A stretch of DNA of 64,000 nt from Escherichia coli (lineage in GTDB: Bacteria; Pseudomonadota; Gammaproteobacteria; Enterobacterales; Enterobacteriaceae): NCBI RefSeq assembly GCF_013315695.1, contig NZ_CP054353.1, one strand, 5' to 3'. How positions within the stretch are numbered: the stretch's first letter is position 1; the number at the start of each line of letters is the position of its first letter. Of this stretch, positions 1 to 64,000 are shown one piece after another. Below the pieces are notes generated by a model. It was given only the letters and a program-made list of their open reading frames with translations, ran no database searches and had not been told where the DNA came from. The position numbers and the translations under genes are program-made.

Positions 1-40
1 GGATCAACTATCGCAAACGAGCATAAACAGGATCGCCATC

Positions 41-1111
41 ATGCAAAAAGACGCGCTGAATAACGTACATATTACCGACGAACAAGTTTTAATGACTCCG
101 GAACAACTGAAGGCCGCTTTTCCATTAAGCCTGCAACAGGAAGCCCAGATTGCTGACTCGCGTAAAACCATTTCAGATATTATCGCCGGGCGCGATCCTC
201 GTCTGTTGGTAGTATGTGGTCCTTGTTCCATTCATGATCCGGAAACTGCTCTGGAATATGCTCGTCGATTTAAAGCCCTTGCCGCAGAGGTCAGCGATAG
301 CCTCTATCTGGTAATGCGCGTCTATTTTGAAAAACCCCGTACCACTGTCGGTTGGAAAGGGTTGATTAACGATCCCCATATGGATGGCTCTTTTGATGTA
401 GAAGCCGGGCTGCAGATCGCGCGTAAATTGCTGCTTGAGCTGGTGAATATGGGACTGCCACTGGCGACGGAAGCGTTAGATCCGAATAGCCCGCAATACC
501 TGGGCGATCTGTTTAGCTGGTCAGCAATTGGTGCTCGTACAACGGAATCGCAAACACACCGTGAAATGGCCTCCGGGCTTTCCATGCCGGTTGGTTTTAA
601 AAACGGCACCGACGGCAGCCTTGCAACGGCTATTAACGCTATGCGTGCCGCCGCCCAGCCGCACCGTTTTGTTGGCATTAACCAGGCAGGGCAGGTTGCG
701 TTGCTACAAACTCAGGGGAATCCGGACGGGCATGTGATCCTGCGCGGTGGTAAAGCGCCGAACTATAGCCCTGCGGATGTTGCGCAATGTGAAAAAGAGA
801 TGGAACAGGCGGGACTGCGCCCGTCTCTGATGGTAGATTGCAGCCACGGTAATTCCAATAAAGATTATCGCCGTCAGCCTGCGGTGGCAGAATCCGTGGT
901 TGCTCAAATCAAAGATGGCAATCGCTCAATTATTGGTCTGATGATCGAAAGTAATATCCACGAGGGCAATCAGTCTTCCGAGCAACCGCGCAGTGAAATG
1001 AAATACGGTGTATCCGTAACCGATGCCTGCATTAGTTGGGAAATGACCGATGCCTTGCTGCGTGAAATTCATCAGGATCTGAACGGGCAGCTGACGGCTC
1101 GCGTGGCTTAA
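41..1111 (+). CDS. aroF: 3-deoxy-7-phosphoheptulonate (DAHP) synthase, Tyr-sensitive
   Basis: 356-aa ORF recognised as E. coli AroF; followed 10 bp later by tyrA, the known aroF-tyrA operon arrangement. Confidence 0.93.
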
Positions 1112-1121
1112 GAGGTTTATT

Positions 1122-2243
1122 ATGGTTGCTGAATTGACCGCATTACGCGATCAAATTGATGAAGTCGATAAAGCGCTGCTGAATTTATTAGCGAAGCGTC
1201 TGGAACTGGTTGCTGAAGTTGGCGAGGTGAAAAGCCGCTTTGGACTGCCTATTTATGTTCCGGAGCGCGAGGCATCTATGCTGGCCTCGCGGCGTGCAGA
1301 GGCGGAAGCTCTGGGTGTACCGCCAGATCTGATTGAGGATGTTTTGCGTCGGGTGATGCGTGAATCTTACTCCAGTGAAAACGACAAAGGATTTAAAACG
1401 CTTTGTCCGTCACTGCGTCCGGTGGTTATCGTCGGTGGTGGCGGTCAGATGGGACGTCTGTTCGAGAAGATGCTGGCACTCTCGGGTTATCAGGTGCGGA
1501 TTCTGGAGCAACATGACTGGGATCGCGCAGCTGATATTGTTGCCGATGCCGGAATGGTGATTGTTAGTGTGCCCATCCACGTTACTGAACAAGTTATTGG
1601 CAAATTACCGCCTTTACCGAAAGATTGTATTCTGGTCGATCTGGCATCAGTGAAAAATGGGCCATTACAGGCCATGCTGGCGGCGCATGATGGTCCGGTG
1701 CTGGGGCTACACCCGATGTTCGGTCCGGACAGCGGTAGCCTGGCAAAGCAAGTTGTGGTCTGGTGTGATGGACGTAAGCCGGAAGCATACCAATGGTTTC
1801 TGGAGCAAATTCAGGTCTGGGGCGCTCGGCTGCATCGTATTAGCGCTGTCGAGCACGATCAGAATATGGCGTTTATTCAGGCTCTGCGCCACTTTGCTAC
1901 TTTTGCTTATGGGCTGCACCTGGCAGAAGAAAATGTTCAGCTTGAGCAACTTCTGGCGCTCTCTTCGCCGATTTACCGCCTTGAACTGGCGATGGTTGGG
2001 CGACTGTTTGCTCAGGATCCGCAGCTTTATGCCGACATTATTATGTCGTCAGAGCGTAATCTGGCGTTAATCAAACGTTACTATAAGCGTTTCGGCGAGG
2101 CGATTGAGTTGCTGGAGCAGGGCGATAAGCAGGCGTTTATTGACAGTTTCCGCAAGGTGGAGCACTGGTTCGGCGATTACGCACAGCGTTTTCAGAGTGA
2201 AAGCCGCGTGTTATTGCGTCAGGCGAATGACAACCGTCACTAA
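1122..2243 (+). CDS. tyrA: bifunctional chorismate mutase / prephenate dehydrogenase
   Basis: 373-aa ORF; N-terminal chorismate mutase region plus NAD-binding G-rich motif ([11 protein letters not shown]); matches TyrA length and context. Confidence 0.93.
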
Positions 2244-2250
2244 TAATCCA

Positions 2251-2285
2251 GTGCCGGGTGATTCACATCATCCGGCACCTTTTCA
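2251..2285 (+). terminator. rho-independent terminator after tyrA (possibly shared with convergent pheA)
   Basis: Inverted repeat gtgccgggtga...tcacatccggcac followed by cttttc, immediately after the tyrA stop and abutting the pheA stop. Confidence 0.6.
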
Positions 2286-3446
2286 TCAGGTTGGATCAAC
2301 AGGCACTACGTTCTCACTTGGGTAACAGCCCAATACCTTCATCGAACGGGTGATGTCCCCTAACTCTTTCAATGCTTTTTGCATTTCCGCTGATTCAAGA
2401 TTGGCCTGAATATCCAGATAAAACATCTCTTCCCATGGATTACCGTGAATCGGGCGTGACTCCAGACGGGTCATAATCAGATTGTGGTTGCGCAGTACCA
2501 GCAACGCTTCAACCAGCGCACCAGCTTGTTGCCCGGTCGCCATTAACAACGTCGTTTTCGCTGGAACCTGGTCAGACACGTTAATGGCTTTACGTGCCAA
2601 CACCACAAATCGGGTGAAGTTTTGTCGCTGATTCGCTTCAATACGCTCCAGTACCTGCAAACCGTACAAAGTGCCGCCAGCTTCGCTTCCCAACGCAGCA
2701 ACATGCGGTGATTTTGCCTGTGCAACCTTTTCCATTGCCGCAGACGTACTTTCGGTATATTCAATCTTCCAGTGCGGATAACGATTAAGGAATTTGCTGC
2801 ATTGCTGGAATGGCTGCGGATGGCTGTAGACCGTATTGATGGTGGATAAATCAGTAGTGCCGGAGACCAACAAACAATGGTCGATAGTTAACGTCATCTC
2901 GCCAACAATCGACAAACTGGTATGTTGCAGCAGATCGTAAACGTCGTTTATGGCACCGGAGCTGGTATTTTCAATCGGTACGACGGCATAGTCGGCCTGG
3001 CCGGTTTCCACCTGATTAAAAATATCGGCAAATTTGGCGCAGCCACTTTCAATGAATTGCTCAAAGTGACGCGCAGCGTACTGACGAGCGGCAAGATGTG
3101 AATAGGAGCCTTTGGGGCCGAGAAAAGCGATGCGTGCTGAGTGCGGATTAATTTTATTGAGATGTTGCTGGAGCAGTGCCTGCTGAGTTAATACGGAATC
3201 TTCAATGATGAGCTGGAACAGGCGAGTAATGTAATGGGCGTCCAGATGGTGCGCTTTACCGAGCGTAATTAATCTTTCCAGCAAATCGCGTTCGCGATCA
3301 ATATTACGTACCGGGCGATGCGAGAGCAGTTTGGCTTTTCCCACCTCGACGGCCAGTTCGCGTCGCTCTGCCAGTAATGCTAATAATTTTTCATCCAGCG
3401 CGCTGATTTTCTCTCGCAGCGCCAGTAACGGGTTTTCCGATGTCAT
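2286..3446 (-). CDS. pheA: bifunctional chorismate mutase / prephenate dehydratase
   Basis: 386-aa ORF recognised as PheA; preceded on the same strand by the pheL leader peptide and attenuator. Confidence 0.93.
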
Positions 3447-3466
3447 AGTGTTGCCTTTTTGTTATC

Positions 3467-3496
3467 AATAAAAAAGGCCCCCCGATTTGGGAGGCC
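3467..3496 (-). terminator. pheA attenuator terminator
   Basis: On the minus strand GGCCTCCCAAATCGGGGGGCC followed by TTTTTTATT, lying between pheL and pheA. Confidence 0.8.
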
Positions 3497-3544
3497 TTAT
3501 TGTTCGTCTTCGCATTCTGTTTCACACGACGAAACGCCTCCCAT

Positions 3545-3592
3545 TCAGGGGAAGGTAAAAAAGAATGCGAAGAAAAACGGTGTGTGTTTCAT
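3545..3592 (-). CDS. pheL: phe operon leader peptide ([15 protein letters not shown])
   Basis: Reverse complement reads ATG AAA CAC ATA CCG TTT TTC TTC GCA TTC TTT TTT ACC TTC CCC TGA, a 15-codon Phe-rich leader; too short for the ORF track. Confidence 0.9.
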   Translation of the reverse strand: [15 protein letters not shown]

Positions 3593-3646
3593 GTTTGTTT
3601 CCTTAAGTGACTTTAGTACAGTACCCGTACTGTTTTCACGCTGTCA

Positions 3647-3673
3647 ACAAAAAACGCGCCCGAAGGCGCGTTG
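3647..3673 (-). terminator. rho-independent terminator downstream of raiA
   Basis: Minus strand AACGCGCCTTCGGGCGCGTT followed by TTTTTTG, just past the raiA stop. Confidence 0.7.
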
Positions 3674-3695
3674 GCGATACACTCAATATAAAGGA

Positions 3696-4091
<396 letters not shown>

Positions 4092-4284
4092 TCAAAATGT
4101 GTGATGGAAATCTCATAATTTTGTCACTTTTTGTCAACGAATCTTTTTTGTGAGAAATCGCAGGAAGAGGTGTTTTTTACTTGAGGAATATCTCAAAGCG
4201 AGCCATATTTGATGAGATCGATAGTGACTAAATCGCTTCAGTTTCACAACTAACAGAATAAAAAAACGGCAGCTCAAGGGCTGT

Positions 4285-5709
4285 AATGCCAGTCAGTTAA
4301 GCAACTGACTGGCTCTTTTTCGGGGCTGTGGGGTATTTCCAGGGCCTCTCCTTTACCACTCTCGGGAAGGCCCTTTCCCTTCTTGTCGGTAATTTCACAA
4401 GTTGTCCCATACTTGCAAGATCGCGCATCAGCTCCGGTATACGTCCCGGTGAAGCGCCCTGCAATGTCATCAGCATTCTCATCACCATTCCGCATGATTC
4501 TGAGAAACTCAGTTGATTCGGCCAGTAACCTTTCAGATGTTCCGCCATTTTAATCATCTGATATCTCACCAGATTATAAGCCAGTAAGACACCCCACAGC
4601 TCTTGCTCCACAAGCTCCGGTTTTTTACTTCTCAGCGTCAGCCTGCTCAGTTGCATCGTCTGTTTTATCTCCCTGTATCCCAGTTCGATTTCCCAGCGAT
4701 GACTGTACAGATCCGCCATTTCTCCTCCGGGGAAGCGCATGGCGTCCGTCATCGACGTCAGCAGATGGCAGACTTTTCCTTTGCGCGTCACGGTCAGCAG
4801 GCGGGCTGTCACTTCATTTCCCAGTCCCGGCCACTTTTTTCGTGCCTGCGGGCTGGTTTTCAGCTTCACCAGATGATCGCCTTTACCCAGTTTTCTGATC
4901 TCTTCATATTGCGCTCCCTTTCTGAGAGGTATCATCCAGTGGCGGTGTTCTCCCGCCAGGCTCCAGGCATTTAACAGTCCCAGTGAGTAATAACCTTTAT
5001 CCATTAACGTCAGAGTGTTATCGCCGGTTTGTTCTATAAGTTGCTCAGCAAGCTCATTTTCGCTGTTCTTCATCGTGCCGAAGGCTGCAGCCGTCAGCAG
5101 ATGGCTGGTCAGTTCCATCTGGCAGACCATTTTGACCTGCGGGTAGAGCGCCGGGTTCCCGGCATGTGTCTGGCGGGGGAAGGCTGCATCGTTCTCTGGT
5201 GTATCCGGTGTGCGCCAGAACACACCATCGATGGCCAGCAGGGTCAGGCCGCACCAGTGCGGATGCGGCGTGGCGTTATGCCAGAGCTGCGCTGTTTTCG
5301 TGAACACGCGGCGGACAGCCTCACTTCCCAGGCGCTGGCGGGCCTGAATAACGGCACTGGGGGCAACGAAGGGGCGATTGCCCGGCAGCATGATGTCCAG
5401 GCGATTCACAATCTGGTGAAGAGGTTCTTTACGCTCAAGCGCCATGCCAACAATACACCAGACCATCATTTCGAGGGGAAGACGGCGCTTGCGTAGCGTT
5501 ACAGTACCTGATTCGGCAAGGCAACGAGAGATGAGTTCGGGGTCGAGGTAATCCCCCAGAGAAGTCAGTGGGTTACGCAGAGAATCGTAACGGGATACCA
5601 GATCAAGAGCCTGTCCAATGTGCATAAAAAAATCCGGAAACAAGTGAGCGTTTCCGGATTCTTACACAGCCACTGGATCGGTCAACTGATCCTTAACTGA
5701 TCGGCATTA
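4285..5709 (-). mobile_element. IS4 insertion sequence, complete (about 1425 bp)
   Basis: Imperfect terminal inverted repeats TAATGCCAGTCAGTTAAG (left, from 4285) and TAATGCCGATCAGTTAAG (right, reverse complement ending 5709), 16 of 18 identical, enclosing a single DDE transposase ORF. Confidence 0.88.
4297..5625 (-). CDS. insG: IS4 family transposase
   Basis: ORF 4297..5643; recognised as the IS4 transposase, with the likely start at the internal [16 protein letters not shown] (track ORF is 6 aa longer). Confidence 0.85.
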
Positions 5710-5750
5710 CAGCCCGAAGGCTGGCATTTTTAAATCAGATAAAGTCAGAC

Positions 5751-7064
<1,314 letters not shown>

Positions 7065-7135
7065 TCACTAGTTAAACTGAAACTCCAGACAAACAACGCG
7101 TACCCAGGGTACGCGTTGCCGTTCTAACTTTTTTC

Positions 7136-8788
<1,653 letters not shown>

Positions 8789-9000
8789 TTAGGTTGAAAA
8801 GACGATGGAATAACCAGGACGGGAAAGCAGTATACCCGAACATGACCTGTGCCACAAACTTTCATTATCCCTCCTCTTCGCCAGCGCACTATTGAAATCA
8901 GGAGTGAGAAAATAGCCCCTTTGGGGTAAATGTTTTTGACGCAAATCAAGCGCTTGTCATTTAAAAAATGACACAAATGGCGCTTGACCACGTAATTCCC

Positions 9001-9792
9001 TTAGAGATCAATTTCCTGCCGTTTTACCTGTTGCCAGACTTCTTCCATTGTTTCGAGGTCAACACCTGTCATTTCCAGTCCACGCGCGGCAACAATACGC
9101 TCCACTTCGCGAAAACGGCGCTCGAATTTTTCATTGGCTTTTTGTAGTGCAATCTCTGCTTTTGTCCCTAAATGGCGGGCCATGTTGACCGTGGCAAACA
9201 GCAGGTCACCCATTTCCTCCTCCAGTTTAGCCTGGTCGACAACAGCCTGCCGCGCCTCGTACATCACCTCGTCGATCTCTTCGTAGACTTTATCGACTAC
9301 CGGACCAAGCGTCGTCCAGTCGAAACCAACGTTGGCGCAACGTTTCTGGATTTTTTGCGCACGCATTAAAGCCGGTAAACTACGAGGAATATCGTCCAGC
9401 GCCGAATGCTGCGCTTTCTGCGCGCGCTCTTCGGTTTTGATTTGCTCCCAACGGGCAAGCACTTCACTACTGTTTTCGGCAGAACTGTCAGCAAAAACAT
9501 GCGGATGGCGACGTTCTAATTTATCGCTGATCGCGGCGCAAATATCATTAAAGTCAAAGCGCCCTTCTTCCTGGGCCATTTGTGCGTAAAACACCACCTG
9601 GAACAGCAGATCGCCCAGTTCACCGCGCAGATCGTCAAAATCTTCACGGGCGATGGCGTCCAGCACCTCGTAGGTTTCTTCAAGGGTGTAAGGCGCAATG
9701 GTGGCAAATGTCTGCTCTTTATCCCACGGGCAGCCGTTTTCCGGATCGCGCAGGCGCTGCATAATAGTGAGCAAACGGTCGATTTGATTCAT
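9001..9792 (-). CDS. mazG: nucleoside triphosphate pyrophosphohydrolase MazG
   Basis: 263-aa ORF immediately downstream of mazEF; recognised as MazG. Confidence 0.9.
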   Translation of the reverse strand: MNQIDRLLTIMQRLRDPENGCPWDKEQTFATIAPYTLEETYEVLDAIAREDFDDLRGELGDLLFQVVFYAQMAQEEGRFDFNDICAAISDKLERRHPHVFADSSAENSSEVLARWEQIKTEERAQKAQHSALDDIPRSLPALMRAQKIQKRCANVGFDWTTLGPVVDKVYEEIDEVMYEARQAVVDQAKLEEEMGDLLFATVNMARHLGTKAEIALQKANEKFERRFREVERIVAARGLEMTGVDLETMEEVWQQVKRQEIDL

Positions 9793-9863
9793 TAGAATGT
9801 CCTGAAAATTGCGGGTCTGTCAGGTGGAAACCTGTGACCAGAATAGAAGTGAGTTAGTAACAC

Positions 9864-10199
9864 CTAGCCAATCAGCACGTTAATTTTGGCTTTAATGAGT
9901 TGTAATTCCTCTGGGGCAACCGTTCCTTTCTTCGTTACTCCTCTTGCCCGCCAGGCGATTCTTTTTACCTGATCAGCTAACGCTACGCCATCACGTTCCT
10001 GACCGGATAGAACAACTTCAAACGGATATCCTTTTGATTGCGTTGTACAAGGAACACACAGACACATACCTGTTTTGTTGTTGTACATGAACGGACTGAG
10101 GACAACAGCCGGACGATGTCCGGCTTGCTCGCTACCTTTTGTCGGGTCAAAATCAACCCAAATCAGATCGCCCATATCGGGTACGTATCGGCTTACCAT
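9864..10199 (-). CDS. mazF: toxin MazF (mRNA interferase, ACA-specific endoribonuclease)
   Basis: 111-aa [22 protein letters not shown]...; start overlaps the mazE stop by 1 nt. Confidence 0.93.
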   Translation of the reverse strand: MVSRYVPDMGDLIWVDFDPTKGSEQAGHRPAVVLSPFMYNNKTGMCLCVPCTTQSKGYPFEVVLSGQERDGVALADQVKRIAWRARGVTKKGTVAPEELQLIKAKINVLIG

Positions 10200-10447
10200 T
10201 ACCAGACTTCCTTATCTTTCGGCTCCCCCCAGTCGATATTCTCGTGGAGGTTTTCCGGCGTGATGTCGCTGACCAGTTCAGCAAGCGTAAATACGGGCTC
10301 TTTACGTACTGGCTCAATAATTAATTTGCCATCCACCAGGTCAATCTTCACTTCATCATCAATATTCAGATTGAGCGCCTGCATTAACGTAGCTGGGATC
10401 CGCACTGCAGGAGAATTTCCCCAACGCTTTACGCTACTGTGGATCAT
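10199..10447 (-). CDS. mazE: antitoxin MazE
   Basis: 82-aa [30 protein letters not shown]... (AbrB/SpoVT-type fold), directly upstream of mazF. Confidence 0.93.
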
Positions 10448-10524
10448 AACCCTTTCCTCAAACCGCTATCATATGTAGATACAGTATATATCAATCTACA
10501 TTGTAGATACGAGCAAATTTCGGC

Positions 10525-12759
10525 CTAACTCCCGTGCAACCGACGTGCGTCGATAACATCCGGCACCTGGTTGAGTTTACCCAGCACGCGGCCCAGCACT
10601 TGCAGGTTGTAAATCTCAATGGTCATGTCGATGGTCGCCAGTTGCTGTTTGGTGTCGCTACGGCTGGCAACGCCAAGCACGTTCACTTTCTCATTGGCGA
10701 GAATGGTTGTGATATCACGTAACAACCCACTACGATCATTAGCCACCACGCGGACCACCAGCGAATATCCGGCGGAGTAGCTCTCGCCCCATACCGCATC
10801 AACAATACGTTCTGGCGCATGGGAGCGCAGTTCCGCTAGTTGTTCGCAATCGGCGCGGTGTACTGAAATACCGCGTCCCTGAGTAATGAAACCAACTATT
10901 TCATCACCAGGAATCGGCTGGCAGCAGCGCGCGATGTGGTGCATCAGGTTACCGACACCTTCAACCACCACACGACCGTTATCTTTACTGCGGTTTTGCG
11001 GCGTATAGCTTTTTTGCTGAAGTTGCTTCAGCGCGGCGGCATCCTGCTCTTCGGCACTCGGCTTATTAAATTGCGATTGCAGGAAGTTCACCATCTGATT
11101 GAGACGGATATCCCCGCCACCAATCGCCGCCAGCAACTCGTCGACATCATTGAAGTTGTAACGCGGCAGCAGATGTTTTTCTGCTTCTTTCAGGCTGATC
11201 CCCAGATGTTCCAGCTCGTCGTCAAGGATTTGCCGCCCAGCCAGAATGTTTTTGTCACGGTCCTGTTTACGGAACCAGGCGTGAATTTTCGAACGCCCAC
11301 GGCTGGTTGTGACGTAACCGAGGTTTGGGTTTAACCAGTCACGGCTGGGGTTCGGCTGTTTCTGGGTGATAATTTCAATCTGGTCGCCCATCTGCAGCTG
11401 GTAGGTGAACGGCACAATGCGCCCGCCAATTTTTGCCCCGATGCAGCGGTGTCCGACATCACTGTGGATGTGGTAAGCGAAGTCCAGCGGTGTTGATCCC
11501 GCAGGCAAATCAACGACATCACCTTTCGGCGTAAAGACGTACACCCGGTCGTCAAAGACCTGGCTACGTACTTCGTCGAGCATTTCGCCGGAATCAGCCA
11601 TCTCTTCCTGCCACGCAATCAGTTTACGCAGCCAGGCAATCCGGTCTTCATGTCCCGAACGTGCGCCGCCAGCTGCCGCGCCCTCTTTATATTTCCAGTG
11701 CGCAGCAACACCCAACTCTGCATCTTCATGCATCTGTTTAGTGCGGATTTGGATCTCTACGGTTTTGCCACCCGGCCCCAGAACCACGGTATGAATAGAC
11801 TGATAACCGTTTGGTTTCGGGTTAGCGACGTAATCGTCAAACTCATCCGGCAGGTGGCGATAGTGAGTGTGCACTATCCCCAGTGCGGCATAACAATCCT
11901 GTAAACGCTCGGCGACAATACGTACCGCACGCACATCAAACAGCTCATCGAAGGCGAGGTTCTTTTTCTGCATTTTGCGCCAGATGCTGTAGATATGTTT
12001 CGGTCGACCATACACTTCAGCTTTAACGCCTTCAGCTTTCATCTCAGCGCGCAGATGACCGACAAACTCTTCGATATAGTGTTCGCGGTCGAGACGGCGT
12101 TCATGCAGCAGTTTTGCGATGCGTTTGTATTCGGTCGGGTGGAGATAACGGAAGCAGTAATCTTCCAGCTCCCATTTCAGTTGTCCAATCCCAAGACGGT
12201 TCGCCAACGGCGCGTAGATATTGGTGCACTCTTTTGCCGCCAGTACGCGTTCATCTTCCGGCGCGTCTTTTACTTCGCGCAGATGAGCAATACGCTCTGC
12301 CAGTTTGATGACCACGCAGCGAAAATCATCGACCATCGCCAATAACATCCGGCGAACGTTATCGACCTGTTCGGAGGAAACAGAATCGGTATGCGTCGCT
12401 TTCAGCTGGCGGATCGCCGCCATATCACGCACGCCGTGAATAAGGTTAACGACCGACTTACCGACGCTCTCACGCAGCACATCTTCGCTGACTACGTTGG
12501 CATCGGCCAGAGGGAACAGCAGCGCCGCCCGCAGCGTGTCAATGTCCATACTTAATGTCGAGAGGATCTCCACCATCTCAACACCACGCCACAATAACAG
12601 ACTGGCATCCGGATGCCCCTGCGTCTGTTGCAGACAATACGCCCAGGTTTCGGCTAAGCACTCACACGACTTCTGGCTGGTAATACCCAGACTTGCGATC
12701 CATTTTTCCGGATCAAATTCACCAGCCTTATTGATATGTGCACTTCTTACCGCAACCAT
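10525..12759 (-). CDS. relA: GTP pyrophosphokinase, (p)ppGpp synthetase I
   Basis: 744-aa ORF with HD-like and synthetase domains and C-terminal ACT region; relA-mazEF-mazG order. Confidence 0.96.
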   Translation of the reverse strand: MVAVRSAHINKAGEFDPEKWIASLGITSQKSCECLAETWAYCLQQTQGHPDASLLLWRGVEMVEILSTLSMDIDTLRAALLFPLADANVVSEDVLRESVGKSVVNLIHGVRDMAAIRQLKATHTDSVSSEQVDNVRRMLLAMVDDFRCVVIKLAERIAHLREVKDAPEDERVLAAKECTNIYAPLANRLGIGQLKWELEDYCFRYLHPTEYKRIAKLLHERRLDREHYIEEFVGHLRAEMKAEGVKAEVYGRPKHIYSIWRKMQKKNLAFDELFDVRAVRIVAERLQDCYAALGIVHTHYRHLPDEFDDYVANPKPNGYQSIHTVVLGPGGKTVEIQIRTKQMHEDAELGVAAHWKYKEGAAAGGARSGHEDRIAWLRKLIAWQEEMADSGEMLDEVRSQVFDDRVYVFTPKGDVVDLPAGSTPLDFAYHIHSDVGHRCIGAKIGGRIVPFTYQLQMGDQIEIITQKQPNPSRDWLNPNLGYVTTSRGRSKIHAWFRKQDRDKNILAGRQILDDELEHLGISLKEAEKHLLPRYNFNDVDELLAAIGGGDIRLNQMVNFLQSQFNKPSAEEQDAAALKQLQQKSYTPQNRSKDNGRVVVEGVGNLMHHIARCCQPIPGDEIVGFITQGRGISVHRADCEQLAELRSHAPERIVDAVWGESYSAGYSLVVRVVANDRSGLLRDITTILANEKVNVLGVASRSDTKQQLATIDMTIEIYNLQVLGRVLGKLNQVPDVIDARRLHGS

Positions 12760-12806
12760 CGTCCTCTCCTTTAGGGACCAGACCTGCCGAAATCGGCAAA
12801 TCGTAA

Positions 12807-14108
12807 CTATTTAACGCGCGAGAAAAGTACCATCGATTCCAGATGTCCCGTGTGTGGGAACATATCCAGCATCGCCAGTCGCGCAATGGTATATCCTGCT
12901 TTTAATAACGCTTCGCTATCCCGAGCCAGCGTTGCAGGATTACAGGATACATAAACTATACGAATAGGTTCCAGTTTTATAATTTGCTGCATAACACCTG
13001 CGGCACCTGCTCGCGCCGGGTCCAGCAACACTTTATCGAAGCCGTTTTTCGCCCACGGCTGCTTTGTGACATCTTCTTCAAGATTTTCGTGATAAAACGT
13101 CACATTGTGTAAGCCATTAAGACGCGCATTCTGCTGGCCTTTTTCCACCAGCGCCGGAACACCTTCTACACCCACCACACTGGCAGCTTGTGTCGCCAAT
13201 GGCAGTGTAAAGTTGCCCATACCGCAGAACAGATCCAGTACGCGATCTTCAGGTTGTACATCCAGCCATTCCAACGCACGCGCTACCATTTTTTGGTTCA
13301 CACCCGCATTGACCTGAATAAAATCGCGCGGGCTAAAAGTTAAGCGCAACCCGTTTGAGTCATACCAGGGCATCTCACCAGAGACGGTTTCGAGTATCTC
13401 ACTATCGGGGGCGAGATACAGATCCAGTCCTTCAGAATGCGAAAAGCGTTCCAGTTTTTCGCGATCTGCCGAACTTAGCGGTGCGGTATGGCGCAAAATC
13501 ATCAGCGTGCCGCTGGTTGCCTGTACCAGTTCAACATGACCAAGATGGCGCATAGCTTGTAAGCTGCCCAGGCATGCCCTGACTTTGGGCAGCAATGCTT
13601 CAAGTTGGGGCACTAAAATGGGGCATTGTTTAACGTCGACAATGTCACTGGAGCCCGCTTTGCGAAACCCCATCTGAAGTTGCTGTGTTTTCGGTAAGTA
13701 GTTCAGACTTAAACGCGCGCGACGGCGATAGCCCCAGGGAACATCGGCGATCACTTCAGAGACTTCGTGTTTCATTAATCGGGCGAGTGCCGCACTTTTG
13801 CTTCGCTGCTGTAAATCCACACTGGCGTGTTGTTGCTGACAGCCGCCGCATACGCCAAAATGAGGGCAGCGTGGCGTTTCGCGTTCCGGGCTATCGCTTA
13901 ACCGGCGCACGACTTTAGCGCGGGCGTATTGTTTTTTATCTTCAGTAACAGTAACTTCCGCGTTTTCCTGTGGCAATAATCCAGGAATAAATAACGTTTT
14001 GCCGTTATGTCGCGCCACGCCCTGACCAAAAGAGTCGAGGTCATTGACTGAAACGGTTATGATCTGACGCGTCGTCGTGTGTCGTTTTGCAGAGTAGAAT
14101 TGCGCCAT
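12807..14108 (-). CDS. rlmD: 23S rRNA (uracil1939-C5)-methyltransferase
   Basis: 433-aa ORF with TRAM domain and Cys cluster ([11 protein letters not shown]) plus SAM-methyltransferase fold; divergent from barA. Confidence 0.9.
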
Positions 14109-14164
14109 TGGCGAGACTTTCTCAATTTAACAGTGTGACCTTAATTGTCCCATAACGGAACTCC

Positions 14165-16921
14165 ATGACCAACTACAGCCTGCGCGCACGCATGATGATT
14201 CTGATCCTGGCACCGACCGTCCTGATTGGTTTATTGCTGAGTATCTTTTTCGTCGTGCATCGCTATAACGACTTGCAGCGTCAACTGGAAGATGCCGGTG
14301 CCAGCATTATTGAGCCGCTTGCAGTTTCTACTGAATATGGCATGAGCCTGCAAAATCGCGAATCTATCGGTCAGTTAATAAGCGTACTGCATCGCCGCCA
14401 TTCCGATATTGTTCGCGCAATTTCGGTTTATGATGAAAATAACCGACTCTTTGTCACCTCCAATTTTCATCTTGATCCTTCATCAATGCAGCTCGGTAGC
14501 AACGTGCCGTTTCCTCGCCAGCTCACTGTCACACGTGACGGCGATATTATGATCCTCCGCACGCCGATTATTTCTGAGAGTTACTCCCCCGACGAATCGC
14601 CCAGTAGCGATGCCAAAAATAGTCAAAATATGTTGGGATATATTGCGCTTGAGCTGGATCTTAAATCGGTTCGCTTGCAGCAATATAAAGAGATCTTTAT
14701 TTCCAGCGTGATGATGCTGTTTTGTATCGGTATTGCGCTTATTTTTGGCTGGCGCTTAATGCGCGATGTAACCGGTCCGATTCGCAATATGGTGAATACC
14801 GTCGACCGCATCCGTCGCGGGCAACTCGACAGCCGGGTGGAAGGATTTATGCTCGGCGAGCTGGATATGCTGAAAAACGGTATCAACTCGATGGCAATGT
14901 CGCTGGCTGCTTATCACGAAGAGATGCAACACAATATCGACCAGGCGACGTCCGATCTGCGTGAAACGCTGGAGCAAATGGAGATTCAGAACGTTGAGTT
15001 GGATCTGGCGAAAAAGCGCGCCCAGGAAGCGGCGCGTATTAAATCCGAGTTTCTGGCAAATATGTCACACGAGCTGCGTACACCACTGAATGGTGTTATT
15101 GGCTTTACCCGCCTGACGCTGAAAACAGAATTAACACCAACGCAGCGCGATCACCTGAATACGATTGAACGTTCGGCAAATAATTTGCTGGCAATTATTA
15201 ATGATGTTCTCGACTTCTCGAAACTGGAAGCCGGTAAGCTGATTCTGGAAAGTATTCCATTCCCACTACGCAGCACGCTGGATGAAGTCGTTACCCTGCT
15301 GGCACATTCTTCTCACGATAAAGGGCTGGAACTGACGCTCAATATTAAAAGCGACGTGCCTGATAACGTGATCGGCGACCCACTACGATTACAGCAAATC
15401 ATCACTAACCTGGTGGGGAATGCAATTAAATTCACCGAGAATGGCAACATTGATATTCTGGTAGAAAAACGTGCGCTGAGTAATACCAAAGTGCAAATTG
15501 AAGTGCAGATTCGGGATACCGGCATTGGTATTCCTGAACGCGATCAATCGCGCTTATTCCAGGCCTTCAGACAGGCTGATGCCAGTATTTCCCGCCGTCA
15601 TGGTGGCACCGGGCTGGGGCTGGTGATTACACAAAAACTGGTTAATGAAATGGGCGGTGATATTTCGTTCCATAGCCAGCCGAATCGTGGTTCAACTTTC
15701 TGGTTCCACATTAATCTCGATCTGAACCCGAACATTATTATCGAAGGGCCATCCACCCAGTGCCTCGCCGGTAAGCGCCTGGCCTATGTCGAACCAAATT
15801 CCGCAGCAGCGCAATGCACGCTGGATATTTTAAGTGAAACGCCGCTGGAAGTGGTTTATAGCCCAACGTTCTCCGCGCTGCCTCCCGCGCATTACGACAT
15901 GATGTTATTAGGCATAGCGGTGACCTTCCGCGAGCCGCTAACAATGCAACATGAGCGATTAGCGAAAGCAGTATCGATGACCGATTTCCTGATGCTGGCA
16001 CTTCCTTGCCATGCACAAGTCAATGCTGAAAAACTTAAGCAAGATGGTATCGGCGCGTGTCTGCTGAAACCATTAACACCTACGCGCCTGTTGCCTGCCC
16101 TGACGGAATTTTGTCATCACAAACAAAACACGCTTTTGCCTGTAACCGATGAAAGTAAGCTGGCAATGACAGTCATGGCGGTTGATGACAACCCCGCTAA
16201 CCTGAAACTTATCGGCGCATTGCTGGAAGATATGGTGCAACATGTGGAACTTTGCGATAGCGGGCATCAGGCGGTTGAACGGGCGAAACAGATGCCGTTC
16301 GATTTGATCTTAATGGATATTCAAATGCCGGACATGGATGGCATTCGGGCCTGCGAACTCATCCACCAACTCCCGCATCAGCAACAAACGCCGGTTATCG
16401 CGGTAACGGCGCATGCAATGGCCGGGCAAAAAGAGAAGCTGCTTGGCGCAGGGATGAGCGATTATCTGGCGAAACCGATTGAAGAAGAGCGATTGCATAA
16501 TTTGTTGTTGCGCTACAAGCCTGGCAGCGGTATTTCCTCTCGCGTCGTGACGCCCGAAGTCAACGAAATTGTGGTGAACCCGAATGCGACCCTCGACTGG
16601 CAACTGGCACTACGCCAGGCAGCAGGAAAAACCGATTTAGCGCGCGATATGCTGCAAATGTTACTCGATTTCCTGCCTGAAGTTCGCAACAAAGTTGAGG
16701 AACAGCTGGTTGGAGAAAACCCGGAAGGCCTGGTTGATTTGATTCATAAACTGCATGGCAGTTGCGGCTATAGCGGTGTGCCGCGTATGAAGAATCTCTG
16801 CCAACTGATCGAACAACAGCTACGTAGCGGTACTAAAGAAGAAGATTTGGAGCCGGAGCTGCTGGAACTGTTAGACGAGATGGATAATGTAGCGCGCGAA
16901 GCCAGCAAAATTCTCGGGTAA
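14165..16921 (+). CDS. barA: hybrid sensor histidine kinase BarA (BarA/UvrY two-component system)
   Basis: 918-aa ORF with N-terminal transmembrane segments, HAMP, HisKA (SHELRTPLN), HATPase, receiver and Hpt domains. Confidence 0.95.
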
Positions 16922-16995
16922 CGGACGTCTTGTCGAGTAGCAATCGGCTTTTTATGAAGCTGGTTTCAGACTGGTGACAAAGTGCCTGTGTTTAT

Positions 16996-17029
16996 GCCGG
17001 ATGCGGCGTTAACGCCTTATCCTGCCTAC
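16996..17029. repeat. REP (repetitive extragenic palindromic) element
   Basis: gccggatgcggcgttaacgccttatcctgcctac, the canonical REP consensus, in the barA-gudD intergenic region. Confidence 0.7.
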
Positions 17030-17114
17030 AAAACCAATTAAATTCAATGAATTAAAAAGTATGTTGGCCTGATACGTAGCGCAACAGGCAATTTTGCGTT
17101 TGGCATCAGTCTCA

Positions 17115-17147
17115 AACCGGCTCCTGACAGAGCCGGTTTTTGTTTTC
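17115..17147. terminator. bidirectional rho-independent terminator between barA and gudD
   Basis: aaaccggctc...gagccggttt hairpin flanked by A-run upstream and T-run downstream. Confidence 0.7.
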
Positions 17148-17151
17148 AGTC

Positions 17152-18492
17152 TTAACGCACCATGCACGGGCGCTTGTTATCAAACGTCCAGCCAGGAATC
17201 AGGTACTGCATTCCCATCGCATCGTCACGCGCGCCAAGCCCGTGTTTCTGATACAGCTCGTGGGCTTTCATCACCTGATCCATATCGATTTCTACGCCCA
17301 ATCCTGGTTTTTGCGGCACCTGTACCAGCCCGCCTTTGATCTCAAACGGTTCTTTGGTCAGACGCTGATTGCCTTCCTGCCAGATCCAGTGCGTATCAAT
17401 AGCAGTAATTTTACCCGGTGCAGCAGCGGCTACATGGGTAAACATCGCCAGGGAAATATCGAAGTGGTTGTTAGAGTGTGAACCCCAGGTCAGGCCAAAT
17501 TCATGGCACATTTGCGCCACACGTACCGAACCTTGCATCGTCCAGAAATGCGGATCCGCCAGCGGGATATCAACGGATTGCAGGGAGAGCGTATGGCCCA
17601 TCTGCCGCCAGTCGGTGGCGATCATATTGGTTGCGGTCGGCAGGCCTGTCGCGCGACGGAACTCTGCCATCACTTCACGCCCGGAGAAACCTTGCTCCGC
17701 ACCACACGGATCTTCTGCATAAGCCAGCGAACCTTTCAGGTATGTACCAATTTTAATCGCTTCGTTCAGCGACCAGGCACCGTTAGGATCGAGGGTAATA
17801 CGCGCCTGTGGGAAGCGTTGCGCCAGTGCCACAATAGATTCTGCTTCTTCTTCCCCGGCCAGTACACCGCCCTTCAGTTTGAAATCGTTGAAGCCATATT
17901 TTTCATATGCCGCTTCCGCCAGGCGCACCACCGCATCCGGCGTCATCGCTTCTTCGTGACGCAGGCGATACCAGTCACATTGATCATCCGGCTGGCTTTG
18001 ATACGGCAGCGGTGTGGCTTTGCGATTACCGACGAAGAACAGATAACCGAGCATTTCGACTTCGCTACGCTGTTGACCATCGCCCAGCAGCGATGCCACG
18101 TTAACCCCCAGATGCTGCCCCAGCAGATCCAGCATTGCCGCTTCTATCCCGGTAACCACATGAATAGTGGTCCGCAGGTCAAATGTCTGCAAACCGCGCC
18201 CGCCGGCATCACGATCGGCAAATGTATTACGCACCAGCGTCAGAACGTTTTTGTATTCACCCAGCGTTTTACCCACCACCAGCGGAATCGCATCTTCCAG
18301 CGTTTTACGGATTTTCTCGCCGCCGGGAATTTCCCCTACCCCAGTGTGACCAGAATTATCTTTGATAATCACAATATTACGCGTGAAGAACGGTGCGTGT
18401 GCACCACTCAGATTCATCAGCATACTGTCATGGCCCGCCACCGGGATGACCTGCATTTCAGTAACAACAGGCGTCGAAAATTGAGAACTCAT
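17152..18492 (-). CDS. gudD: glucarate dehydratase
   Basis: Enolase-superfamily ORF; track ORF (454 aa) starts 8 codons early, probable true start at MSSQF...; paralogous to the adjacent gudX. Confidence 0.9.
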
Positions 18493-18512
18493 CTTTATGT
18501 CCTTTTTCAAAA

Positions 18513-19853
18513 TCAATGACGGCCGAAAACGGGACGTTTACGGTCAAAGGTCCAGCCGGGGATCAGGTACTGCATCGGGCCCGCGTCGTTACGCGCACCG
18601 CCAGGCAGACGTTTATAGGCCTCATGCGCCTTTTGTACCTGCTCCCAGTCCAGTTCCACGCCCAGACCGGGCGCATCAGGAACGGCAATTTTTCCATTTT
18701 TAATCTCCAGCGGATTTTTGGTCAGGCGACAATCGCCCTCCTGCCAAATCCAGTGGGTATCGATAGCGGTAGGATTACCCGGTGCCGCCGCGCCCACATG
18801 GGTAAACATCGCCAGAGAGATATCAAAGTGGTTATTGGAATGGCAGCCCCAGGTCAGCCCCCAGTCGTCGCAAAGCTGCGCTACGCGGACTGCACCGGAA
18901 AGCGTCCAGAAGTGCGGGTCGGCAAGTGGAATATCTACCGCATTGAGCATCACCGCATGGCCCATTTCGCGCCAGTTGGTGGCGATCATATTAGTCGCGA
19001 CGGGCAAGCCGGTCGCCCGCCGAAATTCCGCCATCACTTCACCTCCGGAGAAACCCTGTTCTGCGCCACACGGATCTTCGGCATAGGTGAGAACATCATT
19101 CAGCCCTTTGCACAGAGAAATAGCTTCATCAAGCAGCCATGCTCCGTTGGGATCAACGGTAATCCGCGCATCCGGGAAGCGTTTCTTCAATGCACGAACA
19201 GTGTCGATTTCTTGCTCGCCAGGTAACACTCCGCCCTTAAGTTTGAAATCTTTAAAGCCATAGCGATCCTGTGAAGCTTCCGCCAGACGCACAACGGCTT
19301 CGCTGTTCATCGCTTTCTGATGCCGCAATTGATACCACTCATGGTTGCCCGGCGTATTTTCCAGATAAGGAAGATCGGTTTTGGTCCGATCACCGATATA
19401 AAACAGATAACCGAGAACGGTAATAGCATCACGTTGCTTGCCTGGCCCTAACAGTTCGCAGACCGGAACATTCAGCGCCTTACCTAGCAGGTCAAGCAAG
19501 GCGGCTTCCAGCGCCGCCACGGCATTAACGCGCAATTCAAAAGTCCAGGCACCTTTGCCGAAGGTATCAAAATCGGCTGCCTGATTACCTTTATGCACCT
19601 GCTGAACCACTTTATTCAGGCGCGCAACTTCCTGGCCCAGCACCATCGGAATAGCCTCGACCAGTGTCTGATAAATCACCTCTCCGCCCGGCGCTTCACC
19701 AATGCCGGTATGCCCGGCGTTATCGGTGAGTACCACAATATTGCGGGTGAAATATGCGTTATGTGCACCACCAATATTAAGCAACATGCTATCGTGCCCG
19801 GCGACCGGAATGACTTTCATATCAGTAATAACAGGACTGGATTGTGTCGTCAT
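18513..19853 (-). CDS. gudX: glucarate dehydratase-related protein
   Basis: 446-aa ORF highly similar to the downstream gudD product (shared [20 protein letters not shown] motifs). Confidence 0.9.
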
Positions 19854-19854
19854 C

Positions 19855-21207
19855 TTATTGCCCCGCGACAGGTTTCAGCTCGATACGCTTGATATCGCCC
19901 ACCAGCACCAGGTAGCTCAGTACCGCGATTAAGGCATGAACACCAACATAAATCAGCGCCCCATTAAAGGAGCCAGTCGTGCCAACGATATAACCAATTG
20001 CGATTGGCGTGACGATGCCAGAAATGTTACCAAACATGTTGAACAGGCCACCGGAAAGACCGCTGATCTCTTTTGGCGCAGTATCAGCCATTACAGCCCA
20101 ACCCAGCGCCCCGATCCCCTTACCGAAGAAGGCCAGCGCCATAAAGCCGATGATCATCCACTCAACGTTGACGTAGTTGCAGAACACCATCACCATCGAC
20201 AGCAACATGCCCATTACGATCGGTGTTTTACGCGCAATGTTCAGCGATCCCGTGCGGCGCATCAGCCAGTCGGAAATAATCCCACCCAGCACACCGCCGA
20301 TAAAACCGCAAACCGCCGGAACGGAAGCCACAAAGCCCGCTTTCAGAATCGACATCCCACGCGCCTGCACCAGATAAACCGGAAACCAGGTAATGAAAAA
20401 GTAAGTCAGGGCGTTGATACAGTACTGACCGATATAAACGCCGATCATCATCCGTGACCCGAGCAGCTGTTTGATCTGCCCCCACTTCACGCTGAACGGC
20501 ACTTTAACTTTGGTGTTTTGCTGATCCATATTGATCAGCGCGCCACCCGCGGCGATGTACTCCAGCTCTTTCTGATTTACACCCGGATGTTGATTTGGCT
20601 CGTGGATGACTTTCAACCAGATAAAGCTGATGACAATGCCCAGACCGCCCATAAAGAAAAAGACGTGTGACCAGCCCACTTCATGCGTCAGCCAGCCCAT
20701 AATCGGCGCGAAGATCACCGTTGCGAAGTATTGAGCGGAGTTAAAAATCGACACCGCCGTTCCCCTTTCCTGCGCCGGAAACCAGGCCGCAACAATGCGA
20801 CTGTTGCCGGGGAAAGAGGGCGCTTCAGCAAGCCCGACCAGGAAGCGCAGCGTAAACAGGGCAACGATAATGCCGAATCCACTAAAGATATCGACGAAGC
20901 CTTGCAGCAAGGTAAACATCGACCAGATAAAGATCGACCAGAAGTAGACGCGTTTTGAACCAAAACGATCCAGCAACCAACCACCAGGGATCTGCCCGAT
21001 AACATAAGCCCATGAGAAAGCAGAGAACACATAGCCCATTCCCACAGGATCAAGGCCGATATCTTTGGCCATTTCCGAACCGGCGATAGAGAGCGTAGCG
21101 CGGTCGCCGTAGTTGAAGGATGTGACGATAAACAACATCACCACTATCCAGTAACGAGCATTCGTGCGTTTTTCCACACTGCTCGCAGCCTGACTTAAAG
21201 AACTCAT
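19855..21207 (-). CDS. gudP: MFS glucarate/galactarate transporter
   Basis: 450-aa polytopic membrane protein upstream of gudX/gudD, stop 1 nt from gudX start. Confidence 0.9.
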
Positions 21208-21641
21208 TGTTGCACTCCTGAAAATTCGCGTTAGCCACGCTCACTCTGGACTGCGACATCGCCAGGAAATCAGAGGTGACGTAGGGTGTTTTTTGCCGTT
21301 TTTATAGGTCGTTCGCCGAATGCGGCGCGTGTTTATATCTGGCAATAGCAGTATAAAAAGCGCGCCATAGCGGCTCACCGTGCAACAACACAACATTAAT
21401 GCGTTCAATGAGGCCCGATTTTGGCATTAGCCCTGGACGGTGGAATCCACTTCACGGAAATGAAAACAAGAACAAGAAAGGAAGGGTTAAAACGAAGAAA
21501 TAAAGAAGAGTATGAAATGGATCGCTTGACTCCAGGCAAACGCCAGTAAAAATCCGCACTATGAAGCAGTTTTTACTGGCATTTGCCTGAAAAGATTCGA
21601 TTCAGCACTGCTAAAACGGCATTTACCGCTTGCTGAACATA

Positions 21642-22091
21642 TCAGGACAACAGCGTGCCCCAATGTTCGACCCACGGATTTGATTCCGTTTCCGGTTCCG
21701 GGTTCTCACTGGCGTCAATCAACAGCATTTCTCCCACTCGCTGAGCGCTCTGTTCCTGCAACAAGGCATCGAACTGTTTGCCGCCATTGCAGAAATTCAC
21801 ATAACTACTGTCGCCGAGCGCAATCACGCCATAACGCAGATTCGGCTGGAAGCCCAGGGTATCTTTAATTCCCTGAAAGAGCGGCACAATGCAATCAGGA
21901 AGGTCACCCTGCCCGGTCGTGGACGTAACCACCAGAACATACTTATCCTGATAGGGCAGCCAGTCGCTTAATTCAGGATCTTCAAATACCGTTGCTTTGT
22001 GGCCCTGCGCGGTCAGAATTGCTTCCGCTTCTTCCGCCACTAACAGCGAATTTCCGTACATAGTGCCGACAAAAATACCAATTTCCGCCAT
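21642..22091 (-). CDS. yqcA: flavodoxin-like protein YqcA
   Basis: 149-aa [29 protein letters not shown]... with flavodoxin fold signature. Confidence 0.85.
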
Positions 22092-22108
22092 ACCGTTTTC
22101 TCCCTGGA

Positions 22109-22891
22109 TTAGGAACTTATCTCTCCATCCTGACCCGATGGCGCACTGAACTCAACCCTTTCATTTTCAGGAAGCAGACCCCGCCAGCCAAATTGTGATA
22201 ACGCCTGCATCCAGGTGTCGTCCAGGCCCGCGTGAATAGTCAGCGGCTCGCCAGTAAAAGGATGCGTCAATGACAACTGACTGGCATGCAGCATTAACCG
22301 CTGAAGGCCAAAATGTTCAGCACCGCTGCGATTCTGGCGTAAATCACCATGTTTGCTGTCGCCAATAATCGGGTGGCGCAAATGGGCAAGATGGCGACGG
22401 AGCTGGTGCTTACGTCCGGTTTTCGGCTCCAGTTCCACCAGGCCGTAGCGCGTGGTCGGGTAACGTCCGGTCGCTACCGGCATTTCTACGGTCGCCAGAC
22501 CGCGATAATGCGTCACTGCTGGCTGCGGGCCTTTATCTTCGCGGGCAAATTTATCAGCGATTTTGTCCAGTTCTTCCACCAGTGGATAATCCAGCACCGC
22601 TTCTTCCATCAACCAGCCGCGCACAATCGCATGATAACGTTTCTGGATTTGGTGCTGTTCAAACTGTTGTGCCAGCAGCCGTCCGGCCTCGCTGGATAAT
22701 CCCATCAACAACACACCAGAAGTGGGTCGGTCCAGACGATGAGCAGTAAACACATGCTGGCCTATCTGGTCACGCACGGTTTGCATGACCACTACTTTCT
22801 CGTCGCGATCCAGCCAGCTGCGGTGAACCAGCCAGCCGGAGGGTTTATTTACCGCAACCAGCCATTCATCCTGATAGAGTATTTCCAGCAT
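22109..22891 (-). CDS. truC: tRNA pseudouridine65 synthase
   Basis: 260-aa ORF with RluA-family pseudouridine synthase motif ([12 protein letters not shown]). Confidence 0.88.
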
Positions 22892-23220
22892 TAGCTCGCA
22901 TCATCCGCAAAAAGAGCATCCAGTTTTTCCAGCTCAGCCAGAATAAGCGCGCGTTGCGGGTGGTCCGTCGCCAGCGCCATTTCATAATAGGGAGCAACGG
23001 CAAAAGCGCCCGGTAACGGCTGGTTGTTTTCTAACAAATCGTGCATTCGCGGGATCAGCACCCACTGCAACCACTCCAGTGGTTCCATGGTGTCCATAAA
23101 GAACGGTTGGGTACTATTAAATTGATGCGGCTGGGGTTCATCGTTTCGCCAGTGCTGATGTTCACGCAGTAACGCTTCAAGCGCCTGCAACTGGAAACGA
23201 ACGCGGTCATGAGTGGTCAT
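22891..23220 (-). CDS. yqcC: DUF446 family protein YqcC
   Basis: 109-aa ORF, overlaps truC start by 1 nt; position between truC and csrB as in E. coli. Confidence 0.8.
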   Translation of the reverse strand: MTTHDRVRFQLQALEALLREHQHWRNDEPQPHQFNSTQPFFMDTMEPLEWLQWVLIPRMHDLLENNQPLPGAFAVAPYYEMALATDHPQRALILAELEKLDALFADDAS

Positions 23221-23262
23221 AAAGCAACCTCAATAAGAAAAACTGCCGCGAAGGATAGCAGG

Positions 23263-23622
23263 AATAAAAAAAGGGAGCACTGTATTCACAGTGCTCCCGG
23301 TTCGTTTCGCAGCATTCCAGCTACTTTTGTTGCTCCCTGCTCATCCTTGACAACTTTTCCTCTGGCCTTGCGGCCAATCGTTCATCCTGAACTATTGCTT
23401 CCTGCTCACACCACCCCGATGTGATACTTCATCCTGAAGTGTCCCTGGCCTTCCTGACCCACCGAATCATCCTGACCGGTTCTCATTCTCCATCCTGGAG
23501 GTGTCCTTTAACGCGTCCTGCGTCATCCTCTTCGCTTCATCCAGAAGCCTTTCCCTGAAACACCATCCTGGTGTGTCCTTCAGAAGTGTCATCATCCTGA
23601 TGTTCACTTCGTTGTCTGACTC
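23263..23622 (-). ncRNA. csrB: CsrB small RNA (CsrA-sequestering)
   Basis: Minus strand begins GAGTCAGACAACGAAGTGAACATCAGGATGATG... and ends in GGAGCACTGTGAATACAGTGCTCCC + T-run; many repeated CAGGATG/AGGA motifs (plus strand shows repeated catcctg). Confidence 0.93.
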
Positions 23623-23841
23623 CCTGTCGACGAAGATAGAATCGTCTTTTTCGCGAAGTCTTACAAGGCGCTTACAGACAATGCCTTAAGGAAAATTTCA
23701 TATGAAAGTTAAGAATTGACAAGCAATATATTGATTTTAAATGAAAATAACGATTCTTATCTTTTTAAGTATTCGCTTATTTCCTGGCGATCTCCTACAG
23801 AGTCTGTAAGAGATCTCTCACAACAAGATGGGGTATTTGGA

Positions 23842-24387
23842 TTACAGAAGAGGCTTAAGTTGATTAAGGAATTCCGCAAGATTTGAGGCTAAATGCGTCC
23901 GTTTGCGTGTTCCCAGCGTCTCTTTGCACACTTCACCGGAGAGATTACACACCGAGATGACCTCTAACTCTTCTTCCAGCGTCGCGATAAATAGCGTGGG
24001 CGGCAGTTTTAGCCTTTTCTGAGTCACCAGATGACCAATCAGATTTTCCTGCACCCGACGGAAGTCGTCTTCACTCCAGGTTTGCAGCAATGTCAGTTTG
24101 ATATCGCCAAACTGCGCGTGCATATCCCCGGCAAACTGAGTCGTATAAAAGGTATGAATTGTGGGTTGTATCACAATATCAAAAGCGCGTTCAACCGCGT
24201 TTACATTTTGTTCCCCGGTAAACGGCTGGGGTTGCCAGTATACGGCGTCTTCGGTGGTTGAAATAATGCACGGTGAAGGAACGCCGTACAGTTCCTCACT
24301 CAACGGCCAGCTTTTATGCTCTTCATGCCACGCATCGCAGTAGCGTGCAGTAAAATCTTTCAGGGCTTGTGCGGTCAAATCGTCCAC
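23842..24387 (-). CDS. syd: SecY-interacting protein Syd
   Basis: 181-aa [26 protein letters not shown]...; recognised as Syd. Confidence 0.88.
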
Positions 24388-24454
24388 TAATTTCTCTCTT
24401 CACTTAAACCAGATACACTTGTCGTTTAGTTTATCTGGTTTATGACGGTGAAAC

Positions 24455-25303
24455 ATGTCTTCTTATGCAAACCATCAGGCACTTGCGGGCCTGACTCTTG
24501 GAAAATCAACCGATTACCGGGATACCTATGACGCCAGCCTACTGCAAGGCGTTCCGCGTAGTCTGAATCGCGATCCGCTGGGTCTGAAAGCGGATAACCT
24601 GCCTTTTCACGGTACGGATATCTGGACGCTATATGAACTTTCCTGGCTGAATGCGAAAGGTTTGCCGCAGGTCGCCGTCGGTCATGTTGAACTTGATTAC
24701 ACCAGCGCAAATCTGATTGAGTCGAAGAGTTTTAAGCTCTATCTCAACAGTTTTAACCAGACGCGTTTTAATAACTGGGATGAGGTGCGCCAGACGCTGG
24801 AGCGCGACTTAAGCACTTGCGCTCAGGGTAAGGTTAGCGTGGCGTTATATCGTCTTGATGAACTGGAAGGCCAACCGATAGGTCATTTCAATGGCACTTG
24901 CATTGATGACCAGGATATCACTATCGATAACTATGAATTCACTACTGACTATCTGGAGAATGCCACCAGTGGCGAAAAAGTAGTAGAAGAGACGCTCGTC
25001 AGCCACCTGCTGAAATCAAACTGCCTGATCACCCATCAACCAGATTGGGGATCGATCCAAATTCAGTATCGTGGACGCCAAATTGACAGAGAAAAACTGC
25101 TGCGTTACCTGGTTTCTTTCCGTCATCACAACGAGTTCCACGAACAGTGCGTGGAACGCATCTTTAATGACCTGTTACGCTTCTGCCAGCCAGAGAAATT
25201 GAGCGTTTACGCACGTTATACCCGTCGTGGCGGTCTGGACATTAACCCGTGGCGCAGTAATAGCGATTTTGTCCCATCGACCACAAGACTGGTTCGGCAA
25301 TAA
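24455..25303 (+). CDS. queF: NADPH-dependent 7-cyano-7-deazaguanine reductase
   Basis: 282-aa ORF, two-domain (type II) QueF; divergent from syd. Confidence 0.9.
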
Positions 25304-25414
25304 ATTTTTTCTCAATTTTGCGTGCTGGATTCACGCAGAAGGTTGTGAAAGGTCATCAGGCAGGGCTATTGTAATCAAAGGGAATGACGATATTCGTCCC
25401 ATAAGGAGTTTTTC

Positions 25415-26779
25415 TTGATTACACATATTAGCCCGCTTGGCTCCATGGATATGTTGTCGCAGCTGGAAGTGGATATGCTTAAACGCACCGCCAGCAGCGA
25501 CCTCTATCAACTGTTTCGCAACTGTTCACTTGCCGTACTGAACTCCGGTAGTTTGACCGATAACAGCAAAGAATTGCTGTCTCGTTTTGAAAATTTCGAT
25601 ATTAACGTCCTGCGCCGTGAACGCGGCGTAAAGCTGGAACTGATTAATCCCCCGGAAGAGGCTTTTGTCGATGGGCGAATTATTCGCGCTTTGCAGGCCA
25701 ACTTGTTCGCGGTTCTGCGCGACATTCTCTTCGTTTACGGGCAAATCCATAACACCGTTCGTTTTCCCAACCTGAATCTCGACAACTCCGTCCACATCAC
25801 TAACCTGGTCTTTTCCATCTTGCGTAACGCTCGCGCGCTGCATGTTGGTGAAGCGCCAAATATGGTGGTCTGCTGGGGCGGGCACTCAATTAACGAAAAC
25901 GAGTATTTGTATGCCCGTCGCGTCGGGAATCAGCTGGGCCTGCGTGAGCTGAATATCTGCACCGGCTGTGGTCCGGGAGCGATGGAAGCGCCGATGAAAG
26001 GTGCTGCGGTCGGACACGCACAGCAGCGTTACAAAGACAGTCGTTTTATTGGTATGACAGAGCCGTCGATTATCGCCGCTGAACCGCCTAACCCGCTGGT
26101 CAACGAATTGATCATCATGCCGGATATCGAAAAACGTCTGGAAGCGTTTGTCCGTATCGCTCACGGTATCATTATCTTCCCTGGCGGTGTGGGTACGGCA
26201 GAAGAGTTGCTGTATTTGCTGGGAATTTTAATGAACCCGGCCAACAAAGATCAGGTTTTACCATTGATCCTCACCGGCCCGAAAGAGAGCGCCGACTACT
26301 TCCGCGTACTGGACGAGTTTGTCGTGCATACGCTGGGTGAAAACGCGCGCCGCCATTACCGCATCATCATTGATGACGCCGCAGAAGTCGCTCGTCAGAT
26401 GAAAAAATCGATGCCGCTGGTGAAAGAAAATCGCCGCGACACAGGCGATGCCTACAGCTTTAACTGGTCAATGCGCATTGCGCCAGATTTGCAAATGCCG
26501 TTTGAGCCGTCTCACGAGAATATGGCTAATCTGAAGCTTTACCCGGATCAACCCGTTGAAGTGCTGGCTGCCGACCTGCGCCGTGCGTTCTCCGGTATTG
26601 TGGCGGGTAACGTAAAAGAAGTCGGTATTCGCGCCATTGAAGAGTTTGGTCCTTATAAAATCAACGGCGATAAAGAGATTATGCGTCGTATGGATGACCT
26701 GCTACAGGGTTTTGTTGCCCAGCATCGTATGAAGTTGCCAGGCTCAGCCTACATCCCTTGCTACGAAATCTGCACGTAA
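25415..26779 (+). CDS. ppnN: pyrimidine/purine nucleotide 5'-monophosphate nucleosidase (LOG-family, YgdH)
   Basis: 454-aa ORF with LOG/Rossmann-like core ([24 protein letters not shown]). Confidence 0.88.
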
Positions 26780-27334
26780 TCTCCCTCCCCCGGTGACGTT
26801 TGTTGCCGGGTTTTCTCGTTTTTGGTCACATACCCATCAATTTATTTCATTTGTTATATGAATGTTTCTTACCACCCTCACGCGATAAATATCATTATAG
26901 TTAATATGTCATACAATTTATGTTGTAACGCAAACGTTTCCCTATTTTCATAAACCACATTTTATCGCTATGAAAAAGAAATTATCGCCATGATTAACTA
27001 AAAGTATTGATTTTTTCAGTTCAACCTACATATATTGCGCGCCCCGGAAGAAGTCAGATGTCGTTTAATGGGCAAATATTGCCCTTAAATTCTCTTTTAC
27101 TTTTGATTTACAGAGTAAAGCGTTGGGATAATCTATCTTCCAAGTAGATTATTGTATTTGGGATCAAGATCACTGATAGATACATAACTTGTGTGTATCT
27201 TTCCGCCCTCAAATTATTACGGCGGTAAATGATTAAGCCATCGCCGATAGACAGATTTCATTTTTACGGTCAGGCACCTTCCCGGGCTGAACTGGCTAAA
27301 AGCTGAATTATTTGCATTCCTCCAGGAGAAATAG

Positions 27335-28624
27335 ATGGAAACGACTCAAACCAGCACGATTGCGTCGAAAGACTCTCGTAGTGCCTGGCGCAAGACAGAC
27401 ACCATGTGGATGCTGGGCCTTTACGGCACGGCAATCGGCGCGGGCGTGCTGTTCCTGCCAATCAACGCCGGTGTTGGCGGTATGATCCCGCTGATCATCA
27501 TGGCTATCCTTGCGTTCCCGATGACATTTTTTGCTCACCGCGGCCTGACTCGCTTCGTACTGTCTGGTAAAAACCCAGGCGAAGACATCACCGAGGTTGT
27601 AGAAGAACACTTTGGTATTGGCGCAGGTAAACTGATTACCCTGCTCTACTTCTTCGCTATCTACCCGATCCTGCTGGTTTATAGCGTGGCAATCACCAAT
27701 ACAGTTGAAAGCTTCATGTCTCACCAGCTGGGTATGACACCACCGCCGCGTGCGATTCTGTCGCTGATCCTGATCGTGGGTATGATGACCATCGTTCGCT
27801 TCGGTGAGCAGATGATCGTTAAAGCGATGAGCATTCTGGTATTCCCGTTTGTTGGCGTACTGATGCTGCTGGCTCTGTACCTGATCCCGCAGTGGAACGG
27901 CGCAGCACTGGAAACACTGTCTCTGGACACTGCATCTGCAACCGGAAACGGTCTGTGGATGACCCTGTGGCTGGCAATTCCGGTAATGGTGTTCTCGTTC
28001 AACCACTCTCCGATCATCTCTTCTTTCGCCGTTGCGAAGCGTGAAGAGTACGGCGATATGGCAGAACAGAAATGCTCTAAGATCCTGGCATTCGCACACA
28101 TCATGATGGTGCTGACCGTAATGTTCTTCGTCTTCAGCTGCGTACTGAGCCTGACTCCGGCAGACCTGGCTGCGGCTAAAGAGCAGAACATCTCGATTCT
28201 GTCTTACCTGGCTAACCACTTTAACGCGCCGATCATCGCGTGGATGGCTCCGATTATCGCGATTATCGCTATCACCAAATCCTTCCTCGGCCACTACCTG
28301 GGCGCACGTGAAGGCTTCAACGGTATGGTGATTAAATCTCTGCGTGGTAAAGGTAAGTCTATCGAAATCAACAAGCTGAACCGTATCACTGCGCTGTTCA
28401 TGCTGGTAACGACCTGGATTGTTGCCACCCTGAACCCGAGCATCCTGGGTATGATTGAAACCCTGGGCGGCCCAATCATCGCGATGATCCTGTTCCTGAT
28501 GCCGATGTACGCAATTCAGAAAGTACCGGCAATGCGTAAGTACAGCGGTCACATCAGCAACGTATTCGTTGTCGTGATGGGTCTGATTGCAATCTCCGCA
28601 ATCTTCTACTCTCTGTTCAGCTAA
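27335..28624 (+). CDS. sdaC: serine:H+ symporter
   Basis: 429-aa HAAAP-family membrane protein; immediately upstream of sdaB. Confidence 0.93.
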
Positions 28625-28681
28625 GTCCTTTCGCGCCGCTTTCGGGCGGCGCTTCCTCCGTTTTAACGCGATGTATTTCCT

Positions 28682-30049
28682 ATGATTAGCGTATTCGATA
28701 TTTTCAAAATCGGCATTGGCCCTTCCAGTTCTCATACCGTTGGACCGATGAAAGCGGGTAAACAATTTACCGACGATCTGATTGCCCGTAACCTGCTTAA
28801 AGACGTGACCCGCGTGGTGGTTGACGTGTACGGCTCGCTCTCTCTGACCGGTAAAGGCCACCACACAGATATCGCCATAATTATGGGTCTGGCGGGTAAC
28901 CTGCCGGATACCGTGGATATCGATTCCATCCCTGGTTTTATTCAGGATGTGAATACTCATGGTCGCCTGATGCTGGCAAACGGTCAGCATGAAGTGGAGT
29001 TCCCGGTTGATCAGTGCATGAACTTCCATGCCGACAACCTTTCTCTGCATGAAAACGGTATGCGCATTACCGCACTGGCGGGCGATAAAGTCGTTTACAG
29101 CCAGACTTATTACTCTATCGGCGGTGGCTTTATTGTTGATGAAGAACATTTTGGTCAGCAGGATAGCGCACCGGTTGAAGTTCCTTATCCGTACAGTTCA
29201 GCAGCCGATCTGCAAAAACATTGTCAGGAAACCGGGCTGTCACTCTCTGGCCTGATGATGAAAAACGAGCTGGCGCTGCACAGCAAAGAAGAGCTGGAAC
29301 AGCACCTGGCGAACGTCTGGGAAGTCATGCGTGGCGGTATTGAGCGCGGTATTTCTACCGAAGGCGTGTTACCTGGCAAACTGCGCGTTCCACGCCGTGC
29401 TGCGGCACTACGCCGGATGCTGGTCAGCCAGGATAAAACCACCACTGACCCGATGGCGGTTGTTGACTGGATCAACATGTTTGCACTGGCAGTGAACGAA
29501 GAGAATGCTGCTGGCGGTCGTGTGGTGACTGCGCCGACTAACGGTGCGTGCGGGATTATTCCGGCCGTGCTGGCGTACTACGACAAGTTTATCCGCGAAG
29601 TGAACGCTAACTCACTGGCTCGTTACCTGCTGGTAGCCAGCGCCATTGGTTCTCTTTATAAGATGAACGCGTCGATTTCTGGTGCCGAAGTGGGTTGCCA
29701 GGGTGAAGTTGGCGTGGCGTGCTCAATGGCGGCGGCTGGTCTGGCAGAGCTGTTAGGCGCAAGCCCGGCGCAGGTGTGCATCGCGGCGGAAATCGCCATG
29801 GAGCACAACCTCGGTCTGACGTGTGATCCGGTTGCTGGACAGGTCCAGGTGCCATGCATCGAGCGTAACGCCATTGCGGCAGTAAAAGCGGTGAACGCCG
29901 CACGTATGGCACTGCGCCGTACCAGCGAGCCGCGCGTCTGCCTCGATAAAGTTATCGAAACTATGTACGAAACAGGTAAAGATATGAACGCCAAGTACCG
30001 CGAAACCTCTCGCGGCGGCCTGGCAATGAAGATCGTTGCCTGCGATTAA
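28682..30049 (+). CDS. sdaB: L-serine dehydratase 2 (Fe-S)
   Basis: 455-aa ORF MISVFDIFKIGIGPSSSHTVGPMKAG... typical of Fe-S L-serine dehydratases. Confidence 0.93.
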   Translation: MISVFDIFKIGIGPSSSHTVGPMKAGKQFTDDLIARNLLKDVTRVVVDVYGSLSLTGKGHHTDIAIIMGLAGNLPDTVDIDSIPGFIQDVNTHGRLMLANGQHEVEFPVDQCMNFHADNLSLHENGMRITALAGDKVVYSQTYYSIGGGFIVDEEHFGQQDSAPVEVPYPYSSAADLQKHCQETGLSLSGLMMKNELALHSKEELEQHLANVWEVMRGGIERGISTEGVLPGKLRVPRRAAALRRMLVSQDKTTTDPMAVVDWINMFALAVNEENAAGGRVVTAPTNGACGIIPAVLAYYDKFIREVNANSLARYLLVASAIGSLYKMNASISGAEVGCQGEVGVACSMAAAGLAELLGASPAQVCIAAEIAMEHNLGLTCDPVAGQVQVPCIERNAIAAVKAVNAARMALRRTSEPRVCLDKVIETMYETGKDMNAKYRETSRGGLAMKIVACD

Positions 30050-30916
<867 letters not shown>

Positions 30917-30920
30917 CGAC

Positions 30921-31005
30921 GTGCCGGATGCAAACGATTACCAGCACATTGAATTTAATGCACTTATATGCCGGATAAGACGCGGCTAGCGTCGCATCCG
31001 GCATT
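30921..31005. repeat. REP elements between xni and fucO
   Basis: gccggataagacgcggctagcgtcgcatccggca and an upstream gtgccggatgc copy; canonical REP palindromes. Confidence 0.7.
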
Positions 31006-31020
31006 ATCACATCAGCGCAT

Positions 31021-32172
31021 TTACCAGGCGGTATGGTAAAGCTCTACAATATCCTCAAGCGTTGCTTCACGCGGGTTGCCACCGGTACAAACATCATCCA
31101 GTGCCGCCTGCGCCAGTGCCGGAATGTCTTCCTTGCGTACACCAACATCACGCAAATGTGGCGGAATACCGACATCACGGTTGAGAGCAAACACCGCTTC
31201 AACAGCGGCATTACGCGCCTCTTCCAGGCTCATACCTTCCGCTTTCACGCCCATAACGCGCGCGATATCGCGGTACTTCTCACCGGTACAGTCAGCGTTA
31301 TAGCGCATGACATGCGGTAACAGGATGGCGTTCGCAACACCGTGTGGCGTGTTGTAAAACGCGCCCAGTGGATGCGCCATACCATGCACCAACCCTAACC
31401 CAACATTCGAGAAGCCCATACCCGCAACATACTGCCCGAGCGCCATTTCTTCTCCGGCATCCTTATCACCAGCAACCGATCCTCGCAGCGCCCCAGCAAT
31501 GATTTCAATCGCTTTAATGTGCAGTGCATCAGTTAGTGCCCACGCGCCACGGGTAATATACCCCTCAATAGCATGAGTGAGCGCATCGACACCCGTCGCG
31601 GCTTTCAGCGCTGGAGGCATACCATCCATCATGTCAGCGTCAATAAACGCCACCTGCGGGATATCATGCGGATCAACGCAAACAAACTTGCGCCGTTTTT
31701 CTTCGTCAGTGATCACGTAGTTAATGGTCACTTCTGCCGCAGTACCTGCTGTGGTGGGGATTGCCAGAATCGGTACACTGGGTTTATTGGTCGGGGAAAG
31801 CCCTTCCAGGCTACGCACATCGGCAAACTCCGGGTTGTTGCTGATAATGCCAATCGCTTTACACGTATCCTGTGGAGAACCACCACCAATAGCGATCAGG
31901 TAATCCGCGCCGCTATTCTGGAATACATCGAGCCCTTCTTTGACGACAGTAATTGTTGGGTTGGGCACGACGCCGTCGTAAATCGCCCATGCCAGTCCTG
32001 CCGCATCCATCTTATCGGTCACTTTCGCCACCACGCCGCATTGCACCAGCGTTTTATCGGTGACGATCAGCGCCTTCTGATAACCACGGCGTTTCACCTC
32101 ATCGGTTAAAGCCCCAACAGCACCCCGACCAAACCATGCCGTTTCGTTCAGAATCATTCTGTTAGCCATCAT
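31021..32172 (-). CDS. fucO: L-1,2-propanediol oxidoreductase (lactaldehyde reductase)
   Basis: 383-aa iron-containing alcohol dehydrogenase; fucA-fucO operon. Confidence 0.93.
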   Translation of the reverse strand: MMANRMILNETAWFGRGAVGALTDEVKRRGYQKALIVTDKTLVQCGVVAKVTDKMDAAGLAWAIYDGVVPNPTITVVKEGLDVFQNSGADYLIAIGGGSPQDTCKAIGIISNNPEFADVRSLEGLSPTNKPSVPILAIPTTAGTAAEVTINYVITDEEKRRKFVCVDPHDIPQVAFIDADMMDGMPPALKAATGVDALTHAIEGYITRGAWALTDALHIKAIEIIAGALRGSVAGDKDAGEEMALGQYVAGMGFSNVGLGLVHGMAHPLGAFYNTPHGVANAILLPHVMRYNADCTGEKYRDIARVMGVKAEGMSLEEARNAAVEAVFALNRDVGIPPHLRDVGVRKEDIPALAQAALDDVCTGGNPREATLEDIVELYHTAW

Positions 32173-32196
32173 CCTTCTCCTTGTTGCTTTACGAAA

Positions 32197-32844
32197 TTAC
32201 TCTTCAATCCGTAACCCGTAGGTTTTGAATTTCTCCAGCACTACGGCAATCTCTTCATCGCTCAGCACTGGCACCGGGTCCGTAATCGCCAGGGTCGTCA
32301 GGTAAAGTTGTGCCAGCACTTCAACTTCATGCGCCAGCCATAACGCTTTCTCCAGATTCGCCTCACAAGCGATAAGCCCATGATGTTGTAACAAAGTTGC
32401 CTTACGATTTTTGAGAGCCAGCGCAACATGTTCAGAAAGTTCGCGTGTTCCAAAGGTCGCATAAGGCGCGCAAGGAATAGAATTACCGCCAGCCGCCGCA
32501 ATCATGTAGTGAATCGCGGGGATCGGGCGGTTAAGAATGGAAACTGCCGTACAATGAACGGCATGATTGTGAACAACCGCGTTGGCATCCGGTCTGCTTT
32601 GATAGGCCGCCATATGGAAACGCCACTCGCTTGAGGGGAGCTTTCCTTCCTCATGTTTGCCGTTGCCATCAATAAAGACAATATGCGACTCCGTCAGTTT
32701 TTCATATGGAATACCTGTAGGCGTAATCAGCATCCCATCCTGATAACGTACACTGACGTTACCCGCTGTCCCCTGGTTCAGCCCCAGGCGAGTCATTTCC
32801 AGGCAAGTGTCAATAATCTGACGAGCAAGTTTATTTCGTTCCAT
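32197..32844 (-). CDS. fucA: L-fuculose-1-phosphate aldolase
   Basis: 215-aa class II aldolase ORF upstream of fucO. Confidence 0.93.
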   Translation of the reverse strand: MERNKLARQIIDTCLEMTRLGLNQGTAGNVSVRYQDGMLITPTGIPYEKLTESHIVFIDGNGKHEEGKLPSSEWRFHMAAYQSRPDANAVVHNHAVHCTAVSILNRPIPAIHYMIAAAGGNSIPCAPYATFGTRELSEHVALALKNRKATLLQHHGLIACEANLEKALWLAHEVEVLAQLYLTTLAITDPVPVLSDEEIAVVLEKFKTYGLRIEE

Positions 32845-33390
32845 TAGCTACCTCTCTCTGATTCAAAACAGGGCAATAATGTTGTTCCTTTCACACTATT
32901 GAATTAGCCGTTTAATTACCCACCATCTTCTTCCTGATTAACCAGAAAGAAATTCACAAGCTTATATTTTGTGACCTGGTTCAACTAATCACAGTAAATA
33001 ACTGCAATTTCTCTTTTTATAACCCCATTAAAAATGACCGCTCTTAAAAATATTTATCAAAACGGTCATTTTTATACTCCTCCCTGCCAGGAATGCCCGT
33101 TTTCGGCACAAACAATTAATACGGTCATCTGGTTTGTGTTTTTTATGATTTATTTTCTGAAACGGGCATGAAATTTCGATTATTAAAGTGATGGTAGTCA
33201 CATAAAGTCACCTTCCGGCTAATAAGTGTGACCGCCGTCATATTACAGAGCGTTTTTTATTTGAAAATGAATCCATGAGTTCATTTCAGACAGGCAAATA
33301 TTCACTGATATGAAGCCCGAACTCGCTGGTTTTGCACTTTTGAAAACATAACTGATTACGTGCTTAAGCTTCTGAACCTAAGAGGATGCT
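32845..33390. promoter_or_regulatory. divergent fucAO / fucPIKUR control region
   Basis: 546-bp AT-rich intergenic region between divergently oriented fucA and fucP; individual CRP/FucR sites not resolved by eye. Confidence 0.6.
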
Positions 33391-34707
33391 ATGGGAAACA
33401 CATCAATACAAACGCAGAGTTACCGTGCGGTAGATAAAGATGCAGGGCAAAGCAGAAGTTACATTATTCCATTCGCACTGCTGTGCTCACTGTTTTTTCT
33501 TTGGGCGGTAGCCAATAACCTTAACGACATTTTATTGCCTCAATTCCAGCAGGCTTTTACGCTGACAAATTTCCAGGCTGGCCTGATCCAATCGGCCTTT
33601 TACTTTGGTTATTTCATTATCCCAATCCCTGCCGGGATATTGATGAAAAAACTCAGTTATAAAGCAGGGATTATTACCGGATTGTTTTTATATGCCTTCG
33701 GCGCTGCATTATTCTGGCCCGCCGCAGAAATAATGAACTACACCTTGTTTTTAGTTGGCCTATTTATTATTGCAGCCGGATTAGGTTGTCTGGAAACTGC
33801 CGCAAACCCTTTTGTTACGGTATTAGGGCCGGAAAGCAGTGGTCACTTCCGCTTAAATCTTGCGCAAACATTTAACTCATTTGGCGCAATTATCGCGGTT
33901 GTCTTTGGGCAAAGTCTTATTTTGTCTAACGTGCCACATCAATCGCAAGACGTTCTCGATAAAATGTCTCCAGAGCAATTGAGTGCGTATAAACACAGCC
34001 TGGTATTATCGGTACAGACACCTTATATGATCATCGTGGCTATCGTGTTACTGGTCGCCCTGCTGATCATGCTGACGAAATTCCCGGCATTGCAGAGTGA
34101 TAATCACAGTGACGCCAAACAAGGATCGTTCTCCGCATCGCTTTCTCGCCTGGCGCGTATTCGCCACTGGCGCTGGGCAGTATTAGCGCAATTCTGCTAC
34201 GTTGGCGCACAAACGGCCTGCTGGAGCTATTTAATTCGCTACGCTGTAGAAGAAATTCCTAGTATGACAGCAGGCTTTGCCGCTAACTATTTAACCGGAA
34301 CCATGGTGTGCTTCTTTATTGGTCGTTTCACCGGTACCTGGCTCATCAGTCGCTTCGCGCCACACAAAGTCCTGGCAGCCTACGCATTAATCGCTATGGC
34401 ACTGTGCCTGATCTCAGCCTTCGCTGGCGGTCATGTGGGCTTAATAGCCCTGACTTTATGCAGTGCCTTTATGTCGATTCAGTACCCAACAATCTTCTCG
34501 CTGGGCATTAAGAATCTCGGCCAAGACACCAAATACGGTTCGTCCTTCATCGTTATGACCATTATTGGCGGCGGTATTGTCACTCCGGTCATGGGGTTTG
34601 TCAGTGACGCAGCGGGCAACATCCCCACTGCTGAACTGATCCCCGCACTCTGCTTCGCGGTCATCTTTATCTTTGCCCGTTTCCGTTCTCAAACGGCAAC
34701 TAACTGA
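33391..34707 (+). CDS. fucP: L-fucose:H+ symporter (MFS)
   Basis: 438-aa polytopic membrane protein; first gene of fucPIKUR. Confidence 0.93.
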   Translation: MGNTSIQTQSYRAVDKDAGQSRSYIIPFALLCSLFFLWAVANNLNDILLPQFQQAFTLTNFQAGLIQSAFYFGYFIIPIPAGILMKKLSYKAGIITGLFLYAFGAALFWPAAEIMNYTLFLVGLFIIAAGLGCLETAANPFVTVLGPESSGHFRLNLAQTFNSFGAIIAVVFGQSLILSNVPHQSQDVLDKMSPEQLSAYKHSLVLSVQTPYMIIVAIVLLVALLIMLTKFPALQSDNHSDAKQGSFSASLSRLARIRHWRWAVLAQFCYVGAQTACWSYLIRYAVEEIPSMTAGFAANYLTGTMVCFFIGRFTGTWLISRFAPHKVLAAYALIAMALCLISAFAGGHVGLIALTLCSAFMSIQYPTIFSLGIKNLGQDTKYGSSFIVMTIIGGGIVTPVMGFVSDAAGNIPTAELIPALCFAVIFIFARFRSQTATN

Positions 34708-34739
34708 ACATATTTTCCGAATAAAGTGAGGAATCTGTA

Positions 34740-36515
34740 ATGAAAAAAATCAGCTTACCGAAAATTGGTATCCGCCCGGTTATTGACGGTCGTCGCATGG
34801 GTGTTCGTGAGTCGCTTGAAGAACAAACAATGAATATGGCGAAAGCTACGGCCGCACTGCTGACCGAGAAACTGCGCCATGCCTGCGGAGCTGCCGTCGA
34901 GTGTGTCATTTCCGATACCTGTATCGCGGGTATGGCTGAAGCCGCTGCTTGCGAAGAAAAATTCAGCAGTCAGAATGTAGGCCTCACCATTACGGTAACG
35001 CCTTGCTGGTGCTATGGCAGTGAAACCATCGACATGGATCCAACCCGCCCGAAAGCCATTTGGGGCTTTAACGGCACTGAACGCCCCGGCGCTGTTTACC
35101 TGGCAGCGGCTCTGGCAGCTCACAGCCAGAAAGGCATCCCGGCATTCTCCATTTACGGTCATGACGTTCAGGATGCCGATGACACATCGATTCCTGCTGA
35201 TGTTGAAGAAAAACTGCTGCGCTTTGCCCGCGCCGGTTTGGCCGTCGCCAGCATGAAAGGTAAAAGCTATCTGTCGCTGGGCGGCGTTTCGATGGGTATC
35301 GCCGGTTCTATTGTTGATCACAACTTCTTTGAATCCTGGCTGGGAATGAAAGTCCAGGCGGTGGATATGACCGAACTGCGTCGCCGTATCGATCAGAAGA
35401 TTTACGACGAAGCCGAACTGGAAATGGCGCTGGCCTGGGCTGATAAAAACTTCCGCTATGGCGAAGATGAAAATAACAAACAGTATCAACGCAATGCCGA
35501 GCAAAGCCGCGCAGTTCTGCGCGAAAGTTTACTGATGGCAATGTGTATCCGCGACATGATGCAAGGCAACAGCAAACTGGCCGATATTGGTCGCGTGGAA
35601 GAATCACTTGGCTACAACGCCATCGCTGCGGGCTTCCAGGGACAACGCCACTGGACCGATCAATATCCCAATGGTGACACCGCCGAAGCGATCCTCAACA
35701 GTTCATTTGACTGGAATGGCGTGCGCGAACCCTTTGTCGTGGCGACCGAAAACGACAGTCTTAACGGCGTGGCAATGCTAATGGGTCACCAACTCACCGG
35801 CACCGCTCAGGTATTTGCCGATGTGCGTACCTACTGGTCACCAGAAGCAATTGAGCGTGTAACGGGGCATAAACTCGATGGACTGGCAGAACACGGCATC
35901 ATCCATTTGATCAACTCCGGTTCTGCTGCGCTGGACGGTTCCTGTAAACAACGCGACAGCGAAGGTAACCCGACGATGAAGCCGCACTGGGAAATCTCTC
36001 AGCAAGAGGCTGACGCTTGCCTCGCCGCTACCGAATGGTGCCCGGCGATCCACGAATACTTCCGTGGCGGCGGTTACTCTTCCCGCTTCCTTACCGAAGG
36101 CGGCGTCCCGTTCACCATGACTCGTGTCAACATCATCAAAGGCCTGGGACCGGTACTGCAAATCGCGGAAGGCTGGAGCGTGGAATTGCCGAAGGATGTG
36201 CATGACATCCTCAACAAACGCACCAACTCAACCTGGCCAACCACCTGGTTTGCACCGCGCCTCACCGGTAAAGGGCCGTTTACGGATGTGTACTCGGTAA
36301 TGGCGAACTGGGGCGCTAACCACGGGGTTCTGACCATCGGCCACGTTGGCGCAGACTTTATCACTCTTGCCTCCATGCTGCGTATCCCGGTATGTATGCA
36401 CAACGTTGAAGAGACCAAAGTGTATCGTCCTTCTGCCTGGGCCGCGCACGGCATGGATATTGAAGGCCAGGATTACCGCGCTTGCCAGAACTACGGCCCG
36501 TTGTACAAGCGTTAA
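34740..36515 (+). CDS. fucI: L-fucose isomerase
   Basis: 591-aa [29 protein letters not shown]...; recognised as FucI. Confidence 0.95.
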
Positions 36516-36623
36516 TACATTACTCCCTGATGTGATGCCCGGTCGCTCCGGCTACCGGGCCTGAACAAGCAAGAGTGGTTAGCCGGATAAGCAATGTTAT
36601 CCGGCTATATTGCAGGAGCGATT

Positions 36624-38042
36624 ATGAAACAAGAAGTTATCCTGGTACTCGACTGTGGCGCGACCAATGTCAGGGCCATCGCGGTTAATCGGCAGGGAAA
36701 AATTGTTGCCCGCGCCTCAACGCCTAATGCCAGCGATATCGCGATGGAAAACAACACCTGGCACCAGTGGTCTTTAGACGCCATTTTGCACCGCTTTGCT
36801 GATTGCTGTCGGCAAATCAATAGTGAACTGACTGATTGCCACATCCGCGGTATCGCCGTCACCACCTTTGGTGTGGATGGCGCTCTGGTAGATAAGCAAG
36901 GCAATCTGCTCTATCCGATCATTAGCTGGAAATGTTCGCGAACAGCCGCGGTAATGGACAATATTGAACGGTTGATCTCCGCACAGCAGTTGCAGGCTAT
37001 TTCTGGAGTCGGAGCCTTTAGTTTCAATACGTTATATAAGTTGGTGTGGTTGAAAGAAAATCATCCACAACTGCTGGAACGCGCGCACGCCTGGCTCTTT
37101 ATTTCGTCGCTGATTAACCACCGTTTAACCGGCGAATTCACTACTGATATTACGATGGCCGGAACCAGCCAGATGCTGGATATCCAGCAACGCGATTTCA
37201 GTCCGCAAATTTTACAAGCCACCGGTATTCCACGCCGACTCTTCCCTCGTCTGGTGGAAGCGGGTGAACAGATTGGTACGCTACAGAACAGCGCCGCAGC
37301 AATGCTCGGCTTACCCGTTGGCATACCGGTGATTTCCGCAGGTCACGATACCCAGTTCGCCCTTTTTGGCGCTGGTGCCGAACAAAATGAACCCGTGCTC
37401 TCTTCCGGTACATGGGAAATTTTAATGGTCCGCAGCGCCCAGGTTGATACTTCGCTGTTAAGTCAGTACGCCGGTTCTACCTGCGAACTGGATAGCCAGG
37501 CAGGGTTGTATAACCCAGGTATGCAATGGCTGGCATCCGGCGTGCTGGAATGGGTGAGAAAACTGTTCTGGACGGCTGAAACTCCCTGGCAAATGTTGAT
37601 TGAAGAAGCTCGTCTGATCGCTCCTGGCGCAGATGGAGTGAAAATGCAGTGTGATTTATTGTCGTGTCAGAACGCTGGCTGGCAAGGAGTGACGCTTAAT
37701 ACCACGCGGGGGCATTTCTATCGCGCGGCGCTGGAAGGGTTAACCACGCAATTACAGCGCAATCTACAGATGCTGGAAAAAATCGGGCACTTTAAAGCCT
37801 CTGAATTATTGTTAGTTGGCGGAGGAAGTCGCAACACATTGTGGAATCAGATTAAAGCCAATATGCTTGATATTCCGGTAAAAGTTCTCGACGACGCAGA
37901 AACGACCGTCGCAGGAGCTGCGCTGTTCGGTTGGTATGGCGTAGGGGAATTTAACAGCCCGGAAGAAGCCCGCGCGCAGATTCATTATCAGTACCGTTAT
38001 TTCTACCCGCAAACTGAACCTGAATTTATAGAGGAAGTGTGA
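36624..38042 (+). CDS. fucK: L-fuculokinase
   Basis: FGGY-family sugar kinase; track ORF begins at 36594 but probable start is [15 protein letters not shown] at 36624. Confidence 0.92.
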
Positions 38043-38043
38043 A

Positions 38044-38466
38044 ATGCTGAAAACAATTTCGCCGTTAATTTCTCCCGAACTATTGAAAGTGCTGGCAGAG
38101 ATGGGGCATGGAGATGAAATTATTTTTTCCGATGCTCACTTTCCCGCCCATTCGATGGGACCGCAGGTGATCCGCGCTGATGGCCTGTTGGTGAGTGACT
38201 TGCTCCAGGCGATTATCCCGTTATTTGAACTGGACAGTTATGCACCGCCGCTGGTGATGATGGCGGCGGTAGAAGGTGACACTCTCGATCCTGAAGTAGA
38301 ACGACGTTATCGTAATGCGCTTTCACTACAAGCCCCCTGTCCTGACATCATCCGCATCAATCGTTTTGCGTTTTATGAACGGGCGCAAAAAGCCTTTGCG
38401 ATCGTTATCACAGGCGAACGAGCGAAGTACGGGAATATTCTTTTAAAAAAAGGGGTAACACCGTAA
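38044..38466 (+). CDS. fucU: L-fucose mutarotase
   Basis: 140-aa RbsD/FucU-family ORF following fucK. Confidence 0.92.
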
Positions 38467-38523
38467 TCTCATACCGGTACGCCCGCATGACGCGGGCGGT
38501 TATCGAATGATGGGGTGAAAAAT

Positions 38524-39255
38524 ATGAAAGCGGCACGCCAGCAAGCGATAGTCGACCTGCTGCTGAACCATACCAGCCTGACCACGGAAGCTCTCTCTGA
38601 ACAGCTAAAGGTCAGTAAAGAAACCATTCGTCGCGATCTCAATGAATTACAGACGCAGGGTAAAATTCTGCGCAATCATGGACGCGCTAAATATATCCAC
38701 CGTCAAAATCAAGACAGTGGCGATCCCTTTCACATCCGGTTGAAAAGCCATTATGCGCATAAAGCAGATATCGCGCGCGAGGCGCTCGCGTGGATTGAAG
38801 AAGGGATGGTAATAGCATTAGACGCCAGTTCAACCTGCTGGTATCTGGCACGCCAGTTGCCTGACATCAACATCCAGGTCTTCACCAATAGCCATCCGAT
38901 TTGCCATGAACTCGGTAAACGTGAACGCATTCAACTGATCAGTTCCGGCGGCACACTTGAGCGCAAATATGGTTGTTACGTCAATCCCTCGCTGATTTCC
39001 CAGCTTAAATCGCTGGAAATCGATCTGTTTATTTTTTCTTGTGAAGGGATCGATAGCAGCGGCGCACTGTGGGACTCCAATGCCATCAACGCTGATTACA
39101 AATCAATGCTATTAAAACGCGCCGCACAATCGTTGTTATTGATTGATAAAAGTAAATTTAATCGTTCAGGGGAAGCCCGCATCGGGCATCTGGATGAGGT
39201 CACGCACATTATTTCTGATGAGCGCCAGGTTGCAACTTCTTTGGTAACAGCCTGA
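38524..39255 (+). CDS. fucR: DeoR-family activator of the fucose regulon
   Basis: DeoR-type HTH; track ORF starts at 38515, probable start MKAARQQAIVDLL at 38524. Confidence 0.9.
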   Translation: MKAARQQAIVDLLLNHTSLTTEALSEQLKVSKETIRRDLNELQTQGKILRNHGRAKYIHRQNQDSGDPFHIRLKSHYAHKADIAREALAWIEEGMVIALDASSTCWYLARQLPDINIQVFTNSHPICHELGKRERIQLISSGGTLERKYGCYVNPSLISQLKSLEIDLFIFSCEGIDSSGALWDSNAINADYKSMLLKRAAQSLLLIDKSKFNRSGEARIGHLDEVTHIISDERQVATSLVTA

Positions 39256-39298
39256 CGGAAAGGGTAGCAGGCCGGAGACGACGCCCCGGCCTTGCCTG

Positions 39299-40399
39299 TT
39301 ATCGCTCGTCGCGACGACCACCCACCGCAGCCCAGATACGGCGGACGTGCACCGTCACTTCTTCGCGATCGTGATACAACTGCCGCGCCTGGATCTGAGC
39401 ATTTATGCCATGTTCATCAAGCTGTGCCTGAATATACGCCAGATTGTGTGACACTTCTTCGTAGCGTTTTTTCATCGGCAGTTTGAGGTTGAAAATGCTT
39501 TCACGGCACCAGCCATTAACCAGCCACTGCGCCATCAATGCCGCAACTTTCGCCGGTTTTTCAACCATATCGCATACCATCCAGGAGATATTGCTGCGTG
39601 TCGGACGGAATTTGAAACCGTCTTCCCGCAGCCACGTCACCTGTCCGGTATCCATCAGACTTTGCGCCATCGGGCCGTTGTCGACGGAATAAACCCACAT
39701 GTTGCGCTTCACCAGTTGGTAGGTCCAGCCGCCTGGGCAAGCGCCTAAATCCACCGCCCACATCCCGTTCGCCAGGCGTTCATCCCACTCATCCGCAGGA
39801 ATAAACACATGAAATGCCTCTTCCAGTTTGAGCGTGGAACGACTCGGCGCATCTGCCGGAAATTTCAGGCGCGGAATGCCCATATAGAACGGCGAATTAT
39901 TGTTGCTGTATGAGTAACCAGTATAGCAACAGCCTGGTGCAATAAAGAATACATGCACAACCGGACGCTTCGGCGTTTCATAGTTCGCCAGCACACCCGC
40001 ATCACGCAAGGCAGCGCGTAGCGGCACGGTGAATTTACGGCAGAATTTCAGCAACTCTTTGCTTTCGTTGGTATCGGCAACTTCAACACGCAGTTCACCG
40101 CCCTTCTCTACTACGCCCTGTAACATGCCGACAATGGGGGTAATACGATCTTCTGGCGGCAAATGCTGCAGGAGTTCCCCCACTACAAACCACTGGCGGG
40201 CAAAAATTAATGAATTGAACGGCAGCTCACGGATTAACTTATCGCCATCATCAGGTTGATAACATTCATAAATGACATAACCCGCATTCTCTTTCACGCG
40301 GGCAAAACCGAAAATTTCCCGCTGGCCGGCTTTATCGGTAATTTCTGCGGCGCACTCTTTTTCAAAGCCCGGACGGCACAGCAATACAACCTTATTCAT
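39299..40399 (-). CDS. rlmM: 23S rRNA 2'-O-ribose C2498 methyltransferase
   Basis: 366-aa ORF (YgdE) with SAM-MTase fold; overlaps ygdD by 8 nt. Confidence 0.88.
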
Positions 40400-40787
40400 G
40401 ACTTACGCCCTTGCGCTTTAAACGGATAGCACCAACTAACATTAACGCCCAGCCCGCGAGGAAGCTCACGCCGCCAACCGGTGTGACAAATGCCCACAAA
40501 CGCAGATGGGACAGCGCCAGGCAATAAAGGCTGCCGCTGAACAGCACCGTGCCTAACGCGAGGAAAACGCTACTCCAGTAAAACCAGATACTGATGCGAC
40601 GCTGCATTGCCACCGCCAGACCTAAGATCGCCAGCGTGTGGAACGCCTGGTATTCGAGACCGGTCTGGATCCAGCCCATCTCAACGGCCCCCATGGTTTT
40701 ACTTAACACATGCGCGCCAAAAGCGCCCAGAGCCACAAAAATGAAGCCGCTAATGGCGGCGAAAATCAGCATAAAACGGCTGGTCAT
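40392..40787 (-). CDS. ygdD: DUF423 inner-membrane protein
   Basis: 131-aa hydrophobic ORF between gcvA and rlmM. Confidence 0.85.
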
Positions 40788-40805
40788 GGTCGTACCCTAC
40801 GTAAA

Positions 40806-41723
40806 TTATTGTTCATAACGAAAGCGGAATTTTTCTTGTTCAGCAGCGGCTTTCGCCAGGATCCATTGGCGAAAGGCGGCTATTTTACCCAGTTCTGCCT
40901 GGCTGTCATGACAAACCAGATAAAAAGCGTTTTTACTGACCAGAACATCATTAAACGGGCAAACAAGACGTCCGGCCTCGATTTCAGATTGCGCCATCAC
41001 GTTATTTGCCAGCGCCACTCCCTGCCCGTGGATAGCCGCTTGCAGCACCATGGCGCTATGGCTAAAAATTGGCCCTTGCTGAACGTTGATATGATTTAAC
41101 CCCAACTGTCGGGTATATGTCTGCCAGTCACGGCGTGACGCATCATGTAATAACGTATGTTTAGCCAGATCTTCCGGGGTCTTCAAGGGTTTTTCGCCAG
41201 TCAGCAGTAGCGGCGAGCACACCGGCAATAAATATTCGGCGTACAGTTTTTCCACCCGTAGCCCCGGCCAGTTGCCCCGACCATAAAATATCGCCACATC
41301 AACATCATCCGCCAGCTTATCTTCCTGACGATCAACCGCCTGGATTCGAACGTCAATTCCCGGATAAGCTGAATTAAAGCTGGAAAGTCGCGGAACCAAC
41401 CAATGAATGGCGAAACTGGGGAGTAAACTGACCGTCAACGCCCCCTTGGCGCTACGGGCCTGGAGTTTACGCGTCGCTTCGGTTAATTGCGAAAATATCT
41501 CTTTGATATCGAGGAAATAGCTTTGCCCTTCCTCGGTCAGCAGGAGTGAACGATTACGGCGGCGGAACAGTTTTAGCCCCAAAAAATCCTCAAGAGACTT
41601 GATTTGATGACTTACTGCGGCCTGGGTCACAAAAAGCTCTTCTGCTGCGCGAGTGAAACTTAAATGGCGTGCTGCGGCATCAAAAACTCGTAAGGCATTT
41701 AGCGGTGGTAATCGTTTAGACAT
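40806..41723 (-). CDS. gcvA: LysR-family regulator of the glycine cleavage system
   Basis: 305-aa ORF with N-terminal LysR HTH (FDAAARHLSFTRAAEELFVTQAAVSHQIK); divergent from gcvB. Confidence 0.95.
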   Translation of the reverse strand: MSKRLPPLNALRVFDAAARHLSFTRAAEELFVTQAAVSHQIKSLEDFLGLKLFRRRNRSLLLTEEGQSYFLDIKEIFSQLTEATRKLQARSAKGALTVSLLPSFAIHWLVPRLSSFNSAYPGIDVRIQAVDRQEDKLADDVDVAIFYGRGNWPGLRVEKLYAEYLLPVCSPLLLTGEKPLKTPEDLAKHTLLHDASRRDWQTYTRQLGLNHINVQQGPIFSHSAMVLQAAIHGQGVALANNVMAQSEIEAGRLVCPFNDVLVSKNAFYLVCHDSQAELGKIAAFRQWILAKAAAEQEKFRFRYEQ

Positions 41724-41851
41724 GGCTTTTAAACTTTGATGTTAAATGAATTTAACAATTAGATCACACTGTGTAACCTATTAGTTTTTTTAATCTGAGC
41801 CATTATAAATTGTCCGTTGAGCTTCTACCAGCAAATACCTATAGTGGCGGC

Positions 41852-42057
41852 ACTTCCTGAGCCGGAACGAAAAGTTTTATCGGAATGCGTGTTCTGGTGA
41901 ACTTTTGGCTTACGGTTGTGATGTTGTGTTGTTGTGTTTGCAATTGGTCTGCGATTCAGACCATGGTAGCAAAGCTACCTTTTTTCACTTCCTGTACATT
42001 TACCCTGTCTGTCCATAGTGATTAATGTAGCACCGCCTAATTGCGGTGCTTTTTTTT
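41852..42057 (+). ncRNA. gcvB: GcvB small RNA (Hfq-dependent)
   Basis: Starts ACTTCCTGAGCCGGAACG a few bp after a TATAGT -10; contains GU-rich block GTTGTGATGTTGTGTTGTTGTGTTTG; ends in GCACCGCCTAATTGCGGTGC + T8 terminator. Confidence 0.92.
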
Positions 42058-42073
42058 ACCTTGCGATCGCGAA

Positions 42074-42301
42074 TTACTGATCCAGTTCGACCATCTCTTT
42101 CACGTCAGTACGGTTGATCTGCTGTTTGTTGCCATTAGCGTCTTTATACGAAATCATACCGGTATCGTTATCAGTCTGTGGTTTGCCGTCAGAGACGATG
42201 GTACGTCCGTCATTGGTGTGCATCACATAGTTCGAACCGGAACAGGCGCTCAGGGCAAAAGTCAGCATACAGGCAGAAATAATTGCGGCAGTCTTTTTCA
42301 T
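42074..42301 (-). CDS. ygdI: small lipoprotein YgdI (DUF903)
   Basis: 75-aa ORF with lipoprotein signal and lipobox (LSAC|SGS); convergent with gcvB. Confidence 0.85.
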
Positions 42302-42492
42302 CATCTTCTCCTTAAAGCGATTAATAAATCTTAATAGTATTGATTAACAGGCTAAAATTAACGCCTAACACTATTCAGCATATGTTACTGACGCAGCTTC
42401 GCCAGGATATCCAGATAATTCTGATGGTTAGCACTCTCCTTGTATCAAAGTGAATTTTGCGTCACGATCGGTGCATCAAGCCGAGGAGTACC

Positions 42493-43698
42493 ATGAACGT
42501 TTTTAATCCCGCGCAGTTTCGCGCCCAGTTTCCCGCGCTACAGGATGCGGGCGTCTATCTCGACAGCGCCGCGACCGCGCTTAAACCTGAAGCCGTGGTT
42601 GAAGCCACCCGACAGTTTTATAGCCTGAGCGCCGGAAACGTCCATCGCAGCCAGTTTGCCGAAGCCCAACGCCTGACCGCGCGTTACGAAGCTGCGCGGG
42701 AAAAAGTGGCACAATTACTGAATGCATCGGATGACAAAAATATCGTCTGGACGCGCGGCACCACTGAATCCATCAACATGGTGGCGCAATGCTATGCCCG
42801 TCCGCGTCTGCAACCGGGCGATGAAATTATTGTCAGTGTGGCAGAACACCACGCCAACCTCGTCCCCTGGCTGATGGTCGCCCAACAAACGGGGGCCAAA
42901 GTGGTGAAATTGCCGCTTAATGCGCAGCGACTGCCGGATGTCGATTTGTTGCCAGAACTGATTACTCCCCGTAGTCGGATTCTGGCGTTGGGCCAGATGT
43001 CGAACGTCACTGGCGGTTGCCCGGATCTGGCGCGAGCGATTACCTTTGCTCATTCAGCCGGGATGGTGGTGATGGTTGATGGTGCTCAGGGGGCGGTGCA
43101 TTTCCCCGCAGATGTTCAGCAACTGGATATCGATTTCTATGCTTTCTCTGGTCACAAACTGTATGGCCCGACGGGTATCGGCGTGCTGTATGGCAAATCA
43201 GAACTGCTGGAAGCGATGTCACCCTGGCTGGGTGGCGGCAAAATGATTCACGAAGTGAGTTTTGACGGCTTCACGACTCAATCTGCGCCGTGGAAACTGG
43301 AAGCCGGAACGCCAAATGTCGCTGGTGCTATAGGATTAAGCGCGGCGCTGGAATGGCTGGCAGATTACGATATCAACCAGGCCGAAAGCTGGAGCCGTAG
43401 CTTAGCAACGCTTGCAGAAGAAGCGCTGGCAAAACGTCCTGGCTTCCGCTCATTTCGCTGCCAGGATTCCAGCCTGCTGGCCTTTGATTTTGCTGGAGTT
43501 CATCACAGCGATATGGTGACGCTGCTGGCGGAGTACGGTATTGCCCTGCGGGCCGGGCAGCATTGCGCTCAGCCGCTACTGGCAGAATTAGGCGTAACCG
43601 GCACACTGCGCGCCTCTTTTGCGCCATATAATACAAAGAGTGATGTGGATGCGCTGGTGAATGCCGTTGACCGCGCGCTGGAATTATTGGTGGATTAA
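42493..43698 (+). CDS. csdA: cysteine desulfurase / sulfinate desulfinase
   Basis: Class V aminotransferase fold; track ORF starts at 42457, probable true start [16 protein letters not shown] at 42493 (401 aa). Confidence 0.92.
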
Positions 43699-44141
43699 TG
43701 ACGAACCCGCAATTCGCCGGACATCCGTTCGGCACAACCGTAACCGCAGAAACGTTACGCAATACCTTCGCACCGTTGACGCAATGGGAAGATAAATATC
43801 GCCAGTTGATCATGCTGGGGAAACAGCTTCCGGCTTTGCCAGACGAGTTAAAAGCGCAGGCTAAAGAGATTGCCGGATGCGAAAACCGCGTCTGGCTGGG
43901 ATATACCGTGGCTGAAAACGGTAAAATGCACTTCTTTGGCGACAGCGAAGGGCGCATTGTGCGCGGCCTGCTGGCAGTGTTGTTGACTGCCGTTGAGGGG
44001 AAAACCGCCGCCGAATTGCAGGCACAGTCGCCGCTGGCATTGTTTGATGAGCTGGGATTGCGTGCGCAGCTTAGCGCCTCACGCAGCCAGGGGTTGAATG
44101 CGTTAAGCGAGGCGATTATCGCTGTGGCGAAGCAGGTTTAA
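43698..44141 (+). CDS. csdE: sulfur acceptor protein CsdE (SufE-like)
   Basis: 147-aa SufE-family ORF, start overlapping the csdA stop. Confidence 0.9.
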
Positions 44142-44191
44142 GCACAGAACCAGGTCGGATAAGACGTTCGCGTCGCATCCGACCTGATTGT

Positions 44192-44998
44192 TTACCCCTG
44201 ACGCGCCGCTTTCGCCATCATCTTCTTCAGCGCATGAGAAACCGCAACAAAACCAAAGGTGGCGGTCACCATCGTCGCGGCACCAAATCCAGATGCACAA
44301 TCCATCCGCTTTGGCCCTTCCGCCGTAGCTTTCATTGCACAGACCGAGCCATCTGACTGCGGGTACACCAGCGCTTCGGTAGAGAACACGCAATCCACGC
44401 CGAGCTTACCTTTGCTGTTTTTCACTACGCCAAAATCGCTTTTCAGGCGCTCGCGCAACTTCGCCGCCAGCGGGTCCTGAATCGTTTTCGCCAGATCGGT
44501 AACCTGAATCTGCGTCGGGTCAATCTGCCCACCCGCGCCACCAGTCGTGACCAGCGGGATTTTATTGCGCCGACAATAAGCAATCAGCGCCGCTTTGGGC
44601 CGTACGCTATCAATGGCATCAATCACGTACGAATAACCCACGCTCATATACTGCGCTACGTTATCCGGCGTCACGAAGTCATCCACTACCGTTACACGGC
44701 ACTCCGGGTTAATCTGGCGAATACGCTCCGCCATTACTTCCGCTTTTGCCAGCCCAACGTTATCGCGCAGGGCGTGAATTTGCCGATTGGTATTGGTGAC
44801 GCACACATCATCCATATCGATAAGCGTGATTGCGCCAATCCCCGTGCGCGCCAGCGCTTCCGCCGCCCAGGAACCGACACCACCGATACCAACCACACAA
44901 ATATGCGCGTCAGCAAACAGTTGCAATGCTTTTTCACCATACAGACGCGCTGTGCCACCAAAACGCTGACGCCATGCATCACTAATTACCACAGACAT
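44192..44998 (-). CDS. tcdA: tRNA threonylcarbamoyladenosine dehydratase (ThiF/MoeB-like E1)
   Basis: 268-aa ORF with Rossmann motif VVGIGGVGSW; convergent with csdAE. Confidence 0.9.
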   Translation of the reverse strand: MSVVISDAWRQRFGGTARLYGEKALQLFADAHICVVGIGGVGSWAAEALARTGIGAITLIDMDDVCVTNTNRQIHALRDNVGLAKAEVMAERIRQINPECRVTVVDDFVTPDNVAQYMSVGYSYVIDAIDSVRPKAALIAYCRRNKIPLVTTGGAGGQIDPTQIQVTDLAKTIQDPLAAKLRERLKSDFGVVKNSKGKLGVDCVFSTEALVYPQSDGSVCAMKATAEGPKRMDCASGFGAATMVTATFGFVAVSHALKKMMAKAARQG

Positions 44999-45074
44999 AG
45001 CACCTCAGAATTAAAAAGGGTGAGGTTACCCCTCACCCTGTCATATCCGTAAAAACGGCATACAGAATATCACA

Positions 45075-46172
45075 TCAGCCGCTAAAGACGTTACCTGCGC
45101 CCGGGGCGGTTTTCAGCACCCAGACACGTCCATAGTGGTTGTACCAACCTGCGCGGTGTCCGGCTTCCGGCCCGATCCCTTGATAGATATCGAAGTGTTG
45201 GCCTTTGATTGCGCCACCGACATCCAGCGCCACCATCAGACGCAATTCGTACTGACCGTTAAATTTGCCGTTATTATCCAGCAGCGGCACTTCTGCCAGC
45301 AAGGTAGTACCTGGCGGAATAATTGAACGATCGGAGGCAACAGAAGCACGGCCAACCAGCGGCACCGCACTTGCCCCTTTCACCGGTGCAAAAGATTGCG
45401 GTTTAAAGAAGACGAAAGACGGGTTCTGTTCCAGCAGCTCGCGAACCTCGGCTTCACTGTGTGTTTCACCCCAGTGACGAATCGCCTGCATCGACATATC
45501 TTCTTTTTTCACTTCGCCACGGTCGATCAGCACCTTACCAATGCTGCGATAGGCATGACCGTTTTTCCCTGCATAGCTGAAAAAGTTAAGCGGACTGCCA
45601 TCACCAAAGTCGATATACCCACTACCCTGCACATCCATAATGAAGTTATCCATCAGAGAGTTGCTGTAAGCGAGGATGTATTTATCGCTCAATGCCCCCG
45701 CGTAGATCTCCGCACGAGACGGCAGACGACCACGTTTTGGCGGCATACGGTAAATCGGATACTGAAACTCGCCCTGGCGGGTATGGCGCGCCTGAATTAC
45801 TGGCGTGTAATAACCGGTAAACTGCACGTTACCATAGTTGTCGGCACCTTCCATCTGCCAGGCATCAATGCCGAACTGGCGCATATTGCGGGTATCACCG
45901 CCTGCGCGCAGCCACTCTTGCACCGCGTTATAAACATTACTCTGGTTGCCATACAGACGCGGTGACGAATTACGGATATGGTTAATTTGCTCGGCAAAAT
46001 CACCGGCGTTAATCGGCGCGCCAACGGCATCTGGCTGGTTCACCAGAGAGAAAGGCTGGGTAAATTTCCCGTCTTTATATTGCTGTCCGCGATCGGTTGG
46101 TTTGGAAGAGCAGGCGGCAAGCATTGCCACAACCGTGCCCATAAGAAGGTACTTTACCCAACGTCCTTTCAT
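45075..46172 (-). CDS. mltA: membrane-bound lytic murein transglycosylase A
   Basis: Track ORF runs to 46454 through the tRNA promoter and first tRNA; true start is almost certainly MKGRWVKYLLMGTVVAMLAACSS (lipoprotein signal) at 46172, giving 365 aa. Confidence 0.92.
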   Translation of the reverse strand: MKGRWVKYLLMGTVVAMLAACSSKPTDRGQQYKDGKFTQPFSLVNQPDAVGAPINAGDFAEQINHIRNSSPRLYGNQSNVYNAVQEWLRAGGDTRNMRQFGIDAWQMEGADNYGNVQFTGYYTPVIQARHTRQGEFQYPIYRMPPKRGRLPSRAEIYAGALSDKYILAYSNSLMDNFIMDVQGSGYIDFGDGSPLNFFSYAGKNGHAYRSIGKVLIDRGEVKKEDMSMQAIRHWGETHSEAEVRELLEQNPSFVFFKPQSFAPVKGASAVPLVGRASVASDRSIIPPGTTLLAEVPLLDNNGKFNGQYELRLMVALDVGGAIKGQHFDIYQGIGPEAGHRAGWYNHYGRVWVLKTAPGAGNVFSG

Positions 46173-46339
46173 TGTTCTCTTCTTCAGGTTAAAAAATAAG
46201 GCGCAACGAAGATAACAAACCGCCGCGTTTAATGAAATGAGCAGCCTCTCCCTGACGCAAATTTTGCACAAAAAATAGGCTTTAGTGATTTGTTTTTGCT
46301 CAAAATCATACCAAATCCGTGATCTGGGTAAAAAAAAGG

Positions 46340-46367
46340 TTGCATGAAAACGCGAGCGGAGTATAGT
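46340..46367 (+). promoter_or_regulatory. sigma70 promoter of the tRNA-fMet cluster
   Basis: TTGCAT, 16-bp spacer, TATAGT, followed by GC-rich discriminator GCGCATCC typical of stringently controlled stable-RNA promoters; about 13 bp upstream of the first tRNA. Confidence 0.7.
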
Positions 46368-46380
46368 GCGCATCCACGGA

Positions 46381-46457
<77 letters not shown>

Positions 46458-46490
46458 ATTAAAATTTGATGAAGTAAAGCAGTACGGTGA

Positions 46491-46567
<77 letters not shown>

Positions 46568-46600
46568 ATCAAAATTTAATGAAGTAAAGTAGTACGGTGA

Positions 46601-46677
<77 letters not shown>

Positions 46678-46694
46678 ACACTTATGATGCTGAT

Positions 46695-46729
46695 AAACCG
46701 CAATGTGTTTCACAGATTGCGGTTTTTTT
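46695..46729 (+). terminator. rho-independent terminator of the tRNA-fMet operon
   Basis: aaaccgcaat...attgcggttt hairpin followed by T-run. Confidence 0.8.
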
Positions 46730-46755
46730 GTATTTAAAATCTTTGTTCGCTGAAC

Positions 46756-47712
46756 TCACAACACGTTTTTTATCTCCCTTCCTGCGAAGTAATCAATTAT
46801 CGACTGGGCAACGTGTATCCCGGTTTGCTGGTATGACTCAACGGTGGCTGCCGCGATATGCGGCGTTGTAATGATATTTTTGGCATGTAGCAGTGGGCTA
46901 AATTGCGCCAACGGTTCAGAGCTAAACACATCCAGCGCCGCAAACACATTTCGTTCTTCAATCACCTGAAGTAAAGCGCCCTCATCCAGCAACTTTCCCC
47001 TTGCGGCATTGATGATCAGAGCACCATTGCGCATCATCGACAAATATTTATGACTAATGAAGTTCTCCAGCTCCGGAGAAAATGGCAAAAGAACGATGAT
47101 GACATGAGACTGCATAAAGATATCTTCAATTGATACGAACTGAACTCCATCTTTGCCTGCGGCCTGGAAATCGGGTTGTTTGTCAAAAGCTAAAAGCTCA
47201 ACATCAAAACCAGATAACCTTTTCGCCAGTGTTTTGCCAATATTGCCGTAGCCAAGCAGGCCAATACGTTTACCTTGTAACTCGCAGCCATGCGACTCGC
47301 CCCAATAACCATTTTGCATCGCATGATAGCTACCGGGGATATTTCTCATGCTCGCGAAGATAAGTCCAATGATAAATTCCGCAACCGCATTTGAATTAAT
47401 CCCAACCGCATTATTGACAACAATACCGGATTGCTGTGCCGCACGAAGATCAATATTGTCTATCCCCGTCCCGAATCTCGATATTATTTTCACACCAGAC
47501 AGCAATGATAGCGTGTCCGCCTGATAACAATCTTTTCCGGCGATGACCGCGCAAATAGATTCTCGTAATGCAGTGGATTCTGATTTAAGCAGATGCTCCA
47601 CATTATTCTTAATAATAAGATTAAAATTATTCTCTCTTAGCAACTTGCTGGCGGAAACACAGCGTGCTGAAAAGCTGGGGACGGTGACCAGAACATTTTT
47701 CATAGCTGACAC
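46756..47712 (-). CDS. D-isomer-specific 2-hydroxyacid dehydrogenase family protein (accessory island)
   Basis: 318-aa ORF with NAD-binding GxGxxG (GLLGYGNIG) and catalytic-domain layout of SerA/GhrA-type dehydrogenases; AT-rich codon usage. Confidence 0.75.
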   Translation of the reverse strand: MSAMKNVLVTVPSFSARCVSASKLLRENNFNLIIKNNVEHLLKSESTALRESICAVIAGKDCYQADTLSLLSGVKIISRFGTGIDNIDLRAAQQSGIVVNNAVGINSNAVAEFIIGLIFASMRNIPGSYHAMQNGYWGESHGCELQGKRIGLLGYGNIGKTLAKRLSGFDVELLAFDKQPDFQAAGKDGVQFVSIEDIFMQSHVIIVLLPFSPELENFISHKYLSMMRNGALIINAARGKLLDEGALLQVIEERNVFAALDVFSSEPLAQFSPLLHAKNIITTPHIAAATVESYQQTGIHVAQSIIDYFAGREIKNVL

Positions 47713-47773
47713 TCACTTCAAAGAACGCCACCCCAAAAGATGGCGTGACCGGTTACTGTTTTATATTCTAAAA

Positions 47774-48370
47774 TTATGAGTTTGCTTTAATACCGAGCGC
47801 ACCTCCTGGATGATATAAGCCGAAATCAGCACGAGTAAACTTTTTCAATTCGGAGAGCGCAAGCGCCACCGCATCACCAACAACCAGAACGACTGTTGAT
47901 GAGCATGACGGCGCTAAACCTAAATTATCCGCCTCACTTTTTACGGGAATTTCAACGGATAAATCACAACTTATCGCAAGCGATGAGTGATGACTGCGTG
48001 TAAAAGAGATCAAATAATTACCCATTTTTTTCAGACTAGGCAGTGTCGCCAGGATTTCCGCCGTCTCACCACTGTTTGAAATAAGAATAACAACATCGTC
48101 TTTCGCCACCATTCCAAGGTCGCCGTGTACCGCTTCCGTACCGTGAACAAAAAACGAGGGAGTTCCGGTACTGGCAAAAGTTGCTGCGAGTTTTCTGGCA
48201 ATAATACCGGACTTACCAACACCAATAAAAACAACTTTTCCCTGACAAGATTGTAATACTTTAATTAAATTTGCGACCTCCGAAAGGGGGGAATCAATAA
48301 CTTCTTCAACTGCTTTATATTCGTTACGCATAAAATGTTTAATGAGATGGATAAGATCCGTGCTGTTCAT
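47774..48370 (-). CDS. SIS-domain sugar-phosphate isomerase (KpsF/GutQ-like SIS domain without CBS domains)
   Basis: 198-aa ORF with SIS motifs GVGKSG...SNSGET; closest in memory to arabinose-5-P isomerase or hexulose-6-P isomerase SIS domains. Confidence 0.7.
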   Translation of the reverse strand: MNSTDLIHLIKHFMRNEYKAVEEVIDSPLSEVANLIKVLQSCQGKVVFIGVGKSGIIARKLAATFASTGTPSFFVHGTEAVHGDLGMVAKDDVVILISNSGETAEILATLPSLKKMGNYLISFTRSHHSSLAISCDLSVEIPVKSEADNLGLAPSCSSTVVLVVGDAVALALSELKKFTRADFGLYHPGGALGIKANS

Positions 48371-48372
48371 TT

Positions 48373-49554
48373 TTATTTTCCTTGATTAATATTTTTAATT
48401 ACACTCGCAAGACGCGTAAGCCCCATATATAATTTTTCTCGACCGCAGGCCAGGTTCAGACGAAGGTAGCCCTCCCCCTCCGTTCCATAGACATGCCCCG
48501 CCATAATGCCCACTTTGCCTTCATGAATTAATCGACTGTAAAATTCATCAAAAGGATAACCAATAGCAGAACAATCTATCCAGGAAAAATAGCAACCATC
48601 AGCTGGCCTTACGATCAATTCTGGAATATTTTCATTCAGATACTGCTGGGTGAATTGAATGTTAGAGGCAATATGTACCTTTAATGACTTTAACCATCCC
48701 TCACATTCGTTATAGGCAATAATAGTTGCAATTATATTCAGTACTGATGGGGAGTTTACAAAATCGCGATACCTCGATATCGTTCTGAACTTATGATTAA
48801 AATTATCGTCAGTTGAAATCATATACGATCCTGTTAGTGCAGGAACATTAAATGTTTTCGATATCGAGTTAAATACTACTACTTTTTCTTTTTTTATTTT
48901 AAGCGCGGATGTAAAGCTACGATTAAAAACAAAATCACTATGGATTTCATCTGAACATAACCAGACATTATGCCTTGTACAGCTTGCAGCGATTTTATGC
49001 AGTTCTTCTTCCGACCAGACTGTTCCTGTCGGGTTATGAGGATTACATAATAACACCATCTTTGCGCCTTTAATCTTAAGTTCAAAATCTTGCCAGTTGA
49101 TAGCGTAGCCCCCCTCATTTTTTATAATCAAAGAGGCTGTCAGAATATTTCGCTCGCTATGTTTAATTACATCAAAAAATGCATTATAGACAGGTGTAAA
49201 AACGAGAATATTATCACCATGTGATGTCAATAACTCTATTGCTTTTGCAATAGAGTACATCACACTGGGGCTATAGGTGATCCATTCTGGTTTGATTTCA
49301 GTTTTATATTGTTGATGATACCAGTTTACTATCGCATTCAGATAGTCATCATGCTGCCAACGGCTGTACCCTAAAATCGGGTGTTCCAGACGTTTTCTTA
49401 ATGCCCTGATGATAGCGTCCGGTATCGGAAGATCCATATCTGAAATAGAGAATGGTAATACATCTTTTACACCAAATCTGTCCTCGCAAAAGTCCCATTG
49501 GGTACAATATGTTCCTTTGCGGGAAACAGGAGTATTAAAAACATCCATCAGCAT
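48373..49554 (-). CDS. PLP-dependent C-S lyase / aminotransferase, MalY/PatB family
   Basis: 393-aa ORF that aligns by eye along its length with E. coli MalY (TQWD, LPF.ISDMD, LLC.P.NPTG, SDEIH, SK.FN.PAL). Confidence 0.75.
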   Translation of the reverse strand: MLMDVFNTPVSRKGTYCTQWDFCEDRFGVKDVLPFSISDMDLPIPDAIIRALRKRLEHPILGYSRWQHDDYLNAIVNWYHQQYKTEIKPEWITYSPSVMYSIAKAIELLTSHGDNILVFTPVYNAFFDVIKHSERNILTASLIIKNEGGYAINWQDFELKIKGAKMVLLCNPHNPTGTVWSEEELHKIAASCTRHNVWLCSDEIHSDFVFNRSFTSALKIKKEKVVVFNSISKTFNVPALTGSYMISTDDNFNHKFRTISRYRDFVNSPSVLNIIATIIAYNECEGWLKSLKVHIASNIQFTQQYLNENIPELIVRPADGCYFSWIDCSAIGYPFDEFYSRLIHEGKVGIMAGHVYGTEGEGYLRLNLACGREKLYMGLTRLASVIKNINQGK

Positions 49555-51128
49555 ATCCCCATGTAGTTATCCATATCCCGACGCAAGGCGATGACTTTAG
49601 TACCGATAATGACTTGTAGGGTATTTTGATCAAGTTTAACAACCGCAATCCCGCCAGCTCTTTTTATTGCAACTTCGTCAATCAATCCCATATCTGCGAT
49701 TGTTAAACGTAAACGAGTTACGCAATTATCCAGTGACTTAATATTCTCTTTACCACCAAGTGCCTTAACCATCTGCTCCGCCGCTTGCAGCTCTGATTTA
49801 TCAGGAGTTGGGATATCCGCTATAGCCGTATCTTCGTGAACGTTCAGCGTGACAGGACTGGACTCTTCACGGCCTACGGTCATCAGGTTAAATTTAAGAA
49901 TGGTCCAACGGAACACAAAGTAATAAATGAAGAAATAGGCCACTTCGACACACACCGCGATCGGCCAACCTGTTCTTGTGCCACGCAATACGCCAAAGCT
50001 AATAAATTGAATCAGATCGCCAGTAAATCCCATCTTCACGCCCATATATGGCAGAACCATGTTAGCGAATCCATTCATAAAGGCATGGAAGACAAACAGC
50101 AGTGGACTGACAAATAAGAACAGAAACTCAATCGGTTCGCTGACGCCGCCAATAATCACCGTAAGCACCCCGGAAATAAGCAATGCTTTGATAGCCTTTC
50201 TGTTTTGAGCATGAGCAGTGCGATACATCGCCAGCGCGGCACCAGCCAGACCATACTGAATCATCAGTTTGCCCTGCTCCATTTTCCCCGCCAAATCCAG
50301 CGGAATGACCGCATTCTCTTTAACGTATGCCATAAACATGTTCAGGGTGCCGTAATATTCTTCGCCGCCAATCACAGCCGAACCGCCGATTGGCGTAAAG
50401 CGGAAAACTGACGTCACCAGATGGTTTAAGCCAAAAGGAATCGTCACGCGTTCGGCAACTGCATAGAAGAAATAACCAACAGGACCGGAAGTTGATATCC
50501 AGTGGCCAATGAGCATGAAGAGATTGAAAAACGGCGGCCAGATAAAAGGAATGATCAGACCAAATCCACTCATCACAATCAGTGTAATGATAGGCACCAG
50601 ACGTGGGCCGCTATAAAAACCTAATGATTCAGGAATGCGTAAATTAACGATCTTTTTATACATGCTGGCGACTAATAACCCAGCAACAATTCCCCCTAAC
50701 ACGCTGGTATTGTAGGACTGGATCCCCAGAATGATGGTTTGCCCATGTGTCGACATTTGGTCAGCAGCGACCAATAAGTCGTGCTGTTTAAGATAAAAGT
50801 TCGTTCCCAGATGCATCGCCATAAAACCAATTAAGCCAGAAAAAGCGCCATAGGCTTTATCCTCTTTCTCTTTTAATAATCCTAAGGGAATTGCTATCGC
50901 AAACAATACAGGTAAATTAACAAAGGCAAACAAACCAAGGCTAACAATGAAATCAAGTATGGTTTTAATTATTGGAATAGTCAGAAATGGAATTAACTTT
51001 GCCATATCATCACTGGCTAAACCACTTCCCAGCCCTAGCATCATGCCACATACACTTAGCAGAGCAATGGGATACATAAATGCCTTCCCCAGGCTCTGAA
51101 AAAAACTCCAGGCTTTCTTTTGTTTCAT
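49548..51128 (-). CDS. PTS glucose-family EIICB component, MalX-like
   Basis: 526-aa polytopic ORF with C-terminal EIIB phosphocysteine motif (NCVTRLRL); strong resemblance to MalX/PtsG EIICB. Confidence 0.8.
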   Translation of the reverse strand: MKQKKAWSFFQSLGKAFMYPIALLSVCGMMLGLGSGLASDDMAKLIPFLTIPIIKTILDFIVSLGLFAFVNLPVLFAIAIPLGLLKEKEDKAYGAFSGLIGFMAMHLGTNFYLKQHDLLVAADQMSTHGQTIILGIQSYNTSVLGGIVAGLLVASMYKKIVNLRIPESLGFYSGPRLVPIITLIVMSGFGLIIPFIWPPFFNLFMLIGHWISTSGPVGYFFYAVAERVTIPFGLNHLVTSVFRFTPIGGSAVIGGEEYYGTLNMFMAYVKENAVIPLDLAGKMEQGKLMIQYGLAGAALAMYRTAHAQNRKAIKALLISGVLTVIIGGVSEPIEFLFLFVSPLLFVFHAFMNGFANMVLPYMGVKMGFTGDLIQFISFGVLRGTRTGWPIAVCVEVAYFFIYYFVFRWTILKFNLMTVGREESSPVTLNVHEDTAIADIPTPDKSELQAAEQMVKALGGKENIKSLDNCVTRLRLTIADMGLIDEVAIKRAGGIAVVKLDQNTLQVIIGTKVIALRRDMDNYMGIC

Positions 51129-51159
51129 GTGGGTTATCTCATATAAATGTTATATATAA

Positions 51160-51984
51160 TTAGTCCATTAATACTTTGGTACGAATAGAGAGATATAGTT
51201 TTTCTTCTAAAATTAATTCATATTTAAAAGTGGCATACAGATACCGTTCAATTTCATGAATTGCGCGCTGTAAAAGGATGTCCTTTTCAAGAAACTGTTC
51301 ATAGATATCACCAATATCTTTCTGTTTTATTTTTTCATTGCATAACACGCGACTTGAAAAATATTTAAGGTGTATCATGAACCTGGAATAATTAAATGAA
51401 CTTCTGTCCACCTTTCTGTTATAAACAACTTCAATAAGCCCCGTGATTATTTGCGACAACTCAATAATCCGTACTGATTCATAATCAACTGAATTTTCAT
51501 AATTATTTAAAATATGCAATGCTATAAAACCAATCTCATCATCAGGAAGTTGAACGCTGAATTGCTCATTAATGATAGTTAATGCATCGCGACTTATCGC
51601 ATACTCTGCTTTGTACAACGCTTTGATTTCATCAAGGAAAACATTATTAATTTGTATGCCTGAAGCGACTCTGGATATTGCATTCGAAATGTGATCAGCA
51701 AGAATCAATAGTAGCGATGGATTGAGATTTTTTTCGAGATTGTTCTCCGCATATTGCACTATTTTTTCGGCAACAAAAACATACTCAATATCCACATGTT
51801 CAATCAATTTGTAGAGTTTATTTTTTTGTTCATTTCTGACATAAAAAATCCGGTTAGCCGGATGCTCAGGGACCGACATTCCATATTTTTTGTTGTAACC
51901 GACGCCAGGCCCAGAAATGATAACCTCCTGTCCATTCATCGATGCCTGTACACAATTATTGTTCATGACTTTTTCGATGATCAT
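51160..51984 (-). CDS. BglG/LicT-family transcription antiterminator (CAT RNA-binding domain + PRDs)
   Basis: N-terminus MIIEKVMNNNCVQASMNGQEVIISGPGVGY matches the co-antiterminator domain signature; track ORF starts 19 codons upstream (52041) inside the leader terminator, and GGAG precedes the ATG at 51984. Confidence 0.7.
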   Translation of the reverse strand: MIIEKVMNNNCVQASMNGQEVIISGPGVGYNKKYGMSVPEHPANRIFYVRNEQKNKLYKLIEHVDIEYVFVAEKIVQYAENNLEKNLNPSLLLILADHISNAISRVASGIQINNVFLDEIKALYKAEYAISRDALTIINEQFSVQLPDDEIGFIALHILNNYENSVDYESVRIIELSQIITGLIEVVYNRKVDRSSFNYSRFMIHLKYFSSRVLCNEKIKQKDIGDIYEQFLEKDILLQRAIHEIERYLYATFKYELILEEKLYLSIRTKVLMD

Positions 51985-51995
51985 TCCATGGCTCC

Positions 51996-52068
51996 AAAAA
52001 AAAAGGCAAGGCACGTCAGAAGTAATAACTACTTCAAACATTGCCTTGCCTGATTTAACAGTTACAAG
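51996..52068 (-). promoter_or_regulatory. RAT (ribonucleic antiterminator) overlapping a rho-independent terminator in the antiterminator leader
   Basis: Minus strand CTTGTAACTGTTAAATCAGGCAAG resembles the BglG/LicT RAT consensus (GGATTGTTACTG...CAGGCAAAACC); its 3' half forms the 5' arm of hairpin GGCAAGG...CCTTGCC followed by T9. Confidence 0.6.
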
Positions 52069-52241
52069 ATGATTAACTAATGCGTATACATTACACGGAA
52101 TTGTGCTTAATTAAAGAGATGGTCGGCTTATTTTTCAAGCCGACATTCAAATATCCGACATCAGTCACAAAACCAGCGTCTAATATTCAGGTAAATGTTA
52201 TCTATTCAACGAAATATAAATTCATTGAATAAATAAAAACA

Positions 52242-53495
52242 TTATCCCCTTCTCGCCAGCGTCGCCCCATCGGCAAAATACGCTTTAATTCCCGCAAGAA
52301 TAGACTCCGCAACTTCCTGCTGGAAAGTCGCCGTTTTCAGTTTACGCTCTTCCTCAACGTTACTGATAAACGCCGTTTCGACCAGAATGGAGGGAATATC
52401 TGGTGCCTTTAGTACGGCAAACCCGGCCTGTTCAACTTGATTTTTATGCAGCTTGTTGATTTTACCGAGCTTATTCAGCACCGCTTTACCAAACTTCAGG
52501 CTGTCAGCAATGGTCAGCGACTGCACCATATCGAACATGGTGTGGTCGACATAGCGGTCACCGCTTTTGCTTACGCCACCAATCAAGTCCGAGGCGTTCT
52601 GGGTTTGTGCCAGATATTTTGCCGCAGTACTGGTTGCGCCTTTGGTTGAGAGCGCAAACACCGAGGAACCGCTCGGCTGGCGACTGGTAAAGGCGTCGGC
52701 ATGGATAGAGACAAACAAGTCAGCACGCTGTTTCTGGGCTTTTGCTACGCGCACTTGCAACGGAATGAAGATGTCTTCATTGCGCGTCATGTACACCTTC
52801 ATATTGCCCTCTTTCTCGATCAGAGAGCGCAGACGGCGAGCTATTTGCAATACCACGTCTTTTTCGCGTGTTTTGTATTTCCCCACCGCACCGGAGTCTT
52901 CGCCACCGTGGCCAGGGTCAAGCATAATGACAATCGGACGATCCCGCCCAGCTTTACCCGGTTGTGGACCACTTTGTGCTGGCGGCACCTGCTTTTCGAG
53001 GTCGCCTTTGTTGTAATCCTCCAGCAGCGCCAGCAGCGGGTCCTGCATGTCCTGAGCATTGGCAGGATAGAGATCCATCACCAGACGCTCTTTAAACCCG
53101 GCGACCGGAGCAAGGGCAAACAGCTGCGGTTTTACGTTTTGCTTTAACTCAAAAACCATCCGCACGGTTTGCGGGTCAAACTGCCCGACGCGCGCCGACT
53201 TGATGAACGGGTCATCAGCACGAATTTGTGCCGCCATCCCCTTGAGCACTGAGTTCAGGTTTACATCTTCGATATCCACCACCACGCGTTCAGGGTTACT
53301 CAACGCGAACTGCTTATATTTCAGCTGACGATTAGATTCTACCGTCACACGGGTGTAGCTGGACGCAGGCCAGACGCGCACCGCCACGACCTGGCTGACC
53401 GCAGCCAGACTGACCTGACTTACGCTCAATAGCCACATGGCACCCGCGCCTTGCAGTAAACGACGACGGCTGATTGCAGTGTTGGATCCTGACAT
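52242..53495 (-). CDS. amiC: N-acetylmuramoyl-L-alanine amidase AmiC (Tat-exported)
   Basis: Amidase_3 domain; N-terminal twin-arginine signal ([11 protein letters not shown]); track ORF is 5 codons longer, probable start MSGSNTAI. Confidence 0.9.
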
Positions 53496-53654
53496 GCCTC
53501 TCCCGAGCAAAAAAATCTAAGCTGTGTAACAAATAAACGACTAATTTGACCGGAAACTTTAGCGAAAGACGCATAATCTGTCATCTAATAAACGGTAAAC
53601 ATTCTTTTTATATTCACGGCATTACTGATAAAAAAGTTGCTCATGCGTAAAATT

Positions 53655-53700
53655 TGCACTTGCACCCAGTGAAAAAACAGAATAAAAATACAATAATTAC
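53655..53700. promoter_or_regulatory. putative ArgR operator (ARG boxes) upstream of argA
   Basis: AT-rich near-palindromic motifs (gaataaaaatacaat / acgaataatcatgca) resembling the ARG-box consensus directly upstream of argA; not verified. Confidence 0.4.
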
Positions 53701-53724
53701 GAATAATCATGCAAGAGGTGTGCC

Positions 53725-55056
53725 GTGGTAAAGGAACGTAAAACCGAGCTGGTCGAGGGGTTCCGCCATTCGGTTCCTTATATCAATACCCACCGGGGAA
53801 AAACGTTTGTCATCATGCTCGGCGGTGAAGCCATTGAGCATGAGAATTTCTCCAGTATCGTTAATGATATCGGGTTGCTGCACAGCCTCGGCATCCGTCT
53901 GGTCGTGGTCTATGGAGCGCGCCCGCAGATCGATGCAAATCTGGCAGCGCATCACCACGAACCGCTATATCACAAAAATATACGCGTGACCGACGCCAAA
54001 ACACTAGAACTGGTGAAGCAGGCTGCGGGAACATTGCAACTGGATATTACTGCTCGCCTGTCGATGAGTCTCAATAACACGCCGCTGCAGGGCGCGCATA
54101 TCAACGTCGTCAGTGGCAATTTTATTATTGCCCAGCCGCTGGGCGTGGATGACGGTGTGGATTACTGCCATAGCGGGCGTATCCGGCGGATTGACGAAGA
54201 TGCGATTCATCGTCAACTGGACAGCGGTGCGATAGTGCTGCTGGGGCCGGTCGCGGTTTCAGTCACTGGCGAGAGCTTTAATCTGACCTCGGAAGAGATT
54301 GCCACTCAACTGGCCATCAAACTGAAAGCTGAGAAGATGATTGGTTTTTGCTCTTCACAGGGCGTCACTAATGACGACGGTGATATTGTCTCAGAACTTT
54401 TCCCTAACGAAGCGCAAGCGCGGGTAGAAGCCCAGGAAGAGAAAGGCGATTACAACTCCGGTACGGTGCGCTTTTTGCGTGGCGCAGTGAAAGCCTGCCG
54501 CAGCGGCGTGCGTCGCTGTCATTTAATCAGTTATCAGGAAGATGGCGCGCTGTTGCAAGAGTTGTTCTCACGTGACGGTATCGGTACGCAGATTGTGATG
54601 GAAAGCGCCGAGCAAATTCGTCGCGCAACAATCAACGATATTGGCGGCATTCTGGAGTTGATTCGCCCACTGGAGCAGCAAGGTATTCTGGTACGCCGTT
54701 CTCGCGAGCAGCTGGAGATGGAAATCGACAAATTCACCATTATTCAGCGCGATAACACGACTATTGCCTGCGCCGCGCTCTATCCGTTCCCGGAAGAGAA
54801 GATTGGGGAAATGGCCTGTGTGGCAGTTCACCCGGATTACCGCAGCTCATCACGGGGCGAGGTTCTGCTGGAACGCATTGCCGCTCAGGCGAAGCAGAGC
54901 GGCTTAAGCAAATTGTTTGTGCTGACCACGCGCAGTATTCACTGGTTCCAGGAACGTGGATTTACCCCAGTGGATATTGATTTACTGCCCGAGAGCAAAA
55001 AGCAGTTGTACAACTACCAGCGTAAATCCAAAGTTTTGATGGCGGATTTAGGGTAA
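53725..55056 (+). CDS. argA: N-acetylglutamate synthase
   Basis: 443-aa ORF with amino-acid kinase domain plus C-terminal GNAT domain; GTG start. Confidence 0.95.
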
Positions 55057-55117
55057 GCGATGAAAATCGCCGGATGCGACATGCGTAACACTCGTGCGTC
55101 GCATCCGGCAATTACGT

Positions 55118-56944
55118 TTATCCCCGTGAACTAAACAACGCCGCCAGACCGCTGCGCCGCTCGGTGCGCGTGGCAATTGCCGCACTTAAAATGCGCTCAT
55201 CGGCATACAGCGACAGACGGCGACGCGCGCGGGTCACCGCAGTGTAAACCAGCTCTCGTGTTACTACTGGCGTGCGTTGGCTCGGTAAAATCAACGCCGC
55301 ATGGTCGAACTCCGATCCCTGCGATTTATGTACCGTCATCGCCCACGTCGTTTCGTGCTCTGGCAAGCGACTCGGTTGCACAGACTTAATATTGCCGTCC
55401 GGCATCGCAAACCAGACGCGCGTCCCCTGCCCGCGATCCAGCGCAATACCGATATCGCCATTAAACAACCCAAGCGCGCTGTCATTACGGGCAATCATCA
55501 CCGGTCGGCCTTCGTACCAACGAGAGTGCGGATTACGATGAATTTTGCGCTTCTGTTGCATAAACTGCTCAATTCGCTCATTCAGTCCAGCCACGCCAAA
55601 CGGCCCTTCCCGCAGGGCGCACAAAAGCTGGTACTCATTGAACGCCTGAATGATTAAATCCGGCTCGGCACGCGCTTGCAGCAGATCCAGATAACGTCCG
55701 TAACCCGAAAGAGCTTCCTCAAGCATCGCAATATAATCTTCGCCGCTCTGTAAAAGCCGTTTTTCGATATCAGTAAAATCCTGCTGAAAAACGGTTTTCA
55801 CTGCCATTTTATCACCACGGTTAATCGCCGCAGCTAACTGACCAATGCCAGAATCGCTGCCGAAACGATAGCTTTTTTGCAGCAGGCAGAGACTGTCGCG
55901 CAAAGATGCCGCTTCTGTGCCAGTTCCTGACGGAATGTGAGTTCCCGTCAGGCGGCTTAGCTGCCCGGCACGCTCGGCGGTAAAGCCGGCATTGGCATAA
56001 GCACAAATATCGCCCAGCACAGCCCCAGCCTCAACCGAGGCCAGTTGATCACGATCGCCGAGAAAGATCACTCGCGCATGATCGGGCAAGGCGTCTATCA
56101 GTCTCGACATCATCGGCAGATCGATCATTGACGCTTCATCTACTACCAGCACATCAAGATGCAGCGGGTTACCGGCATGATGACGTAAACGCTGGCTACC
56201 CGGCTGTGCGCCCAGCAATCGGTGCAAAGTACTGGCATCTTCCGGAATGCGTTTCTTTTGTTCATCGGTCAGCGGTAACTGGCGCAAAGCCTTGCCGAGA
56301 GATTCGGTTAAGCGCGCGGCAGCTTTACCCGTTGGTGCAGCCAGACGGATACGGCAGCGTTCTCCGTCGGCCATTTGAATTAAGGCTGCCAGCAACTTCG
56401 CTACGGTGGTCGTTTTACCGGTGCCAGGACCGCCGGAAATCACCGAAATCCGCCGCGTCAGCGCCACTGCCGCCGCCACTTTTTGCCAGTTAATGTCATC
56501 GCTTACTGGAAAAAGTTTGTCCAGGGTTTGCGCCAGTAGAGCTTCATCAACCTCAATGGCATGATTCACTTCGTTGAAAAAGCGTGCCACTGTGCGCTCG
56601 TTACACCACATGCGATTCAAATAAAGACGATCGCCACAGAGGATCATCGGCGTTGGTTCATCTCCCCGGCTGACCGCTTGTGAAGCCAGCAAGCATTCTT
56701 CCCAATTTTGTAGCTCACCGATTTCACTGACACAGGTCGCCAACAGCGGATGCGATGCCTCGTTATTTTCCAGTCGTGAAAGCGGCAAACAAACGTGTCC
56801 CTCTCCGGCATCATGACTTAACAGTGCCGCCGCGAGGGTGACGGCAGGATGTTCATCTCCCGCCACGGTCAGGGCAAACTGCACGTCCAGCGGGCGTAGC
56901 TGTTTGTGCTCCACAGCTTCCAGTAATTGCTTTTGCAATTTCAT
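55118..56944 (-). CDS. recD: exodeoxyribonuclease V alpha subunit
   Basis: 608-aa SF1 helicase with Walker A (GGPGTGKTT); follows recB with 1-nt overlap. Confidence 0.95.
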
Positions 56945-59900
56945 TACGCCTCCTCCAGGGTCATACCGGCAAACATCTCATCCATCAGGTCAATCAACCC
57001 GGCGTTGGGTCGGGTCGCGTAGATCCCTTGTTGCGGATGTTCTTTATCAACGCCACGCAGGAACAGATAAATAACGCCGCCAAAGTGGCGCTCATAGTCA
57101 TAATCAGCAATGCGATGGCGCAGATAACGGTGCAGCGCCAGGGTATAAAGCTGATATTGCAGATCATAGCGGTGTGCCTGCATTGCCGCTGCCATAGCCT
57201 GTTGGGTGTAAGCCGAACTGTCTTCACCCAACCAGTTGGATTTATAGTCGAGCAGGTAATAACGCCCTTCGTGGCGGAATACCAGGTCGATAAAGCCTTT
57301 TAACATGCCGCGTACCTGCATGAACTCCAGCGGCGGGCAGCCAGCGGATAGCGGGTCAAACTGGCGAATTAGTGCATCAAGCTGGCTGGCGATAAGCGGT
57401 TCACTAATCGGCAGGTAAAACTCCATCTCCACCTGTTTATCGCGATCGGAAAGCTGATTCAGGCTAACACCCGTTTCATTGAGAGGTGCCTGGAGGACAG
57501 CCGTGATCCACTCAGTCAACACCGGTTCCCACTGCGGTTCAAAGCCACCGAGCTCCAGTTTTTCCTGTACCCAGTTCGGGTCAACCGGCTGGGTAAAATC
57601 GAGGTCTTCAAACAAACTGTGCAAGAATGTCCCCGGTGACGCACCGCGCGGGAACTGATGCGGTGTTAACGTCGGTTCTTCAACGACGCTGACCACGCCT
57701 GCGGCATCAACATCCAACCGTGGCATCAGATCCTGAGCGATACCGTGACCACGCTGCTGCAAACCGGAGTAGCTGGTGACACGCCAGTTATCGCCGGGCA
57801 ATCGTTGTAGCGTCCTCGCATTCAGTTCTGCAGTTAATGCATCATTAACCTGCCAGGGCTGGTTATCACCAGTTTGTGCCGTTTGCCAGGCAATATCATC
57901 ATCGCATAACGCTTCAATACAGGTGCGAAGCCCTGCCGCATCTTGCGGTTCCCCTTTTTGCAGCAAACGCCCGAGCGCACTTTGGTGGACGTCGGTATCA
58001 CCTTTTTTATCGCCACGACGGCGCACCAGCGGTGCAACGCCGAGACTGCAATGCCAAACCGAACGCGTCAGCGCCACGTAAAGCAAACGCAGATCTTCCG
58101 CCAGACGTTCGGCCTCCGCGAGGTCGACGCTTTCTGGCGCAGCATTAAGATCCAGAACAGCCTCAAACGAGTGGCGATCGTGATAAAACGCCTGATCCTG
58201 GACGCGGAAATTGGTGATAAACGGCAGCCAGACCAATGGATATTCCAGCCCTTTCGATTTGTGGATCGTGACAATCTGCACGAGATGTTTATCACTTTCG
58301 AGACGCATTTGTTGGCTGGAGGCATTACTGTCTGGCTCGAGGATATGTTGCGATAACCAGCGTACCAGCGCATGTTCACTTTCCAGCTGCGTGCCGGCTT
58401 CTTGTAGCAATTCGCTGATATGCAAGATATCGGTAAGACGCCGCTCACCGCCTGCTGTTGCCAGCAAGTTTTCTGCAATGTTACGCGCCGACATCAGCGC
58501 CCGCAGCATCGGCATAACGCCACGTTTGCGCCAGATTTGCCGATAACCATCGAACTCTTCGACTACCGCATCCCACGCATGTTCGTCATTATTCAGCGTT
58601 TCAATATCCAGCGCATTCAGCCCCATCATTGACGTTGCCAGCGCACTGCGCAGGGTGTTCTCACGTTCGGGTGTCATCACCGCCTGCAACAGCCAAAGCA
58701 TCTCCTGTGCTTCCAGAGTTTCAAAAACACTGTCGCGGTTCGAAAGGTAAACGGAAGGGATTTCCAGCAGCGTTAAGGCATCGCGCACCTGAGCGGCCTC
58801 CTGGCGGCTGCGCACCAGCACACTGATGTCCGAAGCACGCACCGGACGCGCGTCGTCGCCGTTCATCAGCAACGCTTCGCCCCGCTGTCCGGCTTGTAGC
58901 CAGTCGCGGATTTGCGCAGCACATACCTGCGCCATGGTACTTTGATAGTCGCCAACGCCGCAGCTTTCGCCTTCCATCAGCCACATTTTCATCGCAGGCT
59001 GCGTTTCACCTTTAAACACAAAACGTAACGCCTGATTTTTCCCGGCTGATTTCACTGGAATAAAAGGAATTTCGCGAAACATGAACGCGTCATCAGTCTG
59101 ACTGAAAAGCTTGTTAACGCTGTTCACCATTCCTGGTGCGGAGCGCCAGTTGGTATCTAAGGTGTAGTGGGCGTGAACTTCGCTACGCGCCTTCATATAA
59201 GTGAAGATATCCGCACCCCGGAATGCATAAATAGCCTGTTTCGGGTCACCAATCAGCAACAATGCGGTTTCCGGCTGATGGTGCCAGATACGGCGAAAAA
59301 TTCGGTACTGCTGGGGGTCGGTATCCTGAAATTCATCGATCATTGCCACCGGGAATCGCGTACGGATCGCCGCTGCCAATACCTCGCCGCTTTCACTACG
59401 CAGCGCGGAATCGAGCCGACTTAACATGTCATCAAAACCCAATTCGCCACGGCGGCGTTTTTCACGCGCTACTGTTTCGCGGATCTCAGCTAATGCGCGA
59501 GTGATCACCAGATCGCGGATCGACAATGGTTCTGCAAGCAGTTGATCGATCGCCTCAAACAGTGGATGTCGCGGGGTTTCCCCCCCGGCTTTCGTGCGAT
59601 CTTCTAAGAAACGCTGAGAGAATTTTTCCAGCGACTCTGGCAACTGATAACTGTTGGTCTCTTCTTCTGCCCAGGCGCTGATCTTGTCGATCCATTTAGC
59701 CTGATTGCTACGGTTAAACTTGCGTCGATCAATACCAGAAGATTCGATCAGCGCATCCAGTTCACCCACCGCATCGCGCCACTGCTGTTTTACCGTATCA
59801 ATACGCGCCACAATTTGCGCGTGGCGGGAAGCCAGCGTTTCATCATCGGGCGGCGGCGCTTTGATAACCGGCGCTTCGCCTTGCAGATAACGATTAATAT

Positions 59901-60486
59901 CGCGCAGTAACGCCTGCGGCCCTTTCCAGGTTTCAAAGACGACCTGGGCAATTTCACGCGGCAGCGGGTAGCAGTGGCGACGCCAGAAATCGGCGCAGGC
60001 CTGGTAACGTAGCAGAGACTCATCTTCAATCAGCTGCTGCTCAAACAGCATGCCGGATTCAAAGGCATTCAGGTTGAGCATGCGCTGGCAAAAGCCGTGA
60101 ATAGTAAAGACTGCCGCTTCATCCATCTGCCGCTCGGCTAACAACAACCACTGCGCGGCTTGCGCTTTATCGTCGATCTCTTCCAGCAGGCGTTTGTACA
60201 GTGGATTGTCGGTGGTTTCACGCAGACAGGCGATGCGCAACTCGTGGATATTGCTACGGATACGACCGCGCAATTCTGCCGTGGCAGCCTCGGTAAAGGT
60301 GACCACCAGCAGTTCTTCAACGGTCAGCGGGCGGGGAAAGGCGGCAGAACCGCCTAGTCCAAGTAACAGGCGCAAATAGAGCGCCGCAATCGTAAAGGTT
60401 TTGCCTGTGCCGGCAGAGGCTTCAATCAGGCGCTCGCCCTGTAAGGGCAAGCGCAAAGGATCTAGTGTCTCGGCGACATCACTCAT
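56944..60486 (-). CDS. recB: exodeoxyribonuclease V beta subunit (helicase/nuclease)
   Basis: UvrD-like helicase ([11 protein letters not shown]) with C-terminal nuclease domain; track ORF starts 3 codons early, probable start [13 protein letters not shown]. Confidence 0.95.
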
Positions 60487-63367
60487 TCTTTTCACTCATC
60501 AGGGGCATTGTTTGCTGCAACGCGCTGACGTTCTCCCACACTTTCCAGCCTTCAGGATGCACATATTCGGCTTTCCCGTTCTGGCTGCCGGAAATCTGCG
60601 ACAGAATAGCCATACCTTGCGGCTCGACCACCGCCTGATGGAAGAAATCAGCAAGTTTTTGCGGCGTCAGCAGTTTTATCTGGGCCACGATTTTATCACG
60701 CGAATCGAAGCGCATATTGCCGCGATCGAAATCTTTACTTAACTTCGATGCTTCTTCGCCGAGCGTTTGCGGTGCCTGCAGCATCTGGGTAATTACCGCC
60801 TGCTGGATTTGCGCAAACTCTTCTGGCTTCATCGCCCGCAGTTTCGCTTCTGCGGTCGGGAAAAACGCCTTGTAACGCTCCCACAGATACGATGGCTGTT
60901 TTTCGTTGCTTTGCAGCAGGAAGCCCATGCCCCACTGACGCCCCACGCTCATTGGGAACGCGAACACGGCATAGCCCAACTGTTCTTCGGTACGCAACTG
61001 ATTGTAGAACCACGGCTGTACAATCTGCCCCAGCAGAGAACTATACGCTGAACTGGTGTATTCATCGTAGCCAGTCGGTACAAATACCGCTGCCAGTGCG
61101 GAGTCAGTGCTGTTACCGGCTTTTTCAAAGATGACGGATTGTTTTTTATCGATCAGTACATCTTTGTTACGACACCACTCTGAACCATCAGCGCCCAACT
61201 GTTTTTGCACATCGCGTGCCAGCGTTGTTGCCTGGGCTTCAGTCATGTTGCCGATAACCATAAACTCTGGTCGAGCCCCTGATTTTAAGGCGTCGCGATA
61301 GGTCAGCACCTCTTTCAACGTAATGGAGGGCAAAATTTTGCGCCGTTCATCTCGCGAGAAGTACGGCACTTGCGAGAGCATCTGCGCGGGCATAATCGCC
61401 TGCTCGAACGCTTTGCCCTTTTCTGCGGAATCCATCATCTGGTTATACCAGGACTTCGCCTGCTCAAGCTGATCTTCCGTAGCGGTATAGCTAAAGTAGC
61501 CCTCCAGCAGAGCCTGGAACAGCTGCGGCAGGCGCTGAGTGTAACCATTGGCATTAACCATAAGGCCGTTGTTAGCATTGGTGGAAAAACTTATGCCACC
61601 AACCGACGCCTGGTTGCTTAACTGATCAAGCGCCAGCCCTGCGAGATAATCATTGAGCGCAAACATCACCTGATTGCGGGCGCTGTTCATGGCTTTCGGA
61701 TTACGCAAAATCAGGCTGACATCAGCTTTGGGCTCACTGGCAAAATAACGGCTTGGCGCATACACCACGCGCAGATTCGACTCATCAACAATCAACTCTG
61801 GATGGTCGTATTTCTTCTCTGACTTAATCAGCGAGAAATCGTCAGGAATATAGGGGTTAAGCTCCGGTAAGGAGAGCGCAATATTGGCGGCTTTTTTCTG
61901 CCAGTCCGCGAAAGTTTGTTCGCTGATTTTATCGACTTGATACGGCGCATCGACAAAATAAGCCGTTTTATTGTGCGGCTCTTTCGGGCTGATATACCAG
62001 ATACGCGCATTCTGCGGCGTCATCATCGCCAGACGTTCTTTTACTGCTTTAGCATCGTACCGATCGGCAATATTGACTGCATCCAGTGTATGCTCAACAG
62101 GAACGCGAATCATGGTATCAGCCAGCCATTCGACGTAATCCATATCACGGGTGATTGACGGATAACGGAAGTCGATATCCAGCACATTCGCCAGTTCATC
62201 GAAGTATTGTTTATCGATCCCTTTTTCACGTAACAGATTGAGGTAGCTAAAAATGGCCGCCACAACCTGATCGCGATTCGCCAGACCTTTATCGGTTAAA
62301 GACGCAGAGATCGCTAATACGCCGCTGTTGCCGTTGACGATAGGATCGGAATTGGCGCTAATACCCTCAACTAATCCCTGCTTTTGCAGCCAGTCAGAAA
62401 GTGTACCTGGGCTGCGATTACCAATCAGATAGGTAATCAATTCATCCGTTTTACTACGGAACTTCGCTGAATTGTTATCGATGCGAAACTCAACGCGCAG
62501 AACTTTACGCGGCAACGCCGGGACGTAATGAATGATAATGCCCTTTTGCGCGTCGGTGACTACCGGCACGGTGATTTCCGGTTTTTTGCTCTCTTTGTTC
62601 GGCACGCGACCAAAGGTGTCCGCCGCCATTTTCGCCAACTCCGGCAACGGTTTATTGCTGTAAATAACCGCCTTCATCAGATTGGCGGAATAGTACTTCT
62701 CGTGGAAATCTTTCAGCGCCTGCTGTACCGGATTACCTGGTTTGTCGCTTAAAGTTTCGAGGTTACCACCAGAAAACTTTGAACCGGGGTGTGCCGGGTT
62801 AATGGTTTCTGCGCTGACCTGTGCCATGCGCATCCCGTCACGCGTACGCGCCATGGTTAATTCGGCATTCACTGCATTACGTTCACGTTCGGCGTATTTC
62901 TTGTCGAGCAAGGGTTCTGCAATAGCATCGGCCAGGCGGTCTACCGCACCGGGTAAGGCATCGTTCTCAACTTCCAGATAGAAAGCCGTGCGATACGGTG
63001 CCGTGCTGGCATTGTGACTGCCGCCGTGCATTTTGAGATATTCGGCCAGACTGTCAGCCTGCGGGTACTTTTTCGACCCCATCAGACTCATGTGTTCAAG
63101 GTAATGCGCCAGCCCCTGATACGCCTCGGGATCTTCCAGCGACCCAACGGACACCACCAGCGCCGAGAGCGATTTAACTGCCTGCGGATCAGAAACCAGT
63201 AAGACCACCATACCGTTATCCAGATGTATAGCCTGATACTGGCGGTTATCTTTATCACTTTTACGGATGGTTTCCTGAATCGGCTGCCATCCCGTTTCTG
63301 CCTGACTAAAGGGTGCCCAAAGGGCAACAAACAACAATAATGCTTTGAACCAGATGCTGCGGGGCAT
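60479..63367 (-). CDS. ptrA: protease III (pitrilysin), periplasmic M16 zinc metalloprotease
   Basis: 962-aa ORF with signal peptide and inverted zinc-binding motif HYLEH; located between recC and recB. Confidence 0.95.
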   Translation of the reverse strand: MPRSIWFKALLLFVALWAPFSQAETGWQPIQETIRKSDKDNRQYQAIHLDNGMVVLLVSDPQAVKSLSALVVSVGSLEDPEAYQGLAHYLEHMSLMGSKKYPQADSLAEYLKMHGGSHNASTAPYRTAFYLEVENDALPGAVDRLADAIAEPLLDKKYAERERNAVNAELTMARTRDGMRMAQVSAETINPAHPGSKFSGGNLETLSDKPGNPVQQALKDFHEKYYSANLMKAVIYSNKPLPELAKMAADTFGRVPNKESKKPEITVPVVTDAQKGIIIHYVPALPRKVLRVEFRIDNNSAKFRSKTDELITYLIGNRSPGTLSDWLQKQGLVEGISANSDPIVNGNSGVLAISASLTDKGLANRDQVVAAIFSYLNLLREKGIDKQYFDELANVLDIDFRYPSITRDMDYVEWLADTMIRVPVEHTLDAVNIADRYDAKAVKERLAMMTPQNARIWYISPKEPHNKTAYFVDAPYQVDKISEQTFADWQKKAANIALSLPELNPYIPDDFSLIKSEKKYDHPELIVDESNLRVVYAPSRYFASEPKADVSLILRNPKAMNSARNQVMFALNDYLAGLALDQLSNQASVGGISFSTNANNGLMVNANGYTQRLPQLFQALLEGYFSYTATEDQLEQAKSWYNQMMDSAEKGKAFEQAIMPAQMLSQVPYFSRDERRKILPSITLKEVLTYRDALKSGARPEFMVIGNMTEAQATTLARDVQKQLGADGSEWCRNKDVLIDKKQSVIFEKAGNSTDSALAAVFVPTGYDEYTSSAYSSLLGQIVQPWFYNQLRTEEQLGYAVFAFPMSVGRQWGMGFLLQSNEKQPSYLWERYKAFFPTAEAKLRAMKPEEFAQIQQAVITQMLQAPQTLGEEASKLSKDFDRGNMRFDSRDKIVAQIKLLTPQKLADFFHQAVVEPQGMAILSQISGSQNGKAEYVHPEGWKVWENVSALQQTMPLMSEKNE

Positions 63368-63542
63368 TCACGGACCTCATAATCAACTTTATTTTCTGGC
63401 CAGATTCAACACGTTAACGCAAATCATCTGCCAGAATTTAATCTTGTGCTGCACGAGTCAGCCTATGTCTATATATCCATCAGTCCGTGACTGGTGCGCA
63501 TCATAAAGCAAGCAGATATATTGCGCAATTTTTATACAGCAC

Positions 63543-64000
63543 TCATGACTGATTAAAGCGAAACAGCGGTAACAGGAAACGTTGCGACTGTTCAACGATA
63601 GCCTCCATTGTCTCTGGTGTTAATTGCCGCCAGAGCCGTTGATACCAGATATCATCACCTTCGCCACGCACCATCATGTTGCCTTCGTAAGCCTGAAGGA
63701 ATTTCGTACGGGCTTTTTGCAACGTGGAATCGTCATCCAGCATGGCATCGTTTTGCGCGTCATAACAGGTTTTTAGCCACGCGCCGCCACTTTCAGGTAA
63801 CACCAGCAATGGCGCGGACATTCCTTCACGATACCCCTCAATCAGTTGTGAGAGGTAATGCAAAGCCTGTTCGGCTGCAAGCGGCGGAAAACGCCACTCG
63901 CCGTCTTTGCGTAGAAAAAGGCGACTTTCACCATTACCACCGCTGGCACAGTAGACAAGGTGTTCCAGCCAAAGTTGCATTCCCTGCGCCACACTTAATA
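63543..64000 (-). CDS. recC: exodeoxyribonuclease V gamma subunit, C-terminal portion (gene continues beyond window end)
   Basis: Open reading frame on the minus strand from the window edge to the stop at 63543; recC-ptrA-recB-recD order. Confidence 0.85.
   Translation of the reverse strand, partial: LSVAQGMQLWLEHLVYCASGGNGESRLFLRKDGEWRFPPLAAEQALHYLSQLIEGYREGMSAPLLVLPESGGAWLKTCYDAQNDAMLDDDSTLQKARTKFLQAYEGNMMVRGEGDDIWYQRLWRQLTPETMEAIVEQSQRFLLPLFRFNQS

What the first reader, a model, noticed from the sequence alone, without database searches (positions are those of the whole stretch)
46730..52241. About 5.5 kb AT-rich accessory island between the tRNA-fMet cluster and amiC
Five co-directional minus-strand genes (BglG-type antiterminator, PTS EIICB, PLP C-S lyase, SIS isomerase, D-2-hydroxyacid dehydrogenase) lie between the tRNA terminator and amiC. 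As I recall, K-12 has the tRNA cluster directly next to amiC. The block is visibly more AT-rich than its neighbours, and tRNA loci are classic integration hotspots. No integrase, direct repeats or IS remnants were seen, so it may be an old or decayed insertion.
Basis: partly seen in the sequence, partly recalled or inferred. Interest (0 to 1): 0.7.

Follow-up and report, generated by a model that had tools for sequence, protein, structure and literature searches.

The report
Known sugar-uptake islet beside tRNA-fMet
The AT-rich 5.6 kb block between the tRNA-fMet genes and amiC is a real, horizontally acquired five-gene sugar-uptake operon found in about a third of E. coli strains, but it was already described as genes c3405-c3410 of the uropathogen island PAI-metV, so it is ordinary.

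Summary
Five intact minus-strand genes (LicT/BglG-type antiterminator, MalX-like PTS EIICB, PatB/MalY C-S lyase, SIS-only sugar-phosphate isomerase, D-2-hydroxyacid dehydrogenase) fill window 46678-52241. GC is 40.5% against 51.1 ± 1.3% for equal-sized windows elsewhere (z = -8).

The block replaces about 70 bp of the K-12-type site. It starts right after the tRNA CCA end and stops at the amiC stop codon. There is no integrase, IS element or tRNA direct repeat.

Junction-specific searches of 5426 complete E. coli genomes:
- 3501 are empty (K-12, EDL933).
- 596 carry the module alone, as here.
- 1088 carry a type VI secretion (T6SS) island plus the module (CFT073, ST131).
- 249 carry the T6SS island only.

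Salmonella shares the K-12-type empty site, so the module is an insertion, not a K-12 deletion. It corresponds to CFT073 c3405-c3410, the amiC-proximal end of PAI-CFT073-metV. Its SIS protein has a solved structure (5UQI).

Added here: a single RAT/terminator leader; the module lies outside the T6SS island's tRNA repeat; the same cassette sits beside tRNA-Asp in Citrobacter and at the metV-amiC site in Atlantibacter; its closest outside relatives are Clostridioides-type operons. The substrate is still unknown. Verdict: already known, low interest.

The parts
46381..46677 (+). Three tandem tRNA-fMet (CAT) genes (metZ/W/V equivalents). The 3' CCA end of the third copy (46677) is the left junction of the island.
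   Evidence: ARAGORN; Rfam; junction alignments.
46678..46755 (+). Island-type sequence downstream of the tRNA. It contains an intrinsic terminator (stem aaccgcaat...attgcggtt plus T-run, about 46696-46729) that differs from the K-12/Salmonella terminator (acaccctaacgggtgttttttt). A similar terminator follows metV in Atlantibacter and flanks the T6SS island in ST131.
   Evidence: Sequence; alignments.
46756..47703 (-). D-isomer 2-hydroxyacid dehydrogenase family protein, by gene order c3405 (RefSeq name 'phosphoglycerate dehydrogenase'). It is the last gene of the operon and belongs to a clade seen only in this cassette.
   Evidence: NCBIfam (PGDH 213 bits, far below the equivalog cut-off); PDB homologues; homologue search (identity drops from 68-76% in Citrobacter to 48% or less); RefSeq annotation.
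47774..48370 (-). SIS-domain-only KpsF/GutQ-like sugar-phosphate isomerase, 198 aa, with no CBS domains. By gene order it corresponds to CFT073 c3406.
   Evidence: NCBIfam (matches only the SIS part of KdsD/GutQ); PDB 5UQI/5VHU, 198 aa, E 9e-123; c3406 named 'phosphosugar isomerase' in PMC4032248.
48373..49548 (-). PatB/MalY-family PLP-dependent C-S lyase.
   Evidence: NCBIfam TIGR04350 366 bits, above the cut-off of 340; PDB MalY 1D2F E 2e-87; the Lys of the SISK motif is invariant in alignment A3.
49548..51128 (-). Glucose-family PTS EIICB permease, MalX-like, with the EIIB motif NCVTRLR. No EIIA gene is present in the block.
   Evidence: NCBIfam (MalX model 537 bits, below the cut-off of 632); translation; 62-78% identical to the EIICB of the four-gene operons in Firmicutes and Enterobacter sp. 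ENT03.
51160..51984 (-). BglG/SacY/LicT-family transcription antiterminator (CAT RNA-binding domain plus two PRDs). It is the first gene of the operon.
   Evidence: NCBIfam LicT, full-length match; Pfam CAT_RBD and PRD on orthologues; His98, His157 and His205 are invariant when aligned with K-12 BglG.
51996..52070 (-). Leader regulatory element. A RAT-like sequence AUCUUGUAACUGUUAAAUCAGGCAAGGCA (52070-52042) overlaps the 5' arm of an intrinsic terminator (stem 52051-52004, U9 to 51996). A GGAG ribosome-binding site and the ATG at 51984 follow.
   Evidence: Sequence; fold -30.1 kcal/mol, z = -4.1; the RAT is identical in E. coli and Citrobacter, with one substitution in Atlantibacter; stem cells 91% paired against 34-54% for slid controls, two compensatory pairs; the same regular expression finds only this site in the window and exactly the two known bgl RATs in K-12.
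52071..52241 (-). Upstream part of the leader and presumed promoter region. It includes a hairpin (52144-52122) about 100 nt after the amiC stop and ends at the right junction of the island.
   Evidence: alignment; comparison with the empty site.
52242..53495 (-). amiC, a core gene that forms the right flank. Its stop codon is TAA here and TGA in empty-site genomes.

Best explanation
The block is a horizontally acquired, strain-variable metabolic islet. It is a five-gene PTS sugar-utilisation operon and corresponds to c3405-c3410, the amiC-proximal end of PAI-CFT073-metV. Here it is present without the T6SS island that accompanies it in CFT073 and ST131.

How it most likely works (inferred except where marked):
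1. Transcription starts in the 257-nt leader and stops at a strong intrinsic terminator.
2. When the substrate is being transported, the EIICB no longer phosphorylates PRD1 of the antiterminator.
3. The antiterminator then binds the RAT that overlaps the terminator's 5' arm. All five genes are read through from this single control point.
4. The EIICB, probably fed by the chromosomal EIIA-Glc (Crr) because the block has no EIIA gene, imports and phosphorylates an unidentified glucoside-like compound.
5. The PatB-type PLP lyase, the SIS isomerase and the 2-hydroxyacid dehydrogenase then convert it into central intermediates. From my own memory of Mosberg et al. 2011, the SIS isomerase interconverts arabinose-5-phosphate and ribulose-5-phosphate in vitro.

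Shown here: the gene families, the intact ORFs, the RAT/terminator architecture and its conservation.

Origin. The empty site is ancestral. The cassette entered Enterobacteriaceae from a low-GC, Clostridia-like source. It now sits in tRNA hot spots: metV in Escherichia and Atlantibacter, aspV in Citrobacter. It carries no mobility genes of its own. It probably spreads within Escherichia by homologous recombination through the conserved tRNA and amiC flanks.
For: Presence and absence. The module is in 1689 of 5426 genomes, single copy, on the chromosome in all but one match. The empty junction is in 3501 genomes. The direct tRNA-module junction is in 596, the T6SS-module junction in 1088 and the T6SS-amiC junction in 249.

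Identity with the known island. CFT073 has metV x3, a T6SS island, the same five genes, then amiC. PAI-CFT073-metV is c3385-c3410 (PMC6315130). c3405-c3410 is described as a PTS cluster inside it (PMC2831201). BEN2908 region GR19 lists the same five ORFs (PMC12928451).

Polarity. Salmonella has amiC, tRNA-fMet and mltA with the K-12-type terminator and no module.

Composition..

Regulation.. Homologous Clostridioides and Terrisporobacter operons carry canonical RAT-terminators at the equivalent position.

Foreign origin.
- Antiterminator-EIICB-lyase-SIS(-EIIA) operons occur in C. difficile, Terrisporobacter, Clostridium, Enterococcus termitis, Massilicoli and Solobacterium. Their EIICB is 62-71% identical and their lyase 43-51%.
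- E. coli's own MalX and MalY are only 41% and 36% identical (PMC12928451).
- The antiterminator scores best against the LicT and GlcT models rather than BglG.

Two tRNA sites. In Citrobacter the cassette's 3' end lies about 55 nt from tRNA-Asp, next to dnaQ. In Atlantibacter it lies between amiC and three tRNA-fMet genes.

Separation from the T6SS island. The T6SS island ends with ...cctcttgactgt followed by GGCCCCCGCAACCA, a copy of the tRNA 3' end. After that comes either the module (ST131) or K-12-type sequence (UTAK-6).
Against: - The substrate and pathway are unknown. Nothing here shows transport, induction or catalysis.
- The claims about API activity and attenuation of a c3405-10 deletion in mouse urinary-tract infection rest on my memory of Mosberg 2011 and Lloyd 2009. 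Those papers are not held in the library; only the Mosberg title was seen.
- The direction of inter-phylum transfer is inferred from taxonomic breadth and GC content, not from a rooted phylogeny.
- Enterobacter sp. ENT03 has a GC-normal four-gene version.
- Junctions that fall at the edges of conserved genes are expected for any replaced intergenic segment. They do not prove homologous-recombination transfer.
- Use of Crr as the EIIA is an assumption.
Confidence: 0.85

Rival explanations
1. The module-only arrangement in this window is secondary. An ancestor carried the full PAI-metV (T6SS island plus PTS module) and lost the T6SS island by recombination between the direct repeats that flank it.
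For: In ST131 the T6SS island is flanked by a 41-nt exact direct repeat, GGCCCCCGCAACCAATTTATTAGAATGCTGACAAACCGCAA, which would allow precise deletion. The window's module is as close to the B2 module (97.4%) as the flanks are.
Against: - The 27 nt after the tRNA in the window (ACACTTATGATGCTGATAAACCGCAA) differ from the ST131 repeat at several positions.
- Module-only genomes span very different lineages: O111:H8, the divergent Escherichia E69 and the genus Atlantibacter.
- T6SS-only genomes exist, so the two modules assort independently.
- The order of events in this particular lineage cannot be settled from the data collected.
Confidence: 0.15
2. The five genes are ancestral to E. coli at this position, and K-12-like strains lost them by deletion. 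On this view it is not an insertion.
For: The divergence of the module tracks that of the flanks for B2 strains (97.4 against 96.7-98.0%) and for the divergent Escherichia E69 (90.3 against 92.4%). This argues for long residence at the site. Atlantibacter has the cassette at the same site.
Against: - Empty E. coli sites carry a specific 73-bp segment whose tRNA terminator is shared with Salmonella. That segment cannot arise by deleting the module.
- GC is 10 points below the flanks.
- Among the species representatives returned by the genome scan, only E69 among Escherichia has it.
- Citrobacter has it at a different tRNA.
- The O111 allele is 8% diverged while its flanks are 2.5% diverged.
Confidence: 0.05
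3. The block is a decaying, non-functional remnant (a cryptic operon) with no current role.
For: The EIIC gene is frameshifted in O111:H8 strain 7-32 9A. An IS1 transposase is annotated inside the match in strain CAVp367. Fused SIS-lyase ORFs occur in the 87% allele. E. coli's bgl operon is a precedent for a cryptic operon.
Against: - All five ORFs are intact here and in CFT073, ST131 and E69, with catalytic and phosphorylation motifs conserved.
- The leader RAT is identical in E. coli and Citrobacter, with one substitution in Atlantibacter.
- 1686 genomes keep at least 80% of the block.
- The C. difficile homologues are strongly co-regulated in vivo (PMC4026244).
- From memory, a c3405-10 deletion lowers UPEC fitness in mice (Lloyd 2009; not verified here).
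Confidence: 0.1

Closest known systems
c3405-c3410 of PAI-CFT073-metV (uropathogenic E. coli CFT073); also 'GR 19' of APEC BEN2908
   Same: Same five genes in the same order and orientation, next to amiC and downstream of metV. Nucleotide identity is 97.4% and the leader is 100% identical. The island is described as a putative PTS sugar operon (PMC2831201, PMC12928451).
   Different: In CFT073, ST131 and BEN2908 a roughly 27-40 kb T6SS island sits between metV and the operon. Here the operon abuts the tRNA directly, as in 596 of 5426 genomes. The published island definition lumps two separable modules together.
Clostridioides difficile CD630_30270-30310 (antiterminator, malX, malY, phosphosugar isomerase, EIIA-Glc)
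   Same: Same order for the first four genes: antiterminator, EIICB, PatB lyase, SIS. EIICB is 69% identical, the lyase 49-51% and SIS 52%. Both use RAT/terminator control.
   Different: C. difficile ends with an EIIA-Glc gene where this block has the dehydrogenase. Its RAT-terminators lie between the antiterminator and EIICB genes, in four tandem 104-nt units. Here a single unit lies upstream of the antiterminator gene. The antiterminator is only 36% identical.
E. coli K-12 malX-malY (malI regulon)
   Same: A glucose-family EIICB is paired with a PatB/MalY C-S lyase and no EIIA gene. The natural substrate is likewise unclear.
   Different: Identity is only about 41% (MalX) and 36% (MalY) (PMC12928451). 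The K-12 genes are regulated by the MalI repressor, not by antitermination. They have no SIS or dehydrogenase partner and are core rather than accessory genes.
E. coli bgl operon (bglG-bglF-bglB) and B. subtilis LicT/SacY/GlcT systems
   Same: A CAT-PRD1-PRD2 antiterminator is encoded with its PTS permease. A RAT overlaps an intrinsic terminator in the leader before the antiterminator gene, as upstream of bglG. The PRD histidines are conserved.
   Different: There is one RAT/terminator here and two in bgl. Identity to BglG is 25%. The permease belongs to a different family (Glc/Mal, not Bgl). The catabolic genes differ: no phospho-beta-glucosidase.

Membership tests
tRNA-associated genomic island (integrase-mediated) | Lies immediately at the 3' end of a tRNA gene | tested here: met
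   The island starts at 46678, the base after the CCA end of the third tRNA-fMet.
tRNA-associated genomic island (integrase-mediated) | Variable presence among strains and atypical base composition | tested here: met
   Present in 1689 of 5426 genomes. GC is 40.5% against 51.1%, z = -8.2.
tRNA-associated genomic island (integrase-mediated) | Integrase or other mobility gene inside the island | tested here: not met
   Five metabolic or regulatory genes fill the block, and the gaps are at most 257 nt. The literature lists 0 integrases and 0 transposases for the whole PAI-metV (PMC6315130).
tRNA-associated genomic island (integrase-mediated) | Direct repeat of the tRNA 3' end at the distal boundary | tested here: not met
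   There are no extra copies of the tRNA 3' end in the window, allowing up to 3 mismatches, and no flanking repeats. The neighbouring T6SS island in other strains does have such a repeat, and the module lies outside it.
PAI-CFT073-metV, c3405-c3410 operon | Same genes, order and chromosomal position (between metV and amiC, adjacent to amiC) | tested here: met
   CFT073 locus L092. Gene-by-gene nucleotide identity is 95-98% and the leader is 100% identical.
PAI-CFT073-metV, c3405-c3410 operon | T6SS gene cluster (c3385-c3404) present as part of the island | tested here: not met
   No T6SS genes lie between the tRNA and the operon in the window. The window belongs to the module-only class of 596 genomes.
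BglG/SacY-type antitermination system | Protein with an N-terminal CAT RNA-binding domain and two PRDs carrying phosphorylatable histidines | tested here: met
   Full-length LicT model match, residues 1-268. Pfam CAT_RBD and PRD are recorded on orthologues. His98, His157 and His205 align with the invariant histidines of BglG. The fourth position is Arg here, Asn in BglG and His in the clostridial proteins.
BglG/SacY-type antitermination system | RAT sequence overlapping the 5' arm of an intrinsic terminator in the leader of the regulated operon | tested here: met
   The RAT at 52070-52042 overlaps the terminator at 52051-51996. A motif search finds only this site in the 64 kb window and exactly the two known bgl RATs in K-12. 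Conservation and compensatory changes are shown.
BglG/SacY-type antitermination system | Substrate-dependent antitermination controlled by the cognate EII | not testable with these tools
   This needs reporter fusions, in vitro RNA binding and phosphorylation assays.
PTS maltose/glucose EIICB (MalX equivalog) | Score above the curated family cut-off | tested here: not met
   TIGR02004 scores 537 bits against a cut-off of 632, and PRK10110 scores 525 against 665. It is MalX-like but not a MalX equivalog. The EIIC and EIIB domains and the Cys motif NCVTRLR are present.
PatB/MalY C-S lyase | Score above the curated cut-off, with the PLP-binding lysine present | tested here: met
   TIGR04350 scores 366.5 bits against a cut-off of 340. 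The Lys of the SISK motif is invariant. MalY structure 1D2F matches at E 2e-87.
KpsF/GutQ/KdsD arabinose-5-phosphate isomerase | SIS domain followed by a tandem CBS pair | tested here: not met
   The protein is 198 aa and matches only positions 37-201 of the 328-position KdsD model, so it has no CBS region. It scores 191.9 bits against the subfamily cut-off of 203.7. It matches PDB 5UQI, also 198 aa. API activity of c3406 is recalled from memory (Mosberg 2011) and was not verified here.
D-3-phosphoglycerate dehydrogenase (SerA) | Score above the equivalog cut-off | tested here: not met
   TIGR01327 scores 213 bits against a cut-off of 454. The protein belongs to the D-2-hydroxyacid dehydrogenase superfamily, but the RefSeq name is not supported at equivalog level. 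Its clade is restricted to this cassette.

The most novel reading that the evidence does not exclude
The cassette is a Clostridia-derived operon for a still unidentified host- or diet-derived conjugated sugar, suggested by the conserved pairing of a glucose-family permease with a cysteine-conjugate-type PLP lyase and a pentose-phosphate isomerase. It has been captured without mobility genes at two different tRNA hot spots: metV in Escherichia and Atlantibacter, aspV in Citrobacter. In Escherichia it persists as an ancient presence/absence polymorphism moved around by flank recombination. Identifying the substrate would explain the reported urinary-tract fitness effect and possibly the long-unknown role of MalX/MalY-type pairs.
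Probability: 0.3. Interest if true: 0.5.

Novelty: already known. Interest (0 to 1): 0.22.

Why it matters
As a genome feature it is a textbook accessory islet at a known tRNA hot spot and has been described since 2007-2011. It therefore does not change any picture.

Three things are of residual interest:
- Its substrate is still unknown, although the literature (recalled from memory, not verified here) links it to UPEC fitness.
- 'PAI-metV' is shown to be a composite of a repeat-bounded T6SS island and an older, independent PTS module.
- The cassette illustrates how a Gram-positive-style, antitermination-controlled operon can become established in Enterobacteriaceae at more than one tRNA site.

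Tried and rejected
- Rfam scan of 46300-52500 at permissive threshold: only the three tRNAs were found, with no curated family for the leader.
- The consensus promoter/terminator scan missed the main leader terminator because its loop is long, and gave no more hits than shuffled sequence.
- Search for a second copy of the tRNA 3' end, and for flanking repeats: nothing meaningful.
- Lloyd et al. 2009 and Mosberg et al. 2011 are not held in the library. Only the title of the Mosberg paper could be confirmed, from reference lists. Their experimental claims are therefore marked as recalled from memory.
- Searched for a substrate clue in papers on malX/malY and C. difficile. This gave co-regulation in vivo but no substrate.
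- AmiC neighbourhoods in Kluyvera and Klebsiella could not serve as outgroups, because cob/pdu genes follow amiC there.
- Strain HS-02 has a 4.1 kb unannotated stretch at this site with 27% GC and about 70% gapped identity. I judged it a probable assembly artefact or a wreck and did not use it.
- Considered and rejected that the low-GC patches at 32.5-34 kb and 41.5-42.5 kb are further islands. They are the fucP-fucA and ygdI-gcvA intergenic regions of core genes.

Full report
**1. What is in the sequence.**
Three tandem tRNA-fMet genes lie at 46381-46677 on the + strand. amiC lies at 52242-53495 on the - strand. Between them are five co-directional minus-strand ORFs, annotated identically in a 100%-identical RefSeq genome, strain MSB1_4I. 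NCBIfam assigns them as follows:
- a BglG/LicT-family antiterminator (51160-51984);
- a MalX-like glucose-family PTS EIICB (49548-51128);
- a PatB/MalY C-S lyase (48373-49548), which scores above the curated cut-off;
- a SIS-only KpsF/GutQ-like isomerase of 198 aa (47774-48370);
- a D-2-hydroxyacid dehydrogenase family protein (46756-47703).

All five are intact. The block is 40.5% GC, against 51.1 ± 1.3% for equal-sized windows elsewhere in the 64 kb (z = -8.2). GC3 is 0.34-0.46, against 0.56-0.59 in the neighbouring genes.

**2. Exact junctions.**
I compared the window with an empty site (strain 130, locus L002).
- Empty genomes have 73 bp between the tRNA CCA end and the amiC stop. That segment contains a tRNA terminator (acaccctaacgggtgttttttt) and a second hairpin.
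- In the window this segment is replaced by 5,564 bp (46678-52241).
- The replacement begins at the first base after the tRNA. It brings its own tRNA terminator (about 46696-46729).
- It ends at the amiC stop codon, which is TAA here and TGA in empty sites.
- There is no further copy of the tRNA 3' end in the window. No flanking repeats were found. The non-coding gaps are too short (257 nt or less) to hide integrase or IS remnants.

**3. Distribution in E. coli.**
I ran junction-specific searches against 5426 complete genomes.
- Empty tRNA-amiC junction: 3501 genomes, including K-12 MG1655 and O157:H7 EDL933.
- Module present: 1689 genomes, single copy, on the chromosome in all but one match.
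- Module directly after the tRNA, as in the window: 596.
- A T6SS island between the tRNA and the module: 1088 (ST131 loci L011, L010 and L003; CFT073).
- A T6SS island plus a MucR-family gene directly next to amiC, with no module: 249.

**4. It is a known entity.**
- CFT073 has metV x3, then a T6SS cluster, then the same five genes, then amiC.
- PAI-CFT073-metV is defined as c3385-c3410, associated with tRNA metV, with no integrase and no transposase (PMC6315130).
- c3405-c3410 is singled out as a 'PTS system, maltose/glucose specific' cluster. It was retained in all four UPEC genomes examined, and in E2348 and SMS-3-5 (PMC2831201).
- c3406 is annotated as a phosphosugar isomerase (PMC4032248).
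[quoted passage not shown] 2011) exists. Only its title could be seen, in reference lists.
- The SIS protein matches PDB 5UQI/5VHU over its full 198 residues (E 9e-123).
- A 2026 genome paper on APEC BEN2908 lists the same five ORFs as uncharacterised features of region 'GR 19, tRNA-Met..amiC' (PMC12928451).
- From memory only: Lloyd et al. 2009 reported that deleting c3405-10 reduces CFT073 fitness in mouse urinary-tract infection. Mosberg et al. showed API activity for c3406 and that c3406 alone is dispensable.

**5. Insertion, not deletion.**
Salmonella enterica has the order recD-argA-amiC, one tRNA-fMet, mltA-tcdA, with no module. Its tRNA terminator (acacccttacgggtgttttttt) is homologous to that of the K-12-type empty site. 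The empty state is therefore ancestral, and it cannot be produced by deleting the module.

The insertion is nevertheless old.
- Against B2 strains the module is 97.4% identical, like the flanks (96.7-98.0%).
- Against the divergent Escherichia genome E69 the module is 90.3% identical and amiC 92.4%.
- The O111:H8 (B1) allele is 91.7% identical while its flanks are 97.4-97.5%. Module alleles have therefore also moved between lineages.

Both states look like a long-standing polymorphism shuffled by recombination. Junctions at the edges of the highly conserved tRNA and amiC fit flank-mediated homologous exchange but do not prove it.

**6. Relation to the T6SS island.**
- In ST131 the T6SS island is bounded by a 41-nt exact direct repeat. 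It consists of the last 14 nt of the tRNA, GGCCCCCGCAACCA, plus 27 nt downstream. The module lies beyond the right-hand copy.
- In UTAK-6 the same T6SS right end (...cctcttgactgt + GGCCCCCGCAACCA) is followed directly by K-12-type empty-site sequence.

'PAI-metV' is therefore a composite of a repeat-bounded T6SS island and an independent PTS module next to amiC. Whether this window's lineage never had the T6SS island or lost it through the repeats cannot be decided. The window's post-tRNA sequence differs from the ST131 repeat at several positions, and module-only states occur in very different lineages. Both points favour 'never had it' or an old loss.

**7. Outside E. coli.**
A scan of one genome per species was combined with tblastn synteny mapping.
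- The five-gene cassette is found in Atlantibacter hermannii at the same site: amiC, cassette, three tRNA-fMet genes, mltA.
- It is found in several Citrobacter genomes at a different site. There its dehydrogenase end lies about 55 nt from tRNA-Asp, next to dnaQ-rnhA, which is the aspV hot spot.
- In both settings the 3' end of the operon faces the 3' end of a tRNA.
- A four-gene version (antiterminator, EIICB, lyase, SIS, usually followed by EIIA-Glc) occurs in C. difficile (CD630_30270-30310), Terrisporobacter, Clostridium, Enterococcus termitis, Massilicoli and Solobacterium. It also occurs, GC-normalised, in Enterobacter sp. ENT03.
- EIICB identity to these four-gene operons is 62-78%. Identity to E. 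coli's own MalX is 41%.
- The dehydrogenase has no close relative outside the cassette: identity drops from 68-76% to 48% or less.

Three things point to an origin in low-GC Firmicutes: the broad Firmicutes distribution, the low GC, and the best matches to the LicT and GlcT models. On this reading the EIIA gene was replaced by a dehydrogenase in Enterobacteriaceae. This is an inference, not a rooted phylogeny.

**8. Regulation.**
On the minus strand the 257-nt leader contains AUCUUGUAACUGUUAAAUCAGGCAAGGCA (52070-52042). This overlaps the 5' arm of a strong terminator (stem 52051-52004, then U9; -30.1 kcal/mol, z = -4.1). A GGAG ribosome-binding site and the ATG at 51984 follow.
- A regular expression for the RAT core finds this one site in the whole window. 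It finds exactly the two known RATs of the K-12 bgl operon.
- It also finds canonical RAT-terminators in the Clostridioides and Terrisporobacter homologues.
- The RAT is identical in E. coli and Citrobacter, with a single substitution in Atlantibacter.
- The terminator stem keeps 91% of its cells paired, against 34-54% for slid controls. Two pairs change on both sides, for example G-C in E. coli and A-U in Citrobacter.
- The antiterminator keeps the three histidines that align with the invariant ones of BglG.
- Only 31 nt separate the antiterminator and EIICB genes. One RAT/terminator therefore probably gates the whole operon.

This matches the canonical BglG/SacY model as described in PMC9981650. 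The functional steps (phosphorylation by the EIICB, RNA binding, use of Crr as EIIA) are inferred.

**9. Function.**
The substrate remains unknown. Shown:
- the permease is of the glucose/maltose family;
- the lyase is a bona fide PatB-family enzyme;
- the isomerase is a SIS-only KpsF relative;
- the dehydrogenase belongs to the D-2-hydroxyacid superfamily but to no named equivalog.

The C. difficile homologues are strongly co-regulated during infection (PMC4026244). In Terrisporobacter the operon is followed by transketolase and phosphomutase genes, which fits a pentose-phosphate output. Any specific substrate would be speculation.

**10. Verdict.**
Four details are added here that I did not find in the papers consulted:
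- the exact junctions and a census of the four site states;
- the demonstration that the module lies outside the T6SS island's tRNA repeats;
- the RAT/terminator leader;
- the occurrence of the same cassette at two tRNA hot spots, with clostridial relatives.

Interest is low.

Noticed in passing
L007 5974-6392 (C. difficile; also L019 and L020): Between the antiterminator and EIICB genes of the homologous C. difficile operon there are four tandem 104-nt units (three in strain CD160). Each unit holds a canonical RAT plus an intrinsic terminator. A serial array of antitermination checkpoints is unusual.
   Followed up: partly
L011 about 8041-8081 and L003 about 20002-20042 (ST131); L098 about 6914-6927 (UTAK-6): The T6SS island at metV is bounded by a direct repeat of the tRNA 3' end: a 14-nt core, 41 nt exact in ST131. 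It occurs both with the PTS module (1088 genomes) and without it (249 genomes, where a MucR-family regulator gene lies next to amiC).
   Followed up: yes
L004, L013, L023 (Citrobacter spp.), about 7560-12930: The same five-gene cassette sits at the aspV hot spot in Citrobacter: yafV, a gene hitting LTXXQ (PF07813), the cassette, tRNA-Asp, dnaQ. This is not the metV site. Its 3' end faces the tRNA 3' end just as in E. coli.
   Followed up: partly
L093 7250-8816 (E. coli O111:H8 strain 7-32 9A); hit H10 (strain CAVp367): Signs of decay in some lineages. The EIIC gene is annotated as frameshifted in the O111:H8 strain. An IS1 transposase is annotated within the module in CAVp367.
   Followed up: no
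Proteins P0002-P0009: In the roughly 87%-identity allele of the lyase, several E. coli and Shigella records encode 550-592 aa proteins that combine SIS and aminotransferase domains. This suggests a fusion, or a fusion produced by annotation, of the adjacent lyase and SIS genes. In the window these two genes are separated by only 2 nt.
   Followed up: no
L099 5938-10049 (E. coli strain HS-02): The metV-amiC interval holds 4.1 kb with no annotated gene, 27% GC and only about 70% gapped identity to the module, while the flanks are normal. It is either a heavily degraded copy or an assembly artefact.
   Followed up: partly
window 46381-46677; L011 7867-8053; L094 6373-6449: The number of tandem tRNA-fMet genes at this locus varies: three in the window, CFT073 and O111, two in the ST131 genome examined, and one in the Salmonella contig.
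   Followed up: no
L095, L096 (Kluyvera, Klebsiella): In these genera amiC is followed by cobalamin or propanediol-type genes instead of the tRNA-fMet/mltA region. The amiC-proximal side is therefore a rearrangement or insertion point in other Enterobacteriaceae too.
   Followed up: no
window about 32500-34000 and 41500-42500: These are two other low-GC patches (0.41-0.43). They map to the fucP-fucA divergent regulatory region and the ygdI-gcvA intergenic region of core genes. They are not islands.
   Followed up: yes

Follow-up and report, generated by a model that had tools for sequence, protein, structure and literature searches.

A five-gene PTS operon between metV and amiC in Escherichia coli and its antitermination leader

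Five genes between metV and amiC

The window, the whole 64-kb stretch of Escherichia coli DNA that was analysed, carries five tightly spaced genes on the minus strand at positions 46756-51984 (Table 1). From the antiterminator gene to the dehydrogenase gene, the successive junctions are a gap of 31 nt, an overlap, and gaps of 2 nt and 70 nt. An earlier note on this DNA had given the same limits, and these held; its end point, 51984, is the true antiterminator start and agrees with the RefSeq annotation of an identical locus. A longer antiterminator ORF, reaching 52041, was rejected as spurious; it enters the leader terminator. For the dehydrogenase, an upstream GTG at 47712 is an alternative start.

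Alignment to K-12 places the left break in homology at 46678, one base past metV, and the right break at 52241, the amiC stop codon. The 73-bp metV-amiC spacer of K-12 is replaced here by a 5.56-kb insert of low GC content (0.35-0.46, against 0.50-0.56 in the flanks), and horizontal acquisition of this module is supported. The full insert was found in 1683 of 5426 complete E. coli genomes (about one third), and the species carries the operon as two allelic lineages with about 92% DNA identity. The hairpin beside metV is predicted from its sequence to be a strong terminator for metZWV on the plus strand and a weak one, with a UUUAUC tail, for the island operon on the minus strand.

Table 1. Features of the metV-amiC interval, in window coordinates.
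Feature	Coordinates	Strand	Basis
tRNA-Met metV, third of metZ/W/V; left insert boundary	46601..46677	+	ARAGORN, Rfam, K-12 alignment
Hairpin ACCGCAAT...ATTGCGGT, A7/T7 run at sides	46697..46729	.	Sequence read; fold z = -1.9
NAD-type D-isomer-specific 2-hydroxyacid dehydrogenase, PGDH-like, 315 aa	46756..47703	-	NCBIfam, PDB, motifs
Small hairpin ACGCCA/TGGCGT then UCUUUG, in the 70-nt SIS-dehydrogenase spacer	47725..47746	-	Sequence read
SIS-only KpsF/GutQ-type sugar-phosphate isomerase, 198 aa, without CBS domains	47774..48370	-	Profile scores, PDB identity
PatB/MalY-family PLP C-S (beta) lyase, 391 aa	48373..49548 (or 49554)	-	TIGR04350, PDB matches
Glucose-family MalX-like PTS EIICB, 526 aa, without EIIA domain	49548..51128	-	TIGR02004, MalX identity, PtsG alignment
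Classical ExPEC 'PAI/malX' PCR amplicon (RPAi primers, AF003742)	50362..51283	.	Primer matching
BglG/LicT/GlcT-family PRD transcription antiterminator, 274 aa	51160..51984	-	LicT 225 bits, GlcT 178 bits
Leader intrinsic terminator GGCAAGGCA...TGCCTTGCC then U9	51996..52050	-	Fold -30.1 kcal/mol, z = -3.7
RAT hairpin CUUG-UAA-CUG-UUAAAU-CAG-G-CAAG	52045..52068	-	Motif scans, pair count

The locus is the already described c3405-c3410 of CFT073 PAI-metV, the ExPEC "malX/PAI" virulence marker. The RPAi primers (identity from PMC4654559) match at 51283-51262 and 50362-50383, once each and with one mismatch per primer, where the chance expectation is 0; the resulting amplicon is 922 bp (marker product about 930 bp) and covers the 3' end of the antiterminator gene and the 5' part of the EIICB gene. 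As in CFT073, the operon adjoins metV and encodes an antiterminator, a MalX-like EIICB, a MalY-like lyase, a GutQ-like SIS protein and a PGDH-like dehydrogenase. However, PAI-metV of CFT073 is 32 kb, whereas metV-amiC here holds only the 5.56-kb operon, in a slightly different allele from c3405-c3410. Earlier work placed c3405-c3410 in PAI-CFT073-metV and described the locus as an operon for an unknown carbohydrate (Bryant 2009), the same five genes were reported as region GR19 of BEN2908, and a 2026 genome paper still gives the cluster as uncharacterised. Another study is said to have likewise treated it as an operon for an unknown carbohydrate. We regard the earlier note's prediction of a PTS operon as reasonable but as already known. 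New here are the conserved RAT/terminator leader, the core gene order across genera, the restriction of an EIIA(Glc) gene to Firmicute versions and of the dehydrogenase gene to Escherichia and Citrobacter, and the breadth of the EIICB-PatB pair.

The antiterminator and its leader RNA

The LicT model covers residues 20-287 of the antiterminator (225 bits), and both the CAT and PRD domains (PF03123 and PF00874) were found in its 274-aa orthologue. The protein aligns to LicT PRD structures, with His98, His157 and His205 conserved. It resembles the BglG, SacY, LicT and GlcT systems in combining a CAT-PRD1-PRD2 protein with a RAT that overlaps an intrinsic terminator and a cognate EII gene downstream, but differs from them in having an arginine (Arg268) at the fourth PRD histidine position of LicT and in scoring below the equivalog cut-offs of the LicT, GlcT and BglG models.

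Upstream of the gene, the 3' half of the RAT overlaps the 5' arm of the leader terminator, whose stem shows compensatory changes in Citrobacter and Enterobacter. In scans, 11 homologous loci showed a RAT motif with a terminator-like hairpin and a T-run behind it, and this arrangement recurs in E. coli, Citrobacter, Enterobacter, Enterococcus, C. difficile, Terrisporobacter and Clostridium. In the RAT pair count 91% of cells were paired, with one pair covarying from G-C to A-U, and in comparison with Citrobacter the leader is the most conserved segment. A consensus scan found no promoter-like site in the leader. Since the antiterminator gene lies behind the one RAT/terminator, the operon would be autoregulated.

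The transporter and the enzymes

The EIICB scored 537 bits against TIGR02004 (cut-off 632), thus missing the MalX equivalog level, and 525 bits against PRK10110 (cut-off 665); its identity to K-12 MalX is 42%. It aligns to PtsG structures, with the EIIB cysteine, Cys469, in NCVTRLR and with SEPIEF at 330. As the earlier note had said, an EIIA is lacking: we found no EIIA(Glc) gene anywhere within the 64-kb window. Versions of the operon in Firmicutes carry an EIIA(Glc) gene within or beside it, and enterobacterial versions have none, so that the proposed supply of EIIA in trans is plausible.

The lyase exceeds the cut-off of TIGR04350 (366.5 bits vs. 340), and its PDB matches include MalY (1D2F, 2e-87) and a C. 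difficile protein (4DGT, 6e-86); it is 37% identical to K-12 MalY. The PLP lysine Lys231 and Asp200, Asn172, Tyr121 and Arg363 are invariant. In K-12, MalY regulates MalT and MalX is a transporter of glucose and maltose; the imported compound is thus not necessarily a substrate of the lyase. Beta C-S lyase activity has been demonstrated for the relatives from E. coli and C. difficile, both named MalY, and the latter is a cysteine desulfhydrase in vitro.

The SIS protein is identical at 194 of 198 residues (98%) to the chain of PDB 5UQI/5VHU, named in the file only 'Phosphosugar isomerase', which we take to be CFT073 c3406. It matches KdsD over residues 31-195 (197 bits; 2XHZ, 1e-40) and the kpsF model TIGR00393 at 191.9 bits (cut-off 203.7), across model positions 1-152 of 268 only. 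The tandem C-terminal CBS domains of the full-length KpsF/GutQ family are absent, the protein ending at residue 198. These matches place it, at the level of sequence, among the KpsF/GutQ-type isomerases, with hardly a difference from the solved c3406 protein. Judged by its title, Mosberg 2011 presents c3406 as an arabinose-5-phosphate isomerase.

This assignment bears on two other readings of the operon. The earlier note had likened the locus to MurP/MurQ and Amadori (fructosamine) pathways, in which the SIS protein would be an etherase or deglycase; MurQ and the FrlB/GfrE deglycases are indeed SIS enzymes, and PTS, SIS and dehydrogenase genes are linked here. Yet the protein scored 192-197 bits with the KdsD/KpsF models as against 26-30 with MurQ models (cut-offs 168-302) and 25-29 with GlmS-type models. 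Its 198 residues, with 98% identity to solved c3406, make up one SIS domain, where a deglycase of the GlmS/FrlB type would have two, and the EIICB scored 537 bits with MalX but 38 with MurP (cut-off 516). Neither analogy survived, and we consider a pathway of this kind very improbable.

A biosynthetic role is about equally remote. Here c3406, like KpsF, would provide arabinose-5-phosphate for making Kdo, LPS or capsule, and the virulence link would thereby be explained. The closest relatives of the protein are indeed KdsD, KpsF and GutQ, and a review names c3406 as an enzyme for LPS precursors with a part in UPEC pathogenicity. Against this, KdsD and GutQ are already present in E. coli, and the antiterminator-PTS layout is typical of catabolic operons. 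Moreover, the same SIS gene lies in the same operon in the Gram-positive genera Clostridioides, Terrisporobacter, Clostridium, Enterococcus, Solobacterium and Massilicoli, which are not known to make Kdo.

The best NCBIfam match of the dehydrogenase was PGDH (213 bits vs. 454), and all equivalog models stayed under their cut-offs, so that none of them assigned a defined substrate class (SerA, PdxB, GhrA/B, LdhA or others). Matches to PGDHs in the PDB reached 4e-48, and PF00389 and PF02826 were found in the orthologue. The motifs comprise GYGNIGK at 151 (GxGxxG), LLAFD at 170-174 (Asp for NAD), R235, E263 and H282. The gene occurs only in the Escherichia and Citrobacter versions of the operon and is missing from Clostridial and Enterobacter loci; it is an accessory gene outside the conserved core. 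The linear four-step pathway ending in this enzyme, as proposed in the earlier note, is therefore not general. The small hairpin in the spacer upstream of the gene may, from its sequence, be a partial terminator.

Conservation of the core and its probable function

Ten of the 80 species-level genomes, and another six loci, keep the antiterminator, EIICB, PatB and SIS genes in this order; Citrobacter, Enterobacter, Enterococcus, Clostridioides and other Firmicutes are among those that do. Gene linkage, on which the earlier note had staked its reading, thus proved to be conserved across phyla, and the family assignments were borne out by NCBIfam and PDB matches.

The C. difficile malX-malY PTS operon, CD3027-CD3031, has the same order and RAT/terminator control (identities 49-51% for PatB, 68% for EIICB and 52% for SIS). 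It differs in possessing its own EIIA(Glc) gene, in lacking the dehydrogenase, and in having four tandem RAT-terminator units between the antiterminator and EIICB genes, where E. coli has one, upstream of the antiterminator gene. In C. difficile, the homologues CD630_30270-30300 form one PTS operon, annotated as glucose-maltose PTS, and changed expression jointly (0.04-0.07-fold).

EIICB followed by PatB is a far wider pair, present in 74 of the 80 species, K-12 malX-malY among them, and spread over Proteobacteria, Firmicutes, Fusobacteria and Spirochaetes with three unrelated types of regulator. K-12 malI-malX-malY shares with our locus a glucose-family EIICB directly followed by a PatB/MalY lyase, with no EIIA encoded, but has a LacI-type repressor instead of an antiterminator and RAT, and neither SIS isomerase nor dehydrogenase.

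We consider it very likely that the CFT073-type c3405-c3410 operon of PAI-metV was acquired horizontally and serves as a substrate-inducible PTS operon for some carbohydrate derivative. The PRD antiterminator, the RAT/terminator leader and the glucose-family EIICB together form a substrate-inducible architecture, which upholds the PTS-dependent catabolic module of the earlier note. Transcription would start between amiC and the operon, and to pass the leader terminator it would need the antiterminator to be bound to the overlapping RAT. By analogy with BglG, LicT and GlcT, an idle EIICB would phosphorylate and thereby inactivate the antiterminator, and would release it on handing its phosphate to incoming substrate; the phosphate would come from EIIA(Glc), which in E. 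coli is Crr. The phosphorylated substrate would then be processed, in an order that we infer, by the MalY/PatB-type PLP beta-lyase, with pyruvate and ammonia as expected products, and by the CBS-less isomerase c3406, whose conversion of arabinose-5-phosphate to ribulose-5-phosphate would feed the pentose-phosphate pathway. The PGDH-like dehydrogenase would be a late enterobacterial add-on, probably handling a 2-oxo or 2-hydroxy acid by-product. It counts against this reading that deleting c3406 reportedly did not bring about the colonisation defect that follows deletion of the whole operon.

Alternatively, the EIICB might import glucose- or maltose-like sugars as K-12 MalX does, with PatB/MalY serving in cysteine or cystathionine turnover or as a MalT-style protein-binding regulator. 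This would fit the identities to MalX (42%) and MalY (37%), the resemblance of the antiterminator to the glucose regulator GlcT (178 bits), the desulfhydrase activity of C. difficile MalY in vitro and the glucose-maltose annotation of that operon. However, adjacency of EIICB and PatB in 74 of 80 species, under three unrelated regulators, would be difficult to account for if the two were not linked metabolically; MalT-type regulation is impossible in Firmicutes, and the catalytic residues of the lyase are invariant. Furthermore, PatB directly follows the EIICB gene in RpiR-type loci, which resemble the B. subtilis glv operon, where an RpiR-type regulator and an EIICB are paired with a 6-phospho-alpha-glucosidase. 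We therefore regard simple glucose or maltose import as unlikely.

A further reading is speculative, and we think it unlikely. The EIICB-PatB/MalY pair, K-12 malX-malY included, might be an unrecognised, widespread catabolic unit for beta-linked serine or cysteine sugar-amino-acid conjugates, in which the PLP lyase replaces a phospho-glycosidase and beta-elimination frees phosphorylated sugar, pyruvate and ammonia. In the subtype with antiterminator and SIS genes, an arabinose-5-phosphate-like product would pass through c3406 to the pentose-phosphate pathway. If true, MalX/MalY and the marker operon of ExPEC would both gain a physiological substrate.

A five-gene insert beside metV

The island is well supported as a substrate-inducible phosphotransferase (PTS) operon under the control of a PRD antiterminator and a ribonucleic antiterminator (RAT) hairpin. 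It lies in the E. coli chromosome between csdA-csdE-tcdA-mltA and metZ/W/V on the left and amiC-argA-recD on the right, and the limits of 46756-51984 proposed in the earlier note proved exact, with five minus-strand ORFs there. In transcription order, the antiterminator and EIICB genes are 31 nt apart, the EIICB and PatB genes overlap start to stop, 2 nt separate PatB from SIS, and 70 nt separate SIS from the dehydrogenase gene. A mechanical ORF call that extended the antiterminator by 19 codons, to 52041, was rejected as spurious because the added stretch falls within the leader terminator. The true antiterminator start codon overlaps a mini-ORF of two codons, ATG GAA TGA (51989-51981).

Coordinates of the tRNA genes and island genes in the window
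Feature	Coordinates	Strand	Order of transcription
Three initiator tRNA-Met genes, metZ/W/V	46381-46677		
Dehydrogenase gene	46756-47703	minus	5th
SIS protein gene	47774-48370	minus	4th
PatB-like lyase gene	48373-49548	minus	3rd
EIICB gene	49548-51128	minus	2nd
Antiterminator gene	51160-51984	minus	1st

When the window was aligned with K-12, homology ended one base past metV (46678) and restarted at the amiC stop codon (52241); 5.56 kb in the window stands where K-12 has a 73-bp spacer. The GC content of the island is 0.35-0.46, compared with 0.50-0.56 in the flanks, and the entire insert was found in 1683 of 5426 complete E. coli genomes. A search of the island borders for an att-like duplication of the tRNA 3′ end and for an integrase remnant found neither. 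Between metV and the dehydrogenase gene lies a hairpin (46697-46729) flanked by an A-run and, at the opposite end, a T-run; it seems to be a new metZWV terminator that arrived with the island and displaced the K-12 spacer. The E. coli island comes in two allelic lineages, both at metV, with about 92% DNA identity (window 46679-52240 vs. homologous loci L002 and L016). PatB is the most divergent protein between the two alleles (86-87%), and some strains encode PatB and SIS as a single fusion protein of 550-592 aa.

The island is already known, as both the locus and its interpretation as an operon were previously published. Bryant et al. described c3405-c3410 as a set of six genes within PAI-CFT073-metV, labelled "PTS system, maltose/glucose specific" and present in all four UPEC strains studied as well as in E2348 and SMS-3-5. 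A 2026 genome paper gives the cluster, without a substrate, as GR19 of BEN2908, and our literature search on the island locus, its structures and MalX/MalY substrates found no paper naming a substrate. Few ExPEC virulence markers are typed as widely as this operon, under the name "malX/PAI". Both ExPEC "PAI (malX)" PCR primers (AF003742) match the window once each, with one mismatch apiece, at sites 922 bp apart (published amplicon, 930 bp) that take in the end of the antiterminator gene and the start of the EIICB gene. PADLOC gave no matches, and a defence role was therefore rejected. What this analysis adds is a description of the RAT/terminator leader, of the core shared across phyla, and of the island's place among three EIICB-PatB designs.

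Antitermination leader

The product of the first gene scored 225 bits against the LicT profile, 178 against GlcT and 105 against BglG, in every case under the equivalog cut-off. It aligns to LicT PRD structures and retains three of the four phosphorylatable histidines; residue 268 is Arg where LicT-type proteins have the fourth conserved PRD histidine. The 257-nt gap between amiC and the antiterminator gene holds CUUGUAACUGUUAAAUCAGGCAAG (52068-52045), which matches the RAT consensus of BglG/SacY systems. The 3′ half of this RAT doubles as the 5′ arm of the leader terminator, GGCAAGGCA...UGCCUUGCC and then U9 (52050-51996; −30.1 kcal/mol, z = −3.7).

Each homologous locus with a RAT motif-scan match also has a terminator-like hairpin and T-run after the RAT. 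Among these homologous loci the terminator stem shows compensatory changes (GGCAAGGCA/TGCCTTGCC to GGCAAGACAA/TTGTCTTGCC), and in three sequences the upper RAT stem covaries, with A-U in place of G-C. No other 150-nt segment is as well conserved between E. coli and Citrobacter as the leader (0.90 vs. 0.61-0.81 for coding DNA). An Rfam scan (46000-53000, E ≤ 1) matched the three tRNAs only, and the leader therefore lies outside any curated family. A sigma-70 consensus scan gave no convincing site in the leader, with total counts at or under shuffle expectation. The conserved RAT leader is a direct reporter handle for inducer screening, and the identity of the inducer would reveal a host- or diet-derived compound exploited by these bacteria.

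A single RAT/terminator unit precedes the antiterminator gene in the other E. coli allele, Citrobacter and Enterobacter, and two RATs are found in Enterococcus termitis and Terrisporobacter. The gap between the antiterminator gene and the EIICB gene at the C. difficile loci (L006 5990-6440; also L021 1170-1600) holds a tandem array of four units, each about 104 nt long and made up of a RAT and then an intrinsic terminator. This array is an unusual serial antitermination leader, where the enterobacterial loci have one unit. The RAT motif scan found none in two Clostridium loci (L014/L015), Massilicoli (L027) or Solobacterium (L048), all of which share the core gene order.

A transporter-lyase pair shared across phyla

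Rather than being scattered and unlinked, the outcome that the earlier note named as telling against its reading, the homologues keep their core gene order across phyla. Citrobacter retains the five-gene order at another chromosomal site, between rnt and the gene for a small LTXXQ-domain protein (L004, L005, L017, L023). The four-gene core antiterminator-EIICB-PatB-SIS is also present in Enterobacter, Enterococcus termitis, C. difficile, Terrisporobacter, three Clostridium species, Massilicoli and Solobacterium. The Firmicute versions have an EIIA(Glc) gene within or beside the operon. The four C. difficile genes CD630_30270-30300 are reported to shift expression jointly (0.04-0.07-fold) and are described as a single PTS operon whose malY is essential and induced 20-fold in biofilm.

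The island EIICB is nearest to the MalX model (537 bits vs. a cut-off of 632), with 42% identity to K-12 MalX; it has the EIIB cysteine and the EPIEF motif and lacks an EIIA domain. We surveyed the 80 closest PatB relatives, one genome per species (L016-L095), and found a MalX-like EIICB gene directly 5′ of the PatB gene, on the same strand, in 74. These pairs span Proteobacteria, Firmicutes, Fusobacteria and Spirochaetes. They come with a divergent MalI repressor in Enterobacterales and Vibrionaceae (the K-12 malX-malY type; n = 24), with an RpiR-type regulator in Bacilli, enterococci and lactococci (n = 26), or with the antiterminator and SIS genes, the island's own design, in the taxa named above (n = 10); the other pairs have no detected regulator (n = 14). 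Identity to the island EIICB is 62-97% within its own design and 40-46% to the MalI and RpiR designs.

That the two genes stay adjacent under three unrelated regulators points to a metabolic connection between MalX and MalY, for which the K-12 literature has no explanation. It is possible that the island serves plain glucose/maltose uptake, with PatB as a MalY-like regulator or desulfhydrase, although that reading leaves the near-universal pairing unexplained. K-12 malX-malY and the C. difficile malX-malY operon, which is strongly expressed, raise the same question of the substrate and of the role of the PLP lyase. In Granulicatella balaenopterae (L013/L022), the PatB homologue is not beside a MalX-like EIICB; a fructose/mannitol-type PTS and Mga-like regulator lie 5′, and an M20/M28-type peptidase gene lies 3′.

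Island enzymes and a proposed pathway

The earlier note had read the island as a PTS catabolic module, and this outline is largely right, but its analogies with MurQ and Amadori pathways were rejected on profile-model scores. The lyase passes the curated PatB cut-off (366.5 vs. 340), with 37% identity to MalY; its PLP lysine and cofactor residues are invariant, and MalY and C. difficile 4DGT are its closest relatives of solved structure. The SIS protein consists of one KdsD/GutQ-type domain, lacks CBS domains and is identical at 194 of 198 positions to PDB 5UQI/5VHU. The dehydrogenase belongs to the D-2-hydroxyacid dehydrogenases; it has an NAD-type fingerprint and an Arg-Glu-His triad and is closest to phosphoglycerate dehydrogenases, yet it scores under every equivalog cut-off. 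One island protein is already solved, and close solved relatives of the remaining four do not reveal the substrate.

Mosberg, in 2011, reportedly found arabinose-5-phosphate isomerase (API) activity for c3406, the CFT073 SIS protein, and proposed an operon for an unknown carbohydrate; lone deletion of c3406 was reportedly not attenuating. Deletion of c3405-10 reportedly attenuates CFT073, lowering colonisation of the mouse urinary tract (Lloyd, 2009). A role in Kdo or capsule-precursor supply is unlikely, because the SIS gene is retained in the same operon of Gram-positive genera.

We propose that the PLP lyase and the c3406 isomerase act on the phosphorylated substrate. The lyase would release pyruvate, ammonia and a leaving group, and the isomerase would interconvert arabinose-5-phosphate and ribulose-5-phosphate. 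These two enzymes should suffice to reach central metabolism, because they alone are conserved with the transporter. The dehydrogenase step, which the earlier note had placed in a linear pathway, is not general, as no Firmicute version has the gene; the dehydrogenase is an enterobacterial add-on. The same note's view that the island lacks EIIA was borne out, with no EIIA(Glc) gene anywhere in the 64-kb window, and Crr would supply this function in trans.

Genes 3′ of the SIS gene in the antiterminator and SIS loci were searched for a clue to the substrate, and no extra gene recurs. In one genome only, Terrisporobacter mayombei (L008 10488-13815), a split transketolase and a phosphoglucomutase-like gene lie on the same strand 3′ of the operon, an arrangement that fits a pentose-phosphate product.

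What the first reader, a model, noticed from the sequence alone, without database searches (positions are those of the whole stretch)
48373..51128. A second MalX/MalY-like pair with different regulatory wiring
The PTS EIICB and the PLP lyase align by eye with MalX and MalY, which are adjacent in the K-12 malI-malXY locus (MalY also acts as a MalT antagonist there). Here the pair is fused to a BglG-type RNA antiterminator instead of a LacI-type repressor and is extended by two more enzymes, suggesting a paralogous module recruited to a different substrate and control logic.
Basis: partly seen in the sequence, partly recalled or inferred. Interest (0 to 1): 0.5.

Follow-up and report, generated by a model that had tools for sequence, protein, structure and literature searches.

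The report
Known accessory sugar-uptake operon beside metV
This is a real second MalX/MalY-like transporter-enzyme pair, but it belongs to an already described, horizontally acquired five-gene E. coli operon (c3405-c3409 of the CFT073 metV island). The sugar it takes up is still unknown, and its MalY-like enzyme lacks the surface that MalY uses to bind MalT.

Summary
Window 48373-51128 (minus strand) encodes a PTS EIICB that is 42% identical to K-12 MalX and a PLP lyase that is 37% identical to K-12 MalY, both over full length. They are genes 2 and 3 of a five-gene operon: BglG/LicT-type antiterminator, EIICB, lyase, SIS-only sugar-phosphate isomerase and 2-hydroxyacid dehydrogenase.

The operon lies in a 5.6-kb low-GC insert between tRNA metV and amiC. 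A canonical RAT hairpin overlapping an intrinsic terminator sits in the leader.

The operon is not new. It is 96-99% identical to the CFT073 PAI-metV genes c3405-c3409, and a 2026 paper on strain BEN2908 tabulates the same five ORFs with the same comparisons. The isomerase has near-identical solved structures (5UQI, 5VHU). The operon occurs in 1689 of 5426 complete E. coli genomes, whereas malXY is core (5411 of 5426).

It is not a rewired copy of malXY. Its EIICB is 70% identical to the C. difficile CD3027-CD3031 counterpart, and the antiterminator-EIICB-lyase-SIS order is shared with Firmicutes.

None of the eight MalY residues that contact MalT is conserved, so a MalT-antagonist role is unlikely. 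The substrate is unknown. Interest is low to moderate.

The parts
46679..52240 (.). Accessory insert (5562 bp, GC about 37-46%) between tRNA metV and amiC. It replaces the 71-bp K-12 spacer. No integrase gene and no homology to the tRNA-flank DNA at its far end.
   Evidence: Homology to K-12 ends at window 46678 and resumes at 52241. GC profile. Every gene in the insert is accounted for by the operon.
52042..52070 (-). RAT (ribonucleic antiterminator) hairpin, AUCUUGUAACUGUUAAAUCAGGCAAGGCA. Its 3' half overlaps the 5' arm of the terminator.
   Evidence: Sequence read. Homologous RATs found in Citrobacter, Enterobacter, Enterococcus termitis, C. difficile, Terrisporobacter and Solobacterium. 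In the alignment 93.7% of cells are paired and 2 pairs show compensatory changes.
51996..52050 (-). Intrinsic terminator of the leader: stem GGCAAGGCA...UGCCUUGCC followed by U9. It ends 12 nt before the antiterminator start codon.
   Evidence: MFE fold -30.1 kcal/mol, z -3.7. Citrobacter shows a compensatory change (GGCAAGACA / TGTCTTGCC).
51160..51984 (-). BglG/LicT-family transcription antiterminator (274 aa; CAT domain plus PRD1 plus PRD2). The longer ORF that starts at 52041 begins inside the terminator loop and is not the real start.
   Evidence: Pfam CAT_RBD and PRD; NCBIfam LicT model aligned over residues 1-268. PDB LicT PRD structure 1TLV aligned over residues 57-269. His98, His157 and His205 are conserved; Arg268 replaces the fourth histidine. 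RefSeq start.
49548..51128 (-). PTS EIICB of the glucose family, MalX-like subfamily (526 aa). No EIIA domain.
   Evidence: EIIB Cys469 within NCVTRLR and EIIC motif GVSEPIEF. 70% identity to the C. difficile counterpart, 43% to MalX.
48373..49548 (-). MalY/PatB-family PLP-dependent C-S lyase (391 aa). Its start overlaps the EIICB stop and its stop overlaps the SIS start.
   Evidence: The PLP lysine and other core residues are invariant, while the MalT-contact residues are not conserved.
47774..48370 (-). SIS-only KpsF/GutQ-like sugar-phosphate isomerase (198 aa, no CBS domains); equivalent to c3406.
   Evidence: A near-identical 198-aa chain is solved as PDB 5UQI/5VHU (E 9e-123). 98% identical to the CFT073 protein.
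46756..47703 (-). D-isomer-specific 2-hydroxyacid dehydrogenase, closest to short-form 3-phosphoglycerate dehydrogenases (315 aa).
   Evidence: Found with this module only in E. coli and Citrobacter.
46696..46730 (.). Hairpin AACCGCAAT...ATTGCGGTT followed by a T-run, lying between metV and the end of the dehydrogenase gene. Probably a two-way terminator.
   Evidence: Sequence read. This is inference; it was not detected by the scan.

Best explanation
This is the accessory PTS operon known as c3405-c3409(/c3410) of PAI-CFT073-metV. In this strain it sits alone between metV and amiC, without the neighbouring type VI secretion cluster.

Regulation (shown at sequence level). Transcripts start upstream of a leader in which a RAT hairpin overlaps an intrinsic terminator. 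Without substrate, the EIICB is expected to phosphorylate PRD1 of the antiterminator (His98/His157). The antiterminator then stays inactive and transcription stops at the U-run. With substrate, phosphate drains to the sugar. The antiterminator, probably also HPr-phosphorylated on His205, binds the RAT, blocks terminator formation, and lets RNA polymerase read through all five genes. The phosphorylation steps are inferred from the BglG/LicT family.

Uptake (inferred). The EIICB has no EIIA domain, so it should use Crr (EIIA-Glc). The Firmicute versions of the module carry their own Glc-family EIIA.

Metabolism (inferred, substrate unknown). The phosphorylated product is processed by the PatB-type PLP lyase and the SIS isomerase. 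These are the only two enzymes conserved with the transporter across phyla. My working guess is a sugar carrying an alpha-amino-acid-type moiety. The lyase would remove that moiety by beta-elimination, and the isomerase would then convert the sugar phosphate to a ketose phosphate. The enteric-only dehydrogenase would handle a 2-oxo or 2-hydroxy acid product.

The lyase is not expected to antagonise MalT. The module was acquired horizontally from a low-GC lineage and is not a duplicate of malXY.
For: Identity with the known operon:
- The five proteins are 96-99% identical to those next to amiC in CFT073.
- c3405-c3410 are named as the conserved PTS block of PAI-CFT073-metV (PMC2831201).
- GR 19 of strain BEN2908 lists the same five ORFs with the same percent identities (PMC12928451).

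Regulation:
- CAT and PRD domains.
- RAT overlapping the terminator.
- RAT pairing 93.7% with compensatory changes.
- Compensatory change in the terminator stem in Citrobacter.
- Only 31 nt separate the antiterminator and EIICB genes, so the single leader controls the whole operon.

Horizontal origin:
- GC 37-46% against about 54% in the flanks.
- Clean insertion relative to K-12.
- Identity to C. difficile vs K-12: EIICB 70% vs 43%, lyase 50% vs 37%.
- The same gene order is seen in C. difficile, Terrisporobacter, Enterococcus termitis, Clostridium, Massilicoli, Solobacterium, Enterobacter and Citrobacter.

Functional coupling:
- 72 of 80 species-representative loci of this lyase subfamily have a MalX-like EIICB immediately upstream.
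- All 10 antiterminator-type loci also carry the SIS gene.
- The only other recurrent gene in Firmicutes is a Glc-family EIIA.
- Natural in-frame lyase-SIS fusion proteins exist in some E. coli and Shigella.

MalT:
- The eight MalY contact residues A84, C181, D182, E185, S218, N219, A221 and R222 (PMC10427625) are E, E, E, H, L, K, K and K here.
- Vibrio furnissii MalY, which carries only D182C and S218V, already fails to repress.

Catalysis: the PLP lysine, Asp200, Asn172, Tyr121 and Arg363 are invariant across the alignment.
Against: - No substrate is known, so the metabolic steps are guesses.
- The isomerase is reported to be an arabinose-5-phosphate isomerase in vitro (Mosberg 2011; only the title was verified; the details are from my memory). 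This does not obviously fit a hexose PTS pathway.
- The C. difficile orthologue MalY (CD3029) is described as a cysteine desulfhydrase in vitro and as essential (PMC6143707). That could mean a role in sulfur metabolism rather than sugar catabolism.
- No sigma-70 promoter was called upstream of the RAT on the minus strand.
- The antiterminator lacks the fourth conserved histidine (Arg268), so its control by HPr may differ from that of LicT.
- All regulatory steps are inferred from sequence, not measured.
Confidence: 0.8

Rival explanations
1. One reading: an in-genome paralogue of malXY that E. coli duplicated and then rewired to a BglG-type antiterminator and new enzymes.
For: Full-length homology to MalX (42%) and MalY (37%) in the same gene order. 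malXY is present in nearly every E. coli genome.
Against: The EIICB is 70% identical to C. difficile and 71-78% to Enterococcus termitis and Enterobacter ENT03, against 43% to MalX. The lyase is 50% vs 37%. The insert is low in GC. The antiterminator-EIICB-lyase-SIS order and the RAT already exist in Firmicutes. Only 31% of E. coli genomes carry it.
Confidence: 0.05
2. The lyase keeps MalY's second job: it binds MalT and lowers maltose-regulon expression when the operon is induced, giving cross-talk between the two systems.
For: It belongs to the same family and fold as MalY, which is its best PDB match (1D2F/8BOB).
Against: 0 of 8 MalT-contact residues are identical. Small or neutral contact residues are replaced by charged ones: A84E, C181E, E185H, S218L, N219K, A221K. 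V. furnissii MalY, with only two changes in the patch, does not repress.
Confidence: 0.05
3. The operon mainly supplies arabinose 5-phosphate for KDO or capsule synthesis, acting as a third or fourth arabinose-5-phosphate isomerase. The PTS and lyase would be incidental.
For: The SIS protein's best model hits are the KdsD, KpsF and GutQ isomerases. Arabinose-5-phosphate isomerase activity is reported for c3406 (title verified; details from memory).
Against: The SIS gene is strictly linked to the antiterminator, EIICB and lyase in 10 of 10 loci, including Gram-positive species, which to my knowledge make no KDO. It is translationally coupled to the lyase and sometimes fused to it. E. coli already has KdsD and GutQ. 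From memory of Mosberg 2011, deleting c3406 alone did not affect mouse colonisation.
Confidence: 0.07
4. The module serves cysteine and sulfur metabolism: it takes up a sulfur-bearing compound, and the lyase releases sulfide or a thiol. Carbon catabolism would not be its purpose.
For: PatB-family enzymes are C-S lyases. C. difficile MalY (CD3029) has cysteine desulfhydrase activity in vitro and its expression responds to cysteine (PMC6143707 and PMC5767170).
Against: PTS transporters of the glucose family act on sugars. PRD antiterminators respond to the cognate sugar. In-vitro cysteine desulfhydrase activity is a common side reaction of this family, as E. coli MalY itself shows.
Confidence: 0.2

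Closest known systems
c3405-c3410 operon of PAI-CFT073-metV (E. coli CFT073); listed as GR 19 in APEC strain BEN2908
   Same: The same five genes in the same order, next to amiC. Proteins are 96-99% identical. Published descriptions exist.
   Different: In CFT073 a type VI secretion cluster lies between metV and the operon. In this window the operon directly abuts metV, a configuration found in 596 genomes out of 1689 carriers.
malI-malXY locus of E. coli K-12
   Same: EIICB followed by a PatB-type PLP lyase. Full-length homology of 42% and 37%. Neither has an EIIA.
   Different: K-12 uses the LacI-type repressor MalI, has no SIS or dehydrogenase gene, and its MalY carries the MalT-binding patch that is absent here. 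malXY is a core locus, whereas this operon is accessory.
C. difficile CD3027-CD3031 operon ('glucose-maltose PTS' plus malY)
   Same: Order is antiterminator, EIICB, lyase, SIS. Identities are EIICB 70%, lyase 50%, SIS 49%. The RAT sequence is homologous.
   Different: C. difficile has its own EIIA and no dehydrogenase. Its RAT-terminator units lie between the antiterminator and EIICB genes, in 3-4 tandem copies, rather than once upstream of the antiterminator.
bglGFB / LicT / SacY antitermination systems
   Same: CAT-PRD-PRD regulator, a RAT overlapping an intrinsic terminator, and an adjacent cognate EII.
   Different: The cognate transporter is a MalX-like EIICB, not a beta-glucoside or sucrose EII. 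The fourth conserved histidine is Arg in E. coli and Citrobacter.

Membership tests
BglG/LicT/SacY transcription antiterminators | N-terminal CAT RNA-binding domain | tested here: met
   PF03123, E 1.3e-14, residues 1-55
BglG/LicT/SacY transcription antiterminators | Two PRD domains with four conserved phosphorylatable histidines | tested here: inconclusive
   Pfam calls PRD1. PRD2 is covered by the LicT model (residues 1-268) and by PDB 1TLV (residues 57-269). His98, His157 and His205 are present, but the fourth position is Arg268.
BglG/LicT/SacY transcription antiterminators | RAT target overlapping an intrinsic terminator in the leader | tested here: met
BglG/LicT/SacY transcription antiterminators | Substrate-dependent antitermination controlled by the cognate EII and HPr | not testable with these tools
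   Needs reporter and phosphorylation assays
MalX (PTS maltose/glucose EIICB, TIGR02004 / PRK10110) | EIIC plus EIIB(Glc) domains with a phosphorylatable Cys and no EIIA | tested here: met
MalX (PTS maltose/glucose EIICB, TIGR02004 / PRK10110) | Score above the curated family cut-off | tested here: not met
   537.3 bits against a 632.2 cut-off (TIGR02004); 524.9 against 665 (PRK10110). 42% identity to MalX.
MalY/PatB family C-S lyases (TIGR04350) | Score above the cut-off, with the PLP lysine and core residues present | tested here: met
   366.5 bits against a 340 cut-off. K231, D200, N172, Y121 and R363 are invariant.
MalY in the strict sense (MalT antagonist) | MalT-contact patch: A84, C181, D182, E185, S218, N219, A221, R222 | tested here: not met
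   0 of 8 identical; the residues here are E, E, E, H, L, K, K, K
MalY in the strict sense (MalT antagonist) | Located in a malI-malXY locus under a LacI-type repressor | tested here: not met
   The upstream regulator is a CAT-PRD antiterminator. MalI-type loci form a separate class.
KpsF/GutQ/KdsD arabinose-5-phosphate isomerases | SIS domain followed by a tandem CBS pair | tested here: not met
   SIS domain only, 198 aa. TIGR00393 scores 191.9 bits against a 203.7 cut-off.
KpsF/GutQ/KdsD arabinose-5-phosphate isomerases | Arabinose-5-phosphate isomerase activity | not testable with these tools
   Reported for c3406 by Mosberg 2011 (paper not held; title seen). The near-identical chain is solved as 5UQI/5VHU.
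PAI-CFT073-metV | c3405-c3410 block next to amiC | tested here: met
PAI-CFT073-metV | Type VI secretion cluster between metV and the PTS block | tested here: not met
   Only 78 bp separate metV (ends 46677) from the dehydrogenase stop (46756)

The most novel reading that the evidence does not exclude
The MalX-like EIICB and MalY-like lyase form an old, cross-phylum two-gene catabolic cassette. It is adjacent in 72 of 80 species-representative loci and is plugged into three different regulator types: LacI-type MalI, RpiR-type, and BglG-type antiterminator. If so, MalY's primary role, including in K-12, would be to process a still unidentified PTS substrate, and MalT inhibition would be a later enterobacterial add-on.

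The antiterminator-type version seen here is shared with C. difficile CD3027-CD3031. It needs only the lyase and the SIS isomerase downstream of uptake, and natural lyase-SIS fusions exist. That makes it a promising handle for identifying the substrate.
Probability: 0.4. Interest if true: 0.6.

Novelty: already known. Interest (0 to 1): 0.3.

Why it matters
The operon is common in extraintestinal E. coli lineages, including CFT073 and ST131. From memory of Lloyd 2009 and Mosberg 2011, which I could not read here, deleting c3405-c3410 reduced mouse urinary-tract fitness. Its C. difficile counterpart contains the gene most strongly induced in biofilm, which is also reported to be essential.

The natural substrate of any MalX/MalY-type pair is, to my knowledge, still unknown. 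Identifying the compound this module imports would explain a long-standing orphan locus in K-12 and a niche-fitness factor in two gut pathogens. As a sequence finding, however, it adds little. The genes, their similarity to MalX, MalY and BglG, and the isomerase structure are already published.

Tried and rejected
- The Rfam scan of 46000-53000 found only the three tRNAs, with no match at the RAT leader. The RAT was therefore identified by eye and by comparison between species.
- The promoter scan found no sigma-70 site on the minus strand upstream of the RAT, so no promoter is assigned.
- The 293-aa ORF starting at 52041 was rejected as the antiterminator start, because that ATG lies inside the terminator loop.
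- The main papers could not be read: Mosberg 2011 and Lloyd 2009 (tried under a PMC id I recalled from memory). Their experimental claims are quoted from memory only.
- I looked for extra conserved enzymes next to the Firmicute modules as clues to the substrate. Only a Glc-family EIIA recurs. The transketolase and phosphomutase genes next to the Terrisporobacter module were seen once only.
- I looked for integrase genes or att-like repeats at the insert ends and found none.
- The Granulicatella locus turned out to be a different arrangement, with another PTS family plus a peptidase, and was not used.
Full report
**What is there.** The window is E. coli chromosome and is 100% identical to strain MSB1_4I over the region. 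On the minus strand, between the initiator-tRNA genes metZ/W/V (46381-46677) and amiC, lie five tightly packed genes:
- a CAT-PRD antiterminator (51160-51984)
- a PTS EIICB (49548-51128)
- a PLP lyase (48373-49548)
- a SIS-only isomerase (47774-48370)
- a D-2-hydroxyacid dehydrogenase (46756-47703)

The finding's coordinates cover exactly the EIICB and the lyase. The domain assignments are clear.

**Check of the observation.** The EIICB is 42% identical to K-12 MalX over 523 residues, and the lyase is 37% identical to MalY over 386 residues. The EIICB's best models are the MalX models, but it scores below their curated cut-offs. The lyase passes the PatB-family cut-off. malXY itself is present in 5411 of 5426 complete E. 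coli genomes. This is therefore a true second pair, neither the resident locus nor a fold-only resemblance.

**Regulatory wiring.** The leader upstream of the antiterminator contains AUCUUGUAACUGUUAAAUCAGGCAAGGCA (52070-52042). This is a canonical RAT. Its 3' half forms the 5' arm of a strong terminator, GGCAAGGCA...UGCCUUGCC followed by U9 (-30.1 kcal/mol, z -3.7).

The ORF-list start at 52041 lies in the terminator loop. The real start is the ATG at 51984, as in RefSeq.

Homologous RATs occur in Citrobacter, two Enterobacter genomes, Enterococcus termitis, C. difficile, Terrisporobacter and Solobacterium. In a nine-sequence alignment, 93.7% of cells pair and two pairs show compensatory changes. 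The terminator stem also carries a compensatory change in Citrobacter.

The antiterminator keeps three of the four LicT-type histidines (His98, His157, His205). In E. coli and Citrobacter it has Arg268 at the fourth position.

The EIICB has the EIIB cysteine (Cys469) and the EIIC GxxEPxEF motif but no EIIA. Crr is therefore the likely phosphoryl donor. Consistent with this, the Firmicute versions of the module carry a Glc-family EIIA.

**Already known.**
- CFT073 carries the same five genes next to amiC, with 96-99% protein identity. There they follow a type VI secretion cluster.
- The block is the c3405-c3410 'PTS system, maltose/glucose specific' part of PAI-CFT073-metV (PMC2831201).
- A 2026 paper on strain BEN2908 lists the same five ORFs as GR 19 with 36% identity to MalY, 41% to MalX, 30% to BglG, 52% to KdsD and 32% to SerA (PMC12928451).
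- The isomerase is the subject of Mosberg et al. 2011. That paper is not held, so I verified only its title.
- A near-identical 198-residue chain is solved as 5UQI/5VHU.
- The operon is present in 1689 of 5426 complete genomes. In 596 of them it directly abuts metV, as it does here.

**Origin.**
- The insert (46679-52240) replaces 71 bp of the K-12 spacer and has 37-46% GC, against about 54% in the flanks.
- Compared with the C. difficile counterpart, the EIICB is 70% identical, the lyase 50% and the SIS protein 49%. The figures against K-12 MalX and MalY are 43% and 37%.
- I analysed eighty species-representative loci of this lyase subfamily (analysed). In 72 of them a MalX-like EIICB lies immediately upstream on the same strand.
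- The loci fall into three regulatory classes:
  - BglG-type antiterminator plus a stand-alone SIS gene: 10 loci, with EIICB 62-97% identical to this one.
  - RpiR-type regulator: about 24 loci, mostly Bacillaceae, Enterococcus and Lactococcus.
  - Divergent LacI-type MalI: about 19 loci, Enterobacterales and Vibrionaceae.
- The dehydrogenase accompanies the module only in E. coli and Citrobacter.

The 'different wiring' is therefore real, but it was inherited with the imported module. It was not created by rewiring malXY in E. coli.

**MalT question.** The cryo-EM study of the MalT-MalY complex names eight MalY contact residues: A84, C181, D182, E185, S218, N219, A221 and R222. It also notes that V. 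furnissii MalY, which differs at only D182 and S218, does not repress (PMC10427625). The paralogue here has E, E, E, H, L, K, K and K at those positions, while the catalytic residues are invariant. A MalT-antagonist role is very unlikely.

**Function.** Regulation by substrate-controlled antitermination is well supported at sequence level. The substrate is unknown.

The cross-phylum core is EIICB, lyase and SIS (plus an EIIA). The lyase and SIS genes are translationally coupled, and in some strains they are fused in frame. My working model is uptake and phosphorylation of a sugar that carries an amino-acid-type moiety. The lyase would cleave it and the isomerase would then convert the sugar phosphate. 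The dehydrogenase would be an enteric add-on. This model is inference only.

The C. difficile orthologue MalY is reported as a cysteine desulfhydrase in vitro and as essential. A sulfur-related role therefore remains a serious alternative.

**Verdict.** What this analysis adds:
- the RAT/terminator
- loss of the MalT-binding patch
- the link to Firmicute modules
- the three-way classification of regulators for MalX/MalY-type pairs

Noticed in passing
L006 4994-5410 (C. difficile); also L020 and L021: Between the antiterminator and EIICB genes, C. difficile carries 3-4 tandem copies (about 104 bp each) of a complete RAT-plus-terminator unit. The copy number differs between strains: 4 in L006 and L020, 3 in L021.
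   Followed up: partly
P0003, P0005, P0008 (E. coli and Shigella proteins): Some strains encode in-frame lyase-SIS fusion proteins of 550-592 aa. They arise either by read-through of the lyase stop or by a short deletion. This suggests the two enzymes work together.
   Followed up: partly
window 51181-51183 (antiterminator residue 268): The fourth conserved PRD histidine (LicT His269 position) is Arg in E. coli and Citrobacter, but His in Enterobacter, C. difficile and Terrisporobacter.
   Followed up: partly
window 48373-49548 compared with L008 7001-8209: E. coli has two allele classes of the operon. Between them the lyase is much more diverged (87% aa identity) than its neighbours (94-98%), and it is also the least conserved of the five proteins against Citrobacter (68.5% aa identity). 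In the second class the lyase is 11 residues longer and overlaps the SIS gene.
   Followed up: partly
window 45075-46454 (minus strand): The 459-aa ORF in the mechanical ORF list is mltA (real gene 45075-46172) extended upstream through the tRNA-Met genes. This is an artefact of ORF calling.
   Followed up: yes
window 46560-46960: Only 596 of about 1689 genomes that carry the operon have it directly next to metV. In the remaining carriers this junction is not contiguous; in CFT073 a type VI secretion cluster lies between (the other genomes were not examined).
   Followed up: partly
L012 9488-12815 (Terrisporobacter mayombei): Split transketolase genes and a phosphogluco/phosphomannomutase gene follow the module on the same strand. 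This could hint at a pentose-phosphate output, but it was seen in one genome only.
   Followed up: no

Follow-up and report, generated by a model that had tools for sequence, protein, structure and literature searches.

The segment 52068-51996 (minus strand) of the 64-kb Escherichia coli window, by which we mean the whole stretch of DNA analysed, is very probably a BglG/SacY-type antitermination leader that stands before a five-gene operon. Read 5' to 3' on the minus strand, its elements follow each other in the order 5'-CAT-CTTGTAACTGTTAAATCAGGCAAG-GCAATGTTTGAAGTAGTTATTACTTCTGACGTGCCTTGCC-TTTTTTTTT-GGAG-CCATGGA-ATGATCATCGAAAAAGTCATGAACAATAAT (Table 1): a RAT-like hairpin, an intrinsic terminator, a Shine-Dalgarno sequence and the start codon of the antiterminator gene. 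The 3' half of the RAT, AGGCAAG, is at the same time the 5' arm of the terminator (AGGCAAGGCA, 52051-52045), and because these bases belong to both hairpins the two folds are mutually exclusive. The RAT hairpin is possibly one pair longer than listed, with U.G or U-A at 52069/52044. That the leader is read as an antitermination switch owes something also to the location of the RAT, directly upstream of a gene encoding CAT_RBD and PRD domains. An earlier note on this DNA had described a RAT-like sequence overlapping the 5' arm of a strong terminator, followed by GGAG and an ATG opening MIIEKVMNNN, and had called this the classic BglG/SacY arrangement. The minus-strand read bears out the first two descriptions, the first with the help of folding; the third is supported by a covariance model of RATs, by the exclusive folds and by the CAT_RBD and PRD gene.

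Table 1. Coordinates of the leader, the operon genes and associated features in the window.
Feature	Position	Strand	Details
Conserved upstream block	52084..52096	minus	GTGTAATGTATAC (GTGTA-N-GGTATA); 16-28 nt upstream of RAT
RAT-like hairpin	52068-52045	minus	CTTGTAACTGTTAAATCAGGCAAG; layout CUUG-UAA-CUG-UUAAAU-CAG-G-CAAG; read from sequence
Intrinsic terminator, stem-loop + T9	51996..52051	minus	stem-loop 52051-52005
Terminator stem	52051-52004	minus	AGGCAAGGCA...TGCCTTGCC(T); G-C-closed part 52050-52005
Upstream in-frame ATG	52041	minus	within 5' arm of terminator; start of mechanical longest ORF
Spurious 19-codon N-terminal extension, non-coding	51985..52041	minus	inside terminator hairpin
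T9 run	52004-51996	minus	read from sequence
Shine-Dalgarno GGAG	51995-51992	minus	7 nt 5' of ATG 51984
Antiterminator ATG	51984	minus	opens MIIEKVMNNN
Antiterminator, 274 aa, CAT RNA-binding domain + PRD1 + PRD2	51160..51984	minus	Pfam CAT_RBD, PRD
Antiterminator-PTS spacer, 31 nt	51129..51159	minus	sequence read
PTS EIICB permease, MalX/PtsG class, without EIIA domain	49548..51128	minus	Pfam PTS_EIIC, PTS_EIIB
PatB/MalY-family PLP-dependent C-S lyase	48373..49548	minus	TIGR04350 366.5 bits, above cut-off; RefSeq coordinates
SIS-domain-only KpsF/GutQ-like sugar-phosphate isomerase, 198 aa	47774..48370	minus	Pfam SIS
D-2-hydroxyacid / phosphoglycerate dehydrogenase-like enzyme	46756..47703	minus	Pfam 2-Hacid_dh, 2-Hacid_dh_C; RefSeq coordinates

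The two folds differ greatly in strength. The terminator alone folds at -27.9 kcal/mol, and the 111-nt leader reaches -33 kcal/mol (z = -3.8 against 200 shuffles, none of which folds as well). On its own the RAT folds weakly (-4.7 to -6.3 kcal/mol), as would be expected if a protein is required to stabilise it. Enforcing the RAT pairs takes the energy from -27.9 to -15.8 kcal/mol and costs the terminator stem its lower 10 bp, leaving a residual hairpin about 17 nt from the U-tract; this separation means that it is no longer an intrinsic terminator. The same treatment of the two E. coli bgl leaders, which served as controls, led to the same behaviour (t1, -25.2 to -17.4 kcal/mol; t2, -33.5 to -25.7 kcal/mol). 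Folding, which the earlier note had proposed as a check for exclusive structures, found them: the constrained fold leaves no hairpin that abuts the U-tract, just as in bgl t1 and t2. The leader hairpin is absent from the list produced by a simple terminator scan, apparently because its upper part exceeds the loop limit of 3-8.

To what extent is the RAT-like hairpin a RAT? The pattern TTGTNACYG-N4-9-CRGGCAA has a single match in the 64-kb window, at the RAT site, and none in 100 dinucleotide shuffles. A covariance model (R1) was built from seven RATs, with the candidate left out, aligned on the published two-loop structure: bgl t1 and t2 of E. coli K-12, three RATs from a Clostridium tertium locus whose protein is named LicT, and two from a licT locus of Thermoanaerobacterium. 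With filters off, the top match of R1 on either strand of the window is 52067-52046 (minus), at 18.7 bits and an E-value of about 0.003, a rough figure given the shortened calibration. The next matches score at most 14.1 bits; they fall within genes or on the wrong strand, and only the ends of the model align. The covariance search that had been suggested on the strength of the letters therefore ranks this site first in the window, and does so with a model trained on other RATs only. The site may already have been catalogued: as cited in PMC12591593, Gordon et al. 2015 searched K-12 and UPEC genomes for RATs. Rfam, scanned over 50900-52400 at E-values up to 10, gave no match to the leader, and the matches that it returned in this interval were chance-level snoRNA or miRNA models. 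On the basis of this result, together with the protein-dependent family context, a riboswitch reading was rejected.

The match to R1 concerns the top of the element. The alignment spans model positions 4-26 only, leaving out positions 1-3 and 27-30, and within it all six core pairs are standard: the upper stem (CUG/CAG), the upper internal loop (U-N-A opposite G) and the middle stem (UUG/CAA) are all present. This RAT lacks the lower internal loop, in which A/G/U3 faces N26-A27 and which is closed by G1-G2/C28-C29; where the canonical form has its GGA...AACC base and that loop, the stem runs on without interruption through C3-G26 and U2.G27 (or U2-A27). Specificity is known to depend on variation in the lower loop; in B. 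subtilis this loop is a main recognition determinant, and the main one for telling GlcT targets from those of LicT, SacT and SacY, with A3/A26 marking the LicT targets (PMC1635312). In the B. subtilis GlcT/ptsG RAT and the LicT/licS and bglP RATs (PMC1635312; PDB 1L1C, 3RIO, 1H99) the top is conserved as it is here, but the RAT of the window lacks both kinds of lower loop, that of LicT targets with A3/A26 and that of the GlcT target. GlcT resembles the antiterminator of the window in being paired with a glucose-family EIICB; glcT, however, is not behind its own RAT, whereas the regulator gene here is.

The closest comparison within the same species is the E. coli bgl leader. There too the core UUGUNACYG...CRGGCAA overlaps a terminator just before the antiterminator gene, a CAT-PRD-PRD regulator is followed by a PTS permease, the locus is AT-rich and horizontally acquired, and the folds compete comparably. 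The two systems differ in the lower loop and base of the RAT (GGA/AAACC in bgl, AUC/GGC here), in the regulators (BglG and the antiterminator here are 25% identical), in the permease (a beta-glucoside EIIBCA in bgl, a glucose/maltose-class EIICB without EIIA here), and in the presence of a second RAT/terminator, t2, between bglG and bglF, where the locus described here has only its short spacer. The likeness raises the question of whether the RAT, although functional, might be read mainly by another antiterminator such as BglG, with the local protein acting elsewhere or being redundant. The upper loop and stem (UUGUNACUG...CAGGCAA) are common to the bgl RATs, and cross-talk is known from B. 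subtilis, where SacT binds every RAT except that of ptsG (PMC1635312). Against this, positions C3 and G26 are paired here, in place of the A3/A26 internal loop of LicT-type and bgl RATs, and the RAT and the antiterminator gene occur together in every orthologous locus, including those of genera and contexts without an obvious bgl link. We regard reading by BglG or a similar protein as quite unlikely, and take the RAT to be the probable target of the antiterminator encoded behind it.

A stronger version of that assignment is that the RAT belongs to a separate recognition class, with a canonical top and a continuous lower stem, read only by this orphan antiterminator. The C3-G26 pairing suggests such a private RNA-protein pair, as does the near absence of antiterminator homologues at intermediate identity: a protein search returned none between about 35% and 77%, with one exception (P0020, 57% identical over only 73% of the query), and the close homologues are confined to Escherichia, Citrobacter and Atlantibacter. 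We hold this possibility tentatively, and on balance lean against it. If it is true, a UPEC-associated sugar operon would be insulated from BglG cross-talk, and the RAT would provide a Gram-negative example of specificity re-coded in the lower half of the element. Save for this possibly distinct lower-stem recognition variant, the leader adds nothing conceptually new to the BglG/SacY paradigm.

Conservation of the leader was assessed in orthologous loci from Escherichia whittamii, E. coli E69, Citrobacter sp. FP75 and MGH106, Atlantibacter hermannii and three metagenome contigs (L012, L013 and L015). The antiterminators of these loci are 77-93% identical, and both the gene order and the 31-nt gap between the antiterminator and PTS genes are the same throughout. 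The upstream neighbour is amiC in Escherichia and, judging by ORF layout, in Atlantibacter; it differs from amiC in Citrobacter MGH106 and in L013. Across the eight orthologous leaders only a single column of the 24-nt RAT core varies, namely position 8 of the upper loop (A in most, C in Atlantibacter); the terminator loop and the upstream spacer are conserved far less well. In E. whittamii, the two Citrobacter, Atlantibacter and two of the metagenome contigs the leader has been kept although the proteins are just 77-80% identical and the upstream neighbours differ.

The terminator is conserved in a different manner. Every one of the orthologous terminators folds at -25.7 to -28.1 kcal/mol, and in a fixed-column count 91% of cells are paired, compared with 33-54% in slid registers; the count is conservative because the 3' arm of Atlantibacter is shifted by one column. 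Three pairs show compensatory changes: at columns 37/70, G-C has become A-U in three sequences; at columns 41/67, U.G has given way to G-C; and at columns 46/62, G-C is again replaced by A-U. The equivalent test for the RAT across the orthologous leaders revealed no covariation, the element being nearly invariant. Accordingly, the support for the proposed RAT structure is by analogy and not by compensatory changes, and the near-invariance itself would fit a sequence-specific protein-binding site.

These comparisons, and the region further upstream, bear on the possibility that the hairpin and U9 are simply a constitutive terminator, an insulator between amiC and the operon, with the RAT likeness coincidental and regulation exerted at the promoter or not at all. 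A sigma-70 consensus scan found no minus-strand promoter between amiC and the hairpin, which is compatible with an insulator, as is the non-canonical base of the RAT. Read-through from amiC is conceivable, moreover, since the amiC-proximal hairpin (52144-52122) has a weak T tract. Yet the RAT motif, absent from all of the shuffles, stands directly before a CAT-PRD gene; conservation of the leader extends to loci with a gene other than amiC upstream; the 24-nt core is much better conserved than the terminator loop and upstream spacer; and a constitutive terminator of -28 kcal/mol before the first start codon would silence the operon. We consider a constitutive insulator very unlikely and retain the antitermination switch.

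Some further features of the upstream region deserve mention. Within the conserved block listed in Table 1, GTGTA and GTATA are invariant in six orthologous leaders of different genomic contexts, and TAATGT at 52093-52088 (pattern TAnnnT) is the best candidate for a -10 element, albeit a weak and purely putative one. A CRP-like half-consensus, TGTGA-N6-TCGGA, is located at 52154-52169 (minus), some 80 nt before the presumed start of transcription. As a CRP site it was set aside: it matches half of the consensus only and, though found in Escherichia leaders, is absent from Citrobacter and Atlantibacter. The amiC-proximal hairpin, GTCGGCTTG-AAAAA-TAAGCCGAC, has a 9-bp stem and lies 98 nt past the amiC stop; E. 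whittamii and E. coli E69 have it in altered form. Possibly it terminates amiC transcripts inefficiently and so allows read-through into the leader.

The position of the start codon determines whether the hairpin is leader or coding sequence. Were the gene to start at 52041, its product would have 293 aa and the hairpin region would be coding. This ATG is in frame, yields the longest ORF and has AAGG just upstream; however, in 4 of 9 orthologous leaders ACG or AGG stands in its place, the U9 run would form part of the 19 additional codons, and the Pfam CAT_RBD domain, aligned from profile position 1, sets in only with residue 20 of the 293-aa product. Each of the eight closest full-length homologues has 274 aa and opens MIIEKVMNNN, while distant relatives, BglG included, open at the aligned position with M-x-I-x-K-(I/V)-x-N-N-N; alignments to PDB entries start at residue 2 (LicT, BglG-family) or residue 3 (GlcT, 3rio). 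The GGAG at the shorter start is invariant in the orthologous leaders, and the RefSeq CDS (WP_001571832.1) starts at 51984. A start at 52041 thus has a practically negligible probability. The suspicion, voiced in the earlier note, that 52041 was wrong and 51984 right is confirmed by RefSeq, Pfam, homologues and orthologous leaders alike: the ATG at 52041 was chosen only because the ORF caller takes the longest frame, and translation begins at 51984. Since 52041 is not conserved, a leader-peptide or upstream-start reading was also rejected. The corrected start is not new, being already the database annotation, but it settles the N-terminus of the regulator for anyone wishing to express the antiterminator. 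A two-codon mini-ORF, ATG-GAA-TGA (51981-51989, minus), overlaps the real start codon (ATGGAATGA) and reads ATG-AAA-TGA in all orthologues; it is probably not initiated, because its ATG is only 2 nt from GGAG.

The antiterminator matches solved LicT, GlcT and BglG-family structures, with PDB 1tlv and 1h99 covering PRD1 and PRD2. Its scores against the NCBIfam models fall short of every cut-off: 225.7 bits for LicT (NF046042; full length; cut-off 300; residues 1-268 covered), 178 bits for GlcT (NF047357; full length; cut-off 320) and 104.4 bits for BglG (NF007295; cut-off 322). Judged by these profiles it is a member of the family but not an equivalog of LicT, GlcT or BglG. An alignment of 12 sequences has histidine throughout at three PRD phosphorylation positions (H98, H157 and H205). 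The fourth PRD histidine position is occupied by R268 in the antiterminator and all its orthologues, and by N in E. coli BglG; we take residue 268 to correspond to H269 in the numbering of LicT. The arginine may reflect a different HPr-dependent control.

Of the genes that follow, the first encodes the EIICB, which is presumed to be the sugar sensor of the operon; its score against TIGR02004 (malX) is 537 bits, below the cut-off of 632. The dehydrogenase-like gene is the last. Between them, the isomerase gives partial matches to the NCBIfam KdsD and kpsF models. Its SIS domain corresponds to only the N-terminal half of the full-length KdsD/GutQ models, the C-terminal part being missing. Its orthologue in CFT073, c3406, has been described as an arabinose-5-phosphate isomerase.

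How might the switch operate? Transcription would start within roughly 170 bp of island DNA upstream and, by default, would stop at the strong hairpin and U9. With the sugar of the operon in transport, EIICB would no longer phosphorylate PRD1 of the antiterminator; a CAT-domain dimer would then bind and stabilise the weak RAT hairpin, sequestering AGGCAAG, and RNA polymerase would read on into the antiterminator gene and the remaining four genes of the operon. Since the regulator is encoded behind its own terminator, induction would take the form of a positive feedback loop dependent on basal read-through. The scheme builds on the observed sequence elements, exclusive folds, conservation, protein domains and start codon; in it we infer RNA binding by the antiterminator, its PTS-dependent phosphorylation, the inducer and the promoter. 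An operon gated by a RAT/terminator switch and positive autoregulation would offer a practical handle for finding the inducing sugar.

It is plausible that all five genes answer to one leader and that the regulator governs its own expression. The argument for control from a single leader rests on the shortness of the spacer between the antiterminator and PTS genes and on the lack of a second RAT. The gap, earlier given as 32 bp, is 31 nt long; the accompanying statement that no second RAT precedes the PTS gene holds, for neither the sequence read nor R1 revealed a second RAT or a terminator in the spacer, and R1 has no further significant minus-strand match in the operon.

Antiterminator-first operons with one leader are known elsewhere. 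In Enterococcus faecalis nagY-nagE (PMC9981650) the RAT and a rho-independent terminator overlap within the only 5' leader, which precedes an antiterminator gene that is autoregulated, and the terminator is conserved via compensatory mutations. That system differs in being Gram-positive, in its 172-nt 5'UTR, in a RAT that is poorly conserved relative to the consensus, and in a permease specific for N-acetylglucosamine. One of the loci compared here, L008, likewise has a single leader, the antiterminator first and a 45-nt gap to the PTS gene. In L008 (about 2855-2925) and in a second locus, L010 (about 2885-2975 and 3850-3880), the RATs are of a different class, GG-UAGURAUUG...CAAGCUAAACC; the antiterminators of the two loci are 33-35% identical to the one described here, and the RAT overlaps a terminator upstream of the antiterminator gene. 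The C. tertium locus (L009; protein named LicT) has three canonical RATs, at 2803-2821, 3870-3890 and 4078-4098; one of them precedes licT, and the other two form a tandem within the 318-nt spacer between licT and the PTS gene. Two of the three carry A at position 8 (UGUAAC), like the RAT of the window.

Comparison with K-12 places the leader on an insertion. Homology extends to the last base of the tRNA-Met gene metV (46678) and is found again from the stop codon of amiC (52241) onward, and from these two break points it follows that the operon, the leader and any promoter are all carried on the inserted DNA. The island (46679-52240; 5,562 bp, or 5.56 kb) replaces 71 bp of K-12 spacer, including the K-12 metV and amiC terminators, and has a GC-content of 34-47%, compared with 51-57% in the flanks. 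Of 5426 complete E. coli genomes, 1686 (about a third) carry it over at least 80% of its length; from K-12 it is absent.

From the metV position of the island and the PTS maltose/glucose annotation we infer that the locus corresponds to the c3405-c3410 region of PAI-CFT073-metV, a region reported in all four UPEC strains examined (PMC2831201). In PAI-CFT073-metV the region is part of a larger island, whereas here it forms a minimal 5.56-kb insertion between metV and amiC. The leader RNA of c3405-c3410 is not described in PMC2831201, the sole relevant literature match. The leader is, in sum, an ordinary switch of the BglG/SacY type in a previously catalogued, UPEC-associated operon. At the other end of the island, just past metV, a hairpin (CCGCAAT-N11-ATTGCGG) followed by T7 is located at 46698-46729 (plus); it is probably the replacement terminator of the metZWV tRNA operon and, in the other direction, where the T tract is weaker, may close the PTS operon.
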